The notes below the pieces were generated by a model. It was not told the origin of the DNA and searched no databases. It saw nothing but the letters and a program-made list of their open reading frames with translations. Of a stretch of 64,000 nucleotides of DNA, positions 1-64,000 are shown piece after piece. The stretch covers positions 115,193-179,192 of the forward strand of contig CAVYHV010000010.1 in NCBI GenBank assembly GCA_963768425.1. Reading direction: 5' to 3'. Within the stretch, counting starts at the first letter, position 1; the number at the start of each line of letters is the position of its first letter. The DNA is from Candidatus Bathyarchaeota archaeon (GTDB lineage: Archaea > Thermoproteota > Bathyarchaeia > Bathyarchaeales > Bathycorpusculaceae). A program made the translations under genes and the position numbers.

Positions 1-1
1 A

Positions 2-151
2 GCAGTCGCGGTTTTCGGTTTAGCTTCACAAGAAGCATTTGCAGCAGTCATAGGACCGTTAATAGAGGTGCCGGTTATGATAAGCTTAGTGAACGTGGCA
101 CTCTGGATAAGAAAGAAGTATTATGCAGATAAGGAGAATGAAGCTAGCTGA
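2..151 (+). CDS. acr3: ACR3-family arsenite efflux permease, 3' end (partial at window edge)
   Basis: Manual translation [41 protein letters not shown]...*; GPLIEVPVM is the ACR3 C-terminal signature; arsC and MIP genes nearby. Confidence 0.9.
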
Positions 152-188
152 AGAAGGTAAGAGGAACCAAACTTCGGAGGCTCAAAAT

Positions 189-365
189 TTGAAAATATAC
201 GTAGGTCTAAAAGAAAAAACTAAGCCTGGAATATTTGAATCGGAAACAGAGCCAACCAAGGAGACTCACCCTCAATACGATATCATTTACGGTCCCTTCA
301 AATCAATAGAAGATGCCGAAAAATACACAAAAGCAATGGGTGAACTAGCCTGTGGTGACAGCTAA
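189..365 (+). CDS. Small hypothetical protein
   Basis: ORF track 123..365; TTG at 189 avoids overlap with acr3; globular-looking sequence (PTKETHPQYDIIYGPF). Confidence 0.5.
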   Translation: MKIYVGLKEKTKPGIFESETEPTKETHPQYDIIYGPFKSIEDAEKYTKAMGELACGDS

Positions 366-388
366 TTTTTTAGACATGGCGAGACTCG

Positions 389-674
389 ATGAGTGAGGAG
401 CAAATTAGAATAAGAAGCTGGGAAGAACTCGAGCGTTTAGTCAGTAGCGGTTTGCCGTAGCAGCTCAAAAATAAACTGTGCCATCTGCGCTTCCCCGACA
501 GTTATGGGCAGACCTGAGTTGATTCGCTCAAGATTGCCTAAAGCGAAGGATTATTTGGATCATCCTTTTGATGACCCTTCCGAAGTGGAGGGAACTGAAG
601 AAGAAAAACTTGAGGCTTTCCGTCGTACGAGAGATGAAATGAAAAAGTGAATAATCGAAAAGTTTAGTTCCTGA
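389..674 (+). pseudogene. Deleted, decayed duplicate of the hypothetical (3907..4236) + arsC (4308..) gene pair
   Basis: 389-445 encodes MSEEQIRIRSWEELERLVS (cf. MNEGHVRIRSWEEFKRLVS); 446-674 is closely similar to ~4550-4786 (CAICASPTVMGRPELIRSRLPKAKDYLDHPFDDPSEVEG...) with TGG->TGA at 648-650. Confidence 0.85.
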
Positions 675-711
675 GCGATTGTGCACTGTAAGAGAGTTCA
701 TTGCATCTTGC

Positions 712-2028
712 TCATGTAATTTTTTTGTGCCGAAACATTATTACTACTGCAGCGATAGCTATAACGACGATCACAACAGCTGCCAGGCAAATAATTTCCA
801 ATGTAGATATCATTGGCTGAGTTCCTTGCGAAGGTGTAGACTTTGTCAGTTGGTTACCAAAAGCGTAAACATAATGATCCCACGATCCCACATAAACGAC
901 CCCGTTCCAAACAGCAGGCGAAGAACTCACATGATTTCCAGTTGTGTACGTCCATATGTTTGCTCCACTGGACGCGTTTAGACAATAAACGTTTCCATCC
1001 CACCCTCCAAAGTAAACGTTGCCACCAGCCACTGCAGGAGAGGAATCAACCCCGTCTTGCGTGGCATAGTTCCAGATTTTCGCCCCGGTTAATGCATTGA
1101 GGCAATAAACGTTTTTGTCTGGGTTTGCCGACTCACCCGTTCCGATGTAAACGTACCCGTTTGCGACTGCAGGGGAAGAGTCAACCCAACTTAAAGTTGG
1201 ATAGCTCCATATTTTTGTTCCGCTTGTCGCGTTAAGGCAATAGACATTATCGTCTTCTGACCCGATGTAGAGGCGACCGTCAACTACTGCAGGTGAAGAC
1301 TGTATGACGTTCCCAGTGGTATAGCTCCAAATTTTCGCGCCAGATGAAGCGTCAAGACAATAAACGTTGCCATTTGAAGAGGCAACATAGATATGATCTC
1401 CAACGACTGCTGGTGAAGACTCCACAAGCCCACCCGTTGAATAATTCCATATTTCGGCGCCATTGGTCGCATCAAAACAGTAAACGTTACCATCCCATGA
1501 GCCCACATACACATAACCATTAGCAACTGAGGGACAAGACTCCACAGTATTTCCGGTTGTGAAATTCCAAACTTTTTCGCCTGTTAAAGCGTTCAGGCAA
1601 TACACGTTACGGTCATAACATCCAAAATAGAGGTAACCGTTGGCAACCGCCATTGAAGAACTAATTGCTGGACCCGCACCCTGAAACCCTCGGCTTGCAG
1701 TAGCGACAGTGAAATTCCATACTTCGGATCCATCTGATGCGTTGAGGCAGTAAGCGATTCCGCCGTCAGAACCAATGTAGAGGCGACCATCAACGATTGC
1801 AGGCGAAGCGCCAACTGGGCTGTTGGTCTTAAAGTTCCATAGTAAAGTGGCGTTAGTTGCAGTTGGTTTGCTGGTTGAGTAACCTGAATGAGTAAGGTCA
1901 TGGTGAAACAGCGGCCAATCAGCCGAAGAAGAATTAACAGATGCAAGTGCCGCTGGAAACAATACAAAACAGAAAAAGACTGATATCGTCAAAATAAAAA
2001 AGACCTGAACATAGTTAGACCTTTTCAT
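712..2028 (-). CDS. Secreted, membrane-anchored PQQ-like (BamB-type) beta-propeller protein
   Basis: Signal peptide, repeated SSPAV..G.VY.GS.D.NVYCLNA..G..IW blades, C-terminal TM plus basic tail. Confidence 0.9.
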   Translation of the reverse strand: MKRSNYVQVFFILTISVFFCFVLFPAALASVNSSSADWPLFHHDLTHSGYSTSKPTATNATLLWNFKTNSPVGASPAIVDGRLYIGSDGGIAYCLNASDGSEVWNFTVATASRGFQGAGPAISSSMAVANGYLYFGCYDRNVYCLNALTGEKVWNFTTGNTVESCPSVANGYVYVGSWDGNVYCFDATNGAEIWNYSTGGLVESSPAVVGDHIYVASSNGNVYCLDASSGAKIWSYTTGNVIQSSPAVVDGRLYIGSEDDNVYCLNATSGTKIWSYPTLSWVDSSPAVANGYVYIGTGESANPDKNVYCLNALTGAKIWNYATQDGVDSSPAVAGGNVYFGGWDGNVYCLNASSGANIWTYTTGNHVSSSPAVWNGVVYVGSWDHYVYAFGNQLTKSTPSQGTQPMISTLEIICLAAVVIVVIAIAAVVIMFRHKKIT

Positions 2029-2280
2029 TGTGACCGAACCTTACAAGCAAAATGCAATATAGTTATATTTATTTAATAATATATGCCAAAAAAAAGGAAA
2101 AGAGCAGGATAAATTCTCCTCCAGATGGACGAATCCCGTCGGATCGGTACAATTCCAAGGCAGGCAAAAAGATTGAGGCTAAGTGTAGGTAGTGTTCGCC
2201 CGAATATCAAGCGCAATACCTTAAACTCAAAAACCTATTTGTCCTGTTCTAAGTAATAAGTAGCGAGAGTATATATTATA

Positions 2281-2757
2281 TTGAGCAAGCCTTTTAAAAT
2301 CCCGAAAACAATACTGAATTACATGTCTTCTTCAGTTAAGAAAATGGTTGTGGAATGGAAAGGAAATTATCGCCTAGAGGGAAAGAACGAGAAAGGTCTT
2401 AAAGTAAATTTTGATGCGCCAAAAGAGCATGGCGGCGAAGAAACCGCTCTTTCTCCGATGGAGAACGTTTTAGCAAGCCTAGCCGCATGTAGCAGTTTTC
2501 ACGTTTTAACTATACTGAAGAAGAAACGACTAAACGTTACTGCGTACTCTGTGGAAGCTACAGCTGAAAGAAGAGAAGATCCACCGCCAAGAGTCTTCAC
2601 AAAAATCCACCTAAAGTATATCGTTAAAGGCACAAATATCACACCTGAAGCCGTGGATAGCGCAATCAAACTCTCAGAAGAGAAATACTGCTCTGTAGGT
2701 GGAATGCTTCAAAAAGCGTTGCCTATCACTTCATCTTTTGAAATTACAAATCAGTAA
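2281..2757 (+). CDS. OsmC/YhfA-family protein
   Basis: SPMENVLASLAAC and SEEKYCSV motifs; true start may be ATG 2323. Confidence 0.9.
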   Translation: MSKPFKIPKTILNYMSSSVKKMVVEWKGNYRLEGKNEKGLKVNFDAPKEHGGEETALSPMENVLASLAACSSFHVLTILKKKRLNVTAYSVEATAERREDPPPRVFTKIHLKYIVKGTNITPEAVDSAIKLSEEKYCSVGGMLQKALPITSSFEITNQ

Positions 2758-2884
2758 AAAACAACCCATTAGAAAACAATAAATCTAGCCGCAGAAAAAT
2801 AAGAAAAAAAAGGACAAAAAAACAAACAAAATTGAAAAATGAAGTAAAATGATGGCGCGTTGGTTTGATACAATGGAGATGTAA

Positions 2885-3601
2885 ATGTCGTTTAACCTAA
2901 GTAAAAACAACAATTTTTTTCATCTTTGTGAATTTCTTGGGTCAATGATTTTGACGATTGCCGCAATTTCGCCAGTCATTCTATTTAACAACGTCCTGGA
3001 AGCTGATATTGCCTTAACCGTCTTGGCAGATGCTATTGCTGTTGGTTTTGTTTTATTTGCTTTAATTGAGATTTTTTCGCCAATATGTACCGCTTTTTTT
3101 AATCCTGCTGTATCAATTGCATTTGCTGTTGATGGCAGATTGACTTGGAAACAGGCAGGAATTTACAGTGCAAACCAAATATTAGGAGGAATCGCAGGTC
3201 TCTTGATTTCCCAGTTAATGTTTTATAATAAAATTCCAAAACTATTCGCAATATCTGATATTTCTCGTTTAGGAGGAAGTGACGTTGCTGAGATTCTGGG
3301 CACCTTTGTTCTTGTGCTTGCCATTCTTTCTATGGTAGGGCAAAAATCAAATAAGACATCTTTCGTGGTTGGTTTTCTCGTTGGTGGTATGTTACTTGCA
3401 ACTTCTAGTACCATGTTTGCAAATCCTCAGGTTACCATTGCTAGAATGTTTACTTATTCTGCAGCAGGAATAGCACCTCTTGACGGCTTAATTTTTATTG
3501 CGATGCAAATAATTGGTGCTACTTTGGCTATTTTGGCGTGGAGAAGCCTGCGCCTTACATGTTTTGACTACAAGTGCGAAGAGGCGACAAAAGATGACTG
3601 A
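2885..3601 (+). CDS. MIP/aquaporin-family channel, probable arsenite channel (AqpS-like)
   Basis: Six TM segments, FNPAVS and FANPQVT loops, arsenic gene context. Confidence 0.85.
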   Translation: MSFNLSKNNNFFHLCEFLGSMILTIAAISPVILFNNVLEADIALTVLADAIAVGFVLFALIEIFSPICTAFFNPAVSIAFAVDGRLTWKQAGIYSANQILGGIAGLLISQLMFYNKIPKLFAISDISRLGGSDVAEILGTFVLVLAILSMVGQKSNKTSFVVGFLVGGMLLATSSTMFANPQVTIARMFTYSAAGIAPLDGLIFIAMQIIGATLAILAWRSLRLTCFDYKCEEATKDD

Positions 3602-3914
3602 AGAAACTTGGCATGAAATTTCCAGAAGCAAGATACATTGGTACCCAACGATAGATTATGAAAAATGCATCTCCTGCGGAAAATGCGTGGACTATTGCAA
3701 ACTCGGAACCTATGTGTTAGAAGAAAAAGAGGGGAAAAAGAAACCAGTTGTCAAAAAGCCTTACAATTGCGCGGTTCTATGCAATGGATGCGATGCAATA
3801 TGCCCCGCTGGAGCCATAACTCACCCATCGAAAAAAGAAATAAGAGAGCTAATTCGAGAAATAAGAAAATCCTCAAAACAACAACAAAATGAAAAAGTGC
3901 AAGTTCATGAATGA
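3594..3914 (+). CDS. 4Fe-4S dicluster ferredoxin
   Basis: WYPTIDYEKCISCGKCVDYC and CAVLCNGCDAICP motifs; ATG 3594 overlaps the aquaporin stop. Confidence 0.9.
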   Translation: MTEETWHEISRSKIHWYPTIDYEKCISCGKCVDYCKLGTYVLEEKEGKKKPVVKKPYNCAVLCNGCDAICPAGAITHPSKKEIRELIREIRKSSKQQQNEKVQVHE

Positions 3915-4236
3915 AGGCCATGTTAGAATCAGAAGTTGGGAAGAATTCAAGCGCTTAGTAAGCGAAAAGAAGCCAACCTCAATTGTGTATATTCTTGAAC
4001 AAAACGCCTTGTCACCTTACAAAGAACTAACCAGCCTAAGAATAATAATGCTACATGACAAACGATACTACATATTCTTAGACTTTCCCAAAGGCGAGGT
4101 GCTCAGAGAAACAGGAATTCCACTTCACAAAGACAAAAAAGGTATTTTAAACTTGGATGAAGACGAAGTCAAAGTCATCTTGAAGAAACAATTTGAGAAA
4201 GAGAAAATAGAAGTTTTTTCTTTCTGGACCACATGA
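3907..4236 (+). CDS. Hypothetical protein in arsenic operon
   Basis: Overlaps the ferredoxin stop; 5' end duplicated at 389-445. Confidence 0.7.
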   Translation: MNEGHVRIRSWEEFKRLVSEKKPTSIVYILEQNALSPYKELTSLRIIMLHDKRYYIFLDFPKGEVLRETGIPLHKDKKGILNLDEDEVKVILKKQFEKEKIEVFSFWTT

Positions 4237-4307
4237 AAGGTGAAAAATGGCCTTCTCTATAGAGAATATATTGACTATGTTTTTATACTTCAAGAGAATC
4301 GTTTGGA

Positions 4308-5228
4308 ATGAGTCTTATGGCTAAAACTAAAGTCTTATTTTTGTGCACTCATAATTCGGCTAGATCTCAGATAGCTGAAGGACTGCTTAGACACCTATAC
4401 GGCGATGAGTATGAGGTTTTTAGCGCTGGCACAAATCCCGCGCAAGTGAACCCCTTGGCCATCAAAGTTATGGCTGAGATAGGTGTAGATATTTCTGGGC
4501 AATATTCTAAAAACCTGGATGTTTTCAAAGACGTTGACATCGATGTAGTTGTTTCAGTCTGTCGTAGCGGATCAAGTTTACATTGTGAAATCTGTGCCTC
4601 ACCGATAGTTATGGGCAGACCTGAATTGATTCGCTCAAGATTGCCTAAAGCTAAAGATTATTTGGATCATCCTTTTGATGACCCTTCCGAAGTGGAGGGA
4701 ACTGAAGAAGAAAAACTTTCGGCTTTTCGTCGCACAAGGGATGAAATGAAAAAGTGGATTATCGAGAAGTTTGGTTACTTGAGCGAGCTTGCTTTGGAAA
4801 AAACCAAAGTCATTTTTCTATGCACAGGAAATTCGGCGCGAAGCCAAATGGCGGAAGCATTCCTAAGAAGATACGCAGGAAATAAATTTGAGGTTTACAG
4901 TGCTGGCTTTGAACCTCGACCGATCCACCCTTACACAGTTCAGGTGATGAGAGAACTTGGGTATGATCTAAGTGGTCAGTACTCAAAGGACTTGGCGCAG
5001 TATCTTGGGAAGGTACATTTTGGGATAGTTATAACGGTGTGTATAAAAGCGGAAGAGCAGTGCCCAACTATACCCGGAGTAGGCACAAGAATGTATTGGC
5101 CTTTCGAAGATCCCGCAGCGTTTCAAGGAACGGAAGAAGAAAAATTAGCTAAATTTCGAGAAATCCGAGACAAAATCAACGAAAAAACAAAAGCATGGCT
5201 GAAAGAAAGAGGCATCATAGAAAACTGA
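4308..5228 (+). CDS. arsC: Tandem two-domain arsenate reductase (LMW-PTP, thioredoxin type)
   Basis: Two P-loops (LFLCTHNSARSQ, IFLCTGNSARSQ), each followed by SAG and DP motifs. Confidence 0.9.
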   Translation: MSLMAKTKVLFLCTHNSARSQIAEGLLRHLYGDEYEVFSAGTNPAQVNPLAIKVMAEIGVDISGQYSKNLDVFKDVDIDVVVSVCRSGSSLHCEICASPIVMGRPELIRSRLPKAKDYLDHPFDDPSEVEGTEEEKLSAFRRTRDEMKKWIIEKFGYLSELALEKTKVIFLCTGNSARSQMAEAFLRRYAGNKFEVYSAGFEPRPIHPYTVQVMRELGYDLSGQYSKDLAQYLGKVHFGIVITVCIKAEEQCPTIPGVGTRMYWPFEDPAAFQGTEEEKLAKFREIRDKINEKTKAWLKERGIIEN

Positions 5229-5236
5229 TTGAGAGT

Positions 5237-6448
5237 TTATTGTTGGTCCAACCAGTTTCTGGAATTTACCACTGTTTTGCCTGCGAACTTTAATGTCAGT
5301 GCCCCTTCATAGGGACATTCTTCAACGCATCGTGCACAAAGTATACATCTAGATTCAGTTACATTGCCACCTTTCTTCTCATACACGGCTGTGGCTTGAG
5401 TTGGACAAACACGTTTACAAACTCCACACCTAGTACATTTTTGCTGGTTTTTGTTCAGACGCGTCATGGCTATTTGTTTGAAAGGTGTGAAAGTGCTGAA
5501 TAATGCAGTTAAACCACCAAGTGGGCAAATTCTGCACCAGAACCGCCTGTAGGCCAAGGCTAAAATCGTGACGACACCTAAGACAGCTAAATTTATGGAT
5601 GTAACGTAAAAGCCTGTTATCCATAAAGGTCCAGAGGCTATTTTTGAGATGTATGAAAACTTCATTTCGCCCAACGCACATTCAACTAATATACAAAGAG
5701 GTCTCATTGGACAAACTAAACAAAAAGGTTGCTCGAGGTTGCCGACATTGCCTGCCTGTCCTGTGGGTCCCGCGGGTGTGGTACCTGGAACAAGCTGGGT
5801 ACCTAAAATGGCGTACGAGCCAAAAATAACGCTAAGGACTAAAATAACCGCGATAATGATATACCGTGATTGTGAAATCGCTCCATTTGTTTTTTCAGAA
5901 AAATGCAAATGCCGCAACCGCGCCGTTTTGCGAATTCGAGTTAGCACATCCATATAAAAGCCGAAAGGACAGAGCCAACCGCAGAAAAACCTTCCCAAAA
6001 TTATGGACGCGATTACCAGCAAAATTATAACTATGCCTATCCTTTCCAAACCGGAAGTAGAGTATATTGCCTCATAACCATTTGAAAAGTTCCAATATGG
6101 GAAAATGTAAGCTTGAAGTTGCCAGAGAGCACAAGTAACTGTCCGCCCATTGGAGTAATAACATGCTAAAACAGGAACAGAGAAACCATCCGGAAACTGG
6201 TTCTTCAAAAAACTGGCGCCGAGTAACAGACTGCGTGGTGAAGGTCCGATCGGCCACCATAATGGTGTGTCGAATGGACCCAATATGAGTCCCATAAATA
6301 TTGCAATGACAAAGTTTATTTGAATGAAAAGTCGTAACGAGCTAACTTTGGTTTTGTTTTTGGATAGTTTAAGGATAAGATAGATTCCAACAAGTATTAT
6401 TGCAGCAAATACGGGCAATGCGATGTTACTGGGGAGTTCCCAAGTCAT
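5237..6448 (-). CDS. Membrane 4Fe-4S binding protein (NapH/CcoG-like)
   Basis: GRFFCGWLCPFG, RFWCRICPLG and C-terminal dicluster CxxCxxCxxxCP motifs. Confidence 0.9.
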   Translation of the reverse strand: MTWELPSNIALPVFAAIILVGIYLILKLSKNKTKVSSLRLFIQINFVIAIFMGLILGPFDTPLWWPIGPSPRSLLLGASFLKNQFPDGFSVPVLACYYSNGRTVTCALWQLQAYIFPYWNFSNGYEAIYSTSGLERIGIVIILLVIASIILGRFFCGWLCPFGFYMDVLTRIRKTARLRHLHFSEKTNGAISQSRYIIIAVILVLSVIFGSYAILGTQLVPGTTPAGPTGQAGNVGNLEQPFCLVCPMRPLCILVECALGEMKFSYISKIASGPLWITGFYVTSINLAVLGVVTILALAYRRFWCRICPLGGLTALFSTFTPFKQIAMTRLNKNQQKCTRCGVCKRVCPTQATAVYEKKGGNVTESRCILCARCVEECPYEGALTLKFAGKTVVNSRNWLDQQ

Positions 6449-6473
6449 CTTTGTGTTTCTTCCAATTCTTTAT

Positions 6474-7718
6474 TTAATGCTCAATCTTCGCAATCAGCTT
6501 AAACTCTTTCAGCGACAGTTCTTTGCCTTTCAGTTTAACCAAGACAGCAACAACTACCACTATGGTTAGTGCAGTTGCTAATACGATCACTACTGAATGC
6601 TGCTGATATAGGGGCAAGTTTGAATTCGACTCACCGTTTCCATCCGCACCAACAAATGCAGTGGCAGTTGCTGATGGCGTTAAGGTAGGTATTTGTGTTG
6701 ACGTTTGATGAATTGATGCCGGCGACTTACTGAGAATCGGATCCACATTTATCACCGAGACCGATGCGCTGTTTAAATTTGTAACATAGACATATGCGCT
6801 GTTTGGCGCCACAGCCACACCGTACGGAGCACTGCCAACAGTCAGTATCTTCGTTACCTTGTTGGTGGCTGTGCTAATCACAGAGACATTACCGCTGCCG
6901 TCATTTGCGACGTATGCATAGGCTCCGGTGGGCGTTACAGCCACACCTAAAGGCTCCCTTAAACCACCTATCCTCGCGGTCACCGCGTTTGTAGTCGTGT
7001 TTATCACCGACACTGAACCGCTGCCAGAATTTGCTACATATGCATAGCAGCCATTGGGAGTTACAGCCACACCAAAAGGACCACTCTCAACATCTACTGT
7101 CGTCGTGACTTTGTTTGTAGCCGTATTTATTACCGAAACCGTAGCTGCGCCAAAATTTGTAACATAGACATATTCGTTGTCCGGCGTTATAGCCAAACTT
7201 TGAGGATTGCTTCCAACGGTTATCGTCGCCACCACAGTATTCGAAGATGTGCGTATCAGCGACACTGAATTGCTGCCAAAATTTGTAACATAGGCGTATG
7301 CGCCGTTAGGCGTTACAGCCACACCAAAAGGACCGTTTCCAACAGTTATTGTCTTCGTCACTTTGTTGGTAGCCGTGCTTATAACGGAAACCGAACCACT
7401 GCCCCCATTTGTCACGTAAGCATAGTTGCCGTTAGGCGTTACAGCCACACCAAAAGGACCATTCCTATCGGCTATCGTCGCCATAACTTTGTTTGTTGCC
7501 GTGTTAATAACCGAAACCGAACCGCCGCCATTTGTAACATATGCATAATCGCCATTAGGGGTTAAAGCCACATCAAAAGGCTCATTTAAACCGATTACCG
7601 TCGTTGTTACCACCCGTGCCCGAACTGGTTGAGGCAATAATGCAAAAGCACAGAACAAGAAGAAGAGAACGAGTAGAACACAGCCAACTCTCAAAGTCTT
7701 TGTCGTCTCATGCTTCAT
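6474..7718 (-). CDS. Secreted YVTN/YncE beta-propeller, membrane anchored
   Basis: Seven P.GVAVTPNG.YAYVTN..S.SVSVI repeats, signal peptide, C-terminal TM. Confidence 0.92.
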   Translation of the reverse strand: MKHETTKTLRVGCVLLVLFFLFCAFALLPQPVRARVVTTTVIGLNEPFDVALTPNGDYAYVTNGGGSVSVINTATNKVMATIADRNGPFGVAVTPNGNYAYVTNGGSGSVSVISTATNKVTKTITVGNGPFGVAVTPNGAYAYVTNFGSNSVSLIRTSSNTVVATITVGSNPQSLAITPDNEYVYVTNFGAATVSVINTATNKVTTTVDVESGPFGVAVTPNGCYAYVANSGSGSVSVINTTTNAVTARIGGLREPLGVAVTPTGAYAYVANDGSGNVSVISTATNKVTKILTVGSAPYGVAVAPNSAYVYVTNLNSASVSVINVDPILSKSPASIHQTSTQIPTLTPSATATAFVGADGNGESNSNLPLYQQHSVVIVLATALTIVVVVAVLVKLKGKELSLKEFKLIAKIEH

Positions 7719-7734
7719 TCTTTCTTCTCACCAA

Positions 7735-7857
7735 TCAAACCCTTTTTGCAAGACAAGTGGGTATGAAAAAGTTCTTGCAGTTAGCTTTGCCAAAAGAAAT
7801 CAAAACTGCGTTAGAAAGAGAAATAATGCAAACAGTTGCTAGGACAGGTTTTTTCAT
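7735..7857 (-). pseudogene. Short signal-peptide-like ORF or remnant (MKKPVLATVCIISLSNAVLISFGKAN...)
   Basis: Manual translation, 40 aa; lies ~30 bp downstream of a promoter motif shared with surface-protein genes at 57.4 and 63.8 kb. Confidence 0.4.
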
Positions 7858-8154
7858 GGGTTTTCCAATTTGCTATAAGATTACTAAAGGAATAAAAGAT
7901 TATTCGTCAACGTTTCTTGACTAAACAAAACTTTTCTTAAGTCAAGATTTCTTGACTGCCCATTCACTCTGCTGCTCCCAACTACCCCTGGCTCCTCGCT
8001 CAATACCAGCCTCTTTACTCCTAACCTAATTGACAGAGGATTTGAGTTGACCCGAACCAAAAAAAAGTTCAATATGTGAAAAAATGTTGTAGCTTCTGGC
8101 AGTCACATATCGTTATTAGCTTATGATTAGTTTAGGGAATTATAGGTAAATATC

Positions 8155-8451
8155 ATGCAGTTTCTTGTAACATTTACTGTGAGAGAGTCAATCCTGTTGT
8201 CTGAAATAGCCAGTGTGCAAAACCGGGTTGGAGACACGGTACAAAAAATACTGAAAACAGGAAAAGTCAAAGAATCAGGACTCCTTATTGATGACCGAAA
8301 AGGGTTCTTTATAATCGAATCGGATTCCGCCGAAGAACTTTGGACCTGGTTAGCTCCTTTCTACGACGTTGCGAAACTAGACATACAGCCAATAGTATCC
8401 TTTGAGAGTCTGCCAAAAATCTTTGACGAACTACAAAAACTTCACTACTAG
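8155..8451 (+). CDS. Small dimeric alpha/beta-barrel protein (muconolactone isomerase/DUF3303-like)
   Basis: Size and pattern G.....RKGFFIIESDSAEEL...P.......IQPI. Confidence 0.6.
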   Translation: MQFLVTFTVRESILLSEIASVQNRVGDTVQKILKTGKVKESGLLIDDRKGFFIIESDSAEELWTWLAPFYDVAKLDIQPIVSFESLPKIFDELQKLHY

Positions 8452-8530
8452 TAGCAAATCACAGAATAGTAATATCGCAGAAAAGTATAGATAGAGAACG
8501 AAATCATAGTAGGAAGGAAGCAACAGAGCC

Positions 8531-8923
8531 ATGGGTACGTTCCTGAGTAAAGAAAAGATTAAGATGCCTTCCTTTAGCTCAAAGTGGTTTGTAGGCGCCT
8601 TTGCGTTTTTAGTTGTTGTCGAGTTTTTGGATGGTTTGACAACTAAGATTGGCTTGGATTTAGGGCTTTTTGAAGTTGGAACGTATGCAAAGGTAATTTT
8701 AGGTAGCTATGGTTTTTGGGGTTTGATGGTCTGGAAATACAGCATTGTGGCTGCTGTCGGGGCGTTGCTTTTCTTTTTCTATATTGCAGTGAAGAAGTAT
8801 GCTCCAACACGGTTGAGGTACGTAAATATCATTCTAACTGTTGGCTGTTTAACGGCAGCTTTGGGTTCACTTCAGGTTGTGCTTAATAACATTGGGCAGA
8901 TTCTGCTTGCCCTGCATCCTTAA
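8531..8923 (+). CDS. Small membrane protein (DUF5658-like)
   Basis: Three TMs, LDGLTTKIGL..G..E pattern. Confidence 0.55.
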   Translation: MGTFLSKEKIKMPSFSSKWFVGAFAFLVVVEFLDGLTTKIGLDLGLFEVGTYAKVILGSYGFWGLMVWKYSIVAAVGALLFFFYIAVKKYAPTRLRYVNIILTVGCLTAALGSLQVVLNNIGQILLALHP

Positions 8924-9060
8924 CCGTCTTAACACTTCTTATTCAAAAGCCACGGAATCTTACGTTCAAATACATTGTCTTTTCCAACAATAGGTTATCT
9001 TTCACAAGCATCCCATGATCTGGTTAAAAAAATTCACAGTTTAGGTTGTAGAGATACGAA

Positions 9061-9897
9061 TCAGGTGTTGAGCATATCCGGCAGCTTGACTTCGGGATGA
9101 TGATACCTTTCATTATAAGAGACGATTTTGCCGCAGATTGCTTCTTGTGGGCACCAACTATAACAAGCAAGGCAAGTCTCGCAATGATGCTGCCAAACCG
9201 GTTTTTTGTCCAGTATCTTAATGTTATTGACTGGACAAACTCTTGAACATGTTCCACAGCCGTTGCAGTCCTTATTGGTTTGGAAGCTTTGGTCTGCCAA
9301 AGGTATGAGTTCTCTGAAGGATAGATGCAATGAAGAGTTTGAAAGCTTCCGGTACCTTCTATAAAACGCAGGTTTTATCAAGATAAACAATAGTGGCGCG
9401 AGGAATATTTTGCGCAAGGGTCCACGTGTTTCGAATTTGCCTTTTTTGCGGTCAGCGACAAATTCGCTGATGACTTCAAGTTTCTTTTTCTGGTTAATGG
9501 ACATTTTTTGTTGTTTTTCCACGTGAAGTTTCTTGTTGGTCATCTTCACTATGAACCCCGCAGCAAGTTCGCCGCCGCGAGATTTGATTGCCCTTCTCAG
9601 ATTCTCGATTGTGCTTCCAGGCATATCTCCACAAGTACAAACGGCAAAAATGTACTTTGAACCAATATTTGCCAGTTTGTCTACAAATCTGGTAACTATA
9701 AGCGGTAGCCCACAGTCGTTTGTTGCGTAAAAAACTGGAAAAACAATCCCAACCGCAGCAGCTGTGGGCTCTATGCTTTCTCTGTTTCCTACCGATTGCA
9801 TGGATATGAGGTGCCCGCTGGTTTTTTCCACTAAATCTTTTGCAATCATCAGTGAATTTCCTGTTCCAGAGAAATAATAGATTTCAGTTTCAGTCAT
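9061..9897 (-). CDS. EFR1-family flavodoxin-ferredoxin fusion
   Basis: YYFSGTGNS, GIVFPV and C-terminal CNGCGTCSRVCP / CETCLACYSWCP. Confidence 0.9.
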   Translation of the reverse strand: MTETEIYYFSGTGNSLMIAKDLVEKTSGHLISMQSVGNRESIEPTAAAVGIVFPVFYATNDCGLPLIVTRFVDKLANIGSKYIFAVCTCGDMPGSTIENLRRAIKSRGGELAAGFIVKMTNKKLHVEKQQKMSINQKKKLEVISEFVADRKKGKFETRGPLRKIFLAPLLFILIKPAFYRRYRKLSNSSLHLSFRELIPLADQSFQTNKDCNGCGTCSRVCPVNNIKILDKKPVWQHHCETCLACYSWCPQEAICGKIVSYNERYHHPEVKLPDMLNT

Positions 9898-10043
9898 GAA
9901 ATGGCGACAGCATCCTTAATTGGCACATATTCAGTTTGTGTCTGATCACGGATTTTAATAAGTCTATGGCAATTGAAGCACTCTTCATTTATAGTAAGTG
10001 ATGCAAACGGAGACAACAACTAACTACTTCACAGAGGTTGGCT

Positions 10044-10320
10044 TTATGCAGGTGCAACTGTAACCTGTAATGGGTGGTTTTCTAAGCTCGGCATATCTCC
10101 TTTTAGCAGGCGATTGCTATGGGCGGGATATTAAAGATCCGTCTTTTCTCATTTTTGAGCAAAGAGCTGCCAGCCTCTAAACTTGTCTGGCTAGTTAAAG
10201 CCGACTTTTAGAAATTGAGATGGTTCCACCTTGAATTCCCACCTGATCCTCTGTGGAATCTGCACTCTTTCCCCTTCTGGAGCTTGCCGCTAAGGCTACC
10301 TTCTAGTTCCTGAGGATCGT
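10044..10320 (-). pseudogene. Decayed small DNA-binding protein gene, probably tandem AbrB/MazE-like
   Basis: Manual minus-strand translation across frameshifts and stops: KLQKG/RVQIPQRIRWEFKVEPSQFLKVGFN*PDKFRGWQLF/MRKDG.../GDMPSLENHPLQVTVAPA*; the RVQIP..IR and KDG patterns resemble swapped-hairpin domains. Confidence 0.5.
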
Positions 10321-10990
10321 CTAATTTTTTCAAAAATTGTCAAAAATTGTCATTTTTTGTCAAAATTTGTATCAACCTGCAAATGATTCAAGCTTCTCTA
10401 CAAGAGAGCAACCCAAACCACAAACAAAAAAATTTTCCACGCCAAAAAACACAAATCACTATCCGCTCGCACTTTTTTTGGCGGTGAAGGACGGTAATGG
10501 ACTTCTGTAGACTTTAAAGGACGGTAAAGGACGGTAGGCGACGGTAATGGACTTTAAAGGACGGATGCTGCAGATGATTCAAGCTTATCCACAAAAAAGC
10601 AACCCAAAACACAATCAAAGAAATCTGCCGCCAAAAACGCCGAAAAAAACATTTTGGCAACACTTCTGCAGGCTTCTTCCTCCGCGACTTTTTGGGATGT
10701 TTTGGGATGTTTTAAGATGTTTCGAGATGTTTTGGGATTTTTTGGGAGACCTGTTGCAGATGATCCAAGCCCCAAACCAGAAAAACAACCCATTTCACAA
10801 GAACAAATTTCTTTCAAACTGCACTCTTTCCACTGGAGCCTGCCTCTAAAGGTTATCGATCGATTCTTCGAATTGTCAATTTGTGTCAAATCATGTCAAA
10901 ATGTTTCAAATTGTGTCAAATAAAGTATCAACCTGCAGACGATTCAAGCTTCTCTAAAGCAACCCAAACCACAAACAAAAAAAATAAGCT
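10321..10990. repeat. Array of four ~185-bp units, each a conserved core plus a 10-bp-period tandem repeat
   Basis: Core (c/t)tgcaRaYgatYcaagc..caaccca..cacaa at 10377, 10568, 10754, 10933; preceded on + by CAAAAATTGT-type (10331-10370), ACGGTAAAGG-type (10481-10564), TTTGGGATGT-type (10691-10748) and TTGTGTCAAA-type (10871-10920) decamer arrays. Confidence 0.9.
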
Positions 10991-11081
10991 GGAACTTTCA
11001 CCTCGCAAGAACTTCAGCGGAAAGCAAGACTACCCGCCACTTTGAAAAACGTGAAGCATTTGGGGTTATTTTTGCGAGTTC

Positions 11082-11222
11082 CTAGTGTCCTGAGGTGCTG
11101 TATAGGACGCGGTTGCCGCATTTTTTGCATTCGTAATACACTATTATTTTTTGGCTGTTGTGCACGGGCTCCATTTTTTCATAGCAGTCTGGGCAAAGAA
11201 GGGTTCGACTACGCGGTTTCAT
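11082..11222 (-). CDS. Zn-ribbon micro-protein (46 aa, below ORF-track cutoff)
   Basis: MKPRSRTLLCPDCYEKMEPVHNSQKIIVYYECKKCGNRVLYSTSGH*: CPDC...CKKCG. Confidence 0.7.
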   Translation of the reverse strand: MKPRSRTLLCPDCYEKMEPVHNSQKIIVYYECKKCGNRVLYSTSGH

Positions 11223-11330
11223 AAAATCATACTCAGGTTTAATGGATATAACTCTTCTCACAAAGGCACAGGTTGATTAAGACCAAAAAAAGAAAAAAGA
11301 TTGATATGGGAATAAGTGCTTTTCTGCGTT

Positions 11331-11981
11331 TTAAGTTTGGGTTTTGCTTGCTGAGCCTGTTGGCATTCCTGGGGGCAGATCTGGGAAGTTTTGGCTGACT
11401 CTTTGTTCTGCAACGGTTGCTGCTTCAGTTAGAATTTTTGCTGCGTCTTCGTTTACGTTGTCGAAGTTCAGTGACATTCCGGTGCTTGTTCCTGCTTCAA
11501 ACATTAAGCCGCTTAGCATGTCGCCGATGCTGCCGAGTTCGCCTTCTGCTTCAGGTAAGACACCGCCAAGTCCCGTGCTGACGCTGCGGAGTACGCCGAT
11601 GCATGGCCCAAGGGTTGCGACGACGTCGCCTAGTTCCGAAACAGTCTTTATGCGTAGTGAAATCTGGTCGAGTGCAAGACGCGCGTTCATGATGATTTTT
11701 CCCATCTTACGTATTTCAGCGAGTTCAGTGGCGTAGATGTTGGCGTGAGGTGTGTCGTGATGTGTGTATGCGTCAACTAGTTTGGAGAATAGGGCTTTGT
11801 CTTTTTGTGTGAAGCGGTCGTTTGCCTGGTCGAGCTTGGCTATTTGCATGTCGAGTTTTCTCACGGCTAAGTCCAAGGCTGGTTTTAGCGCGGGTGGAGG
11901 AGTGATGGTGTTTCTTATTGTTGTTGACAGTGATTCTGTATCTCTTTTCTGTTCCCATTTTTTAGAAAAATTTTCAGACAT
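11331..11981 (-). CDS. cdvB: CdvB/Snf7 (ESCRT-III) family protein
   Basis: Coiled core, A.IYATELAEIRK, LDQISLRIKTVSELGD, DAAKILTEA...FPDLP tail. Confidence 0.9.
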   Translation of the reverse strand: MSENFSKKWEQKRDTESLSTTIRNTITPPPALKPALDLAVRKLDMQIAKLDQANDRFTQKDKALFSKLVDAYTHHDTPHANIYATELAEIRKMGKIIMNARLALDQISLRIKTVSELGDVVATLGPCIGVLRSVSTGLGGVLPEAEGELGSIGDMLSGLMFEAGTSTGMSLNFDNVNEDAAKILTEAATVAEQRVSQNFPDLPPGMPTGSASKTQT

Positions 11982-12387
11982 GTTAACATCCTCTTGAATG
12001 TTCATGTAGCGAATGAGCATTTAATTGTTGCTAACATGCACATATATATGTGGAAACAAAAAACAGGTTTTTTCTACGAATTTCTAAATTGCGGCTTGTT
12101 GAAGCAGGTTAATTTGCAACTTTTAGCTCTGCAACTTGTATCCCACAAGGTTTTACCATATATGAGGTGATACCATAATGGTGCTACCGCAAAGAAAGTA
12201 AAGTTACGGCCTTCCGCAAAGATAGTTACCGACGACAAAGGCTCGCCACCACGAAGCAAAAAGAAAGAGTGAATTCCTAATAAGCAAGGACCTTACATGT
12301 TGAGTTTCTGTTTCCTTTTTGGGAAAATTGCGCTAAGGAAACCTTAAAATGATATATGTTTCCTATTTTAGCATGAATTAGCTTGCG

Positions 12388-13692
12388 GTGAACTGTTTGA
12401 CTACCAATTACGCGCCTCTGGTCGGGGACAGTTACGCTCCTGAAAAAATACGTGTAATCATTCCTGTGGGTGGAAAAGCGACAAGGCTGCTGCCTTTGAC
12501 GGCTGAAACAAGTAAAGCCTGCTTGCGTTTGCTTAACAGGCCGCTGGTTGAGTTTTCGCTGCTGTCGTTGGCAAATCAGGGGATAAGAAACTTTATCTTT
12601 GGCGTGAAAGGCTACACGAACTACCGCGACCTATATGACTACTTTGAGTCTGGGTACGGCTTCAGCGCCCGCTACAACATTAAGCCGCGGATCCACATAA
12701 AGTATCAGCCCAACGTCGATGATTTGGGAAGCGCAGATTCCGCAAGGATAAATTTAGATTACTATGAGCTCAACAACCCTGTTTTCGCAGTGCAGGGCGA
12801 CAACATCTTTGACATCAATTTGAAGAGCCTCCTTGATTTCCACAAAGAGAAATGTTCAGCGTTGACAATTGTGCTTCGTGAAGTCGACAACGTTGAAGGC
12901 TTAGGCATAGCAGACATCGACAAGAACGGACGCATTGTGCGCTTCGTCGAGAAACCTTCAGCTAAAGACGCACCCAGCAACCTTGCGAACACAGGCTTGT
13001 ACGTTCTGTCGCCCGAAGTGAAAAAGATCTTCAGCGAAAAAGGAGTACAGCAAATAGTGAAGGAAAAGAACCGCTTGGATTTCGGCTACGACTTCATCCC
13101 ATACGTGATTCAAACAGGGCGCCCAGTGTTCGGTTACACGCTGCACGGCAACTGGTTTGACATCGGCACCCCAAGAAGCTATCTAGAAGCCATGAAGAAG
13201 CTTCTATACGGCGGCTTTCCAGCGGTGAGCGACTTCGGCGGACGACTGGAAGATGGAAGCTTAGTTTGGGTGCAGGGAGAAAGCGGCGACTCAGAGAAAC
13301 GTCGTCAGGAAATCATACATAAGATTAAGCAGAAGAAAATCACCCTTGAAGGCGCGGTTCTGATTGGGAGACACTGCGAGATAGATGACGGCGCAAGAAT
13401 CGTGAATTCATGCATTGATAACTTTACACGAATAGGCAAAAACGCGTTGGTGGTTAACTCCTCCGTTATGGACAGGGTTATCATTGGGGAACGCGCGGAG
13501 ATTCATGACAGCATCATCGGAAGACACGTAGTTGTGAATTCAAGCCAGCGTTGCCCAACCAAAATAACCGCAATTTCAGTTGTCGCGGACGACGTTCGGC
13601 TGGAAGAAGGCTGCACGCTTGCAGCCTCAAAAATCTACCCGCACCAAACCATACGAGGAGAATTCCAGAATCAAACAATAATGGTAAACTGA
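12388..13692 (+). CDS. NDP-sugar synthase (sugar-1-phosphate nucleotidyltransferase with LbH domain)
   Basis: GGKATRLLPLT, FVEKP, WFDIGT and C-terminal hexapeptide repeats. Confidence 0.9.
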   Translation: MNCLTTNYAPLVGDSYAPEKIRVIIPVGGKATRLLPLTAETSKACLRLLNRPLVEFSLLSLANQGIRNFIFGVKGYTNYRDLYDYFESGYGFSARYNIKPRIHIKYQPNVDDLGSADSARINLDYYELNNPVFAVQGDNIFDINLKSLLDFHKEKCSALTIVLREVDNVEGLGIADIDKNGRIVRFVEKPSAKDAPSNLANTGLYVLSPEVKKIFSEKGVQQIVKEKNRLDFGYDFIPYVIQTGRPVFGYTLHGNWFDIGTPRSYLEAMKKLLYGGFPAVSDFGGRLEDGSLVWVQGESGDSEKRRQEIIHKIKQKKITLEGAVLIGRHCEIDDGARIVNSCIDNFTRIGKNALVVNSSVMDRVIIGERAEIHDSIIGRHVVVNSSQRCPTKITAISVVADDVRLEEGCTLAASKIYPHQTIRGEFQNQTIMVN

Positions 13693-13766
13693 CACCCGAT
13701 TTCTAATTCGTTTCTTCAATTTATCGTGGTCATTTGAATAGAGAAAGTTTGAGAATAGAAATCGGA

Positions 13767-14321
13767 TTAAGCTTTGAACCACTTAAAAATTAGGTACTGT
13801 ACTTTTTCCGCAGCCAAATCGGGCACCGCAATTATGAAACGTTTTCGCACTGTTGTGGCTAACCGCCCTGCCTTGACGATTTCTGTGGCTGAAAGATCTG
13901 AGCCTGACTTCTTCACGGAGACCATGTAGGGTGCATGTTCGACGCCGGGTCCGTACTTGTAGACGGCGAAGTCGCATCCGAATTTGATGCCTGGCGTAAC
14001 AATTAAGCCGCTACTTCGAAGGTCGTGGTAAACAGCGTATTTTTCCTCGAACTCATCGTAGAGCTGCTTGACCTTTTGCTTTAGCTTTTTGAGGCTGACA
14101 CTGTTCTCTTCGGGTCCTTCGCAAATGACTATTTTCTTGTTTTCTAAAAGGTAGAGACCTTCCATCAAATCCAGAATCAGCGGCGCATCGAACTCGGGGA
14201 TTTTCGGTTTAGCGATTCCTAGAGGTTTGCCAAAGTAGCCTGCTTTGTAGAGTTGAGAGCCTTCTTTTGAATCCCACACAACTAAGAAGTTTTCGATGAG
14301 TTCGACTTTTGTTTTTGGCAT
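13767..14321 (-). CDS. endA: tRNA-intron endonuclease, catalytic subunit
   Basis: VYHDLR..G..V.PGIKFGCDFAVY...PG.EHAPY...R....VRK (Tyr-His-Lys triad). Confidence 0.92.
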   Translation of the reverse strand: MPKTKVELIENFLVVWDSKEGSQLYKAGYFGKPLGIAKPKIPEFDAPLILDLMEGLYLLENKKIVICEGPEENSVSLKKLKQKVKQLYDEFEEKYAVYHDLRSSGLIVTPGIKFGCDFAVYKYGPGVEHAPYMVSVKKSGSDLSATEIVKAGRLATTVRKRFIIAVPDLAAEKVQYLIFKWFKA

Positions 14322-14335
14322 CGGATTCGGCTCTT

Positions 14336-14995
14336 CTACATGATGAAGGAAATCATCCTTGCAACGTCAGCGGCGTCTTCAGCTTTGTCAGCGGAGTTTT
14401 CCAACATTTGAAGTATATCTCTTAATAGGAGCAGCACGGGGACGTCGAGTTTGCCGTTGAGCACTTTTATAGTTAAAGCCCGGTATTGGTCGTCAACGAC
14501 GCGTTCGGCGATTTCTACGTCTTTGGCTTTTTCAAGGGTTTTTTGTGAACCATAGTTTAGAACCATCATGGTCTCTCTTAGCTTAAGCACGCTATCTAAG
14601 ACAGCGGAAGAGAGCTTTAGGAGGTCTTTTTTTACGTCTGAGGATATGTTCCAGTTGTGCTCCATGATTTCTACAAGGTAATATGCGATGCCTTCGCTGA
14701 AGTCAGCTATTTCACTTGACAAATTTGTGAACCTTAAGAAGTCTTCGCGGGCAATCAAGATGGCACCTATCTCAGACAGTTCCTGAGACACCATGCGCCT
14801 CGCTTTGACCACTTCTTCTTCGCCAACTCTAATTTCAGTGAAGAGTTTACGCACGCCTTCTTTGTCGCCGCTTGCAAAGCATTCGACAAGCTGAGGGATT
14901 TTTCTTGAGACATCGACAACCTTACGTAAGTTATCTTGGCAAGCATTGAGTGCCCGTCTCTTAACACGTTCTTCTGTTTCTGAAGGAAGTACCAA
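14336..14995 (-). CDS. DUF47/PhoU-like helical protein
   Basis: Two helical repeats, ERVVDD.YR and LENSADKAEDAAD. Confidence 0.8.
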   Translation of the reverse strand: MVLPSETEERVKRRALNACQDNLRKVVDVSRKIPQLVECFASGDKEGVRKLFTEIRVGEEEVVKARRMVSQELSEIGAILIAREDFLRFTNLSSEIADFSEGIAYYLVEIMEHNWNISSDVKKDLLKLSSAVLDSVLKLRETMMVLNYGSQKTLEKAKDVEIAERVVDDQYRALTIKVLNGKLDVPVLLLLRDILQMLENSADKAEDAADVARMISFIM

Positions 14996-15066
14996 TATTC
15001 CGCCCCGCGAATAATCAACCCGAATTTAAGTGTAAGTAACTTACTTTCATTAAAAAAGGTAGCTGA

Positions 15067-16840
15067 TTAACTTTCAATCGCTTTGCCCAAATCCTTGAAG
15101 TTTATTTTTCCGTGGAAGTAACTGTGAAGAAGCGTCGGCAAATCTTTGATTGGCGTTCTCACCTGCAGCCAGCTGTCCCTATCCCTGACCGTTACTGTTT
15201 CGTCTCTGAGGGTATCGTAATCGATAGTCACTCCCAACTGTACGCCTGCTTCGTCAGCCCTTGCATAGCGTCTGCCAATAGAGCCTGCCTCATCTAACTC
15301 AGTCATTAAGCCCTCGTTCGCCAACTGCCTCTGCACTTGAACGGCTTTCGTATCCAAACCATCCTTGCTCATCAACGGGTAAACCCCAACTTGAATTGGC
15401 GCAATAGATCTTGGGAAACTCATGACGACCCTGTCTTCTTTTAAGCCATAAGCGTACTCCAATGCAACGTAGAAGAGCCTGTCTGAGCCGAAGCTGGGTT
15501 CCACGACATGGGGTATGAAGCGTGTGCCGCGGACAATTGTCTTTTGCACGCTAACGTCGACTTGGTCGGGTTTGATTTCATAGTTTTCAACTACGTAGAA
15601 GCTCTGCTGCTTCATAGCGTCAGCAACCTCCTGAGCAGGTGCTTTAGCAAGTAGCACCGCAACCTTTGCGGCTTCTCCCTTGTAGACGGGCCCGAGTTTA
15701 GCCATTATAGGTTTGACGGTGAGCATTTCCTTTTCAACGGGACTATCATATTCTTTGTAAACGGTCATGTCTACTCCGCTTGCTTGCATGTGGCATTTTA
15801 AGTCATAGTCTGTTCTGTAAGCATGTCCAGAGACTTCTACCCAGCCCCAACGGTCAACCAACACCTCCTGATCGAAGCTTTGGCTTGAATAATGCGCTTT
15901 TTCCCAAGTTAATTTCTCGATGAACCGCTGCTTCTCCGCTGGAACGCCAAGGTCCACCAAGAGCCTTTTCGCTAATGCCATGAAAAATGCTTGCCATTCG
16001 GAAAGGATTACGTTGCGATCAAGCGCCTCCTTAACGGTAAGGTTTGTTGTGTCTTCGCATTCTTTGAGCCTCGTTTCACAAAGCAGAATGGGCAACACTT
16101 CTTTTTCCACCTCTGCGAGCAAATCGCAAGCGGGTTCTTCAGGGTCAAAGAAAAACTCCAAGTCTGAAATCGTGAATTCCCTGAGCCTAATCAAACCTTG
16201 CCTAGGCGAAATCTCGTTGCGCAAAGCGTGACCGATCTGCACAACTCCGAAAGGAAGCTTTTCCCGTGCACCTGTGTAGAGACGGTTGAACTCGACGAAG
16301 ATATTCTGTGCCGCTTCAGGCCTGTCCATAGCCAACAGCGCCCGAATATGGACCAATAGTGGTTTCAAACATTGTCAAGTAACGTTGAGGTAAGCCGAAT
16401 TTGCCGCCGCAGTCGGGACAAACGACGCCGTGCCGTTCGATCTCTTCGCCAATCTCTCCCAAAGTCATTTTTTCTGCTTCGGCTGAACTAATGCCTTTTT
16501 CTTCAAGTAAATGGTCAGCTCGGAAACGCGTGTGACAATTTTGGCACTCAACCATCGGTTCCTTGAAATGGTCCACATGACCCGATGCCTCAAAGACTTT
16601 AGCTGGTGCGATTACGGATGACTCCATTTCGTAAATGCCGATTTTTTTAACCAAAACCTCCCGAAGCTTAGCTTCAATGTTTTGTTTCAGTCTTGCGCCT
16701 AGCGGACCGTAAGTTACAAATCCACCACTGCCGCCGTAAATTTCAAATGAAGGCCAGAAAAATCCTCTGCGACGTGCCAACTCGTTTATAGCCGTGAACT
16801 TGTCGCATTCTATTTTTGAACATCTTGCTTCGCTGGTCAA
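15067..16840 (-). CDS. glyS: Glycine--tRNA ligase (archaeal/eukaryal type), split by one frameshift near 16325
   Basis: RRGFFWPSFEIYGG, SGHVDHF, RPEAAQ, RNEISPRQGLIRLREF, EPSFG, SIGRRYARADE; the two ORFs join at GYG/RPE. Confidence 0.92.
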
Positions 16841-16971
16841 TTGTCTTTACCTTTTTTAGGTTTAGCATCAAAGGTAGATTAAGGTTACTAAAGAATTAAC
16901 ATTTTTCTTCAACTGCGGAAACGCTTAAAACCATCCTTTCATATTTAGCGATTGAACAGGAGAAACACATT

Positions 16972-18348
16972 TTGAGTTCATCAGATAAACGTAAACCAAC
17001 CGTGGAAGAGTTGCTTGCGAAAGCCAAAAAACCCGCGCAATTATCTTCGCCGATGCACAGGTTCTACGAGGGAAAAATGCAGGTCATCCCAAAATGTGCT
17101 ATTCGAAGCGTTGACGACTTCGCAGTTTGGTATACTCCTGGTGTAGCTTCGCCATGCAGGGAAATTCAAGCTGACCCAGACAAATCCTTTGAATTAACCA
17201 ACCGATGGAATTCTGTAGCTGTGGTTTCGGATGGAACGCGCGTTTTAGGCTTAGGCGATATTGGTCCTGAAGCCGCGTTGCCTGTTATGGAGGGAAAAGC
17301 GCTGCTTTTCAAGTACCTAGGGGGGGTTGACGCGTTTCCAATTTGCCTGAGAACAAAAGATCCCGACGAAATAGTCAAGATATGCAAGGCCTTGGAACCG
17401 TCTTTTGGTGGCATCAACCTTGAAGATATTGAGAAACCTAAGTGCTTCCATGTTCTTGAAAGCGCCTGCGAACAACTCAAAATTCCAGTTTGGCATGACG
17501 ACCAGCAGGGTACCGCCACGGTTATTTTGGCGGGGCTAATTAACGCATTCAAAATTGTCGGCAAAAAACCGCGGGAAAGCCTAGTTACCCTAGTGGGTTC
17601 TGGAGCAGCAAACATTCGGACGGCTTATGTGCTTATGCAGTGGGGAGTCAAACCCGGCAATATCATACTTGCTGACAGCAAAGGCGTTGTAGATAAAACC
17701 AGAAACGACATCAAAAAAGAAGAAGACCCTTGGAAATATGATGTGACTCAGAAAACCAACGCTGAAGGCAGAGGCGGCGGCATCGAGGAAGCGTTCAAAG
17801 GTGTTGACGCAGTGGTTGCAGCTTCAAAACCAGGACCTGGAACAATCAAGAAGGAATGGGTTAAATCCATGGCTCAAAACGCAATAATCTTTGCTTGTGC
17901 GAACCCGATACCTGAAATTTGGCCATGGGATGCTGAGGAAGCAGGCGCACGAATCGTGGCCACGGGCAGAAGCGACTTTCCAAATCAGGTAAACAACAGC
18001 TTAGGGTTTCCAGCCATCTTCAGAGGTGTATTGGACGTGAAATCCAAGCGTGTTACGGACAATATGTGTATAGCCGCTGCTCAGGAATTGGCAGACTACG
18101 CTGAAGAACGGGGAATTAGCGAGACGGACATTTTGCCGAAGATGGATGAGTGGGAAGTTTTCCCGCGGGAAGCAGTTGCCTGCGCGCTCAAGTCAATCGA
18201 GGACGGCGTCGCAAGAATCAAACCCTCAAGGCAAGAACTGCTTGATCGAGCAACATTCATAATCCAAAACGCTAGGCAATCAACCGAACTCCTGATGAAG
18301 CACGGATTAATCAAACGACCGCCAAAAGAAAGCGAACTTCTCAAATAA
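16972..18348 (+). CDS. NAD(P)-dependent malic enzyme
   Basis: YTPGVA, DGTRVLGLGDIG, MEGKA, INLEDI, HDDQQGT, ATGRSDFPNQVNN. Confidence 0.95.
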   Translation: MSSSDKRKPTVEELLAKAKKPAQLSSPMHRFYEGKMQVIPKCAIRSVDDFAVWYTPGVASPCREIQADPDKSFELTNRWNSVAVVSDGTRVLGLGDIGPEAALPVMEGKALLFKYLGGVDAFPICLRTKDPDEIVKICKALEPSFGGINLEDIEKPKCFHVLESACEQLKIPVWHDDQQGTATVILAGLINAFKIVGKKPRESLVTLVGSGAANIRTAYVLMQWGVKPGNIILADSKGVVDKTRNDIKKEEDPWKYDVTQKTNAEGRGGGIEEAFKGVDAVVAASKPGPGTIKKEWVKSMAQNAIIFACANPIPEIWPWDAEEAGARIVATGRSDFPNQVNNSLGFPAIFRGVLDVKSKRVTDNMCIAAAQELADYAEERGISETDILPKMDEWEVFPREAVACALKSIEDGVARIKPSRQELLDRATFIIQNARQSTELLMKHGLIKRPPKESELLK

Positions 18349-18514
18349 TGTTGCTGGGAAATTTCTTCATTATTTGCAATCCAATTTAGTGGCACTGAAA
18401 AAAAGGCTTCCACAAAAATCTGAAGTCCGCCATGATGAGTCGATCAAGAAATTCTATAAAAAGTTCATAGCTATTGCTGCATGGGTTTGTTTTTCTACGA
18501 AAAATAAAAAATGA

Positions 18515-18783
18515 TTAGAGAGGCGTTATTCTAACGATGTTTCTTTTTTCAAGTCTTCGCAAAGCATCTAAGCATTCGTCTTTTTTCTCACCGGTGATGT
18601 TGAGGCTTAGCATAATTTCTTTAACTGAGACCTCTGTTTTCCCAAAGTTTTGGACGCGTTTGTGAAGGTGTTGCACAATGGATTTTTCAAGTTTACCGCA
18701 TCGCCAAGTGCTGTTGCGAATCAAAATAACGATGGTGCGAACAAGCGTCTGCTCATTTGACTTTCTCCCCCGAGACTCTCCCA
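18515..18783 (-). CDS. Hypothetical protein, possible wHTH
   Basis: ORF track; probable start MGESR; C-terminal ALRRLEKRNIVRI. Confidence 0.6.
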
Positions 18784-18873
18784 TCAGTCCACCACTCTTT
18801 AACACCGCATCAGGATATTTAACCATATCCTTAAAGAACAAATAGGCGGTCATTTAAGCTTGAAGGACGCTTT

Positions 18874-19323
18874 CTAAAGAGTTTTTTTCAAAAATAACCC
18901 ATGTTTGCTGCCGTAATATTTTTCTAAAACGGCGACTTTCTGATAGCCGTTGGTTAAGTATAGTTTCAATGCTGCGTGGTTGTCTTCTCGAACTTCCAAG
19001 TGGCATTCGTTTATGCCTTTTTCCTTTAGAATCTTCTCCATTTCCTTTAGCATTTGTGTCCCTACGCCTTTTCGCCTACAAGAAGGCACAACATTTATTG
19101 TGATTATATGACCGTAGGTCGTGTTGTTTTCAATTTCAACCTGCGAAATTATGAATCCGGCGACTGCATTGTCCGTTTTAGCTACTAACCCAATAGAGTT
19201 GTAGTCGGTTAGCAGGTAGGCTAATTGCCGTTTTGTGAAGGCTTCTTGGTCAAAGCATTGATTTTCGATTTCGGAGAATTTATCCAGCAACCGAATGGAG
19301 GCTGTTTCAATTTTAATTTCCAT
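18874..19323 (-). CDS. rimI: RimI/Ard1-type GNAT N-acetyltransferase
   Basis: GHIITINV.P..RRKGVG, LEVREDN..A..LY, YY motifs. Confidence 0.88.
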   Translation of the reverse strand: MEIKIETASIRLLDKFSEIENQCFDQEAFTKRQLAYLLTDYNSIGLVAKTDNAVAGFIISQVEIENNTTYGHIITINVVPSCRRKGVGTQMLKEMEKILKEKGINECHLEVREDNHAALKLYLTNGYQKVAVLEKYYGSKHGLFLKKTL

Positions 19324-19342
19324 TTTACTGTCTTAGGAATTA

Positions 19343-20422
19343 TTAAAGCGGACGGTCAATTTTAATTTTTTCAGTATTCACCGAATTCGATAAAGCAGGT
19401 TTAAGTTCAAGCCATTGTTGTGCTCCAAAGCCTATGATGAAAAATAGCCACAGCGTTATTATTCTTGTCAGTATGGTAGCTGTTGCAGCCAAAGCTCCAG
19501 GGATACCCATGGAAATGTAGAGAGTAGTCATCACTGCTTCTGGAAGACCTACCTCAAAAGGTATACCCACAGGGATTGACTTAACTGCAAGAAATATGGC
19601 TGAAGTCACAATTATTATACTTATTGAAACTGGATGATCCAGCGATATGAAGACAAGGTAAGGGATGCTGAGACTAAAAAACCAGGAAATAATCAAGTAG
19701 GACAACGAAAAAGCGACAGCTTTAGGGGTATGGCGGAACTCCTTAATTGAATCGTGAAAATGCGCTGCAATTTCGACGCCTTCCTCTTTCAATTTTTCAA
19801 GTTTTATTCTTCCACGGCTGATTTTCCGCGCAAAGTCTGACACCCAATTTATCCCTTTTAAAGTCCAATCCTGCTTGAAAGACAAAAACGCCATCAGGAA
19901 CAGGATGCCCACGATTACAACTGCGACCAAAATGATCAAATTAAAGACAAGAGGGTTAACGTTGCCGCCGAATGAAAGCAAAACTAAACCTGCTATTAAC
20001 GCAATAGCATTTAGTGCAGTGCCAAGGAACCTGTGAGTGTAGAGTGACGCTACAACTTTTCCGAATGGACCGCAGTTATCTCTAGTGAGCAGATATGTTC
20101 GGGTTACTTCTCCACTAATTGACTGGGCGGGAACGATTGTGTCAACGTACATTCCATACCAGACATACAGGTAAGCTCGAATCAAACTCATTTTGATACA
20201 AAGATGATTAGTCAAAACTCGCCAAGAAACGGTAAAAAACAGCACTTGAAGCAACCCGAACAATATGGCTATTGAGTAAATAAGAGGGTCTGCCTTTTCT
20301 GCAGTAGCGAATATGCCGCTAACATCTACCTTGAAGAGGTAAATATAAAGAAAAAAGCCGATAATTCCTAAGAGAGGAAAAAACGCCATTTTCCACGTAA
20401 ACTTCGGCTTTGGAATCTGCAT
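19343..20422 (-). CDS. UPF0104 / lysylphosphatidylglycerol-synthase-TM (flippase-like) membrane protein
   Basis: Multi-TM with RW, P...SGE..R, P....G..E and A....R patterns. Confidence 0.85.
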   Translation of the reverse strand: MQIPKPKFTWKMAFFPLLGIIGFFLYIYLFKVDVSGIFATAEKADPLIYSIAILFGLLQVLFFTVSWRVLTNHLCIKMSLIRAYLYVWYGMYVDTIVPAQSISGEVTRTYLLTRDNCGPFGKVVASLYTHRFLGTALNAIALIAGLVLLSFGGNVNPLVFNLIILVAVVIVGILFLMAFLSFKQDWTLKGINWVSDFARKISRGRIKLEKLKEEGVEIAAHFHDSIKEFRHTPKAVAFSLSYLIISWFFSLSIPYLVFISLDHPVSISIIIVTSAIFLAVKSIPVGIPFEVGLPEAVMTTLYISMGIPGALAATATILTRIITLWLFFIIGFGAQQWLELKPALSNSVNTEKIKIDRPL

Positions 20423-20671
20423 TGGCCTGCTGCACCCTAAAGTAAACCGTGAGATGTGGAACTATTATTATATACTTTGCTCAAATCCAAGCCTATAATC
20501 CTTAATACCGTAAGCGCTTAAAAGCAGTTAGAAGCTCCGCCCTTCAGTTTCAGAACAACCTTTTGAGATTTCATTATTAGATTTCGCGAAGAAATGTAGC
20601 TGCGCGAGCAACAAAACTAAAGGATAAAAAGGTCAAAAAAGAGTTAGATTTGTTTTCTAACATTGAAAAGC

Positions 20672-21241
20672 TTAGTATCTCGGTCTGTAACCGCCGCCAC
20701 CGCGACGATCCCGGTTGTCGCCTCTGTCTCTTCCGCCGTATCCGCCGCCACCGCCACCGTAACCTCCGCGTCCTCTGTCGCCGCCACCGTATCCGCCTCT
20801 TCCGCCGCCTCTGCCTCTGAATGGTCTACGTTCCTGCTCATATGCTTTGCTTGACACGTTGTTTTCCGTGTTTACCTCTACGCTTAGAGGTTCTTTTGCT
20901 AATTCTAGCTTGCCGTACTTGCCGATGTTCAGGCGAATGTTGCCTTTGAAAAGGGTCACATACCCGTTTTCTACGCGAACTGTGTCTGCTTCGTTTATCT
21001 TTTCAATGTTGTCGTCCCAAAGTGTCAGGTACACAACGCCCGTTTCGTCACCGACCAGCGCGTCGCTCACCTTATGTGGCGAGCCGTCTCTGCCCATTGG
21101 AATTTCTCTGACTTCTGTTTTAGATACAACTTTGGCCGTAACGTTAACCGCTTTAGATTGTGGGGTTAAGTCGCCGACTTTAGCTTCTACTGGTGTCTTT
21201 TTGTTTTCGAAAAAACCTTCAACAGCCAATTGGTTCAACAT
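20672..21241 (-). CDS. ssb: Single-OB ssDNA-binding protein with RGG-rich tail
   Basis: VGDETG.V.LTLW, ENGYV..FKG...LNIGKYG; RGG/GGY tail; start uncertain (TTG 21229 possible). Confidence 0.88.
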   Translation of the reverse strand: MLNQLAVEGFFENKKTPVEAKVGDLTPQSKAVNVTAKVVSKTEVREIPMGRDGSPHKVSDALVGDETGVVYLTLWDDNIEKINEADTVRVENGYVTLFKGNIRLNIGKYGKLELAKEPLSVEVNTENNVSSKAYEQERRPFRGRGGGRGGYGGGDRGRGGYGGGGGGYGGRDRGDNRDRRGGGGYRPRY

Positions 21242-21472
21242 CCATGTATTTTGGTTCTAAAACAAAACAACAAGCTCTCTACACTTAAGTTTTTCGCTTT
21301 ACCAATCTTGTAGACCATCTCCCCAAAGACTTTTAGCACCGTCATTTATGATCCAGAGCGACGTGCTCGAAGGCGGCGTTATGAGTTTATTCATATTACA
21401 AAGAAATACTTAGGCATAAGAATTAAACCGACAGACCTCTTCGAAAAAAAAGAAAAAAGAGAAGATTTTAGT

Positions 21473-21853
21473 TTACCCTATATTCCATCTCTTAGCTACC
21501 TTCACTATGAGGAACACGATAAGGGCCACAAAGATGAACGTAATTAGCGCCACCAAAAAGTCACCTATTCCAAACGACTGCTTCGTAACCGTGACTGCGT
21601 ATGTAGCCAAGTTTGACATGCCGGGAATAGCTAAACCCAAGAGAGGAATAATGAAGTCTGAGACAACCGCTTTAACAACAGCACCAAGATACAAACCTAA
21701 AACGAAAGCAACAGCTAAACCAAGAACTTTGTACGATGATAGGAAGTCTTTGAATTCGTTCCATAATCCTTTGGGCGGTGTTGGCGGCGGAGCTTTTTCT
21801 AGAGCTTCTCTAATTTTCTTCAACTCTTCCAGAATTTGGTCTTCATTGTCCAT
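21473..21853 (-). CDS. mscL: Large-conductance mechanosensitive channel
   Basis: EFKDFL....VLGLAVAFVLG, V.DFIIP, GDFL.ALITF. Confidence 0.9.
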   Translation of the reverse strand: MDNEDQILEELKKIREALEKAPPPTPPKGLWNEFKDFLSSYKVLGLAVAFVLGLYLGAVVKAVVSDFIIPLLGLAIPGMSNLATYAVTVTKQSFGIGDFLVALITFIFVALIVFLIVKVAKRWNIG

Positions 21854-22331
21854 TCTGATTACCGAGCGTTAATATGTCCAAGTTTGTTTTAATAACTTTC
21901 TGTTCCAGCGAAACAGTTCTCCGTTTGCATGAAAGTTAACAAAGAATTGCAGAAACTTCACAAAAATTCGCGAATAATTCTCACACTTCTATTACGTTGC
22001 AGGTTTCGTATGACGTCATCCGCCCCGCAGCTCATTCGTTGAGTCTCTCGCGCGATCTATCCGAAGAAAGAACTTGATGAATTATTTTTGCAAGCGAAAA
22101 TATACATTAGGCTTACTTTTAATGTTTGAAGTTATATTTTTTAATAAAAAAGAAGGACAAAATAAGGACGTTCTCTGGAGTTAGCTTAAAGTCCCGTAGT
22201 ACTAAATAAGCGCCAAAGGTCCCCTCCCTCTTATCACATACCTAAATACAGGAATGAGCCAAGTCTAACTATAACTGAGTTTTGAATCAAGCCTAAAACA
22301 ACTTTTAACTGCACCAAGAACAAGGCAATAT

Positions 22332-22448
22332 TTAGATGCTGTGTTCCCATATTTTGCCGTTATGGACCTCTTGTCGGTGAACCCATAGTTCTCGGGGGTT
22401 GGGGCAGCCTTGTTTGCATACTGGACACTTGAATTCTTGATTCTGCAT
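22332..22448 (-). CDS. C2H2 zinc-finger micro-protein
   Basis: FKCPVCKQGCPNPRELWVHRQEVH. Confidence 0.65.
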   Translation of the reverse strand: MQNQEFKCPVCKQGCPNPRELWVHRQEVHNGKIWEHSI

Positions 22449-22673
22449 TATCAAAACCTTAACCGTTACTATCGATTGACCCAGTATATTAAACAATGTG
22501 ACTGTACCGATACTATAGCAAGCTACCAAGCACTGCTAAGCTTAACACGCTAAGAAGCAAAAACAAACCTACTTTTTGCTTTGGAACGCTGAATTTCCAT
22601 ATTTCAGCTGCAGTTGGGCATTCAATTCTTGAAATCATCCAAGTGTACTTATCAGGGAAACATCGATGCTTGT

Positions 22674-22835
22674 TTATTTTCTAATTATGCGATTGGCCCC
22701 GATTGCCAAGATGCGTGCGTTTTCAGCAGCTTTCTTTTTTGTCTTACACTGTGGGTATATAATGCAGCTTTCGCAGCATGGCGAGTTGCTTTTGGTTTGG
22801 CAATCCAAGATTATAGTTTGATCCATTATGTCCAT
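22674..22835 (-). CDS. Small Cys-rich hypothetical protein
   Basis: ORF track; DC......CCESCIIYPQC; start uncertain. Confidence 0.4.
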   Translation of the reverse strand: MDIMDQTIILDCQTKSNSPCCESCIIYPQCKTKKKAAENARILAIGANRIIRK

Positions 22836-23043
22836 GATTATTCTATCTCTCAGCGGGTTTCCCACAATATTATATACTAATATACCAGATAGTATTTAAA
22901 TGTCCATATTTAAAAGTATCGACTGCACACTCACCTAAAAAACAAAATCAATGTATAAGATTATCTCAGTCGAGGAAAATTGGCAATCTTCGGATCAAAA
23001 ATCAGGAATAGCTCCGAAACATAAAAATGATGACTTCAAGACG

Positions 23044-23394
23044 TTAAGCTTGCGTTTCAACATACTCTTTCAAAGCTGTTGCACTGTTGAGTTTTTCTTC
23101 CTTAGATCCGAAAAGAAAAGTGACTTTCCGCCTTTTCGATTCTTCCGACAACTTCAAAACAAGATCTTTGTGCTTATCCAATTCAGCCCAATAGCGTTTT
23201 TTGAATTCAACCCATTTCGGTGTGTCATGGTTGTACCACTTTCTAAGTTCCGCGCTTGGGGCAACCTCTCTTATCCACTCGTCAACTTTCGCGTTTTCCT
23301 TTTTTAGCCCTCTTGGCGAAAGACGCTCAACTAAAATACGCTTGCCATCTTCTGCACAGGGTTTCTCATAAGCGCGCTTCAACAAAATGGGCAC
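23044..23394 (-). CDS. DUF488/YeaO family protein
   Basis: KRAYE....DG.RILVERL.PRG, VAPSAELRKWY.HD. Confidence 0.92.
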   Translation of the reverse strand: MPILLKRAYEKPCAEDGKRILVERLSPRGLKKENAKVDEWIREVAPSAELRKWYNHDTPKWVEFKKRYWAELDKHKDLVLKLSEESKRRKVTFLFGSKEEKLNSATALKEYVETQA

Positions 23395-23434
23395 ACTATT
23401 TTCCTCTTTTTTGGTGCTTAAGACTTGAAATGGA

Positions 23435-23677
23435 TCAAGTTCCAGTTAGGATGCCGACTACTTTCATCCGTTCAATAGCTTCTTCACCGTGAGGAGCAAT
23501 CTCTAGGGCCATCGTTAAATCCTGACCCGCCTCATGCCCCAAATGGTCACCGTCCAACCATTGAAGAGAATCCGTTACATCATACACTTTGCCTTTGTAC
23601 CCGATGTATGCAGGATGGCCGTTTTTTCCGTTAAATTTGCTGAGGTCATCCATGCTGAATGTCTGCTGCTTCTCCAA
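23435..23677 (-). CDS. Cytochrome b5-like heme/steroid-binding protein
   Basis: FNGKNG.PAYI..KGKVYDVT...W..G.H..H.AGQDLT...APHG. Confidence 0.9.
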   Translation of the reverse strand: MEKQQTFSMDDLSKFNGKNGHPAYIGYKGKVYDVTDSLQWLDGDHLGHEAGQDLTMALEIAPHGEEAIERMKVVGILTGT

Positions 23678-23805
23678 AATCTTAGCTCCTTTAATGTATC
23701 CTGACTAAAAGTCAAACTTCCTAGTCACGGCTAGATGGTATAACTCTTGCGGTTACAGATTCATTTTCAAAAACGCTCCGCAAGTAAAATTGTCGGGCGT
23801 CATTG

Positions 23806-24780
23806 CTAGCCCTTAGCCTGAAGTGTTTCCTCGGCTTTTTGCGCCCATTTCGCATCCTTCCAAATCGCTCTACCTACTGCTACCAAGTCAACTTTCCCGT
23901 CGCGAACCAGTCTATCAGCGAATTTAGCGTCTCGAATCCCGCCTACACCGATAACGGGAACCTTAACAGCCTTCTTAATCCGAGTTGCTTGAGGAACAAA
24001 ATAGCCGACAACCCGCTTAAGCTGCTTTGGCTCACTTCCGCACATTCCTCCCGACACGTCAATAATATCAACCCCTGCTTGCTCCAGCTGAAATGCAAAA
24101 GATATTGAGTCCTCAATTTGGATTCCGTTGGGCGCCAAGTCATCCGCTCCCAACCTGTAGAGCAGAAGCTTCCCATCGAGGCGTTCACGAACCCTCTTGA
24201 CGACTAACAATGGAAAACGCATTCTGTTCTCTAACGAGCCGCCGAACTCATCCCCTCGGCCGTTAATCAGCGGTGAGAAGAACTGGTTAAGCAGATAACC
24301 GTGAGCTCCATGAATCTCAACGCCATCGAAGCCCGCTTTAACTGCCCGTTCAGCGGCAGCTGCAAACTCTTCAGCGATGGCATCCAACTCGTTTACTTCT
24401 AAGCCTCTGGTTTTGCCTCGCGCAGAAGGACCCGCAGGTTGAGCATCTATAACTTTTTTGTTAGCAACTCCACCTGCATGGGTAATCTGCAGCACAGCTG
24501 GGGCACCAACATAATGAATCGACGTGGCAAGCTTCTCAAGCCCTTTTAGGAGCGAGTCATCGTAGATTCCAAGCTGTTTTGGCCCAATCTTTCCGAGCCG
24601 TGAAATATACGAGTGCTCAACAATTGGCAAACCCACGCCACCGACCCGCCTCACATAGAAACTAATCAGCCTATTCGTCACTTCACCTTCAAAAGAAGCC
24701 CGACCCGACTGCATCGGAGCCATAACAATACGATTCCTCAAAGTCAAGCTCTTAACATTCAGAGGTTCAAGAAGATTCAT
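23806..24780 (-). CDS. NADH:flavin oxidoreductase (Old Yellow Enzyme family)
   Basis: LRNRIVMAPM, GFDGVEIHGAHGYLLNQF.SP, GGSLENR.RF. Confidence 0.95.
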   Translation of the reverse strand: MNLLEPLNVKSLTLRNRIVMAPMQSGRASFEGEVTNRLISFYVRRVGGVGLPIVEHSYISRLGKIGPKQLGIYDDSLLKGLEKLATSIHYVGAPAVLQITHAGGVANKKVIDAQPAGPSARGKTRGLEVNELDAIAEEFAAAAERAVKAGFDGVEIHGAHGYLLNQFFSPLINGRGDEFGGSLENRMRFPLLVVKRVRERLDGKLLLYRLGADDLAPNGIQIEDSISFAFQLEQAGVDIIDVSGGMCGSEPKQLKRVVGYFVPQATRIKKAVKVPVIGVGGIRDAKFADRLVRDGKVDLVAVGRAIWKDAKWAQKAEETLQAKG

Positions 24781-25167
24781 GACTTGACACCGATGCCATA
24801 ATGCCTAATTTGGACTATAAGAACTTAATCTGAAAGACTTCTCAGATGTTAATAACAAAAAATTTCGAAAAAGTGTGTAAATTGGATTCAATTTTGCTGG
24901 TAGCCTTTTGGCTGAGACGAAAATATCTTAGGCGAGACCATTTAAGGGTTGAGATCTTCAATAGTGTAGTGGCAGTTTGTCTGGGTAGTCGTGCGGTGAA
25001 AACGTTTCTTCAATTTAGATTTTCCAAGCCAAAAGCCGCATTGATTGATGAAAATTGGTCGAGTAGATTGATAATCCGTTTCAGTGTGATGGTTGAAACT
25101 TGATTGAAATAAGATATAGATATTAGGCTGAGCCAGCACCTTATAGTCCTCTTTAAGTGTTGGTTTT

Positions 25168-25581
25168 ATGGATTGTAGATTGCAAGTCTTCAAGCTTGAC
25201 GCAACGGACAGCAATTTGAAACAGACCTACCGCTTTGCCGTAGTGGATTACAGTCGGTCTAAGAGTTATCCCGCGAACTTCGTTTGTATGTTGCCCGCCA
25301 AAGTTGATCAGGGAAAGGGGAAAATCGCAAATGTGTTTGGAACGCTTTTTGGTGATAGAAGCTTAGAATTCGCTATTGGATTGTTGAATGCTGCGCTCAA
25401 AAGCGAGGGTGATGCAGATGTTAAGTCGGAGATAGAGCGAAGACTTAAACTTCTTGATCCAAAGCAAGCTGGATTGGTCGAATGTAGTTTATGTAAGAAG
25501 ACGTTCCGACCTTCCAAAACGAGAAAGTACAAACAACACTTTTGCCGGGAATGTTTTCGGAAAAGGTTTGCGGTTAGGTGA
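25168..25581 (+). CDS. Hypothetical protein with C-terminal Zn ribbon
   Basis: CSLC...CREC motif; ORF track. Confidence 0.7.
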   Translation: MDCRLQVFKLDATDSNLKQTYRFAVVDYSRSKSYPANFVCMLPAKVDQGKGKIANVFGTLFGDRSLEFAIGLLNAALKSEGDADVKSEIERRLKLLDPKQAGLVECSLCKKTFRPSKTRKYKQHFCRECFRKRFAVR

Positions 25582-25650
25582 AAATTCCTAAACGGCTTGA
25601 ATTAGCTGTGTTAGTATTGACTCAAAAATAGGTTTTTGGTTGATTTATTC

Positions 25651-25896
25651 ATGAAAATAGTGAAAGGGTGGAAGCGAATAAGCAACAAAGGCGGGTTCGT
25701 AAACGAGATTACGGGGCAAACCTTGATTATCGCAAAGCAAGAGTTTGGGGAGCATTATCACGTATTGCTTTTTCGGCAGGAGCGAACCGATAATGTTGAA
25801 GGCAATAAAATATCCCCAGAGTATTCCAGCGAAGATAAAGCTGAAGTTTTTGCAATGGATTGGATGAAGAAAAATCCGAATGGAACAATTACATAA
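25651..25896 (+). CDS. Hypothetical protein
   Basis: ORF track; A..FA.DWMKKNP C-terminus. Confidence 0.6.
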   Translation: MKIVKGWKRISNKGGFVNEITGQTLIIAKQEFGEHYHVLLFRQERTDNVEGNKISPEYSSEDKAEVFAMDWMKKNPNGTIT

Positions 25897-25962
25897 TAGA
25901 AAAAGACTTTTATTTTAGCTTAAATTTGCTGAAAAGCCCTGCCGTTAAAAAAGCTGAAGGAC

Positions 25963-26094
25963 TTAAGTTTCTTTCTTCTTGATGGTATCTACGTAGTTTT
26001 TCTTGCTTGTTTTCTTTCTCATTGTGCAATTGAGTCGAACGGATGATTTACATCTACGACAGTTTTTAACTAGACCTGCTCTTAAGATACACAT
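25963..26094 (-). CDS. Basic Cys-containing micro-protein (43 aa)
   Basis: MCILRAGLVKNCRRCKSSVRLNCTMRKKTSKK...; GAGGT SD-like site upstream. Confidence 0.45.
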   Translation of the reverse strand: MCILRAGLVKNCRRCKSSVRLNCTMRKKTSKKNYVDTIKKKET

Positions 26095-26463
26095 ACTATT
26101 TTACCTCTTTTGATTTTGATTTTTAGAAAAGAATCAATTATACGATCAGTGCCAATCCAACAGGATAAGAGAAACTCTTCATGCACTCAAACCCTTCCCC
26201 CACTAATAAATATTCGATAAAATAGGGAAGTTTTGCACGCAGAAAACGCATTAATTCTTATTTTTTTAGGAAAACCGTGAAAACGAAATATTTCGTGATT
26301 TTAAGCTGAAAAAGGTTTTTTCCAGGTGCATAGTCTAATATAGGTCTTAGCATCATTAATAAGCTGTTAGAATTCTTTAGAGGAAGAGTTGAACCAAGCA
26401 GACTTCTTTTTCTCCGGATTATTCTGATTATGTTTGGCTTTGTGCCAAATTTGGGTATGAAAA

Positions 26464-26769
26464 ATGGGCAAAAGAAAAATTACAAATGAAGGCAACTTGG
26501 ATAGTATGGTTTTGCCTTCCGCGAATGATGTGTTGGGCTTGGCAGTAAAAATGTTGGGTGCCGATAGAATCATGGTAAAATGTCAAGATGGACAAGAACG
26601 ATTATGCAGGATCAGAGGTAAACTGAAAAGGCGTGTTTGGATACGCGAAGGCGACATTGTTTTGGTTTCTCCTTGGGATTTCCAAAGTGAAAGCAGGGGA
26701 GACATTTTTTGGCGATACAGAAAGAACCAATCAGACTGGCTTAGAAACCACAATTATCTTACGATGTAG
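26464..26769 (+). CDS. eif1a: Translation initiation factor aIF-1A
   Basis: MLGADRIMVKCQDG.ERLCRIRGKLKRRVWIREGDIVLVSPWDFQ. Confidence 0.95.
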   Translation: MGKRKITNEGNLDSMVLPSANDVLGLAVKMLGADRIMVKCQDGQERLCRIRGKLKRRVWIREGDIVLVSPWDFQSESRGDIFWRYRKNQSDWLRNHNYLTM

Positions 26770-26788
26770 AGAGGGCTGCAAGATTATC

Positions 26789-26953
26789 TTGAAATGTACT
26801 GAATGTGGAAACACATTCCAAAGAGAACGTCTGGTTAATGGCGAAGTGCTTACCTGCCCCGTATGCGACGCTAACTACAAAGCTGTAATCAAAGATGGAA
26901 AATTGCGCTTAGAAGATTTGGTCTTTGAAGAACAAGACCTTGGCGAACTATAA
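26789..26953 (+). CDS. LysW/ArgW-like Zn-ribbon protein with atypical C-terminus
   Basis: CTECG...GEVLTCPVCDA...EEQDLGEL* versus canonical EDWGE*. Confidence 0.65.
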   Translation: MKCTECGNTFQRERLVNGEVLTCPVCDANYKAVIKDGKLRLEDLVFEEQDLGEL

Positions 26954-26968
26954 CAAAACTGAATAGAG

Positions 26969-27514
26969 GTGAATAAAATGGGTATGGAAAATAAAACAAA
27001 TTTCATAATTGCTGTTAACGGCTACAAAATTGTGAAGAAAGAGAAAAACGCCGACTTTACCGACGTCACGGCGTCAGACAATTGGAACAAGAAAGTTCTT
27101 TTGCGAATGATTGAACCGTCAAATGACCAATGTATAGTCATGAATGACGTTAAGAACATGGCAGAGCTAATAAAACGTGATAGCTACGACTCTGCATTCT
27201 TAATAAGCAAAAAGTTTACAGATAACGCTGTTAGCGAAATGGAGAAACAAAAAATCCAGCATGTCTCAGACGATTATATGCCTCCTTTTGAAATTGAAAA
27301 ACTATACTCCGCAATAGTTGACTACGCAAATGGCCAGTGTCAGAGAAAGTGCGGAAAAGATTCCATAATAACCTCTGACTGCACCGAAAAGAAGACTGCT
27401 GACCTCTGTAAAATTAGAGCTCTTGCGAACAACGCGAAATGCCATTTTGAACAGCAATTAGTGGGCTTGCTGAAAAACGATCTTAAAATCGCTTTGGCGT
27501 TAAGTAAACCATAA
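26969..27514 (+). CDS. Hypothetical protein (restriction-endonuclease-like N-domain, Cys-rich C-terminus)
   Basis: GYKIV...DVTA..., LISKKFTDNA pattern; four C-terminal Cys. Confidence 0.55.
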   Translation: MNKMGMENKTNFIIAVNGYKIVKKEKNADFTDVTASDNWNKKVLLRMIEPSNDQCIVMNDVKNMAELIKRDSYDSAFLISKKFTDNAVSEMEKQKIQHVSDDYMPPFEIEKLYSAIVDYANGQCQRKCGKDSIITSDCTEKKTADLCKIRALANNAKCHFEQQLVGLLKNDLKIALALSKP

Positions 27515-27648
27515 TTCCCTGATTCTTTTGTGTTTTCTATCTGTTATTTGGTATTTCTAAGCAAAGGTTTAATTCTGTTGTGTTTCAATATTTCCACGTT
27601 AATTAGTCCGCTATATTCTTAGCCAAAGATTAACAGGACTGACAACTA

Positions 27649-27867
27649 ATGTCTGAACGAGCCTCAACTGAAATAAAATGTAGTGATTGCGGCAAAACCG
27701 CCACTGTGCCCTTCAAGCCGACAGCAGGAAAACCAGTTTACTGCCGAGAATGCTTAAGCAAACATAGAACCCCACGAAATGAAACAGGACCGCGAATGGA
27801 AACCAGGACCCAAGTTCCTGAAAATGAAAAACAGGCTTGGTCTAGACGACGAGAAAGTTGGAAATAG
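27649..27867 (+). CDS. CxxC-x17-CxxC domain protein
   Basis: CSDCGKTATVPFKPTAGKPVYCREC. Confidence 0.92.
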   Translation: MSERASTEIKCSDCGKTATVPFKPTAGKPVYCRECLSKHRTPRNETGPRMETRTQVPENEKQAWSRRRESWK

Positions 27868-27871
27868 AGAT

Positions 27872-28141
27872 TTACCCTATTAATTCAACGGTTGTACCTA
27901 TTGCTTGGCCTGGGACTGGTCGCGCAAACTTTACTCTGACCATGCCATTTCTTCCGTGCATTCCGACGACTTTTCCAGTGTGTGCTTTTTTGCCAATACC
28001 CCAAACTACCTTCTGTCCGATGAGTTTTCCGGCTGCGGATGCAGAATCTATGTTTTTGAATTCGATTAAGCATTCTTTTGTTTGCTGAGCGCTTTCTCCA
28101 AGCCGATAATTAGTTATTCTACCTATAATCTTCTGAGACAA
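27872..28141 (-). CDS. rpl35ae: 50S ribosomal protein L35Ae
   Basis: GRITNYR.G...Q, A.KLIGQKVVW, GKV...HG.NG.VRVKF...VPGQAIG. Confidence 0.88.
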   Translation of the reverse strand: MSQKIIGRITNYRLGESAQQTKECLIEFKNIDSASAAGKLIGQKVVWGIGKKAHTGKVVGMHGRNGMVRVKFARPVPGQAIGTTVELIG

Positions 28142-28294
28142 AATATCCACCTTAAGTACCCCTTTGTATGGAATGCAAGCATTTAAATGTGCCCGATTCA
28201 TTGAAGCGAAAAAATTTGTTCCTCAACAAGCAAAAAAACAAGTTGAAGGGAAGATGGCGACCGGTTATAGGTTCAGCCATCACCTTAAGGTGAT

Positions 28295-28567
28295 TTAAAA
28301 GTAAGATTTCGGGTCAATGGAACGAAGGGGATGATTAGAGATGATGAAGTTCCCAACTTCCAATTGCAGACTTAGTTCCTTTTGCGCTGCAAAATCCGCC
28401 AGCAACTTGTACAGGTCGGCGCCCAATGTTTTTCTTTCTACAAATAAAACAAAGCCGTCTTCTGCTGTGTCAAGCATCTTAACATTTATTCCGCAGCTGG
28501 CTTGGATTTCGCCTTTAAACTTCATTGCGTTAGACAAATTCAATATTAACTCATCTAGCCAAGACAC
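28295..28567 (-). CDS. Hypothetical protein
   Basis: ORF track only. Confidence 0.55.
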   Translation of the reverse strand: MSWLDELILNLSNAMKFKGEIQASCGINVKMLDTAEDGFVLFVERKTLGADLYKLLADFAAQKELSLQLEVGNFIISNHPLRSIDPKSYF

Positions 28568-28675
28568 GTTTTAGATGCACTTACGTAGTCTAATAACTAA
28601 TTGAATCTTTCGTTATGTTCTTTTGCAAATTTTCAAAATATAATGTTATATACCATGATTAATACTGTAGTCCCT

Positions 28676-29464
28676 GTGTCAGAACATAAACTTGAATGGC
28701 CTGAACCCGGCGACCTCGTCATTGCAACCATAGAAAGCGTTATGGATTATGGAGCGTACGCTAACTTGGATGAATATGAGAAACGAGGTTTCCTTCATAT
28801 TTCTGAAATCTCAAGCGCACGAGTAAGAAACGTTCGTGACTTTGTTCGAGAAAAACAGAAAATGGTGCTGAAAGTTGTCCGCGTGAACCTTGACAAAGGC
28901 CACATTGACTTATCTCTTAGACGTGTTACAAAGCGCGAAAGAATCGAGAAAGTTAAGGTTTGGAAGAAAGAACGCAAAGGCGAAGTGCTTTTGCGTGCGG
29001 TTGCTGAAAAAGTAGGTTTGCCATCCGAAGAGGTCTACGAAAAAGCAGGCAAAATTCTGGATGAAAGAGACGGTTTGTATGAGGGCTTCGAAGAAGTGCT
29101 CAAAGAGGGCACGGAAGCGCTAACTAAACTTGGAATCCCTGAAGACATCGCTCAAGCTTTTGCTCAGGTTGCGGAGGAACGAATACATATCAAACTAGTG
29201 AAAGTCAGGGGCGTTCTGGAAGTTCGTTGCATGAAGCCCAACGGCGTCGGATGCATCAAGGACGCGTTCCTGAGTACAAAGAAAGCGCTGAAGGCAAAAG
29301 ATGCTAAAGTCGAGTTTTATGTTATCGCCGCTCCCAAATACAGCGTTGAGGTTTCAGCTGACAACTGGAAGCGGGCTGAAGATCTTCTTGATGAAGTGAG
29401 CCAAAACATAGTGACAAAGATTACTGAAGCAGGCGGACATGGCTCCTTTAAACGAGAAAAATAA
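28676..29464 (+). CDS. eif2a: Translation initiation factor aIF-2 alpha subunit
   Basis: WPEPGDLVI, GAY..LDEY, LHISEISS, KGHIDLSLRRV, AAPKY. Confidence 0.95.
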   Translation: MSEHKLEWPEPGDLVIATIESVMDYGAYANLDEYEKRGFLHISEISSARVRNVRDFVREKQKMVLKVVRVNLDKGHIDLSLRRVTKRERIEKVKVWKKERKGEVLLRAVAEKVGLPSEEVYEKAGKILDERDGLYEGFEEVLKEGTEALTKLGIPEDIAQAFAQVAEERIHIKLVKVRGVLEVRCMKPNGVGCIKDAFLSTKKALKAKDAKVEFYVIAAPKYSVEVSADNWKRAEDLLDEVSQNIVTKITEAGGHGSFKREK

Positions 29465-29474
29465 TGGTGTAAGC

Positions 29475-29813
29475 ATGAGAGATCAAAGCGACAAGATTTT
29501 TTGGGGAAAGATCGAAAAGATCGGCAAAGGCACCCGAGCAAGCTACGACCCTGCGAAGAAAACAATCACTTTCTGCTTCCAAAGAAGCCTAGAAACTTCA
29601 AGTGAACAGTTGAGGAAACTTCGGGAAGCCCTGATGCGTGAACTAAAAGATTTGGGTTACGCTAGCCGGATGAAGTATAACGGGGAAGTTGTTGTTGACA
29701 ATGTTGAACCGGAAAATGTAACTCTAGTCACAGAAAACCACAAACTCAAGATCCATTTGAACCCGAAGCAGTCACCGGAAAAACAAGGCGAAACCTCAGA
29801 AAAAACAACTTGA
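29475..29813 (+). CDS. Hypothetical protein
   Basis: ORF immediately after eif2a. Confidence 0.55.
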   Translation: MRDQSDKIFWGKIEKIGKGTRASYDPAKKTITFCFQRSLETSSEQLRKLREALMRELKDLGYASRMKYNGEVVVDNVEPENVTLVTENHKLKIHLNPKQSPEKQGETSEKTT

Positions 29814-30256
29814 GTTTTTATTTGACGAGGACGATCTTTTCCGGCCGTTTTACACGGATTTTTTAATTTAGGTTCCTTCCACTTCGCTCTTTTTACAATC
29901 AACCTTTTTGGCGTGTGGTCCTGTTGAAAAATCTTTTAAGCTAAGCCGCAGTATAACTTGTTGATATTATGCCATCTTTGAAAAAGAAGAATGCTACAAA
30001 AAAGGCAAAGCATGAAGCTAAAACGGGCAAATAAGCCAAAACCAAATTTGCTCTTTTCCGTGCGCATAGCAAAATGAAGCATCAACTTAGCTTTGCTCTT
30101 TCCAATTGTTAAACATCCGTTAACCCTTTTTTTTAATTCCTCACCGAGACCCGTGTTTGAAAATAAAAACCATAAGAGAATAAGCCCGAAATTACTTCCC
30201 GCATTATGTGGAGTTAAAATACCCGGCATTTTCAAACCGCAAATCCTTTCTTTAAC

Positions 30257-33200
30257 CTAAGTCATTGGAAATTCGATCTTGAATTGTGTGCCTTTTCCGA
30301 GTTCACTTTCAACAGTCACTTTGCCGTCCAATGCTTCAGTGAGCTTCTTCACTATGGCTAATCCGAGACCTTGACCTTTCGCTTTGGTGGTGAAGAGCGG
30401 CTTGAAAAGCTTGTCTTTCACATCGTCAGGTATACCTTGGCCTGTGTCGGCAACCGTTACCATTATCCTTTTGGCGTTGCAGGTTGCGGTTATGGTTATT
30501 TTTCCACCATTAGGCATGGCTTGCGCGGCGTTTGACGTCAAATTTGTAAGTATCCTTGTCAAAAATAATGGGTCGCTGTTGATTTTTGGGAAATCAGGTC
30601 TTATGTTGACTGAAACAGTTATGTTCTCTGGAATACTCATTGCTGACAAAACTTTTTGGACAGTTTTTTGAAGATCTACCTCTTGCAGTTGAGGTTTCGC
30701 TGCTTTAGCAAAGTCTTGCAGATCCAGCACAATCTTGTTAACGTAGAGCAACTGTTCCTCAATGTAGCCAATGCTTTCATTTATTTCCTTTTTCACAGAG
30801 GTGTCAGGCAGCGATTCAAGGCTCTTTTTGGCCAAATATAGTTCGCCTGTGATCGATTGGAGCGGATTACGAATGTCGTGTCCAACCATACCTGCTGTTT
30901 CGCCAATGGCTGCAAGACGTTCAGAATCCCGGAGTTTTTGAGTTCGTTCTTCAACTAACGCCTCTAAATGTTCAGAGTATGTCTTTAACTGTTTTCCATT
31001 TTCTTCTAGCATTTCAAGCATTTTGCTGTTGGCTAAGGCAACCGATGCAATTTCTCCGAAAGCCGTTGCCATTTCAGCGTCACGTTTCGTGAAGCCACGG
31101 GTTTGTTAGCCAATCCAATAACGCCGACTGTTCTCTTTTCGATCGTCAATGGTGCAAACATTACGTTCTGGAGTAGCACGTGACCATCAGGTGAGAATTT
31201 TTGCCATTTACTTTTTGGAAAATCATTTTCAATGGCTACTTTCCCAGAATTGTACACTTCGCCGCGGAGTCCTCGAATAGGCATAGGAAGCGATGGATCA
31301 ACCGTGCAGGGAAGCCCTCCTGAATCCAAGAATAGGACTTCGTTTTCTTTCCCGGTGTCACTTAAGAGGGCAACGTAGCCTGCGGTTGCTCCGATTAATT
31401 CTTTGCAAGCGTCAAATATCGCTCGCGCAGAATCGGGAAATTCTTGATGCTGCAAAACTGCTCTAGAACCCTTCAATAAAGCAGAAATCTCAGATTCGCG
31501 AAGTTGTGATTCTTCGAGCGAAATAGATAATTCTTGCTCAATTTTTTTGCGCTCCGTAATGTCACGGTTGCTGGCGCGGCGACCTATCCATTTGCCGTTA
31601 TCGTCGAAGACAGCTTTACATGTATGCGAAATCCAACGTGTCTCTCCATCGAAAGTTATGATTCGAAAATCAACGGCGTGCAATTCTTCTGAGCTTATCA
31701 AATCAAAATGTGGACCTACAATTGATTTATCTTCAGGGTAGATGATTTTGGTTAGAAGTTTGGGGTCTTTTAGAAACTCATCAACATCATAGCCTGTGAT
31801 CCTTTTACATGAAGGCGAAACGTAAATCAGGTTTCCGTCGGGTGCAATCCAGTACTCCCAATTATATGCGAAGTCAGCAACCGTTCGGAACTTGACTTCG
31901 TTTTCCCGAAGGGCTTCTTCAGCAATGTACCTTGACAAAGCCAATGCCAAACGGTCAGCCACTCTTTCCCACATCTGAATCGTTTCAAGAGTAAACATGT
32001 TTTTTCGTTTGTCATTTAGTTGAAGCAGCCCTAAACGAGTATCTCCAATGCGCCAATGGAATAAGAGCGAGTGACTCATATCCTTCACTGTTGCAACGGT
32101 TGCGCGTAGTTCCTTGACGGTCTGCAGTGGTTGTTGTTAGCAAGAAGTTGCGTAGTACTGTTAGTCCAGAAACTTCCGTTTTCCGTGAAGAATTCTTTGG
32201 ATGGATCAAATCGTCCCGCATACAACATTTCCACACATACATTCTAGAACTGGTCTGCCTTTTGAATCTCGAATTACATATCCAGATTCGTCGGATGTAC
32301 ACAATTTGTTTTCAAGTTTGACGTGTTCAGGCTGGGAACCCTTTTGTTTCATAATATGGATAATCATCCCCTTTTTTGAGCCTGATGCCTACAGCTTCAC
32401 AGCCACATTGTTTCTGGAAGAAATCCAAAGCCCCTTCAATTAGATCTTGAGAGCCAGTAGCTGCGTTAGCTATTCTTAGGAATTCACCCATGATTTCGCG
32501 TTCAGTTTCAGTTTTCTTGCGTTCAGTAACGTCTTCGAAGACTGCTGCAAAATAACCTTTTGCTGGGCAATAAACTGAAATACTTAGCCACAGCCTTAAA
32601 GGTTTAAAGAAATATTTCAAACTTCTCTTTTTGACCTGTAAGCGCTACTCTTCCGTAAATTTCAAAAATTTCAGGATTTTCTTCTTTTATTCCAGGTATC
32701 GCTTGTGTTACTTTCTTTCCGACCACGACTTCTCTTTTTAAACCGGTTATTCTTTGAAAAGCATCATTAACTTGAAGATAAACCCAGTCAACAGGCTTGC
32801 CTGCATCATCAAATACCATTTGGCAGTAAGCAAAGCCATCAATCATGTTTGCGAAAAGAGAACTGTATTCTGCCTCACTTTTCTTTAACGCTTCTTCATT
32901 TTTTTTGCGTTCAGTAATATCGCTAAACATTGATAAGTTAGCTACGTGTTTTCCATTCTCGTCAAATAATGGTGAAGCATTACAAGCTGCCCACAGAACA
33001 GAGCCATCTTTGCGGCGAAACTCAAATTCGCTATAAAGAACCTGTTCTTTTTCCAAGCTTTTTCTTACCTGCAAAGCTTGTCTTCTTTGTTCTTCTTTGG
33101 TCATGAGTTCAAAGCTGGATTTACTGAGAAGTTCTTCGGTTGAGTAGCCGAACATTTGAGCTAGCCTGTCGTTGACAAAAGTGTGGGTTCCATCGGGTTT

Positions 33201-36200
33201 AGCGATGACTATGCCTTCGGCTGCAGTCTCAACGATTGTTCGGTACTTTTGCTCGCTTGCAGCCAACGCTTCTTCAGTTTTCTTTCCTTCAGTGATATCT
33301 TTCAAGATGGCTAATAGAGTCTCAACATTGCCGTTAACGGCGAACTCGGGAACAATTGTGTATTGATAACATTTCGTTCCTTCTCGGCTTGGAAATTCAA
33401 ATTCGCCTTTTTGTTCCTTGCCAGCTTGAAAAACATTATGGAGAATCTGGGTCCATTGGTTAGCGAATTTTGGCGGCAGTTGTATTTCTTGATTTGTCCT
33501 GCCCATGAAATTCTTAATGGGACAACCCGGTTGCTTTTTCAAAAGCTGAATTGATGAACAAGTAACGCAGGTTTTTGTCTACCCTTGCTATGATATCTGG
33601 GGAGTTTTCTGTGAGCGTCCGGTACTTTTCTTTTTCGAGGCGCAATTCCTCTTCATGTTTTTTCAGTGCGTCGACATCTATGAAGGATAAAACGGCGCCA
33701 TCTATTCTGTTGTCTTCAGTTACGTACGGTCGAACCCGCATTTGATAAATGCGTCCATGCTCGTCAATGACTTCTCTATTTTCTGCGCCAAGGGTTAAGA
33801 TTACTTTTGAGGTGATTTTCGCTAAATCAGGAATTGGAATGGCAAGCTGCAAGTTAGAGATTGGTAGCCCGGTGTCTGAAGGATTGAGATTAAGAATTCT
33901 TTGAGCAGACGGTGTAAAAAGTCGGATCTTAAGGTTGTCGTCAACCATTACGACCGCCGGATCAATGTTTCTATTCTAAATTCGCTAGGTTGTCGTTTAG
34001 TCTGTTGAGAGCTTGATTTCGGTTCTTCATTTCATCATTCAAGGTCGTTAATTCTTCGTTGCTTGATTGAAGTTCTTCTTTGGCTGTTTCCAATTCCTCG
34101 TTTGTGCTTTGCAGTTCTTCGTTACTTGACTGTACTTCTTCCATGGCGGCTCTGAGCTCTTCGTTGGTTGCTTCCTGATTCTCAATAACAGTCTGTAGAT
34201 ACTGCTTAGAAGACTCCAATTCTTCTTCAAGATCACGAATCTGGCTGTTCTTAACGTTCTCGCGTCCAACAGGGGTAGCCGATAGCTCAATAGTCTGACG
34301 CAAATGTGCAGCTGCAGAACTGACATCTTCAAACAACACAAGGAAGAATGGCTCAACGTATTCAGCGGCGCGTAAGGGTATTACCTGAATATTAAGTGTC
34401 CTCGGTTGATCCCCATATTGAAAGCGTAGGGCTTCTACCTTGACAGGCTTGTTCTCTTTTTTTGCCCGATAAACCGCTGTTTGAACATCTGCTCGCAACT
34501 CTTTCCGAATCAGTTTTGCCAAATTCAAACTTGCCTGCCCTGATTCAGGAGAAAGGTAAGCTGTCACGTTTCCGCGAAAAACAAGAATGTCTAATTCATT
34601 GTTGACTAGCAAAGCTGCGGGAACATATTCCGTTATTAATAGTCGGTCAACTTCGTCCCGTAAAAGAGAGATGGAGTCGTTTTTTGCTGGTTGCTTTAGA
34701 GCTGGTTTTCTGGAAAAAGGAACCGTCGATGCAAAGCCGAAGTTGACACGGGGCTCGGCATTCTTTTTCACGTAAATATAACCTTTCTTGAATACTGGTT
34801 CGAAAAGTGCGGTGGATTTTCCGATGCTTTCAGATTCGCCTAGAACAAGAAAACCGTTTGGTCTTAGCGCGTAATGTAGGATGGATATTATTTTTTCTTG
34901 AAGTTGCGGATCGAAGTAGATGAGCATGTTTCTGCAGCTGATTAGGCTTAGGTTAGAGAAAGGAGGGTCTGCAGTCAAGTCTTGTTTCGCAAAAACGCAC
35001 TTGTCACGGATGAATTTCGCAATTTGATAGCTTCCGTTAAAGCTTGTAAAAAAGTGTTTCAGGCAGCTCTCGGAAACATCAGCGTCTATGCTTTTCGGGT
35101 ATATTCCTTGACGAGCCCTCTCAATGTTCTTTTCGTTCACATCAGTCCCGAAAATCTGAACCTGGGTTTCACCTTTGCCTGTTTCCTCGAGGAATTGTTG
35201 AAGCGCAATTGCAAATGAGTAGGCTTCTTCGCCTGTGGAACAGCCTGGAATCCAAATTCTGACGGGTTCTTTCAAAGCCAAGTTCTTTAGAAGCTGAGGA
35301 AAAAGTTTTTCCTTCAAAACCGAAAACGTGTCGGGTTCCCTGAAGAAGCTTGTAACGCCAATTAACATGTCGTTAAAAAGTGCTTGCAGTTCAGCGGGAT
35401 GTGTTCCTAAGTATTCAGCGTACTTGGCTATGTTATCGATATGGCTTATTACTATGCGGCGATTAATTCGCCTGTGGATGACCGTTCCTTTGTAGTGAGT
35501 GAAATCAACGTTGAATGCCAATTTCAGTAATGTGAAGATTCTCCGCAAACCCTTTTCTTTGCCAGGTTTGGGTTCCTGAGGCACGATTTCGGCTCGAACC
35601 AAATGGGGGTGTTTAGCAATTCTTGAAAGTTCTTTTGCAATCTTCTCAGGATACATGATAAAATCGACGGCTTCAGCTGAAATAGCGCTCTGCGGCATGT
35701 CAGCGTACTGGGCGGAGTCTGGGTCCTGCGCGAAAGTGATTCCCGCTTCAGCCCTCACAGCCTTGAGCCCCTCGGTTCCATCCGTCCCAGTTCCAGAAAG
35801 AACAATCCCAATAGCTTGAGTCTTTCGTTCTGTGGCAAGGGAACTTAAGAAAGCGTCAATGGGCCGGATAAATTTGCCTTTTGGGTTGAGCTTTAAGCAA
35901 CCGTCTACCAAAGTCATCGTAGATCCTGGCGGAATCACATAAACATGGTTGGGTTCAACACGCACACCATCCTTAACTTGGAGAACAGGCATTCTTGTGA
36001 ATCTCGACAAGATGTCGGTCAGCATGCTTTCCTGACCTGCGGCAAGATGCTGAATAATCACAAAAGCCAAACCTGTATCAACAGGCAAAAACTCAAGCAG
36101 CACCTTGAATGCGTCCAGACCGCCAGCAGAAGCGCCAACTCCAACAATCGGAAATTCAGCAACTTCGTTTTCGAAAGAGGTTTGCTTGCTCGAACTGCTT

Positions 36201-36207
36201 TTTGCAT
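30257..36207 (-). pseudogene. CheB-CheR-PAS(n)-GAF-PAS-GAF-histidine kinase fusion, broken by about six or more frameshifts
   Basis: CheB GASAGG/QHL/GTDG; CheR VTSFFRE, GCSTGEEAYS, CRNMLIYF; EELQSTNEEL coiled coil; multiple PAS (DITERK); HisKA HDIRNPL and HATPase N/G boxes; all fragments abut on the minus strand. Confidence 0.88.
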
Positions 36208-36626
36208 TAACGCCCGTAAGGCCACATCCAAGAAAACATGTTACTTATATAACATGATTTCCTGAAAATATGCTTTCTGCACAATTTATATTTTGTTGAA
36301 ATTAAGGTGAACAATCGTCAAGTTTGCCAATTGCAATCTAAGCTATTGTTGAGAAAATGTGGGTAAAACAGAAAGTATTATTTTAGCGAAGACTACACGG
36401 AAATCCCCAAAACCTCTTTTGCCTTTTCTTAGTCCAAAATTATATGTGAGTTTGGAGATAGAGCGAGATTTTAGTTTTCTGAATAATCAACCTATCTATC
36501 ATTTTCTTATGAGAAATAGCCCAAGCCTGATGCGAGTTGCATTTGGGGAGTTGGCGCAGAATGTTAGTTTATACCCGTGGTTGAATTCCATACGAAGATC
36601 TAAGGCAACTAGTTTTTACCAGCAAG

Positions 36627-36665
36627 TTTATATGAATAATACTTCATATGAAGTATATTTCATGT
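36627..36665 (+). promoter_or_regulatory. TATA box overlapped by two ArsR/SmtB-type operators
   Basis: TTTATATG at 36627; ATATGAA-N6-TTCATAT (36630-36649) and ATATGAA-N6-TTCATGT (36646-36665) directly before the ArsR start. Confidence 0.75.
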
Positions 36666-36667
36666 GA

Positions 36668-37012
36668 TTGAAAACGGAAGATAAAAAAGAAATGAAAAAA
36701 GGCATGACAAACATCTGCTATCGATTCTTCACCAACCTAGCAAACCCCACAAGACTCTCCGCCATCGAGCAGCTACTGCAGAAACCAATGAGTGTAAACG
36801 AACTTGCGACAACCCTCGGACAAGAACAAAGCATGATCTCACATAACCTCAAACCCCTACTCCAATGCAACCTCATCACCATTAAACAGGTGGGCAAGAA
36901 ACACATCTACACAGTCAACGAAGAAACAATGCTCCCCATCCTTGGAGCCATCGAAAACCACGCACAAAAATTCTGTCCAACAGGCGGAAAATGCCTAAAA
37001 GGAGAAAACTAA
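36668..37012 (+). CDS. ArsR/SmtB-family transcriptional regulator
   Basis: FFTNLANPTRL, MSVNELA, QSMISHNLK; C-terminal H...C.....C. Confidence 0.9.
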   Translation: MKTEDKKEMKKGMTNICYRFFTNLANPTRLSAIEQLLQKPMSVNELATTLGQEQSMISHNLKPLLQCNLITIKQVGKKHIYTVNEETMLPILGAIENHAQKFCPTGGKCLKGEN

Positions 37013-37013
37013 C

Positions 37014-37667
37014 GTGATAAAAAGAAAAATCGTAAACATAAATGAAACCCTCTGCAACGGATGCGGCAACTGCATCCCCAAATGCGCAGAAGGCGCCCTA
37101 CAAATAATAAACGGAAAAGCAAAAATAATCAAAGAAACCTACTGCGACGGCTTAGGCGCCTGTCTAGGCCAATGCCCCCAAGGAGCAATAAGCGTAACAG
37201 AACGCGAAGCAGAACCCTTCGACGAAAAAGAAACAAAAGAACATCTCAAAAATAAAACGACTCCCACTGCGCCCTCAAGCATTCCAGCCAACTCTGCACT
37301 GCAAAAGCCTCAGTGGCCCGTAAAGTTAAATCTTGTTCCAACGAAGGCTCCATTCTTCGAAAATGCAGACCTGTTACTTGCTGCTGACTGCGCGCCCATT
37401 GCACTAAAAAACTTCCACGAAACACTAATGCCTGGCAAACGAGTCATCATCGGCTGCCCAAAATTCGATGACGCCAGAGCATACGCACAAAAACTAGCCG
37501 AAATCCTAAAGCAAAACAACATCGCATCCATAACCGTTGCCCATATGGAAGTGCCCTGCTGCGTCGGCTTAAAGTGGGCAGTAAACAAGGCGCTTGAATC
37601 ATCAGGCAAACAAATCCCGGTAAAAGAGTATGAAATAAAAATTGGAGGCGAAATAGTTGAGCTCTAA
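37014..37667 (+). CDS. 4Fe-4S ferredoxin-domain iron-sulfur protein
   Basis: CNGCGNCIPKCAEGA, CDGLGACLGQCP, QWPVKL, GCPKFD, MEVPCC. Confidence 0.88.
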   Translation: MIKRKIVNINETLCNGCGNCIPKCAEGALQIINGKAKIIKETYCDGLGACLGQCPQGAISVTEREAEPFDEKETKEHLKNKTTPTAPSSIPANSALQKPQWPVKLNLVPTKAPFFENADLLLAADCAPIALKNFHETLMPGKRVIIGCPKFDDARAYAQKLAEILKQNNIASITVAHMEVPCCVGLKWAVNKALESSGKQIPVKEYEIKIGGEIVEL

Positions 37668-37677
37668 AGACAAACCC

Positions 37678-37911
37678 ATGGAAAAAAACCCTCAAACATG
37701 CCCCGGACTACGGGACCTGCTTCAGCCTAAACCAGCTTACATTAAATGCCATGTTTGCGGCGGCGACTTAGAAATTTGGAGTGATGAAGACAAAACTACC
37801 TGTCCGGCATGCGGAGCAGAATGGAAACGACCAGACAAAACAGCGGCATGCCTAGAATACTGCGAGTACGCTGACAAATGCCGAGGCATCATCGAATCCC
37901 GAAAAACCTAA
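37678..37911 (+). CDS. Small Cys-rich Zn-ribbon protein
   Basis: CPG, CHVCG..LEIWSDE...CPACG, CLEYCEYA.KC. Confidence 0.8.
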   Translation: MEKNPQTCPGLRDLLQPKPAYIKCHVCGGDLEIWSDEDKTTCPACGAEWKRPDKTAACLEYCEYADKCRGIIESRKT

Positions 37912-37929
37912 AATGAGGAGACTAGTTGC

Positions 37930-38403
37930 TTGCCGAAAGTTCTTGTGATTTATGATACGAAGCATGGCAACACAAAACTTGCTGCTGAGACCATTGTGGA
38001 GGGAATAAAAGAAGTTCAGGGCAATGAAGTTTCCATCGGCTACGTTAAAGGAATGGACATCGGAAAAGTAGCTGATTACGACGCAATAATAATAGGGGCA
38101 CCGAACCATATGGGCAGACCTTCTCAAACAATGAAGAAGTTCGTAAATAGGCTGGCTGAACTTGATTTAAAAGCAAGTGGCGTCGCTGTTTTCGGCACTT
38201 ACTCCGGAAAGATCAGATCTCCTGATAGAGCGGCGAAAAAACTGGAAAAAATGGCGGAAAAGAAGCTGCCTAAACTAACACTGATTGCACCAAGTCTATC
38301 AATAAGAGTTCATGGGATACCAGGTCCATTAGCGGAAGGAGAACTGCCGAAATGCAAAGCCTTTGGCCGAACAATCTCAAATCAGCTTATGCAGAAACAA
38401 TAA
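37930..38403 (+). CDS. Flavodoxin-family protein
   Basis: IYDTKHGNT, YDAIIIGAP, AVFGTY. Confidence 0.88.
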   Translation: MPKVLVIYDTKHGNTKLAAETIVEGIKEVQGNEVSIGYVKGMDIGKVADYDAIIIGAPNHMGRPSQTMKKFVNRLAELDLKASGVAVFGTYSGKIRSPDRAAKKLEKMAEKKLPKLTLIAPSLSIRVHGIPGPLAEGELPKCKAFGRTISNQLMQKQ

Positions 38404-38417
38404 TCCAGTTTTTTCTT

Positions 38418-38936
38418 CTAGCTCTTACCAAGTTTATTTGAGCTGCTTTCGGGGCAGTGAGGATTGAAGCAATTAAGACAACCGTTAGGGTGGGTTTGGC
38501 AAAGTTGTTTCTTCTTGAAACCCCATTTTTTTCTTAGCTCTTCAGCTTGTGCCTCTTGGTCTTCTGATCTGCTTCTTGCTTTGGTATAGCTGAGGTAGGC
38601 GTGGGCTATTTCGTGAGCTATTAGGGATTCTGAGTCTGTTCGTTTCAGAATTATCATATATGGTTTGTCCATTTCCTCTATCTGGACAGTTTGGCTTTGA
38701 CCCGCATGAAAAGAGGTTTTCTGTAATGTAAATTGGTAAACTTCTTCAGGTAATCTGGCGAGAGTGTTTAGTAGTCGTGCGTGAAGGTTACTCCATCTTT
38801 GAGCTAGACGGATAAATTCATCTATATCACTGTTGAAGTCTACTTCTGACTTGTTTCTTCTTTTCATATTTTTATTCTCTGAATTTCTTTTAGCAGAGTC
38901 TCGTCGTACTTTCCTGTTCCTTCTTTTGCTATTCAC
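38418..38936 (-). CDS. Hypothetical HExxH (zincin-like) protein with Cys-rich tail
   Basis: LIAHEIAHAYL...QEAQAEELRKKWGF; C..HP..C..C...HC. Confidence 0.6.
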   Translation of the reverse strand: MNSKRRNRKVRRDSAKRNSENKNMKRRNKSEVDFNSDIDEFIRLAQRWSNLHARLLNTLARLPEEVYQFTLQKTSFHAGQSQTVQIEEMDKPYMIILKRTDSESLIAHEIAHAYLSYTKARSRSEDQEAQAEELRKKWGFKKKQLCQTHPNGCLNCFNPHCPESSSNKLGKS

Positions 38937-39093
38937 TTAAAGATTACTTTCGAATATCCAACTTGGATTAATCTTGAACGAGATAAGACACTGATCAAAA
39001 TAATATCTGTGGCTAACAATCGATCCAAATTACTGAGTTTTCGAAAAAGGTTGGGTTAAGAAAAAGAAAGAGTTGTTTTGGTCCTTCAGCAAA

Positions 39094-39255
39094 TTAGATT
39101 TTCTGCTTGCTGATTGTCGTCCTGAAGGTTTTGCCGCAGCACTCGCAAAGACCAATTGTAAGTTCCGTCCTCTTTCCAGTTTTGTCAGGTCTGCCAGCCA
39201 TCTTCCAAGTCTTTTTTGGTGCGACTTCTTTTCCACATTTTGGACATTTTGCCAT
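39094..39255 (-). CDS. Cren7-like chromatin protein, Zn-ribbon form
   Basis: CPKCG.EV.PKKTWKMAG....G.....IGL.ECCGKTFR resembles Cren7 P.KVW.LAP.G..GVKIGLF....GKYFR. Confidence 0.75.
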   Translation of the reverse strand: MAKCPKCGKEVAPKKTWKMAGRPDKTGKRTELTIGLCECCGKTFRTTISKQKI

Positions 39256-39508
39256 AAGTTCGCCTCCGTAAATATTATTACACAAGTGATGATGGATTAA
39301 CAACGGATAAAACTTTTGCTTAACTACCGTTTGGACAGATCAAAAAACTGGAACCTGAAACATAAATCTGGAATTTAATCAGCTCTGAACCCTAAATGTG
39401 TTCTATCGTTTACCGAGCGTATTCTCGAATAGGGTTAGCCCCTAACCTAAACTCCTTATCTGTGTTATTTTCGCGATTATTTAATGTGACTCGAAGCTTT
39501 ACCATAGC

Positions 39509-40237
39509 TTATTTGGGGTGCCCAACAACGCTAAGACAGATTGAGCTTTCTTCAGTTCCATCAGTATCTACAATTGAGTTAATTTCGTCATCGAAGAAAG
39601 CTCCCACTTGACAGGATCCACAAGTTATACTTGCCGCCGCCAACGCCAAATTCTGTGCTATATGACCAGCATCTAAGTAGATATATCGGTAGGCCCTCTG
39701 AGAGTATTTCCACTTCGACCTCCTAAAAATAGCTGTCCAAATGAAGACAACAGCTGCATCTGCACACATCTCTTGGTCCAAGGCTGCATGAGCTAATTCT
39801 TCGCCGAAATTCCCAAGTTTTACTTCGTCCAACAAATGATTCTTAATGTTGTAGTGATAAATGCCTTCCATAAGGCCTTCCACTTTGTTTGCAGCAATGT
39901 ACGTCTCTATGGGATAGAGTGCTCCAGCTGACGGCGCATTGCGGAACTCGTAACCGTGTTCAGTTCTTTGGATACCCGTGGATGCCCAAAGGAGAAATGA
40001 CAAATCACTCAAACTCAAAGGTTGAGATGAGAAGGAACGGATGCTTTTGCGTCTTCGAAGAACTTCAGTAAAGTTCAAAGTTGCTTCTTGGAATTGGGTT
40101 GGGAGCTGAACGGTTTTACTGGCTGGATAGCTCTTGTAGGTTTCAGGCTTATTTGCCCAGTCCAAGTTGCCACCAAGGCTTTTGGTTCGGATATACCTTG
40201 TCTCTGTTTGGAAATCGTCTCCAACGGTTTTTGCCAT
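39509..40237 (-). CDS. SagB/ThcOx-family nitroreductase-like dehydrogenase
   Basis: RRKSIR, R.APSAGALYPIE.Y, KY..RAYRY..LDAGHIAQN. Confidence 0.92.
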   Translation of the reverse strand: MAKTVGDDFQTETRYIRTKSLGGNLDWANKPETYKSYPASKTVQLPTQFQEATLNFTEVLRRRKSIRSFSSQPLSLSDLSFLLWASTGIQRTEHGYEFRNAPSAGALYPIETYIAANKVEGLMEGIYHYNIKNHLLDEVKLGNFGEELAHAALDQEMCADAAVVFIWTAIFRRSKWKYSQRAYRYIYLDAGHIAQNLALAAASITCGSCQVGAFFDDEINSIVDTDGTEESSICLSVVGHPK

Positions 40238-40421
40238 TATCGCACCTTTTAAAAACAGCGTTCTAAATATTTAATCAAACAGGGAGAGTATTTATTATTT
40301 ATTGATAAAATACGATCCCACCATTCTTCTCGTTGAGAGCAATTAACGATTCTTGTCGACGGTTGTTTCTTGTTTTGCCGAAGCCCTTTTTCAGCGCGTT
40401 TCTAAAAGAAGCAAACTTTAG

Positions 40422-40817
40422 TTAGGAATGTGTGTGGCTCAATTGATGTGGGAGTTCTCGCTTAAGTTCAGTTACTCGTGTTTGCACTATTGAAAGCAAC
40501 TCTTTTCGCAGTTCCTTAGGTGGGAGCGTTGAACTTACAGAGTCTAATCGGTGGGCTAACTCCCCGTCGCATAGGGTTGTTTTTACCCATTTTTGAAAGT
40601 CGCCTCGTTGAAAATGAAAATTCAATGAGTCGGCTGGAACAATTTGAAGTTTCTTTTCGAATGACTCTAAGCTTGTTGCTGTTTCATTGGTGAATTTGCC
40701 AGGCGCAGTATAGAAATGGAATCCGTTTTCGTAAGGTACTGTTCTTAGGATTTCCGTTATTTTTGTGTTTAATTCAAGCCGATTGCGCTCATGGGTTCTA
40801 TGACTGTGATTTGACAT
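40422..40817 (-). CDS. DUF5752-like protein
   Basis: GFHFY, A.SL..F, S..FHFQRGDFQKW. Confidence 0.75.
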   Translation of the reverse strand: MSNHSHRTHERNRLELNTKITEILRTVPYENGFHFYTAPGKFTNETATSLESFEKKLQIVPADSLNFHFQRGDFQKWVKTTLCDGELAHRLDSVSSTLPPKELRKELLSIVQTRVTELKRELPHQLSHTHS

Positions 40818-41060
40818 AACAAAACTCCAAATCATTACTTTACATAGTCAGATATATCTGTAATGTTGATTGTTCAGGAGAGATGTTCTTTAACGGACTA
40901 TCTAACATCATTTTTGGTTTACCGTGTTTTCGGCTACTTGTTAATTCGCATGCTTCTGCAAGAGCTGATTTTTTCCGGCAACTTATTGGTATTTGTTGAA
41001 ACAGTTACCAGAACCAACGTATTTTAATACTTAAGATTTTGCTAATCGGGTGGGAAAAAT

Positions 41061-41216
41061 ATGCCAGTTGAGGTGCGCTGCCCTAAATGCGGCTCTAAGG
41101 AGATAGAGAAAAAAAACAACCAGGAACGTCGCTGCATCAAATGTGGAGAAATCTTTTATTTTGTAACTCCGCATTGCGGTTCACAAACCGATTTAGAAAG
41201 ATACGACCTACAATAA
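41061..41216 (+). CDS. Zn-ribbon micro-protein (51 aa)
   Basis: MPVEVRCPKCGSKEIEKKNNQERRCIKCGEIFYFVTPHCG...; TTTTAATA TATA-like element ~35 bp upstream. Confidence 0.7.
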   Translation: MPVEVRCPKCGSKEIEKKNNQERRCIKCGEIFYFVTPHCGSQTDLERYDLQ

Positions 41217-41480
41217 AGGCTGGATCTGCATTGTATGATGAAATTGCTCTTGAATTCTAGTATGCGAGACAACTCGTCTCCGTTGATTTACCCCAAAACA
41301 TGACTTTGTTTTTCAATCGAGGGGCGGGCGAACCGGACTTATCCCTCAAACAGGAAGGATCTTTCAAGATAAAAATTGAAGACTTTAGGTCTGCCTTAGC
41401 TTAAAATCACCGGTAACAAAAATTTGTTGCTAAATAAGAATATGAAAAAAATTATGAAAATATAGTAAAAAAGATCGGTG

Positions 41481-42698
41481 TTAGTTCCCCGATGCTGTTT
41501 TGTCTGTTTTTTGAGGCGGTCCGCTTTTCATCAACGCAAGCATCATTTCTGTTTTGGCACCCCCAAGGTCCTTTGACACCGATTTCAAATATTCAGGGAT
41601 TGCTATATGCTGTGGGCAACGTTCCATGCATTGTTTGCACTCTTTACATAATGATGCATCGGCGCGTTTACCTGTCAAGCCACCCATCAACATCATTCCA
41701 TACATAGCACGTGAATGTTGTTCATCACCGAACATGCAATAGTCATTATAGGCGCTGAAGTTGCGAGGAATATTCACGCCGGATGGACAGGGCATACAGT
41801 ATTCGCAGCCGGTACATTGAACTTTCATAAGACGCTTATAAGATTCAGCGACGTTTTTGATTGTTGCCAGTTCATCAGATTTCATTGAGTTCGGCAACGC
41901 AGTTTCAGCAGTCTTAATGTTTTCGGAAATTTGTTTTTCGTCATTCATTCCTGAAAGAACCACTGTAACTTCAGGGTGATTCCACACCCAGCGAAGACCC
42001 CATTCAGCTGCGGGCCTTTGAGTTTTAGAGCCATCGTAAAACTGCTTCACTTCCTTTGGGAGATTATCCGCTAATGCTCCGCCTCTAAGAGGTTCCATAA
42101 CCATGACTGCAAGATTCTTTGATGCGGCATACTTCAGCCCCTTTGTTCCAGCTTGTATTTTCTCGTCTAAGAAATTGTATTGTATTTGACACATTGCCCA
42201 GTCATTGGCATCAACAATTGCTTTGAAAGTCTTAGTTGAACCGTGAAATGAGAAACCTATGTTCACTATTTTTCCCTCTGTTTTCGCTTTTTCTAAGAAT
42301 TTCAAAGCACCAAATCCTTGAAGCTTATTCCAAAATTCTTTTTCGAGCCCGTGCAAAAGGTAATAGTCAATATGGTCCGTTTGGAGCTTTTGCAGAGAAG
42401 CGTTTAACATTTTATCCATGTCTTCAGCTTTATTTAGCATAAAAGGTGTAAGTTTAGTAGCGATTTTTACTCTTTTGCGGTAGCCGTCTAACAGGGCTTT
42501 TCCAAGCACTTTTTCGCTGTTACCTCCGTGGTATGGAGGGGCTGAGTCCACGTAATTTACGCCGTTGTCGATTGCGTAGCGGATTTGGCTTATTGCGCGT
42601 TCTTCATCTACGTATTGCCCCTTCAAGGGTAAGCGCATACATCCGAATCCTAATACTGATAATTTGTCGCCGTTTTTCGGTACTATTCTGAATTGCAT
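41481..42698 (-). CDS. Aldo/keto reductase with C-terminal 4Fe-4S domain
   Basis: LGFGCMRLP, GVNYVDSA..YH.G.SE, IGFSFHG, MEPLRGG, CTGCEYCMPCP. Confidence 0.93.
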   Translation of the reverse strand: MQFRIVPKNGDKLSVLGFGCMRLPLKGQYVDEERAISQIRYAIDNGVNYVDSAPPYHGGNSEKVLGKALLDGYRKRVKIATKLTPFMLNKAEDMDKMLNASLQKLQTDHIDYYLLHGLEKEFWNKLQGFGALKFLEKAKTEGKIVNIGFSFHGSTKTFKAIVDANDWAMCQIQYNFLDEKIQAGTKGLKYAASKNLAVMVMEPLRGGALADNLPKEVKQFYDGSKTQRPAAEWGLRWVWNHPEVTVVLSGMNDEKQISENIKTAETALPNSMKSDELATIKNVAESYKRLMKVQCTGCEYCMPCPSGVNIPRNFSAYNDYCMFGDEQHSRAMYGMMLMGGLTGKRADASLCKECKQCMERCPQHIAIPEYLKSVSKDLGGAKTEMMLALMKSGPPQKTDKTASGN

Positions 42699-42985
42699 TT
42701 TATTGCACTTCCAGTTTTTGACTTAACTATTTCACATTCAATATGATTTAGATTGAACAATGAATAAGGTTTTGATTTTTATCCGTCTATTAAAGTATCG
42801 CTATCTTAGTATTTTGATTCTCATGAACCCAAAACTTGTCGTCAATCGCGAGGAGGCTGACAAAAGAACACACAAACCCATTGATTCTCGTCAATTCGTC
42901 AGAAACGACTGCTTCAATTCTGAGAAAACGAAATTCGGTTGCATGATAAGCGATTAAAGGCAAAATGCTAAAAGAATTTGCCCTT

Positions 42986-43291
42986 TCAGAACAGACAGGG
43001 GCTCTGGTCTCTTTCTTCGTTTACTCTTTCTTCAACTATAGGCAGCACGTCTTTGAGTTCTCTGAATGCGTTAAGCACAGTCACGGCGAGTTGCGTAATA
43101 GAGAAAACTTTTCTTTCGTTTCCTACGATCTTCTTTTCAACCAATCCCTGCTGAATCAGGAAATCAAGACGCTCCTTTAATTTGCTGCAGTTAACGTTAG
43201 CCTTGTTCATAATGTGGGTCAGTTTTAGCGGACCCCTGCGATCCAAGACCTCCAGGACATCCACATTCATTTCCAGTTTAGACCGTTTCAT
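42986..43291 (-). CDS. Winged-helix regulator (HTH_45/DUF4364-like), paralog of 53963..54256
   Basis: RSKLEM.VD.L, KLTHIM.KANVN. Confidence 0.85.
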   Translation of the reverse strand: MKRSKLEMNVDVLEVLDRRGPLKLTHIMNKANVNCSKLKERLDFLIQQGLVEKKIVGNERKVFSITQLAVTVLNAFRELKDVLPIVEERVNEERDQSPCLF

Positions 43292-43308
43292 CGTTTCACT
43301 TTCTCTTC

Positions 43309-43482
43309 TTACTTCAAGTTTCCGAGCTTAAACACGATGAGCCTGTTCCCAAACGCCGTAACTATATCGTTTAACAGTATTTTCTGCAGTTCCACTGAAA
43401 GCCCTTGGGTTTTTTCCTTGAAAACCGAAACCATCTCAGCTTTCAAGTCTTTCCTAAATTTAACCGTCAATTGTTGGCTCAA
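43309..43482 (-). CDS. Small helical protein (57 aa), paralog of 54343..54522
   Basis: MSQQLTVKFRKDLKAEMVSVFKEKTQGLSVELQKILLNDIVTAFGNRL...; GGAG upstream. Confidence 0.7.
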   Translation of the reverse strand: MSQQLTVKFRKDLKAEMVSVFKEKTQGLSVELQKILLNDIVTAFGNRLIVFKLGNLK

Positions 43483-43637
43483 CTATTTGACTCCAAACTT
43501 GCTGTTCTAAAAGGTAAGATTCATGTTGCTTAACTCACTTATGAAAGCCAGCGTAATATTCAAAATATTAATTGTGACTATGCTTTCAAGACCACCAAAA
43601 TATAGGAATTTTAAGGAAATGCCGAAAACCATGGAGA

Positions 43638-44123
43638 TTAGCTTGAGGTTAATTTCCCGTCGGGTTTCTTTCGTTCAGTTATGTCTCGAATTAGGGCTAT
43701 GGAGTATAAACGGTTGTTTTCTTCGAAAACTGATGCGTGCATTTCAACAGTTCTCTTTTCGCCCGAACCATCTTTAAGAGGCAATTTGATTTTCATCCCA
43801 GTAATTTTGCCTTTATTTTCAGCTGCAAATTTCCTGATTCCGTCAAGCACATATTGCTTGGATGCCTTTGGAAATTGCTGGTTGAATCGTTCAAAGAAAA
43901 CCTGTCCAACCACTTCTCTTGAGCACCTGAACATTTCCAGTGCAGCTTCGTTGAGGTTTGTTATTTTTCCCTCATAATCTATTACGATGATGGCGTCGCT
44001 TGATGCTTCAAAGATTGCGCGGAACCGCGCCTCGCTTTGTTCGACAAGTTTTTGCGCCCTTACTTTGTCCGCAGCTTGCAAAATATGTCGGCTTTCTCGC
44101 TGAGGAAGAATTAATAATTTCAA
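43638..44123 (-). CDS. Stand-alone PAS-domain ORF, probably a kinase remnant
   Basis: SEARFRAIFEASSDAI...NEAA..MF...RDITERK, then stop. Confidence 0.65.
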   Translation of the reverse strand: MKLLILPQRESRHILQAADKVRAQKLVEQSEARFRAIFEASSDAIIVIDYEGKITNLNEAALEMFRCSREVVGQVFFERFNQQFPKASKQYVLDGIRKFAAENKGKITGMKIKLPLKDGSGEKRTVEMHASVFEENNRLYSIALIRDITERKKPDGKLTSS

Positions 44124-44149
44124 ATACTATTTGGAATATGGTGATTTTT

Positions 44150-44914
44150 ATGGAAAACTATAGGCAACAGGCGTTGGAATTATTAAAAAGCGGCGAGACA
44201 GGGGATAACGGACCGCTTTCTTACATAAATCCAGATAATTATACGCAGCACAATCTTACGTTGAAAGATGGTATTCAAGGATTAATCGAGCGTAGAGCAA
44301 TCAATCAGAAAATCTCGTTTAAAGTCAATCCGATAAGAGCGTTTCAAGATGGGAATTTCGTTTTTACACATTCGGAGTTTAGCATCCCAAACGTTTCTTT
44401 GATTGGCTTTGACATATTCCGTTTTGAAGATGGAAAGATTGTTGAGCACTGGGACAATTTTCAGCAGAAGGCTGCAACACCAAGCCCTAGCGGACACACT
44501 ATGACAGATGGGCCTACAACTGCTTCTGACCTTGACAAAACTGAAGCGAACAAATTACTCTTGCAAAATTACATGGATGACCTGCTCAAGGGCCGCGGAG
44601 AAAAGTTCGCAGGTTATTTTGATGGAGATAACTACATACAACATAGTCCTTTAGTTGCTGATAATCTTACGGGGCTATTTGCTGGATTGAAGGCTTTGGC
44701 TACGCAGGGTTTAGCTGTGAAGTACGCCGAGGTCCATAAAATTTTAGGAGAAGGAAACTTCGTACTCGTTGTTTCAGAGGGCAACTTCGGCGACAAGCTA
44801 TCATCGTATTACGACTTATACAGAATCCAAAATGGGAAAATTGCTGAACATTGGGACACTATTCAAGCAATACCTCCGCGTGACGAATGGAAGAATTCAA
44901 ATGGTAAGTTTTGA
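44150..44914 (+). CDS. Tandem SnoaL/NTF2-like protein
   Basis: Two repeats of Y.QH, D..R..DGKI.EHWD. Confidence 0.9.
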   Translation: MENYRQQALELLKSGETGDNGPLSYINPDNYTQHNLTLKDGIQGLIERRAINQKISFKVNPIRAFQDGNFVFTHSEFSIPNVSLIGFDIFRFEDGKIVEHWDNFQQKAATPSPSGHTMTDGPTTASDLDKTEANKLLLQNYMDDLLKGRGEKFAGYFDGDNYIQHSPLVADNLTGLFAGLKALATQGLAVKYAEVHKILGEGNFVLVVSEGNFGDKLSSYYDLYRIQNGKIAEHWDTIQAIPPRDEWKNSNGKF

Positions 44915-45113
44915 AGAGGCGCCTTTAACATCTTTTAACGCATAAAAGGAATCTGAACCCGGAATTGCTTCCAAACTTGAGATTTTTTCAATAGCCTGCA
45001 CATAGCGGACGCGGCGCAGTAAACCCTTTTTCATTTTTTGTTGGCTATTTTCGATTGGGCTTTTTCAAATGGTTTTTATGTGAGTCTGTCCTAGTTACGA
45101 GTGGTGTTTTGTA

Positions 45114-45395
45114 ATGGTTGAAGATTTTGAACAAGACGATTTCGATATGATTGACCCGTCAGCCAAAAGAGTTCTTGTGGCCCTTTCCCAATTTGAGAAA
45201 GGTCTCTTGGTGACGGTGGACCTCTTACACAAAAAAACAGGTTTGATGCCTGAAGCCCTAAACGACGCAGTGCGGCACCTGTTAAAATCTAAGCTCATCA
45301 ACAATCCTGAGCCGGCAAAAAAACATGGCCCCTACGATTTCAACGCCGTCGAAATAACCGACTTCGGAAGGCAAGTACTAGCAAAATTCGGATAA
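45114..45395 (+). CDS. Hypothetical wHTH-like protein
   Basis: L...GL....LNDAV..L....LI.....ITDFG pattern. Confidence 0.6.
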   Translation: MVEDFEQDDFDMIDPSAKRVLVALSQFEKGLLVTVDLLHKKTGLMPEALNDAVRHLLKSKLINNPEPAKKHGPYDFNAVEITDFGRQVLAKFG

Positions 45396-45906
45396 AACCT
45401 AACAACCAAGCCCTCATCTTAACTAGTAACGATACTTTTTCTTTTTTTAAGAATAAACAAAATATAAATAATGCTTAACCTTCAATGCGAACGAAGACAG
45501 TTTTGAACTATTCCTTTATGATGTTATGAGGGATTTAGCTCAATTTATCAGTAAGAAGTTGTGGTGAGTCGCACATGACTTAACCCCAGACGGGGGAACT
45601 AAAGGATTAATTCCTCCATGTATGCTTAACTTTTCAGACCAATCGTGTTAGTAGAAATCGCGGATGTTAGGTTCATATTCACGTTTAAATTTCATCGAGG
45701 AAGCATTTGGAATAAAGGCTAAAGCGTTACCAATAGCACGCTACTTGATCTTTCGTCAAACGCTGTAATGTTAAACTCGACGTAGGCATTCACAATCTTA
45801 TGGTCCTTATTGATAAATTCGAAAGTTAATTTTTCTTAAGTAAAAACTTCTTCACTAACCAACATAAAAGAAAGAAAAACGAATCAATATCTCGGGGTAA
45901 AACCAA

Positions 45907-46428
45907 TTGAGTACAGAAACTGAAAATGAGAGCTTAGAAGAGTCAATATTTAAGACTCTTAGCAATCAAAAGAGAAGAGATATCCTGCGGTTTATCGGTG
46001 AAAACAAGCAAGCTACATTTACAGAAATCAAAAGAGCTGCCGAAATTGAAGATAGCTCCTCGGTGTCATACCACCTGAACAGTCTAAAGTCCTTGATTGC
46101 CCAAAAGGAGGACAAATATAGTTTATCAGAGCTTGGACAAGAAGCCTACAACCTTATTGTTAAAACTAGCGCCTACACTTCAACCAATATCACCCTCGGC
46201 TACTTACGTAGGCAATTAACTTTACTAATAATTGCAAATGCGGCCATTTGGTTCACTGCAATTATTGTTACCAACTTAATTGCTGTTCAGCTAAGCCAGA
46301 ATGCCACTTTTGCGTTGGTCGCTTTATGGGCAATCAGCAACGCTTTACTGGTTACTATCTCAAGGAGAACAAATCATGAAAAAGAGTGCATCGTCAAAGC
46401 GGTAACAACCAAATTTGAGCGCCCCTAA
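45907..46428 (+). CDS. ArsR-type HTH protein with two C-terminal TM helices
   Basis: IFKTLSNQKRRDILR, TFTEI, SYHL..L, YSLSELG; hydrophobic C-terminal segments. Confidence 0.85.
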   Translation: MSTETENESLEESIFKTLSNQKRRDILRFIGENKQATFTEIKRAAEIEDSSSVSYHLNSLKSLIAQKEDKYSLSELGQEAYNLIVKTSAYTSTNITLGYLRRQLTLLIIANAAIWFTAIIVTNLIAVQLSQNATFALVALWAISNALLVTISRRTNHEKECIVKAVTTKFERP

Positions 46429-46777
46429 TCCTTTTCACCGATTCTTCAGCTTCCTGATTAGCTGAATTGTTGGCAGATTAGAATGAAGCTTGGCAAGGCT
46501 CTTAGCTTCTCAAGCGTAATCTCAGTGTCAGCGGAAGCCATTTACCTGAACAAAGCTTGCAAATTATGCTCTCAAAAAGCGATTGTAAATCTAAACGAGT
46601 AATGTAAGTTTTTTCTTCCCCTTTTCCTTAAACATTTTTTATTTAGCACCACTTTAACGGGATATTCCCGTAAATGACATATTTCAATTTTAGAAACTCG
46701 CTTTAAAAGCATAAAAATCCTTGGATTACCTGGGAAAACTGCATGAATTTATTCAAGAAAGTTGGTAGAGGTCTTAT

Positions 46778-46912
46778 TGTTCTTGCAATGGCTCCATTGT
46801 TTGAGCTTGAGAAGAGAGAACAGGAAAAAGGACTTGAAAAGAGATTGAAGCGTAGTAAAAGAAGTGAGCAACGTCACTGTTCTTGCAATGGCTCCATTGT
46901 TTGAGCTTGAGA
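46778..46912 (+). repeat. 35-bp perfect direct repeat, two copies 100 bp apart
   Basis: TGTTCTTGCAATGGCTCCATTGTTTGAGCTTGAGA at 46778-46812 and 46878-46912. Confidence 0.9.
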
Positions 46913-47203
46913 TGAAAGAGCAGGAATACGTTTTCACTATTATGTTCCATCAGGTGTAACAACCTCTACAGCTAACGTTTGACTTGATTAAAAATTTAGC
47001 AGTTGCTGGACGTATAACAGGTAACACTATTGGCAGCATAACAGTAATTTGGGATACTAAGAATTCGTTTGTTATATCCTACGGCTCTGGGGTCTTATTC
47101 ATTAGTAAAGAAATTAGCGTTGTCTAAGGTTGTTTCGCCATGTTCCCTATATACACAGACCTCACACTGCAGCCGACCTTAGTCAGTAAATGTTTCTGGG
47201 TTA

Positions 47204-47432
47204 TCATTTTTTCTGGCTTAAGTCAGTCCATTCATGACCGCAATGCTTGCACTTGTAGGTTACTCTGTAAGTGTGAACACGTGTTTCTTTATCAAAATTG
47301 TCTTGCCATTCCCATTTCATAGGAGCGGGAGCAAGATAGTCTTTCTGTACACAGCGTGTCAGCCCCAAGTAGCTCCTTTTTGACTTCTTTTGCTTGAAAC
47401 ACCAAATGGCAAGACGGACACCTTCTAAACAC
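47204..47432 (-). pseudogene. Frameshifted Zn-ribbon small protein
   Basis: MFRRCPSCH...LLGADT / ...TYRVTYKCKHCGHEWT in two frames. Confidence 0.55.
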
Positions 47433-47670
47433 TTACTTTCTCACCTACTTATTCTCTGTAACTTCAGACTATTCTTTCGTGCAGATTTAAGATTTATCTT
47501 TCAATTTTCTTACTAAAATGTCAATGTGCTTCTGAAAATTATTATTTTGGTCAATTTAAATCAAAATCAGAAAGAATAGCTTGTTAAATTGGGGATTGAA
47601 TTGGAAGAATTCAAGCGTTATGCTAGTGTTTAAAAGAACAATTGCGCCTTTTAGCAACGGAGAAAAAGTC

Positions 47671-49002
47671 ATGCCGTCGTTCCAAACTGTTCGCGGAATG
47701 CGTGATTTGCTCGGTGAAGAAGCACAAGCTTTTACAGGCATCATTGGCAAAGCTAGGGAAACAGCCTTGCTTTACGGTTACAAAGAGGTTATCACGCCTG
47801 TTGTTGAGTCGTTTGAGTTGTTGAGTGCCAAGTCAGGCGAGGAAATTCGCCAGCGTATGTTCATCTTTAAGGATTTGGGTGAGCGTCAAGTGGCCCTGCG
47901 CCCAGAATTCACGGCTTCAATCGCCCGGCTAGCAACAACTGCGCTCAAAAACGAACCTAAGCCTCTTCGACTGTTTTCAGCGGGAAGCGTCTACCGTTAT
48001 GATGAACCGCAGAAAGGCCGCTACCGAGAGTTCTACCAATCAAATTTTGAGCTGATGGGTTCCAGCCGACCTGAAGCCGACGCCGAAATCGTCCTGCTCA
48101 CAGACAGCTTTATGAGGTCATTATGTTTGCGCGGCTACGCCTTCAAAATAGGGCATATAGGTGTCGTGCGGGGAATCCTTAGCCAGGAAAACGTCGATGA
48201 AAAAACCCAGAACGCTATTTTGCAACGAATGGACAAAAAAGAGTATAACGAAGCGTTCAAACTCGCTCCGACGGAACATTGCCGAAACATGCTTGAGGGA
48301 CTGTTACAACTGAAAAGCGATAACTGCTTTGAAACCGTCGAAAAAATCAAGGCTTACGTTGCCGCCAATGAGATCGCGAAGGCTGCCGCAGACAACCTCG
48401 GCGACATTCTCAAACTTGTGGTTGATGGGGGATGCCCAATCCAAGTTGTTGAACCTGCTTTCGCGCGGGGACTCGAATATTACACAGGCATGATTTTTGA
48501 AATTTACATTCCTGAGTTGGATATCGCATTGGGCGGCGGCGGTAGATATGACAGGCTTATTGAGTTATTCGGCGGTGAAGCAACGCCCGCAGTAGGCTGT
48601 GCTCACGGAATTGACCGCATCGCTTTGGCACTCCAAGCCCAAAAAAACGTCTTAAGCACAGTGGGCAAAAAACGCGTTCTTGTGCTCGCAGTAAACGACC
48701 CTCTCAAAGGCGAAGCACTAAAAATTGCACAGGCACTCCGGCAGTCAGGGGTCGGAGTAGAGTTCGAGGTTATGGGTCGCAAGATGGGCAAGGCACTAGA
48801 GGACGCCGACAAACGCAAGGTTGATTACGCCGTCATTGTCGGCGAACGCGAACTCAAAGATGGCGCCGTAATGCTTCGGAACTTGGCGAAAAGAGAACAA
48901 ACCATCGTTCCAATCAAAGAACTGATGAAAAAATTTAGTTGCCAGCCCAGCAAAGAAACGCTAAAAAACGTTAGCAAAAACAATTTACCTTCCGCAGCTT
49001 AA
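47671..49002 (+). CDS. hisS: Histidine--tRNA ligase
   Basis: RGMRD, LRPEFTA, YRYDEPQKGRYREF.Q, RGLEYYTG, GGGRYD. Confidence 0.97.
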   Translation: MPSFQTVRGMRDLLGEEAQAFTGIIGKARETALLYGYKEVITPVVESFELLSAKSGEEIRQRMFIFKDLGERQVALRPEFTASIARLATTALKNEPKPLRLFSAGSVYRYDEPQKGRYREFYQSNFELMGSSRPEADAEIVLLTDSFMRSLCLRGYAFKIGHIGVVRGILSQENVDEKTQNAILQRMDKKEYNEAFKLAPTEHCRNMLEGLLQLKSDNCFETVEKIKAYVAANEIAKAAADNLGDILKLVVDGGCPIQVVEPAFARGLEYYTGMIFEIYIPELDIALGGGGRYDRLIELFGGEATPAVGCAHGIDRIALALQAQKNVLSTVGKKRVLVLAVNDPLKGEALKIAQALRQSGVGVEFEVMGRKMGKALEDADKRKVDYAVIVGERELKDGAVMLRNLAKREQTIVPIKELMKKFSCQPSKETLKNVSKNNLPSAA

Positions 49003-49036
49003 GCAACTAGCAAGAATTTTTCGGCTGGACACCAAC

Positions 49037-50041
49037 ATGACAAATCAAAAAGTCAGTAGCCCTTTGAGTAGTATCAGGGTTACGCCATTAGCAGCGGAAA
49101 GCTTCGGGGTTCGGTCGATGTGTACCTTGGCGGAGACGCCTGATGTAGCGGTGCTTTTTGACGCTGGGGTTTCGCTTTGTCCATGGCGCAGCGGTTTGCC
49201 GCCGCACCCCCTTGAGTTTCAAGCCATAGCCAAGATGCGCCGGAAAATAGCTGAAGCCGCAAGCAGAGCTGAGGTTGTCACAATCAGCCATTACCACTTC
49301 GACCATCACACCCCATCGTTTGAGGATTGGCTGGTAAACTGGACAGAAGCAAACACGACAGCACAGCGAATCTACCAAGGCAAAACAGTGCTTGCAAAAA
49401 ACCCGCGGGAGCAAATCAACCCTAGTCAACGCCAGCGCGCTTGGATGTTCCAGCAGACAGGCGGCAAACACGCTAAAACCACATTAACGGCAGACGGCAA
49501 AACGTTCACCTACGGAAAAACACAGCTGCGTTTCTCTGAACCTGTTGTCCACGGCTCGCAAAATTCAGGGTTGGGCTGGGTCATCATGGCGGTTGTCGAG
49601 TTCGCGGATGAACGATTTATGTTTGCGCCTGACGTGCAGGGACCTATGATGCAAACGACGGTGGAGACCATTTTGAAAGCTGAACCCACTGTGGCTATGA
49701 TTGGTGGACCGCCTTTGTATTTGGAAGGCTCTCGGGTTGAAACGATGCAGTTGGAGCTGGCTATTAGGAACCTTGAGCAGATAGCATCTTCAGTGCCGGT
49801 GACGATTGTCGAGCACCACGCGTTGCGAGGAGAAGAGTGGCGGGGCAGGTTGGGAAAGGTTTACGAAGCCGCTTCGGCATCGGGGCACAGCGTTGTGACA
49901 GCTGCAGAGTACGCGGGTGAAGAAAACTTGTTTTTTGAGTCCAGACGCAGACAACTTTACAGCGAAGCTCCGCCCACGGAAGAGTTCATGTTATGGACGA
50001 AGACTTTGAGCAGCCAAAAAATTGCTAAGCCCCCATTGTAG
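49037..50041 (+). CDS. UPF0282 MBL-fold metallo-hydrolase
   Basis: AAESFGVRSM, ISHYHFDH, PDVQGP, EHH.LR. Confidence 0.88.
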   Translation: MTNQKVSSPLSSIRVTPLAAESFGVRSMCTLAETPDVAVLFDAGVSLCPWRSGLPPHPLEFQAIAKMRRKIAEAASRAEVVTISHYHFDHHTPSFEDWLVNWTEANTTAQRIYQGKTVLAKNPREQINPSQRQRAWMFQQTGGKHAKTTLTADGKTFTYGKTQLRFSEPVVHGSQNSGLGWVIMAVVEFADERFMFAPDVQGPMMQTTVETILKAEPTVAMIGGPPLYLEGSRVETMQLELAIRNLEQIASSVPVTIVEHHALRGEEWRGRLGKVYEAASASGHSVVTAAEYAGEENLFFESRRRQLYSEAPPTEEFMLWTKTLSSQKIAKPPL

Positions 50042-50117
50042 CCTGACATGTCGGGTGGAAGGTAAATAAAGAGGCGGCGAAAAATAAATCCATCAATCAG
50101 GCAAATGATGAATCACC

Positions 50118-50792
50118 GTGTTGCTGTTTAGTATAGAGGCTTTCACCGCTTCCTTCGCTCTCATCGTAGTTGCGGAAATGGGCGACAAAACCCAGTTCGT
50201 AGCCATGTCCCTAGCCTGCAAATACAGCCCCTACAAAGTACTACTCGGAATTTTTTTGGCGACAATGGCAAACTTTGCAATCATGGTAGCCATCGGCCAA
50301 GTAATAACCGCTGTCGTTCCCATCGACATCATTTCCCTCGCTGCATCGCTCTCGTTCATTGCCTTCGGGCTCTGGACTTTGAAACCCGAGAAACCCAAAG
50401 AAGAAAATCCCAAGCTAAGCCGCTTCGGAATCGTCGGAACAGTTGCAGCCGCCTTTTTCATCGCAGAGTTTGGAGACAAAACCCAACTCACCACCATCAG
50501 CTTGGCCGCCGAATACCAAAGTGCCCTCGCCGTCTTGATTGGAGCCGTGGCGGGCATGCTGGTTGCAGACGGGGTTGGAATTGCAGCAGGAGTCATCTTA
50601 GGCAAACACATTCCAGAAAAAACACTCAAGTGGATTTCAGCAGCAATATTCATCGTGTTCGGGCTCGTCGGCGTCTACGAGGTTCTTACACGCCAAATCG
50701 GGCTGCCGTATACAACGCTCGTGCTGGTGTCCCTTATCGTTTTCTGCATCACGGTAAGTTGGCTTTTGACGCGGAAACACAAACCAACCTGA
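50118..50792 (+). CDS. TMEM165/GDT1 (UPF0016) Mn/Ca transporter
   Basis: Two E.GDKTQ motifs. Confidence 0.95.
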   Translation: MLLFSIEAFTASFALIVVAEMGDKTQFVAMSLACKYSPYKVLLGIFLATMANFAIMVAIGQVITAVVPIDIISLAASLSFIAFGLWTLKPEKPKEENPKLSRFGIVGTVAAAFFIAEFGDKTQLTTISLAAEYQSALAVLIGAVAGMLVADGVGIAAGVILGKHIPEKTLKWISAAIFIVFGLVGVYEVLTRQIGLPYTTLVLVSLIVFCITVSWLLTRKHKPT

Positions 50793-50881
50793 CCCAAGTA
50801 TTCCACTTAAGAAACTTAATATGGCAAGCAAAACTAGTTGAATCTGGAGTTGCTTCAGCTTTGGATCACAATTATCTCGTT

Positions 50882-51208
50882 ATGGCGGAGTTTAGCATTG
50901 TCCCAATCGGTACAGGCGAAACAAGCGTCGGCCGTTACATTGCGACAGCTGTTTTGGCGTTTTCGCGTGTGGAGGGACTGAGTTTTGAAGTTACGCCTAT
51001 GGGCACGGTTCTCGCTGCAGACGATTTGGACACGATTTTTGAAGCTGTCCGAAGGGCACATGAGGCTGTAGTCGCGTCGGGTGCAAGAAGAGTTTCGTCA
51101 TCCTTGAAAATAGATGACCGTCGGGACAAACCAAGGAGTATGCACGGCAAAGTTGACGCGGTTAAAAAATATATGAAAGAAGCCGAAGCAAATTCGCGTC
51201 GACACTGA
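50882..51208 (+). CDS. MTH1187-family thiamine-binding protein
   Basis: AEFSIVPIG, TPMGT, RV...KIDDRRDK. Confidence 0.9.
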   Translation: MAEFSIVPIGTGETSVGRYIATAVLAFSRVEGLSFEVTPMGTVLAADDLDTIFEAVRRAHEAVVASGARRVSSSLKIDDRRDKPRSMHGKVDAVKKYMKEAEANSRRH

Positions 51209-51223
51209 AAAACTTGGAAACAT

Positions 51224-51853
51224 CTAAGCGTGCTTTCTGGGTTTTGTCATGGCGGCGGCTTTTTTAAGTTCTATGGGCGTGAATACCCGAAAGAAAGTTC
51301 GGAAATCAGAATCCAATTGCTCAATCACCAAAGTTGAAACATAACGCACTCCACGCAAGCAACCAACGATCCCGGACACGTCGACTTCGCCGGCCTCCGA
51401 TGCTTTCTTAGCCGCTTCCAAAGCCAAACAAGTGTGATAGACCGCATGCAACGGCTCGATCTCGCTGCTCGTCCATCGAGGAACAACCGCCGACTTACCC
51501 GCGGACAACTCAAAAAGCAGGGAAACAACCTCCTTGGAGATGAACGGCGCATTATAGGGTAAAATCAGCGAATAATCGCCCTGAGCCGCCTCAAAACCCG
51601 TTAGGGCTGCAGCTAAAGATCCTTGAGGCTCATCCGAGTTGATGATGAATTTTACATTAGAAGACGAAACCACTTTGGCGTACAAGTCTGACTGCTCCTT
51701 TGAAGCCGTAACCACAAGTACTTCGCCGACAACGCCCTTGACAGCGTCAACCACATGGTTCAACAACGGCTTATTGGCCACCTTCAAGAGACCAATATCT
51801 TCATCGAACTTTCCTTGGGAAGCATCAGCCAAAATAATTGCAGATCTATCCAA
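51224..51853 (-). CDS. mobA: Molybdenum cofactor guanylyltransferase-like protein (divergent motifs)
   Basis: SAIILA, KPLL.HV, EPLHAVY; GG.S.R and D.P motifs degenerate (DASQGKF, YNAPF). Confidence 0.7.
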   Translation of the reverse strand: MDRSAIILADASQGKFDEDIGLLKVANKPLLNHVVDAVKGVVGEVLVVTASKEQSDLYAKVVSSSNVKFIINSDEPQGSLAAALTGFEAAQGDYSLILPYNAPFISKEVVSLLFELSAGKSAVVPRWTSSEIEPLHAVYHTCLALEAAKKASEAGEVDVSGIVGCLRGVRYVSTLVIEQLDSDFRTFFRVFTPIELKKAAAMTKPRKHA

Positions 51854-52221
51854 ACAGCAAACCTCTCCCCTCATGAATTGCAAACAAGTTAAAAAAACAT
51901 GTGGAGTGAACTCAAGAAAAAATGAAAGAGGCAAGTCGTAGCGTCTGCTTTTGACTCTGACGGATGTAAAATGAAAATAATGGTTCGGAATCTCGTCCAG
52001 ACGCTTTTGTGTATAATCAGGCAAGTGAAATTTACATAATTTTCATTTACAGTTTAATTTTGTCATTGAATAGATAGATTGTTTTTCAGTTAGAGTTTGC
52101 CATGCTGTTTTGTCAAAAAAAATGTTGCCTCAAAAGCTTCTGCGTAGGTTTTTTCACTCATGCTTGTCAGTAATTTTCTTAAGTTGATTCTGCATTAACT
52201 TTTGGTTTGCGTGGTAGCGTC

Positions 52222-52485
52222 ATGCGTAGGCGCGAAGCAATTAAAGTTCTCAGGGAGATTTGCGAGTGCGTACCAGACGCTTTTGTAAGCAGCGTTTCGC
52301 TGTCGCCGAAGACGTTTTCCCGAAGAGATTTTGAGCTTAGGATAAACGCAGCTCTGACCGGAAGTAACCTTATGGATGTGGAGACCCTCGTGAGGAAAAA
52401 CGGTTTGATGTTGAATGAAAACAATGGATCACTGTTGATTTATGGGTCTAAAGCAAAAAACCGTTACATGCAAATCGTTGCATAG
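52222..52485 (+). CDS. Hypothetical protein
   Basis: MRRREAIKVLREI... ORF. Confidence 0.6.
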   Translation: MRRREAIKVLREICECVPDAFVSSVSLSPKTFSRRDFELRINAALTGSNLMDVETLVRKNGLMLNENNGSLLIYGSKAKNRYMQIVA

Positions 52486-52591
52486 AAATGTTTAGTAAAC
52501 GCTGGTTTCAAAAAACGGCTGGTTGGGTACGCCCAAAGCGCAGCGGAATTGTTGGATAAATTTTGGGTTGCTAAAAAGTGGAAAAAGCGGT

Positions 52592-53383
52592 TTATATTTG
52601 GTCGGTTTCTATTTTTTTCGCCATTTCCGCAAGAATCTTCGTGAAGGGGTGGTCAGGTTTATCCTCTGCGAAGATAAAGTTTCCTTCAGCCCGCAGAACC
52701 TCACAGAAGCAGGGTACTAGTCCCAGAAGCGGCACTTGGTATGCGTCTTTGATTTTGGCGCTCATCTCCGCTTTCTTTGCTGTGGCTGTGGCAGATCCAT
52801 CCAACACCTTGTTCAGAACCAAACCCGTCTTCTTCTCAAACAGGTTGTAGAGTTCAACAAGCATGCGTTTGGTTCCATCTACGTCAGAACGGTCACCTGT
52901 TGTTGCTACAATCACGTAATCAGCGGCGACAATCGCGTTTATCGAAGAGTACTGCAAACCCGGAGAGGTGTCGAAGAACAAGTAATCGAATTTTTTGTTG
53001 GCAAGCAACGTTTCCTTCAACGCAAGCAGCCGGCCTAGGGCACGCATTTCCCATTTTCTGTCTTTTGACGACATATCGCGGATGGCTTCAGTCGCGGGGT
53101 TAGCCAGGGAAGCGTAAAATTTGCCTTTCCCAGAAAGTCGCTTGCTTAAGTCGAAAAGCACAGTGTCGATGTCTGCCGTGTTATTTAAGTAGTCGTTAAA
53201 CCAGTGCTCAACGCCTTGAGCGTTCAAAATCGCAAACAAGCTCGGCGCACGAAAATCCAAGTCGAAAACGCAGACCTTCTTACCTAACTTTGCAAAAGTT
53301 GCTGCCAAATTCACGGAGAGCAGCGTTTTACCTGTTCCGCCTTTATACGAATGAACTGCGATAATCTTACTCATCTGATTCAA
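52592..53383 (-). CDS. MinD/ParA-family ATPase
   Basis: Deviant Walker A KGGTGKT, DLDF.AP, DTSPG, LNK. Confidence 0.92.
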   Translation of the reverse strand: MNQMSKIIAVHSYKGGTGKTLLSVNLAATFAKLGKKVCVFDLDFRAPSLFAILNAQGVEHWFNDYLNNTADIDTVLFDLSKRLSGKGKFYASLANPATEAIRDMSSKDRKWEMRALGRLLALKETLLANKKFDYLFFDTSPGLQYSSINAIVAADYVIVATTGDRSDVDGTKRMLVELYNLFEKKTGLVLNKVLDGSATATAKKAEMSAKIKDAYQVPLLGLVPCFCEVLRAEGNFIFAEDKPDHPFTKILAEMAKKIETDQI

Positions 53384-53763
53384 CTCCTTGCCTCAGGATC
53401 GACGAAAAAGTACGCCTTCCTTCCTTTACGTTCCTTCTTAAGATAACCCATTATTACGAGCTGGTTAAGATAAGCACTTTCGACCGCGCGGGCACGAGTT
53501 GTCGTTACAGAAATCTCTTCTGCTGTCGCGCGTCCACATCTACATATCGTCATGGCGGTCTTACGAAGATGATCCGGCATAGATAGAAGTGTCATAACGT
53601 CCAGAGATGCGTCAGGCAACATTGTGGTTCGGCTTTGATTGACATCACTGTTTTTTTGAATCTCGATGATGACTTCCATCTTTTCATTTAGCTTCTCGAG
53701 GCTTTCTTCGATTTTCTCAAGAATTGCTATCGGCCCCTTGGTTGTTAATTGTTGATCTTTCAT
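53380..53763 (-). CDS. Coiled-coil plus HTH transcriptional regulator
   Basis: ATAEEIS..T.RARAVESAYLNQL..MGY...RKGRKAYF; overlaps the MinD start. Confidence 0.8.
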   Translation of the reverse strand: MKDQQLTTKGPIAILEKIEESLEKLNEKMEVIIEIQKNSDVNQSRTTMLPDASLDVMTLLSMPDHLRKTAMTICRCGRATAEEISVTTTRARAVESAYLNQLVIMGYLKKERKGRKAYFFVDPEARS

Positions 53764-53962
53764 GACACAACCTCTATGGTTTGTTTTGCACATCTACAGT
53801 TCGCTTATGTGTTTATTAAGTATTACGAAACAGTAGTATATATTTTAAACAGGTAAATCACAAAACAAAACGACAAACTTGGCCAAAACAACCTTCAAAA
53901 ACATTAAACAATATAATGGAAACTAAAATTTTTGGTTAACCCAAAATAAACTAAGTGGGAGT

Positions 53963-54256
53963 TTAGTAGGGGATTGGAGCCTGATTTCGTGCTTCCTCTA
54001 CTATAGGCAGGACTTGCTTGAGTTCCTTGAAGTATTTCAGTACTGTTATGCCCCGTTGTGTAACCGCGTAAACAAGTCGACGTTTACCCACGGTGCGTTC
54101 TTCCACGAGACCTTGCTTCAAGAGGAAGTCAAGGTATTCCTTGAGGACGCTACAGTTTACATTTGCTTTATACATTACGTGAGTCAGTTTTAGCGGTCCT
54201 CTGTGAGCCAGAACTGAAAGAATATCCACATACATTTCCAGTTTAGATCGACGCAC
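53963..54256 (-). CDS. Winged-helix regulator (HTH_45/DUF4364-like)
   Basis: RRSKLEMYVDIL, KLTHVMYKANVN, YL.FL...GLV, T.RG. Confidence 0.88.
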   Translation of the reverse strand: MRRSKLEMYVDILSVLAHRGPLKLTHVMYKANVNCSVLKEYLDFLLKQGLVEERTVGKRRLVYAVTQRGITVLKYFKELKQVLPIVEEARNQAPIPY

Positions 54257-54342
54257 TTTAATTTCCTCTTTTGTAGTTAGTCAACGCTTTTTATATAAAT
54301 CATTTATGTATTATTAATCCACATTGGAGTCCATTATTCGGG

Positions 54343-54522
54343 CTAATTCAGGGGTTCAGTGCCCAAGCGGTTTAACACATTTAGTCTATTTTCGAATGCA
54401 GTAACCATGTCATCTAGCAATATTTCACGCAATTCTGTCGGCAATTCACCTATTTTTTCTTGAAAGGCGCTTGCCATTTTTGCTTCTAGTTCTTTTCTGT
54501 CTTTCTCTCCAAGATTTTTCAT
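54343..54522 (-). CDS. Small helical protein (59 aa)
   Basis: MKNLGEKDRKELEAKMASAFQEKIGELPTELREILLDDMVTAFENRLNVLN...; GGAGG upstream; paralog at 43309. Confidence 0.75.
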   Translation of the reverse strand: MKNLGEKDRKELEAKMASAFQEKIGELPTELREILLDDMVTAFENRLNVLNRLGTEPLN

Positions 54523-55011
54523 ACATTTTCCTCCAGATTTACATGCACAGATTGATCAACGGTATTTAACTAACTTATGAAAGCGCAGTACGTATTCAAA
54601 GTAATGACAAAAAAACTGAAGGAAAGATTAGGTTTGAGATATTGTTTTTTGGTTTAGGGTTTGTTCAGCTTTTCGTTTAACTTTTGGTTTAAATTATTAA
54701 GTGTGTAATTTTCTGGGGGTTCTTCGTATTTTGAATTTTGCAGGAAAGACTTCTTGATAACCCAACTTGTTGGTTCTACTTCCGCAACACCGACCATAAG
54801 GACATCGACCGTAAGGTAAGTTTTCCTGTCTTAAGTCCAAATTTACTTCAGGAATTGCAATGAAATTAGAAGAGTTTTGCAACCTTGACATTGAAAAATA
54901 AAGGTCACAATGCCATAAGGGGGAGGGGGTTTGCCCAAACCATTCAGCGCGTCAATAATCCCAAAACTTATAACCGCTAACCAAACATACACGTAGTCGA
55001 GAGATGAAATT

Positions 55012-55509
55012 TTGCTCAACCGTCAACCTCAAAATTTGAAAAAAGCATTAAGCTTAACAACGCTTTCGGTATTAGTCGTGAGCGCATTAGTTTTGGGATT
55101 GATAATCATTCCAAACGTGAATGCAGCTCTTAGCGTAACGTTAAACCCCACAAGTGGACCACCAGGCACAGTAGTGCAAATTACATGTTCAGGATACACT
55201 CCAAACGGCCAAGTACAAGCAACCATAAACGGGACAGTTCTCGGCACAAAAACAGCAGACTCCCACGGAGACTTAAACTTCAATGTCACAGTTCCCAATT
55301 TCCCCGATGGAACCTACAAGTTCATAAGCACAGACCTAACCACACAAACCCAAACACAAGTACAATTCACCATAACCTCCACCACCACTACTGCATCACC
55401 AACGCCCACAGTTCCAGAATTCCCACTGCTAGCTATCGCAATTGCAGCAATGCTGTTAACCGCTGGAGCTCTTCTTACTGCAAAAAAGCGAGGAACAAGC
55501 AAAAATTGA
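55012..55509 (+). CDS. Secreted Ig-like (IPT/TIG-type) protein with PEF-CTERM-like sorting signal
   Basis: Signal peptide, LNPTSGPPGT.V, Thr-rich linker, VPEFP + TM + KKR. Confidence 0.85.
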   Translation: MLNRQPQNLKKALSLTTLSVLVVSALVLGLIIIPNVNAALSVTLNPTSGPPGTVVQITCSGYTPNGQVQATINGTVLGTKTADSHGDLNFNVTVPNFPDGTYKFISTDLTTQTQTQVQFTITSTTTTASPTPTVPEFPLLAIAIAAMLLTAGALLTAKKRGTSKN

Positions 55510-55879
55510 CAGCAAGCCAAACAAAAATCAAGACCCCTTTTCTTTGCTCTCTTCAGCTACTTTAGTGCTAGAAATGCCTTTTTCCGCCTTGACTCATATG
55601 TGCAACTTGCAGGACTTGTTTATCGTATAATTTCCAAGCCGAAAACATTCTTGCTAAACTTTTCAAAAGAGTTCAAGTCGGCTTTAAGCCCAATATTTCA
55701 CAAACAAACTATGCATTAGCCTGAAGGAACCCGTGCTATCTAGCAAATCTAATATTTTTTGACCATGACTTAAACTGTTAATAGTTATCTTTCCATGCTA
55801 AACATCAATAACTGGGTTTAGTTCAAGAATTCCTATGTGAGACCAAACTAAAATTCAATAAACTATAGTCCGCTATTTC

Positions 55880-56575
55880 TTATTGTTTAGTAGCATTACT
55901 CCGATTTCTATTTCTTACCCATATCAAATATCCAGTTCCGACAGCTACTATTAACGCGCCGATTACCAAAAGATAAGAAATAGCTGTGTTCCAAGCTACG
56001 TGTAAACTGAAATAATAATTGGGTGGGTAATAATTGAGGCTTGTTGCTAAATTCGCAGCTAAGACGCTTATTCCAACAAAAAATACGGCAAACCCACCGG
56101 TTATTATGACATAACCAAGTTTGTTTCTGACTTTCAACCCAAGGATAATTCCGATTACTATAAGAAAACACGCTGCCATCACGCCGGAAAAGAAGTCAAT
56201 CGACCAATGCTGTTGGAAATCGCCCCAACCTACCATAACAATCGACCCGTCGAAGCCTCGTATGCTCTTTATTGTGGCAGACAATTCATACATATCAATG
56301 GCGATTAAGCTGCATCCAGCAATAATGGAGGCATAGCTCCATTTGCTTCTGATATTTCTTAAGTATACTATTCCGATGACTATAAAAAACGCGCCACCTA
56401 CGAAGCAGAAAGAAAGAAGCGGAAACCAAAAATTGTAAAAAGTGACATAATTGGTATAGTTATAGTTGTTTATTGCTTGAAGAAATATGAACACAGAAAT
56501 TAGGATTAGAAAAAGCCCTGCCGCAACTGGTGCCAAACCCCATTTATTTGTAGCCTGCTTATCCAAGGTTTTCAC
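55880..56575 (-). CDS. Multi-pass membrane protein with internal repeats
   Basis: About six TMs; GTG start overlaps the upstream stop. Confidence 0.7.
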   Translation of the reverse strand: MKTLDKQATNKWGLAPVAAGLFLILISVFIFLQAINNYNYTNYVTFYNFWFPLLSFCFVGGAFFIVIGIVYLRNIRSKWSYASIIAGCSLIAIDMYELSATIKSIRGFDGSIVMVGWGDFQQHWSIDFFSGVMAACFLIVIGIILGLKVRNKLGYVIITGGFAVFFVGISVLAANLATSLNYYPPNYYFSLHVAWNTAISYLLVIGALIVAVGTGYLIWVRNRNRSNATKQ

Positions 56576-57370
56576 TTTAAGGGTCCCTTTCTTGCAAATA
56601 CAATTGATAAGAGCATTATCACTGCAAAAAGTGGCAGAATTATCCAAGTTGAAAACTCTGAAATGGGGTGAGTAGGAGTTGGTGGTGGTGATATTGTTTG
56701 ATTTGTTGACGTGGATGAGACAGTAGAATTTGAACCATAATTAATGGTAACGGTTTTTGTGTTGCTCCAATCGCTTGATTGCCCTGTAAAATTATAGTAA
56801 CCCTCTCCTGCTATAGGTCCTGAAGTTATTGGATTAATGTGCCCTGTTACTGCCTGAACTTGAAAATCTACCTGACTACCAGCAGGAGCACTCTCTAAGT
56901 AAAAGTAGTCAAAATTGATTGAAATGATGGTGATAATCAGACTTTGAAGCTGAATAGCTCGGTCCCTCTCTCCATGTACTTTGCCACGTTCCTTGTCCAG
57001 TTTCACCGAAAGGGAAAGGTGTCCATTCACTTCCAAAGTGTCCTTTGTATTCAAAATTGTAGTATAACGCGATGTAGTTGCCACTCGAATCAATATAAGG
57101 TGTAAAGGGTTGATTTTTAATTGTAAACTCTATTGTCTCATTATTGACTTGACCACCAGAACTTATTGTTTCATTCTGTCCTGTGTAAGGGCTTATTGTG
57201 TAGGTAGGAGCAACGTAAGAAGCGTAGACTACATACTGCACTGTGAATGTTGGAGCAGAAGGTGTAGGTATCGACTGAGCACATACAGATTTAACCATCA
57301 ACAGACTTAGGCTTGAGATAGCAATTATTAGAATCAGAATTGATGCGAAACTCTTTCCAATTCTGCCCAT
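56572..57370 (-). pseudogene. Secreted surface protein with PEF-like tail, frameshifted near 56.9 kb
   Basis: N-part MGRIGKS..PTPSAPTFT..IKNQPF..YNF.YKGH; C-part QVDFQVQA.....SDWSNTKTVTI...ISEFS + TM. Confidence 0.75.
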
Positions 57371-57443
57371 GTTTAATGTTATGAAACTATAAGCGATAAA
57401 AGGTTATTCGTAAAGGTTTCTTGACTGACTTTAGTCAAGGTTT

Positions 57444-59117
57444 GAGACCGTGTGAAAAGTCTTCTCTTAATCGCCTAGAATCCCGTTAACCTTAAATCTA
57501 GACACATAGCAATGGCTGACAAAGAGCGTTGGTCAGACGATGGACAACGAAAATGACAGCTATGTAGAAGGGTTATCCAGAAGCCAAACGTTCCTGCTGC
57601 CTAAAACCATAGAAGAATACGTACAAACGGACAACCCGGTCAGATTCATAGATGCCTACGTAAATACGCTTAACATGGAAAAGTTAGGCTTCACCCACTC
57701 AACACCGCAAGACCTTGGAAGACCATCATACAACCCAAAAGACCTCTGCAAACTCTACCTCTACGGAGGCCTAAACCACATCCGATCAAGCAGAAAGCTT
57801 GAGCGAGAATCCAAAACTAATCTTGAATGCATTTGGCTTCTCAAAGGCTTAGCACCCGATTTCAAAACTATAGCAGATTTCAGAAAAGACAATCCGCTGG
57901 CTATAGGTGCCTTATTCAAAGAATTTGTAGCTTTCCTAAAAGACCTCAGCCTCTATGAAGCAAAACAAGTAACCGTAGACGGCACCAAACTGCATGCCGT
58001 CAACTCCAACGATAAAGCCTTTACACTCAAAGAGCACTTGCAAAGAGAATAAAGGTCATGGAAAAATCAGTAAAACATTATCTGGAAGAGTTGGATGCCC
58101 AAGATGAGCAGGAAGCATCTGACGAGCACCAAGCAGGTAGCGAAGCAGGTCAAGATGCTAAGGCTTTTGAAGGAGGACAAACTTAGCGGCTTTGCTTGAG
58201 AAAAAAGCAGAAATCTGAAGCAATCCTTGACAAAATGCAAAAGAGTCGTCAAAACGAGGTTGCTTTGACCGATCCGGATTGTCGACAGATGATGAGTCAT
58301 GGCAGAGTAGAATCCTGCTATAACATGCAGGCAGCTGTAGATTCAAAAAACCACCTCATCGTTAACTACTTGGTGACTAACGAAGCCTCAGACCTAAATC
58401 AGTTAAGCGCGTCGCTATAAGCGCTAAAGAAACACTGGGTGTTGAGCAGATTGATTGTGTTTCAGACAAGGGCTATTTTGATTTTATACAGATTAAGCAA
58501 TGTGTCGATAATGGAGTTATCCCTTATGTTGCAGTAAAACACTCTGGAAGCGGTGGCAGCCTTGTGTCACCAGAGTTTAGGGCTGACAAATTCCGATATG
58601 ATAAGGGTGCTGATCTGTATGTTTGTCCAGCTGGGCAGCGTCTTTACTTTTACTGCTGTACGCCTCAGGACGGGATGAATAAACGAATTTACAAGTGCCA
58701 AAAGGATGTCTGCTCTTCATGCCAGTTTTTTATGACTAAGTGTACAGGCAATAAGAATGGACGGTTGATTTGGCGGTGGGTGCATGAGGATGTTGTCGAT
58801 GATATGAAAATGCGGATGAGGTCTCATCCTGAAGTTATGGGTGAGCGCAAAAATGTCGTGGAGCACACGTTTGGTACAATTAAGAGAGCTTTTGGTGCGC
58901 CTTATCTTTTGCTTAAAGGTCTTAGAAAAGTCAGTGGAGAGGTTGGGTTGCTTTTGTTTTCTTATAATTTGCGAAGAGCTCTAAACATTCTTGGAGTCGA
59001 GACTCTTATTCAGGCGCTAGGCAAAAGATAAGACGTAATAAAACGATGGAATCGACAAAAGAGTATTGGATGATTATCCAAGCTTTCAATCGATAATTTG
59101 ATTTTTTACACGGTCTC
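57444..59117 (+). mobile_element. IS1182-family insertion sequence
   Basis: TIRs GAGACCGTGTGAAAA (57444-57458) and TTTTACACGGTCTC (59104-59117); GTTT duplicated on both flanks. Confidence 0.92.
57540..59031 (+). pseudogene. IS1182 transposase, frameshifted at about three sites
   Basis: GRPSYNP, SSRKLE, PDFKTIADFRK, DGTK, TDPD, YN.Q, DKGY, VEH.FG.IK, YNLRR across fragments. Confidence 0.9.
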
Positions 59118-59308
59118 GTTTCTTGACCAACAGATGCTGGGTACACAACTTAGCTGGAAAAGGTCAAGGTTCAGAATAACGTTTCCAGAAAACTGGACTA
59201 AGCATTCAAAAATTTTTTCGTTAAGTCCACAAAAAGAGGAATTCAAAAGTAAAATGATTACAAAAGAAAGATTAGCAAAAGCTTCAGTGCTGAACGTCCA
59301 TAGACGCT

Positions 59309-60919
59309 TTAGATGGTTTGATTCCAATAGTAAATATGCAGGTATCTTTCTGCTGTTGGGTATGCTGGGTCATCGTAGACGATGTCCAGTTTGGAGCCGT
59401 ACTTGCCTAAAGCTGTCTGTAGGTTGCTCCAAACCTGCTGCGAGGTGCTATTACCCGACCATAAACCCCAGATGTTATCATTTTGGCTTCGAAGTCCACC
59501 ACCGAAGTCTGCGGGCAAAACAAACGCCTCCACCGCTGTAACGTTGTTAGTTTCTCTGGGGTTCTCTACCACATCCTTCCAGAACTTTTGAATTGCCGCA
59601 AACTGCTCCTTCTGCAAAAGCATCGTTGCGTTGTTGCCAGGAGAGTAGTTGAAGACAACGACGTATTTGGCGCCCGATTCGTAGGATTGCTTCATTGCAT
59701 TGTACATTTGGTTGCCGCTCATCAGGGTAGGTGGCGATAGATCCTGCCAATCAATCATTGAGCCCCAACTCTTGTTCTGCATGTCCGCGGCTCCCCGAAC
59801 CAGCGCAATGTTCTGGGTAGTGGGCTGGTTCCAGCCTAACTCGCCGAGCACCACATCGTAACCGCCTTTGTAATCAAACCAATCAAGGCCATAGTCCGCA
59901 GTGAAGAGTGGAACGTCTGATTGATTGCCGATTGTGCCTATGTTTTGATGCTCTGTGTTGAGAAATACGTTTGCGACCGTAGTGGAATTTTGCAGTGGCG
60001 TCGAATCCCAAACTTGTTGGTAGGATTCAAACTGGGAAATACTGCCGGGATCAATAGTAACTTCTTCTGACTCTACAATCGGCATGGAGCTTGGGTTAGA
60101 AGGGTTAGAAATACCCACATCTGCACGGTTTTCGATTGTACGTGTTCCATCTGGTTGATTGGTTGCGGCTTCTCCTGCCTCGTTTAGAACGGCGCCATTG
60201 GATAAATAGTATAGTGCTTGCTGATTGACCATTTCATTGGTCCCATTGCTGTACGTATAACTACTGGATGGAGTACTCTCGATTGTGCCGTTTGGAAAGT
60301 AAATCAGGCTTGTGCTTGAACTAACAATGACGTTGCTTACCCCATCAACTGTCGTGTTTTTCGCTGGAGAACTTGAGCTCGTGAGGATTTCTCCTGATGG
60401 ATAAAATTGGTAACTATCGGAAGGATTCGGAGGATACACCATTATCTCTCCACCATTCCCCTGCTTCACTATCGTATCATTGTTAACATAGAGGTCTGTT
60501 GTTGCGTCAAGCATCTTTCCGCCGGGCTCGTCGTCAAAGTATAAACCTAGAAAGTGGCTTCCCCAACGTGATTGAGCCATGTTCAAAATGGAGCCCACAA
60601 CGGCGCTGTCCCCGCCCCTGATTTCGCATATCATAACGTTTAGCCCCGCGTTGACGGCATAGTCGCCTATCTCTTGGGTGCCGGTGACGTCAAGCATAAA
60701 CGTTGCTGAATCCAAAACAAACAAGTTAGTGTAACTCTTCACTTTATCTATAAGCTGCTCTGCGTCGGTGATGGAGACGCCGCAGTAGGTAACGCCCACG
60801 TAAAATGGCTTCTTGGCAGCCACTGGTGATTGGTGTTGGGTTTCTATCGCGACAAAAGCCGAAATAACCAAAACAACAATTATGACAACGGTTATAATTG
60901 CAGCTAAAGCTTTTCTCAT
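59309..60919 (-). CDS. N-terminally anchored extracellular hypothetical protein (possible hydrolase-like barrel)
   Basis: N-terminal TM; FYVGVTY, YTNLFVL, YFDDEPGG, DWFDY.GGYD.VLGE.GW, RGAA motifs. Confidence 0.8.
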   Translation of the reverse strand: MRKALAAIITVVIIVVLVISAFVAIETQHQSPVAAKKPFYVGVTYCGVSITDAEQLIDKVKSYTNLFVLDSATFMLDVTGTQEIGDYAVNAGLNVMICEIRGGDSAVVGSILNMAQSRWGSHFLGLYFDDEPGGKMLDATTDLYVNNDTIVKQGNGGEIMVYPPNPSDSYQFYPSGEILTSSSSPAKNTTVDGVSNVIVSSSTSLIYFPNGTIESTPSSSYTYSNGTNEMVNQQALYYLSNGAVLNEAGEAATNQPDGTRTIENRADVGISNPSNPSSMPIVESEEVTIDPGSISQFESYQQVWDSTPLQNSTTVANVFLNTEHQNIGTIGNQSDVPLFTADYGLDWFDYKGGYDVVLGELGWNQPTTQNIALVRGAADMQNKSWGSMIDWQDLSPPTLMSGNQMYNAMKQSYESGAKYVVVFNYSPGNNATMLLQKEQFAAIQKFWKDVVENPRETNNVTAVEAFVLPADFGGGLRSQNDNIWGLWSGNSTSQQVWSNLQTALGKYGSKLDIVYDDPAYPTAERYLHIYYWNQTI

Positions 60920-61030
60920 CTTAAACCCTCCCTCAAGTTACACCCGTCCAAAGTCACTTCTTTATGCTTGACAAAACGACAGTTAAATGCTTTACCCCAA
61001 ATTCGCCCTGACGAGCCACTCTAAAAGAAA

Positions 61031-61250
61031 TTAGGCGGTTTGGTTCCAGTAGATAACATGTTGGTAGCGTTCTGCCGTTGAGTAGGCTATATAATCGTAG
61101 ACAATATCCAGTTTAGAACCATGTTTTGAGAGCGACGCCTGCTGGACATTCCAAACTTGCTGCGAGCTGTTGTCAGGCAACCAAATGTTCCATATCGTGT
61201 CGTTTCGGTTTCGCATACTCCAACCGCAATTTTTGAGGCAAAACTAAGAA
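61031..61250 (-). pseudogene. Remnant C-terminus of a paralog of 59309..60919
   Basis: NDTIW.IW....SQQVW....L.K.GSKLDIVYD.....ERY.H..YWNQT matches the C-terminus of the neighbouring gene. Confidence 0.85.
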
Positions 61251-61356
61251 GTTAATTGCTTGTCTACCAAACTGGACTAAGCATTATTTGACGTTCGGAG
61301 TTGGTCTACAAAAGAGGGATTAAATATACTGTTGGATATGAGAGGAATATGACCGC

Positions 61357-62319
61357 TTGAGGTTGAGGGAAGGTGGAAGACGAAAGCAGATTGAGCAGGA
61401 CAGGCAACGAGCAGAAGTCTTCGATGCACTAGGGCATCCTACCCGAATACTTATTCTAAAAGTTCTCAGTGAGGGTGTAGTCGGTTTTGCTGACTTAAAA
61501 AAGAAAACAGCCATTGAAAGCGGTGGACATCTGCAACACCACTTAACCAAACTTGATGGTTTGATAAAAACGGATGAGTATGGCAAGTACTGCCTTTCTG
61601 ATCAGGGAAGAGATGCCTTGTTAATGGTACAAACAGTAGAGAGCTCAACCACAAAAAAAGGTAATGAGGAGAAACCTCAGAAAACTCTTAGGCGTCGTTT
61701 TAACCCTCAGATTGGTTTAAAACCAGTTGCCTTCATGCTTGTAGCTCTCCTGATTGCAAGTTCAGCTATCGCAGTATATGAGTACCAACAAACGGTAAGT
61801 CTCAGCAAGGAAAATATTTTCTACAAAGAGGCAAATCCAGAAGCCGCAGCCTACCTTAATGAATATGGGGGAGTGATCCCTATAACAAACGTTAACTCTT
61901 CTTTTGCACCTCCAATTTCAATGTACCAAGCACTAACAATAGGATTTACAGCAGATGGTTGGAACAAAACATCACTCCAAGACGTGGTGGTCAGCGTCAA
62001 TTTTGTGTGGTGGAAAACCGTGACTAACATTACTCTGGTAAACAGCAATCCACCCATCAACACAGCTCCAAACCCAGGCTATCAAACAAACCCTTCCACG
62101 GCTTTGTACCCAACCATTGTCACAAGCCCTCCAACAGACTACTCAGATTTTTACAGCAACGGAGTAATTTACCAATATGTTTGGCAAATTGACATCCAGA
62201 GGTCGAGTTTAGCAGGTTTAGCCAACAGTGTTGTGCCAGGCCAAGTTCTGGTTGATGCTTCAACAGGGCAGATTGTTCCTAACTGTGTCTACGTGGTTCA
62301 TATTGATTTTAAAAAATGA
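61357..62319 (+). CDS. Membrane-anchored ArsR-type HTH regulator with extracellular domain
   Basis: VFDALGHPTRI.ILK, LQHHL.KL, Y.LSDQG; central TM; C-terminal PPISMYQAL...VDASTGQI. Confidence 0.85.
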   Translation: MRLREGGRRKQIEQDRQRAEVFDALGHPTRILILKVLSEGVVGFADLKKKTAIESGGHLQHHLTKLDGLIKTDEYGKYCLSDQGRDALLMVQTVESSTTKKGNEEKPQKTLRRRFNPQIGLKPVAFMLVALLIASSAIAVYEYQQTVSLSKENIFYKEANPEAAAYLNEYGGVIPITNVNSSFAPPISMYQALTIGFTADGWNKTSLQDVVVSVNFVWWKTVTNITLVNSNPPINTAPNPGYQTNPSTALYPTIVTSPPTDYSDFYSNGVIYQYVWQIDIQRSSLAGLANSVVPGQVLVDASTGQIVPNCVYVVHIDFKK

Positions 62320-62363
62320 ACGGCTAATATCCGCCTCAACCCTTGATATGGACAGATGATCGC

Positions 62364-63807
62364 CTACAGGTATCTACCTTTACACAATTTAGCGGTTTTT
62401 CGATGCCCAAGTATTACAGCAACAGAAAGCATACCAATTAACAAGGGTATAACTGCTAACAATGAAAACTCTGGAACGGCAGGTGTTGCGGTAGGCGTTG
62501 GAATAGTGGTTGGCGAAGGAGTTGGTGTCTTGGACGTAGAAGATGCTGGAGATGCAGTTGAGCTTTGAGTGAAAGAAGGTGATAGAGTTGGCGTCGCCGA
62601 TAACGAAATCTCCGACAAAGGTTCCATGGCAGTAAAATTTGACGATGCTTCTGGATTTGATTCGGTTAGAAAAGGAACGAATGTAACTACTCCCAAGTTG
62701 GAATCGTTCTTAAAATCATATATTGATTGGTTGATTGCTTGTTGGTCCGTTGTTCCCCACCAGTTGTTTGAGGCGTCAAATCCTCTTGAATGACCTGAAT
62801 AATCTGTCGCCAGTTCAATGTTTAGATTGTTTAGTATGTTATTGTTTACGATAGTGGGCATGTAGGAGTTTGAAACATAGATTCCAACCGTGTTTCCGAT
62901 TATGGTGTTATTCTGTATGGTCAAGGAAGCCGGTATGTTGCCGACATTCGGACTGAATATTTGAATCCCATACGTACTGTCCGAAATCACGTTATTTTCG
63001 ATTAAGAGTTGCCCGCCATCATCACCTTCAAACCAAATGCTACAAGGATTAGAAGGACCGCTAAGATTCCAATAGTTGAAGATGTCATTGTTTATAATTT
63101 CGCTTTCTCCACCTGAGAACACGATAGACGCAAATCCAATTTCATTATGAACTATGAACAGTTTCCACCATTCACATAAACCAAACAAGAGATGGAATTA
63201 TCGTAAACTTGAGAGAAACCTTCCGATATGGAAAGCTCGCCACCCATAAACCCATCATTGTTTATTCTGACTGAAGAGTTTATATCTATTTCAACTTGGT
63301 TAACAAGAGCGTATTCTATTATAGAACCTGAATTAGTAGCGTTATCCCACCCAACGCTAAAGGTGAAAAAATAATTCTTGAATAACAGACTGCCCCCAAC
63401 GGTGTGGCACTACTCATGTTACCGTTAACGTAAATGTGTGCTCCATTGGGGTCTTCTCCATTCGCAGACAAAACACCGTTGACCAATATGTAGGCGTTGG
63501 CATTTCCCATGTTTATTGTTACCCTTTGCTGGACAATTAGTGAGCCATTCACTATTATGCAAAATCCGTTGAGATTTATTGTGGTTCCAGCTCCAATTGT
63601 AAGTGTCACCGCGCTATCTACCAAAACATTATCCGTAAGATTGTAAGGACTACCTGCTAATACCCATGTATAGTCGGAACTGATTATTCCGCTGACATTA
63701 GTGCCACTTTGAGCAAAACCGTTTCGCATAAAAACTGCTAATGGCAGACTTAATAGGGCTAAAAGTAAAACAGTGCCCAGTAAAGAAATCTTGCTTACTC
63801 TACCCAT
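62364..63807 (-). pseudogene. Secreted right-handed beta-helix (NosD-like) protein with PEF-CTERM-like tail, frameshifted
   Basis: Signal peptide, GTNVSGII...W...GSPY.L, NN.I repeats, NNWWGT, VPEFS + TM; split near 63.2-63.4 kb. Confidence 0.8.
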
Positions 63808-64000
63808 AACTAATTACTTGATAGAGTTGACGATAAAAGGCTATTCGTAAGTAAGCATAAAATATTTCTTGTGATTTAGATAGCTATATGTTCAGAAAAA
63901 TTTAGTTGATGATACGTCTTAAATCTGTATAGTGTATGAATAGAATACAGGTCAAGCCAAAGATGTCGAGAACTGAGACCGCCTTACCCATTCTTGTTGG

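Follow-up and report, generated by a model that had tools for sequence, protein, structure and literature searches.

Dispersed intergenic units of Bathyarchaeia with a conserved core and a decamer array phased to the DNA helix

The window, which is the whole 64-kb stretch of DNA analysed here, has the gene content of unremarkable archaeal chromosomal DNA; it encodes, among others, a tRNA-intron endonuclease, a HisRS-like protein and malic enzyme. Four head-to-tail units are located at 10318-10984 on the minus strand. They occupy non-coding DNA between a flavodoxin/4Fe-4S gene (9061-9897, minus) on one side and a 59-aa zinc-ribbon ORF with a Snf7-like gene (11082-12020, minus) on the other, the zinc-ribbon ORF being upstream of unit 4. 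Each unit contains the 16-base core motif GCTTGRATCRTYTGCA, which occurs four times in the 64-kb window, always on the minus strand, compared with 0.32 copies expected by shuffling; none of 100 shuffles reaches four. The start-to-start distances are 191, 186 and 179 bp, and Tandem Repeats Finder (TRF) places one period-10 array after each motif (Table 1). The motif search and the repeat distances agree with the four units and the spacing described in a first-pass annotation, and TRF returned the period-10 arrays with the decamers named there. The sequence also shows the TTGTG..TGGGTTG block that was described as shared and, ahead of units 1 and 2, the GTTTTTGGCG..ATTT block.

The window units are built alike. 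Oligo-T blocks are followed by a conserved core of 50-65 bp with TGCA at its end, and a decamer array of 60-90 bp begins at the next base. The core of unit 3 exhibits the greatest divergence among the four, and the middle of the unit 4 core has a 5-base deletion relative to the family in a 50-row alignment. The array of unit 2 displays eight successive GTC triplets at exact 10-base spacing; four phased GTC triplets occur in the window only in this unit (five overlapping matches vs 0 expected). Two repeat pairs connect the spacer with the tail after unit 1 (D7, 10257-10275 and 10816-10834; D10, 10169-10181 and 10838-10850), and no further core was detected in the tail by nhmmer at E up to 10. 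A coding region was rejected: Pfam returned nothing at E up to 1 for the five ORFs that overlap or adjoin the arrays, and the 111-aa frame resembles translated repeats. As the first-pass annotation held, no cas, reverse transcriptase or integrase domain was found by Pfam among the 93 ORFs of the window, in which a split DDE transposase at 57540-59031 is the sole mobile-type domain noted. No plasmid or phage relative of window positions 10250-11050 was found by blastn, in which the low-complexity filter may hide the arrays, not the core.

Table 1. Positions of the cores, arrays and connecting segments of the four units in the window.
Feature	Position	Strand	Content
Unit 4 core	10934..10984	-	GCTTGRATCRTYTGCA at 10934-10949; oligo-T 10977-10984, TTGTGGTTTGGGTTGC, shortened middle, then GCTTGAATCGTCTGCA; nhmmer match 10989-10928, E 1.4e-10
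Unit 4 array	10874..10933	-	6 in-register decamers: GGTTGATACT, then five of xxxTTTGACA type; G-A-C class; TRF 10874-10921, period 10
Spacer, unit 4 array to unit 3 core	10811..10873	-	TTAGAGGCAGG and GGAAAGAGTGCAG blocks, recurring after unit 1
Unit 3 core	10755..10810	-	GCTTGRATCRTYTGCA at 10755-10770; nhmmer match 10807-10750, E 6.3e-06
Unit 3 array	10685..10754	-	7 decamers of CAAAACATCC type; A-T-C class, final decamer G-T-C; TRF 10690-10747, 85% matches
Unit 2 core	10569..10650	-	GCTTGRATCRTYTGCA at 10569-10584; two upstream oligo-T blocks, T7 10643-10649 and T5 10633-10637; nhmmer match 10630-10559, E 2.2e-15
Unit 2 array	10479..10568	-	9 decamers of TTTACCGTCC / TTTAAAGTCC types; G-T-C class; TRF 10515-10564
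Unit 1 core	10378..10449	-	GCTTGRATCRTYTGCA at 10378-10393; upstream oligo-T blocks, T6 10444-10449 and T7 10426-10432; nhmmer match 10439-10368, E 3e-14
Unit 1 array	10318..10377	-	6 decamers of ATTTTTGACA type; G-A-C class; TRF 10330-10370
Tail after unit 1	10169..10317	-	repeats the spacer blocks

The same arrangement was observed outside the window. A scan of 185,579 species-representative genomes with the pattern TGGGTTG, a gap of 6-22 bases and GCTTGNATCNTNTGCA yielded 45 loci, compared with about 18 chance matches that our own arithmetic predicts for uniform base composition. Twelve of these loci behave as chance matches: they are spread over various bacteria and two archaea, their gap lengths are odd, and they otherwise share nothing. 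The remaining 33 come from 14 MAGs of peat and soil samples, 13 of which are labelled Bathyarchaeia or Bathyarchaeota and one (L025) Limnocylindrales. A 15-base gap is common to 32 of these 33 loci, and an nhmmer profile built from the 32 same-gap sequences detects 50 units at a cut-off of E below 1e-4. Four are the window units; the other 46, all within the 33 loci, show that the core recurs elsewhere and is nearly always followed by a 10-bp array; a core absent elsewhere, or present there without such arrays, which the first-pass annotation had named as refuting its reading, is not what was observed. In eleven loci the units come in twos or threes that point the same way, at distances of mostly 173-391 bp. 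One MAG has at least seven units in six loci (one with two units), in unrelated places across three contigs; per-genome totals are lower bounds from a single pattern scan. The genome of the window is itself absent from the scan matches, and the nearest relatives of the window units are L009, L011 and L037, with 71-89% DNA identity over the units. No published description of the element was found in the literature searched, in which the nearest printed analogues are conceptual only.

Across the family, the core is about 50-65 bp long (about 65 bp in the 50-row alignment) and its elements follow in a fixed order. Read on the core strand of this alignment, these are oligo-T, GTTCTTTGTG, TTTTGGGTTGC, TTTTTTG, seven variable bases, GCTTGAATCGTTTGCA and then GGTTG(C/A)GTCA. 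Over the 50 units of the 14 MAGs and the window, five alignment columns do not vary at all, and a further 24 reach 90% conservation or more. Oligo-T runs of at least five occur within 40 nt ahead of TGGGTTG in 41 of the 50 units and within the 38-nt core in 36. The T6 block is located approximately 26 bp from the boundary between TGCA and the array, and likewise approximately 26 bp from the left edge of the core.

The array starts at the base directly after TGCA and keeps its register thereafter. Over the 60 bases past the core, identity at lag 10 is the best of lags 4-15 in 46 of the 50 units (all except L001-2064, L012, L018 and L033) and exceeds the 99th percentile of random windows in 34. 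A strict caller recovered at least three similar decamers past the first in 40 units; this 40-array set leaves out ten units, among them the weakly periodic L008 (two units), L035, L029-2277, L037-754 and L001-2835. With the first decamer included, the arrays are 60 or 70 bp long in 25 of the 40 and range from 40 to 150 bp, with four to 15 decamers and most commonly six or seven. In this set, A/T fills decamer positions 3-5 in 80-90%, G is nearly absent from position 6 (1%), and positions 7-9 are primarily G (82%), T (83%) and C (71%). Inside one array, conservation is 0.92-0.96 at positions 7-9 vs 0.72-0.84 at the other positions. Runs of at least three A or three T were found in 62% of 237 array decamers, compared with 37% of background 10-mers.

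The G-T-C triplet is bound to this register. Among the first six decamers of the 50 units, GTC stands at offset 7 in 114 of 300; at eight of the nine other offsets it occurs in 0-1.3%, and at offset 9 in 7%, which is the GTGTC class. The other common offset-7 triplets are all one step from GTC (GTG 33, GTA 25, ATC 23, GAC 20, CTC 11 and GTT 9 of 300). Because the offset-7 GTC or a one-step variant and the position profile are shared, the arrays are dialects of one pattern, with G-T-C in unit 2, A-T-C in unit 3 and G-A-C in units 1 and 4. The arrays of units 2 and 3 had been called unrelated, a description that does not hold: all four share the start after TGCA, the 10-base register, A/T at positions 3-5 and G-T-C, A-T-C or G-A-C at positions 7-9. 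The pattern is also confined to the units. Phased GTC runs occur only at cores, and all matches in 22 loci fall at detected units save one, in L042, which proved to be a further diverged unit. Consensus patterns that span two decamers of units 1/4, 2 and 3 have no matches in the 64-kb window beyond the arrays, with no operator-like sites elsewhere, and two of 11 TGACA-type matches lie outside the arrays vs 1.7 expected.

The units are intergenic and stand among unrelated housekeeping genes in any orientation. The 127 ORFs that flank units in 32 loci encode EF-1 alpha, SHMT, ribosomal proteins, aminoacyl-tRNA synthetases, SAM synthetase and others. The first-pass annotation had proposed a search for co-occurring genes; neither all-against-all blastp of 161 flanking ORFs nor the Pfam assignments of the 127 ORFs revealed a gene family that recurs beside the units, no gene for an array-binding protein was found near them, and the 59-aa zinc-ribbon ORF has no relatives among 938 small ORFs of the loci. 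A hand tally of neighbours, Pfam-supported only, gave 15 divergent and 10 co-directional genes upstream and 15 convergent and nine co-directional genes downstream, with no significant orientation bias on either flank. Since units are also located between convergent genes (L006, L017 and L021), they are not simply promoters or terminators of their neighbours. Two known kinds of array were rejected at this point. A CRISPR array has repeats of about 23-50 bp with unique spacers of similar length, whereas the decamers are contiguous 10-bp repeats without spacers, and the 127 flanking ORFs of the 32 loci, like the 93 window ORFs, contain no Cas domain. The ToxI-like RNA of type III toxin-antitoxin systems consists of tandem repeats of about 34-45 nt directly upstream of a toxin endoribonuclease gene; the units have a period of 10, no recurrent downstream gene, and downstream neighbours that are unrelated and often convergent.

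The best reading takes each unit as a self-contained cis-acting DNA element that encodes no protein. The element resembles a site that binds protein or wraps DNA, a sort of site for which no archaeal example has so far been described. Beside the observed anatomy, register lock, period, family distribution and independence from neighbour genes, we infer that DNA rather than RNA is the working form, and the identity of the protein and the biological role are proposed below on the same footing. Our leading proposal, which we hold tentatively and short of even confidence, is a DNA-level cassette in which recognition of the core fixes the register, the phased array takes up a protein oligomer, by binding or by wrapping, across approximately six helical turns, and the oligo-T blocks provide shielding from incoming transcription. 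The core of approximately 55-65 bp would serve as the recognition and register-setting site, and the decamers would place an A/T tract and a G-T-C triplet, or a one-step variant, once per helical turn. The period of 10.0 bp is the helical repeat of DNA, so these features recur on a single face of the helix from one end of the array to the other. Cooperative binding of a protein oligomer to this face would be one possibility, and wrapping of the DNA about a protein core another. At the upstream edge, the oligo-T pair may stop transcription that enters from that side, and the role of the element may be that of a fixed chromatin barrier or boundary, or the control of a promoter inside the core. 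That sequence may drift while pattern and register hold speaks for the DNA reading.

This proposal joins the DNA-level parts of two options of the first-pass annotation, a combination that we likewise regard as the leading candidate though not as probable. The first option was a promoter cassette with a phased operator or a repeat RNA. This option remains viable; the assignment of GAGAAGCTTGAAT as BRE/TATA is not supported, given that the first half of this sequence coincides with the part of the core that varies most and that it is unlike the AAACC-TTAAAA-like boxes that were seen by eye before window genes. The other was a centromere-like or nucleoid-organising site, of which the nucleoid-organising part is viable and the narrow centromere sense very improbable, with the ParA-like pair of the window 42 kb away and none recurrent.

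The main competitor, which we consider somewhat unlikely, is a small non-coding RNA gene in which the core would be a promoter with the T6 block as a TATA-like element, transcription would start at or near TGCA/GG, and an unstructured RNA of 10-nt repeats would act as a sponge, scaffold or template. The usual distance from an archaeal TATA box to the start is approximately 26 bp. The centre of the T6 block is at this distance from the array boundary, by which measure a transcript starting at the array is possible, and the conserved region would span about -46 to +6 of such a start. The fixed orientation of core and array and the independence of the units from their neighbours are consistent with an RNA gene, and where units stand in tandem, each could be terminated by the oligo-T of the unit that follows it. 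Inside the arrays, runs of at least five T on the core strand are scarcer than runs of at least five A (four vs 10 of 40). Downstream of the arrays, a same-strand hairpin module with compensatory stem changes is present in L004, L008, L010, L013 and L015; it is confined to two MAGs, in which it hints at RNA on the array strand.

Several observations weigh against the RNA gene. A single-stranded RNA offers no natural reason for a strict 10-nt period. No conserved structure was detected: eight single-unit folds, covering both strands, do not outperform shuffled sequences (z from -1.3 to +1.5), and RNAalifold gave no consensus fold for the 50 cores (-0.75 kcal/mol, with one of six pairs covarying). 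Rfam 15 has no match on the units, with a best E of 2.7 in window positions 9000-12500 at permissive thresholds; over 17 loci it returned only RNase P and the eL15 leader, both off the units. The units are thus probably not structured RNA. Solitary arrays do not have an oligo-T terminator: none was found after 39 arrays, runs of at least five T following in three of the 39 vs 16% of background windows. Runs of at least five A follow 13 of the 39 vs 18% of background, which is suggestive at most. T5-T6 runs, which should terminate archaeal transcription, are present inside arrays of the G-A-C class, including that of window unit 1. The GGGTTGC upstream of the T6 block is unlike the AAACC-type element before the TATA-like boxes of the window, as judged by eye, and of three candidate TATA-like placements in the units, on either strand, none was convincing in the same comparison with window promoters.

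Among candidate binders in the DNA-level cassette, an archaeal histone tetramer would best fit the commonest array length and the A/T vs G/C alternation. Archaeal histones are reported to favour repeats in which A/T motifs alternate with G/C motifs, and a histone tetramer occupies the 60-bp Clone20 site, for which the authors propose a roadblock role (PMC10151503). Bathyarchaeota are reported to encode both histones and Alba (PMC6136690). In the arrays, an A/T tract alternates with a G/C-containing triplet half a turn off, and the alternation has a period of approximately 10 bp over approximately 60 bp, as in a sequence that positions a histone tetramer. Clone20, a high-affinity tetramer site from SELEX, and related nucleosome-positioning sequences likewise combine A/T-rich and G/C motifs over approximately 60 bp with a period of approximately 10 bp (PMC10151503). 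The window arrays show this alternation over 60-90 bp. In contrast to Clone20, which is an artificial selected sequence and not a tandem repeat, the units have true tandem decamers, prefer G-T-C, hold a fixed register to a conserved core and form a dispersed family; their histone binding is putative.

A more specific form of the cassette, rather unlikely in our estimate, would make the units hard-wired chromatin elements, in which the core sets a histone tetramer or a longer particle on a Clone20-like array in exact rotational and translational register. If so, the units would be fixed barriers that bound hypernucleosome spreading or gate a core promoter, the decamer dialects would tune affinity, and the family would be the first natural, dispersed and sequence-programmed set of nucleosome-positioning sites in archaea. 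Pure histone positioning would tolerate any G/C-rich triplet, and the preference for G-T-C points to base-specific reading or shared ancestry. This preference exceeds the needs of bendability and, by analogy with iteron and tandem-box systems, could mean a sequence-specific reader bound head-to-tail, for which a winged-helix or ribbon-helix-helix protein is the alternative candidate. Because variant triplet classes exist (GTG, GTA, ATC, GAC and CTC), such a reader would require paralogues or loose specificity.

Bathyarchaeia are an abundant group with few cultured members, and knowledge of their non-coding DNA is close to nil. The family provides a sharply defined and easily synthesised sequence, a core with 60-70 bp of phased decamers, with which a reader could be found and effects measured. 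Should histones or another oligomer be positioned by the arrays, the family would show an archaeon writing chromatin or nucleoid architecture into its genome, and the arrays would supply natural positioning sequences for work on archaeal chromatin; if they are repeat-RNA genes, they would represent a new RNA class absent from Rfam. Under either the DNA or the RNA reading, the element marks this lineage.

Compared with known systems, the units exhibit both likenesses and discrepancies. Helically phased iteron and operator arrays, which include ParR-parC centromeres, OmpR/PhoB-type tandem boxes and MraZ boxes, consist of three to 10 direct repeats of 10-11 bp in a row, each with a short recognition part and an A/T-rich spacer, that are read cooperatively on one face. 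The decamers share the repeat length and the short conserved part with an A/T-rich spacer. However, such arrays adjoin the gene of their binding protein or lie in the promoters of its regulon, whereas the units have no adjacent partner gene, no single or double sites elsewhere in the window, and many repeat sequences on one core. Pneumococcal BOX elements are modular dispersed intergenic repeats with an internal tandem repeat. A minisatellite-bearing MITE has been described in Porphyromonas gingivalis (PMC4596501). Conserved end modules, a variable number of short internal repeats, multiple intergenic copies and either orientation to neighbouring genes are features common to these elements and the units. 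Unlike them, the units have an internal repeat of only 10 bp, which varies in sequence between copies and is phase-locked to the core, and belong to an archaeal lineage; copies bounded by inverted repeats are found in one MAG, and terminal inverted repeats were not found elsewhere. The class I/II intergenic repeats of halovirus HF2 carry promoters and are conserved repeats of approximately 58 bp with AT-rich promoter-like motifs in an archaeal replicon (PMC8707807). As that source presents them, the HF2 repeats precede viral genes and have no decamer arrays, whereas the units are also located between convergent genes.

Partition sites are very improbable. As such, the units would be centromere-like partition or SMC-type loading sites, with an adaptor protein on the phased repeats. 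Tandem direct iterons of 10-11 bp on one helical face typify some plasmid centromeres, and the parC-like feature of tandem repeats of approximately 10 bp is present here; the window also encodes a ParA/MinD-type ATPase with an overlapping small TrmB-like HTH gene at 52592-53793. This pair is 42 kb from the units, however, whereas an iteron-type centromere lies next to the partition operon that it serves; in the other 33 loci, ParA-like genes do not recur next to units, and the units have no match among plasmids. The scatter of at least seven units in six loci over three contigs of one MAG, and the different array sequences within one genome, also argue against a partition site. A replication origin was rejected. 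Archaeal oriC sites have several ORB or mini-ORB elements around an A/T-rich unwinding region, adjoin an orc1/cdc6 gene and number one to a few per chromosome. The window contains one exact ORB-like match (10827-10837) and, with one mismatch allowed, three matches vs 5.1 expected, which is chance level; the 45 loci contain a single ORB-like match away from the units, no Orc1/Cdc6 domain was found in the window, and the multiplicity of units in one MAG also stands against an origin.

Comparison between genomes revealed stable arrays. The order of decamer variants and a nearly equal copy number are kept between window units 1, 3 and 4 and L009, between window unit 2 and L011, between L034 and L045, and between L014 and L044. 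The fourth unit of L009, in contrast, combines the upstream spacer and core of window unit 2 with the array of window unit 4, and MAG CAVVIY01 has copies that agree at 92-95% over their first 129 bases and yet bear different arrays (L004 vs L016 and L042). Judged from these sequences, cores and arrays reassort between genomes, and unequal recombination between cores of approximately 60 bp would explain the reassortment without a special enzyme. These data bear on the remaining option of the first-pass annotation, in which an enzyme that adds repeats from a template would build a memory or guide array with a constant and a variable part. The constant-plus-variable anatomy and the different arrays on flanks of 92-95% identity fit this option, but it is already largely refuted, and we regard it as scarcely credible: the decamer order and number are kept across MAGs, the differences are accounted for by recombination at the core, and no reverse transcriptase, cas or polymerase gene is present in the window or forms a recurrent family near the units.

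One subfamily has a mobile appearance. Three copies in CAVVIY01 are 95-97% identical over 250-275 bp. A 12-bp terminal inverted repeat was found in one of nine regions examined (L004); a motif search recovers both ends in L004, L010 and L042, but L013 and L016 have just the left one. All five loci belong to this one MAG; the window has the end motif in forward orientation only. The L042 copy has a second, diverged unit inside it. These features would fit a modular repeat that is selfish or neutral, comparable to bacterial modular intergenic repeats: a minisatellite would sit inside a small mobile element that spreads and reshuffles by transposition in trans and by core recombination and has no host function. 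The left end common to five loci with its matching right end in three, the expansion of the L019 array to at least 14 mostly perfect decamers that run into the contig end, and the core/array reassortment between the window and L009 agree with such an element. We nevertheless consider it improbable. Inverted-repeat ends were not found in any other MAG, no transposase recurs nearby, and no target-site duplication was evident by eye at the L004 and L010 boundaries, where a 7-bp match in L010 is offset by several bases. In addition, 29 core columns are invariant or at least 90% conserved in the 50 units, and array positions 7-9 are held while positions 1-6 drift, which together indicate selection on more than the element ends.

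Mis-assembly had been named as a condition that would refute the units. Several unit-bearing MAG contigs are 0.25-1 Mb long, so mis-assembly does not explain the units. The units are themselves a likely cause of assembly breaks, as at L019, where the array lies at the contig end.

The cassettes, each a conserved core with its adjoining array of 10-bp repeats (decamers), occur repeatedly in one of the MAGs, CAVVIY01, where copies lie at several loci from the genome-collection scan for the core motif: L004 (1914-2187), L010, L042 (1915-2528), L013 and L016. These copies are bounded by a 12-bp inverted repeat, which is present at both ends in L004, L010 and L042 and at the left end only in L013 and L016. 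Three copies are 95-97% identical across 250-275 bp, and the L042 copy encloses a second, diverged unit. The inverted-repeat-bounded cassettes form a MITE-like subfamily that is confined to CAVVIY01. The sole mobile-element gene seen in the window is a DDE transposase split in two ORFs, likely an IS remnant.

A hairpin module follows some arrays on their 3´ side. It begins with a core-like GGTTGC and closes with a core-like end (GAATCGTTTGCAGGTTGA in L015), and its stem carries compensatory changes; the module looks like a variant unit. Positions of this module and of the window genes discussed below are compiled in the table.

Coordinates of the hairpin module at scanned loci and of selected genes in the window
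Feature	Location	Strand	Remarks
Hairpin module 3´ of arrays, L004/L010/L013	~2097-2160		
Hairpin module 3´ of arrays, L008	~1700-1750	reverse	
Hairpin module 3´ of arrays, L015	~2090-2150 and 1830-1890		
Zinc-ribbon ORF, 59 aa	11082-11261	minus	same strand as unit 4; stop ~90 bp upstream of unit 4
Signalling cluster	30257-36103	minus	CheB-CheR fusion, several PAS/GAF ORFs, histidine kinase
Histidine kinase	30257-31072	minus	signalling cluster member
CheB-CheR fusion	33971-36103	minus	signalling cluster member
ParA/MinD-type ATPase	52592-53383	minus	window ORF scan, Pfam
137-aa ORF	53380-53793	minus	weak TrmB-type HTH match; overlaps start of the ATPase gene
DDE transposase, split in two ORFs	57540-59031	plus	DUF772 at 57540-58052; DDE_Tnp_1_6 at 58564-59031

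Within the window units, a 15-bp inverted repeat (10435-10449/10474-10488; 87% complementary, arms 24 nt apart) connects the last part of the unit 2 array with the oligo-T blocks of unit 1. Reverse-complementing the invariant core block TGTTTTGGG gives the decamer of unit 3 (CCCAAAACA type); in the window, 10596-10611 is related in this inverted sense to 10698-10713 and 10728-10743. Arrays similar to that of unit 3 are found in L003, L028 and L009. This complementarity may be a coincidence or a clue to the origin of that array class. The spacer before unit 3 contains an exact match to an ORB-like motif, TCCAGTGGAAA (10827-10837, minus strand); this exact match occurs once, which is at chance level.

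A comparison with 938 small ORFs of the other loci turned up no relative of the zinc-ribbon ORF next to unit 4. Far from the units, the ParA/MinD-type ATPase and the overlapping 137-aa ORF resemble a partition-type gene pair, here set in chromosome-like DNA. Two HisRS-like genes are present in the window (15067-16368 and 47581-49002): one is a full HisRS, and the other gives only weak matches to the class-II core and the anticodon domain. In L011 (485-1756), a HisRS gene is adjoined by a unit of the window-unit-2 type.

L015 encodes an archaeal RNase P RNA (762-1063, minus strand, 183.5 bits) ~900 bp downstream of two units that share its strand; farther on comes a fragment of a phage-integrase-family ORF (3-671, minus strand). 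A typical unit with a G-T-C array (decamers with G-T-C at positions 7-9; E 8e-15) is located in L025 (DATHCJ010000062.1), from a MAG labelled Limnocylindrales (Chloroflexota), which suggests either a mis-binned Bathyarchaeia contig or transfer. The L019 array (1-219) reaches the contig start and comprises 14 decamers or more, most of them perfect copies; arrays of this kind probably break short-read assemblies.
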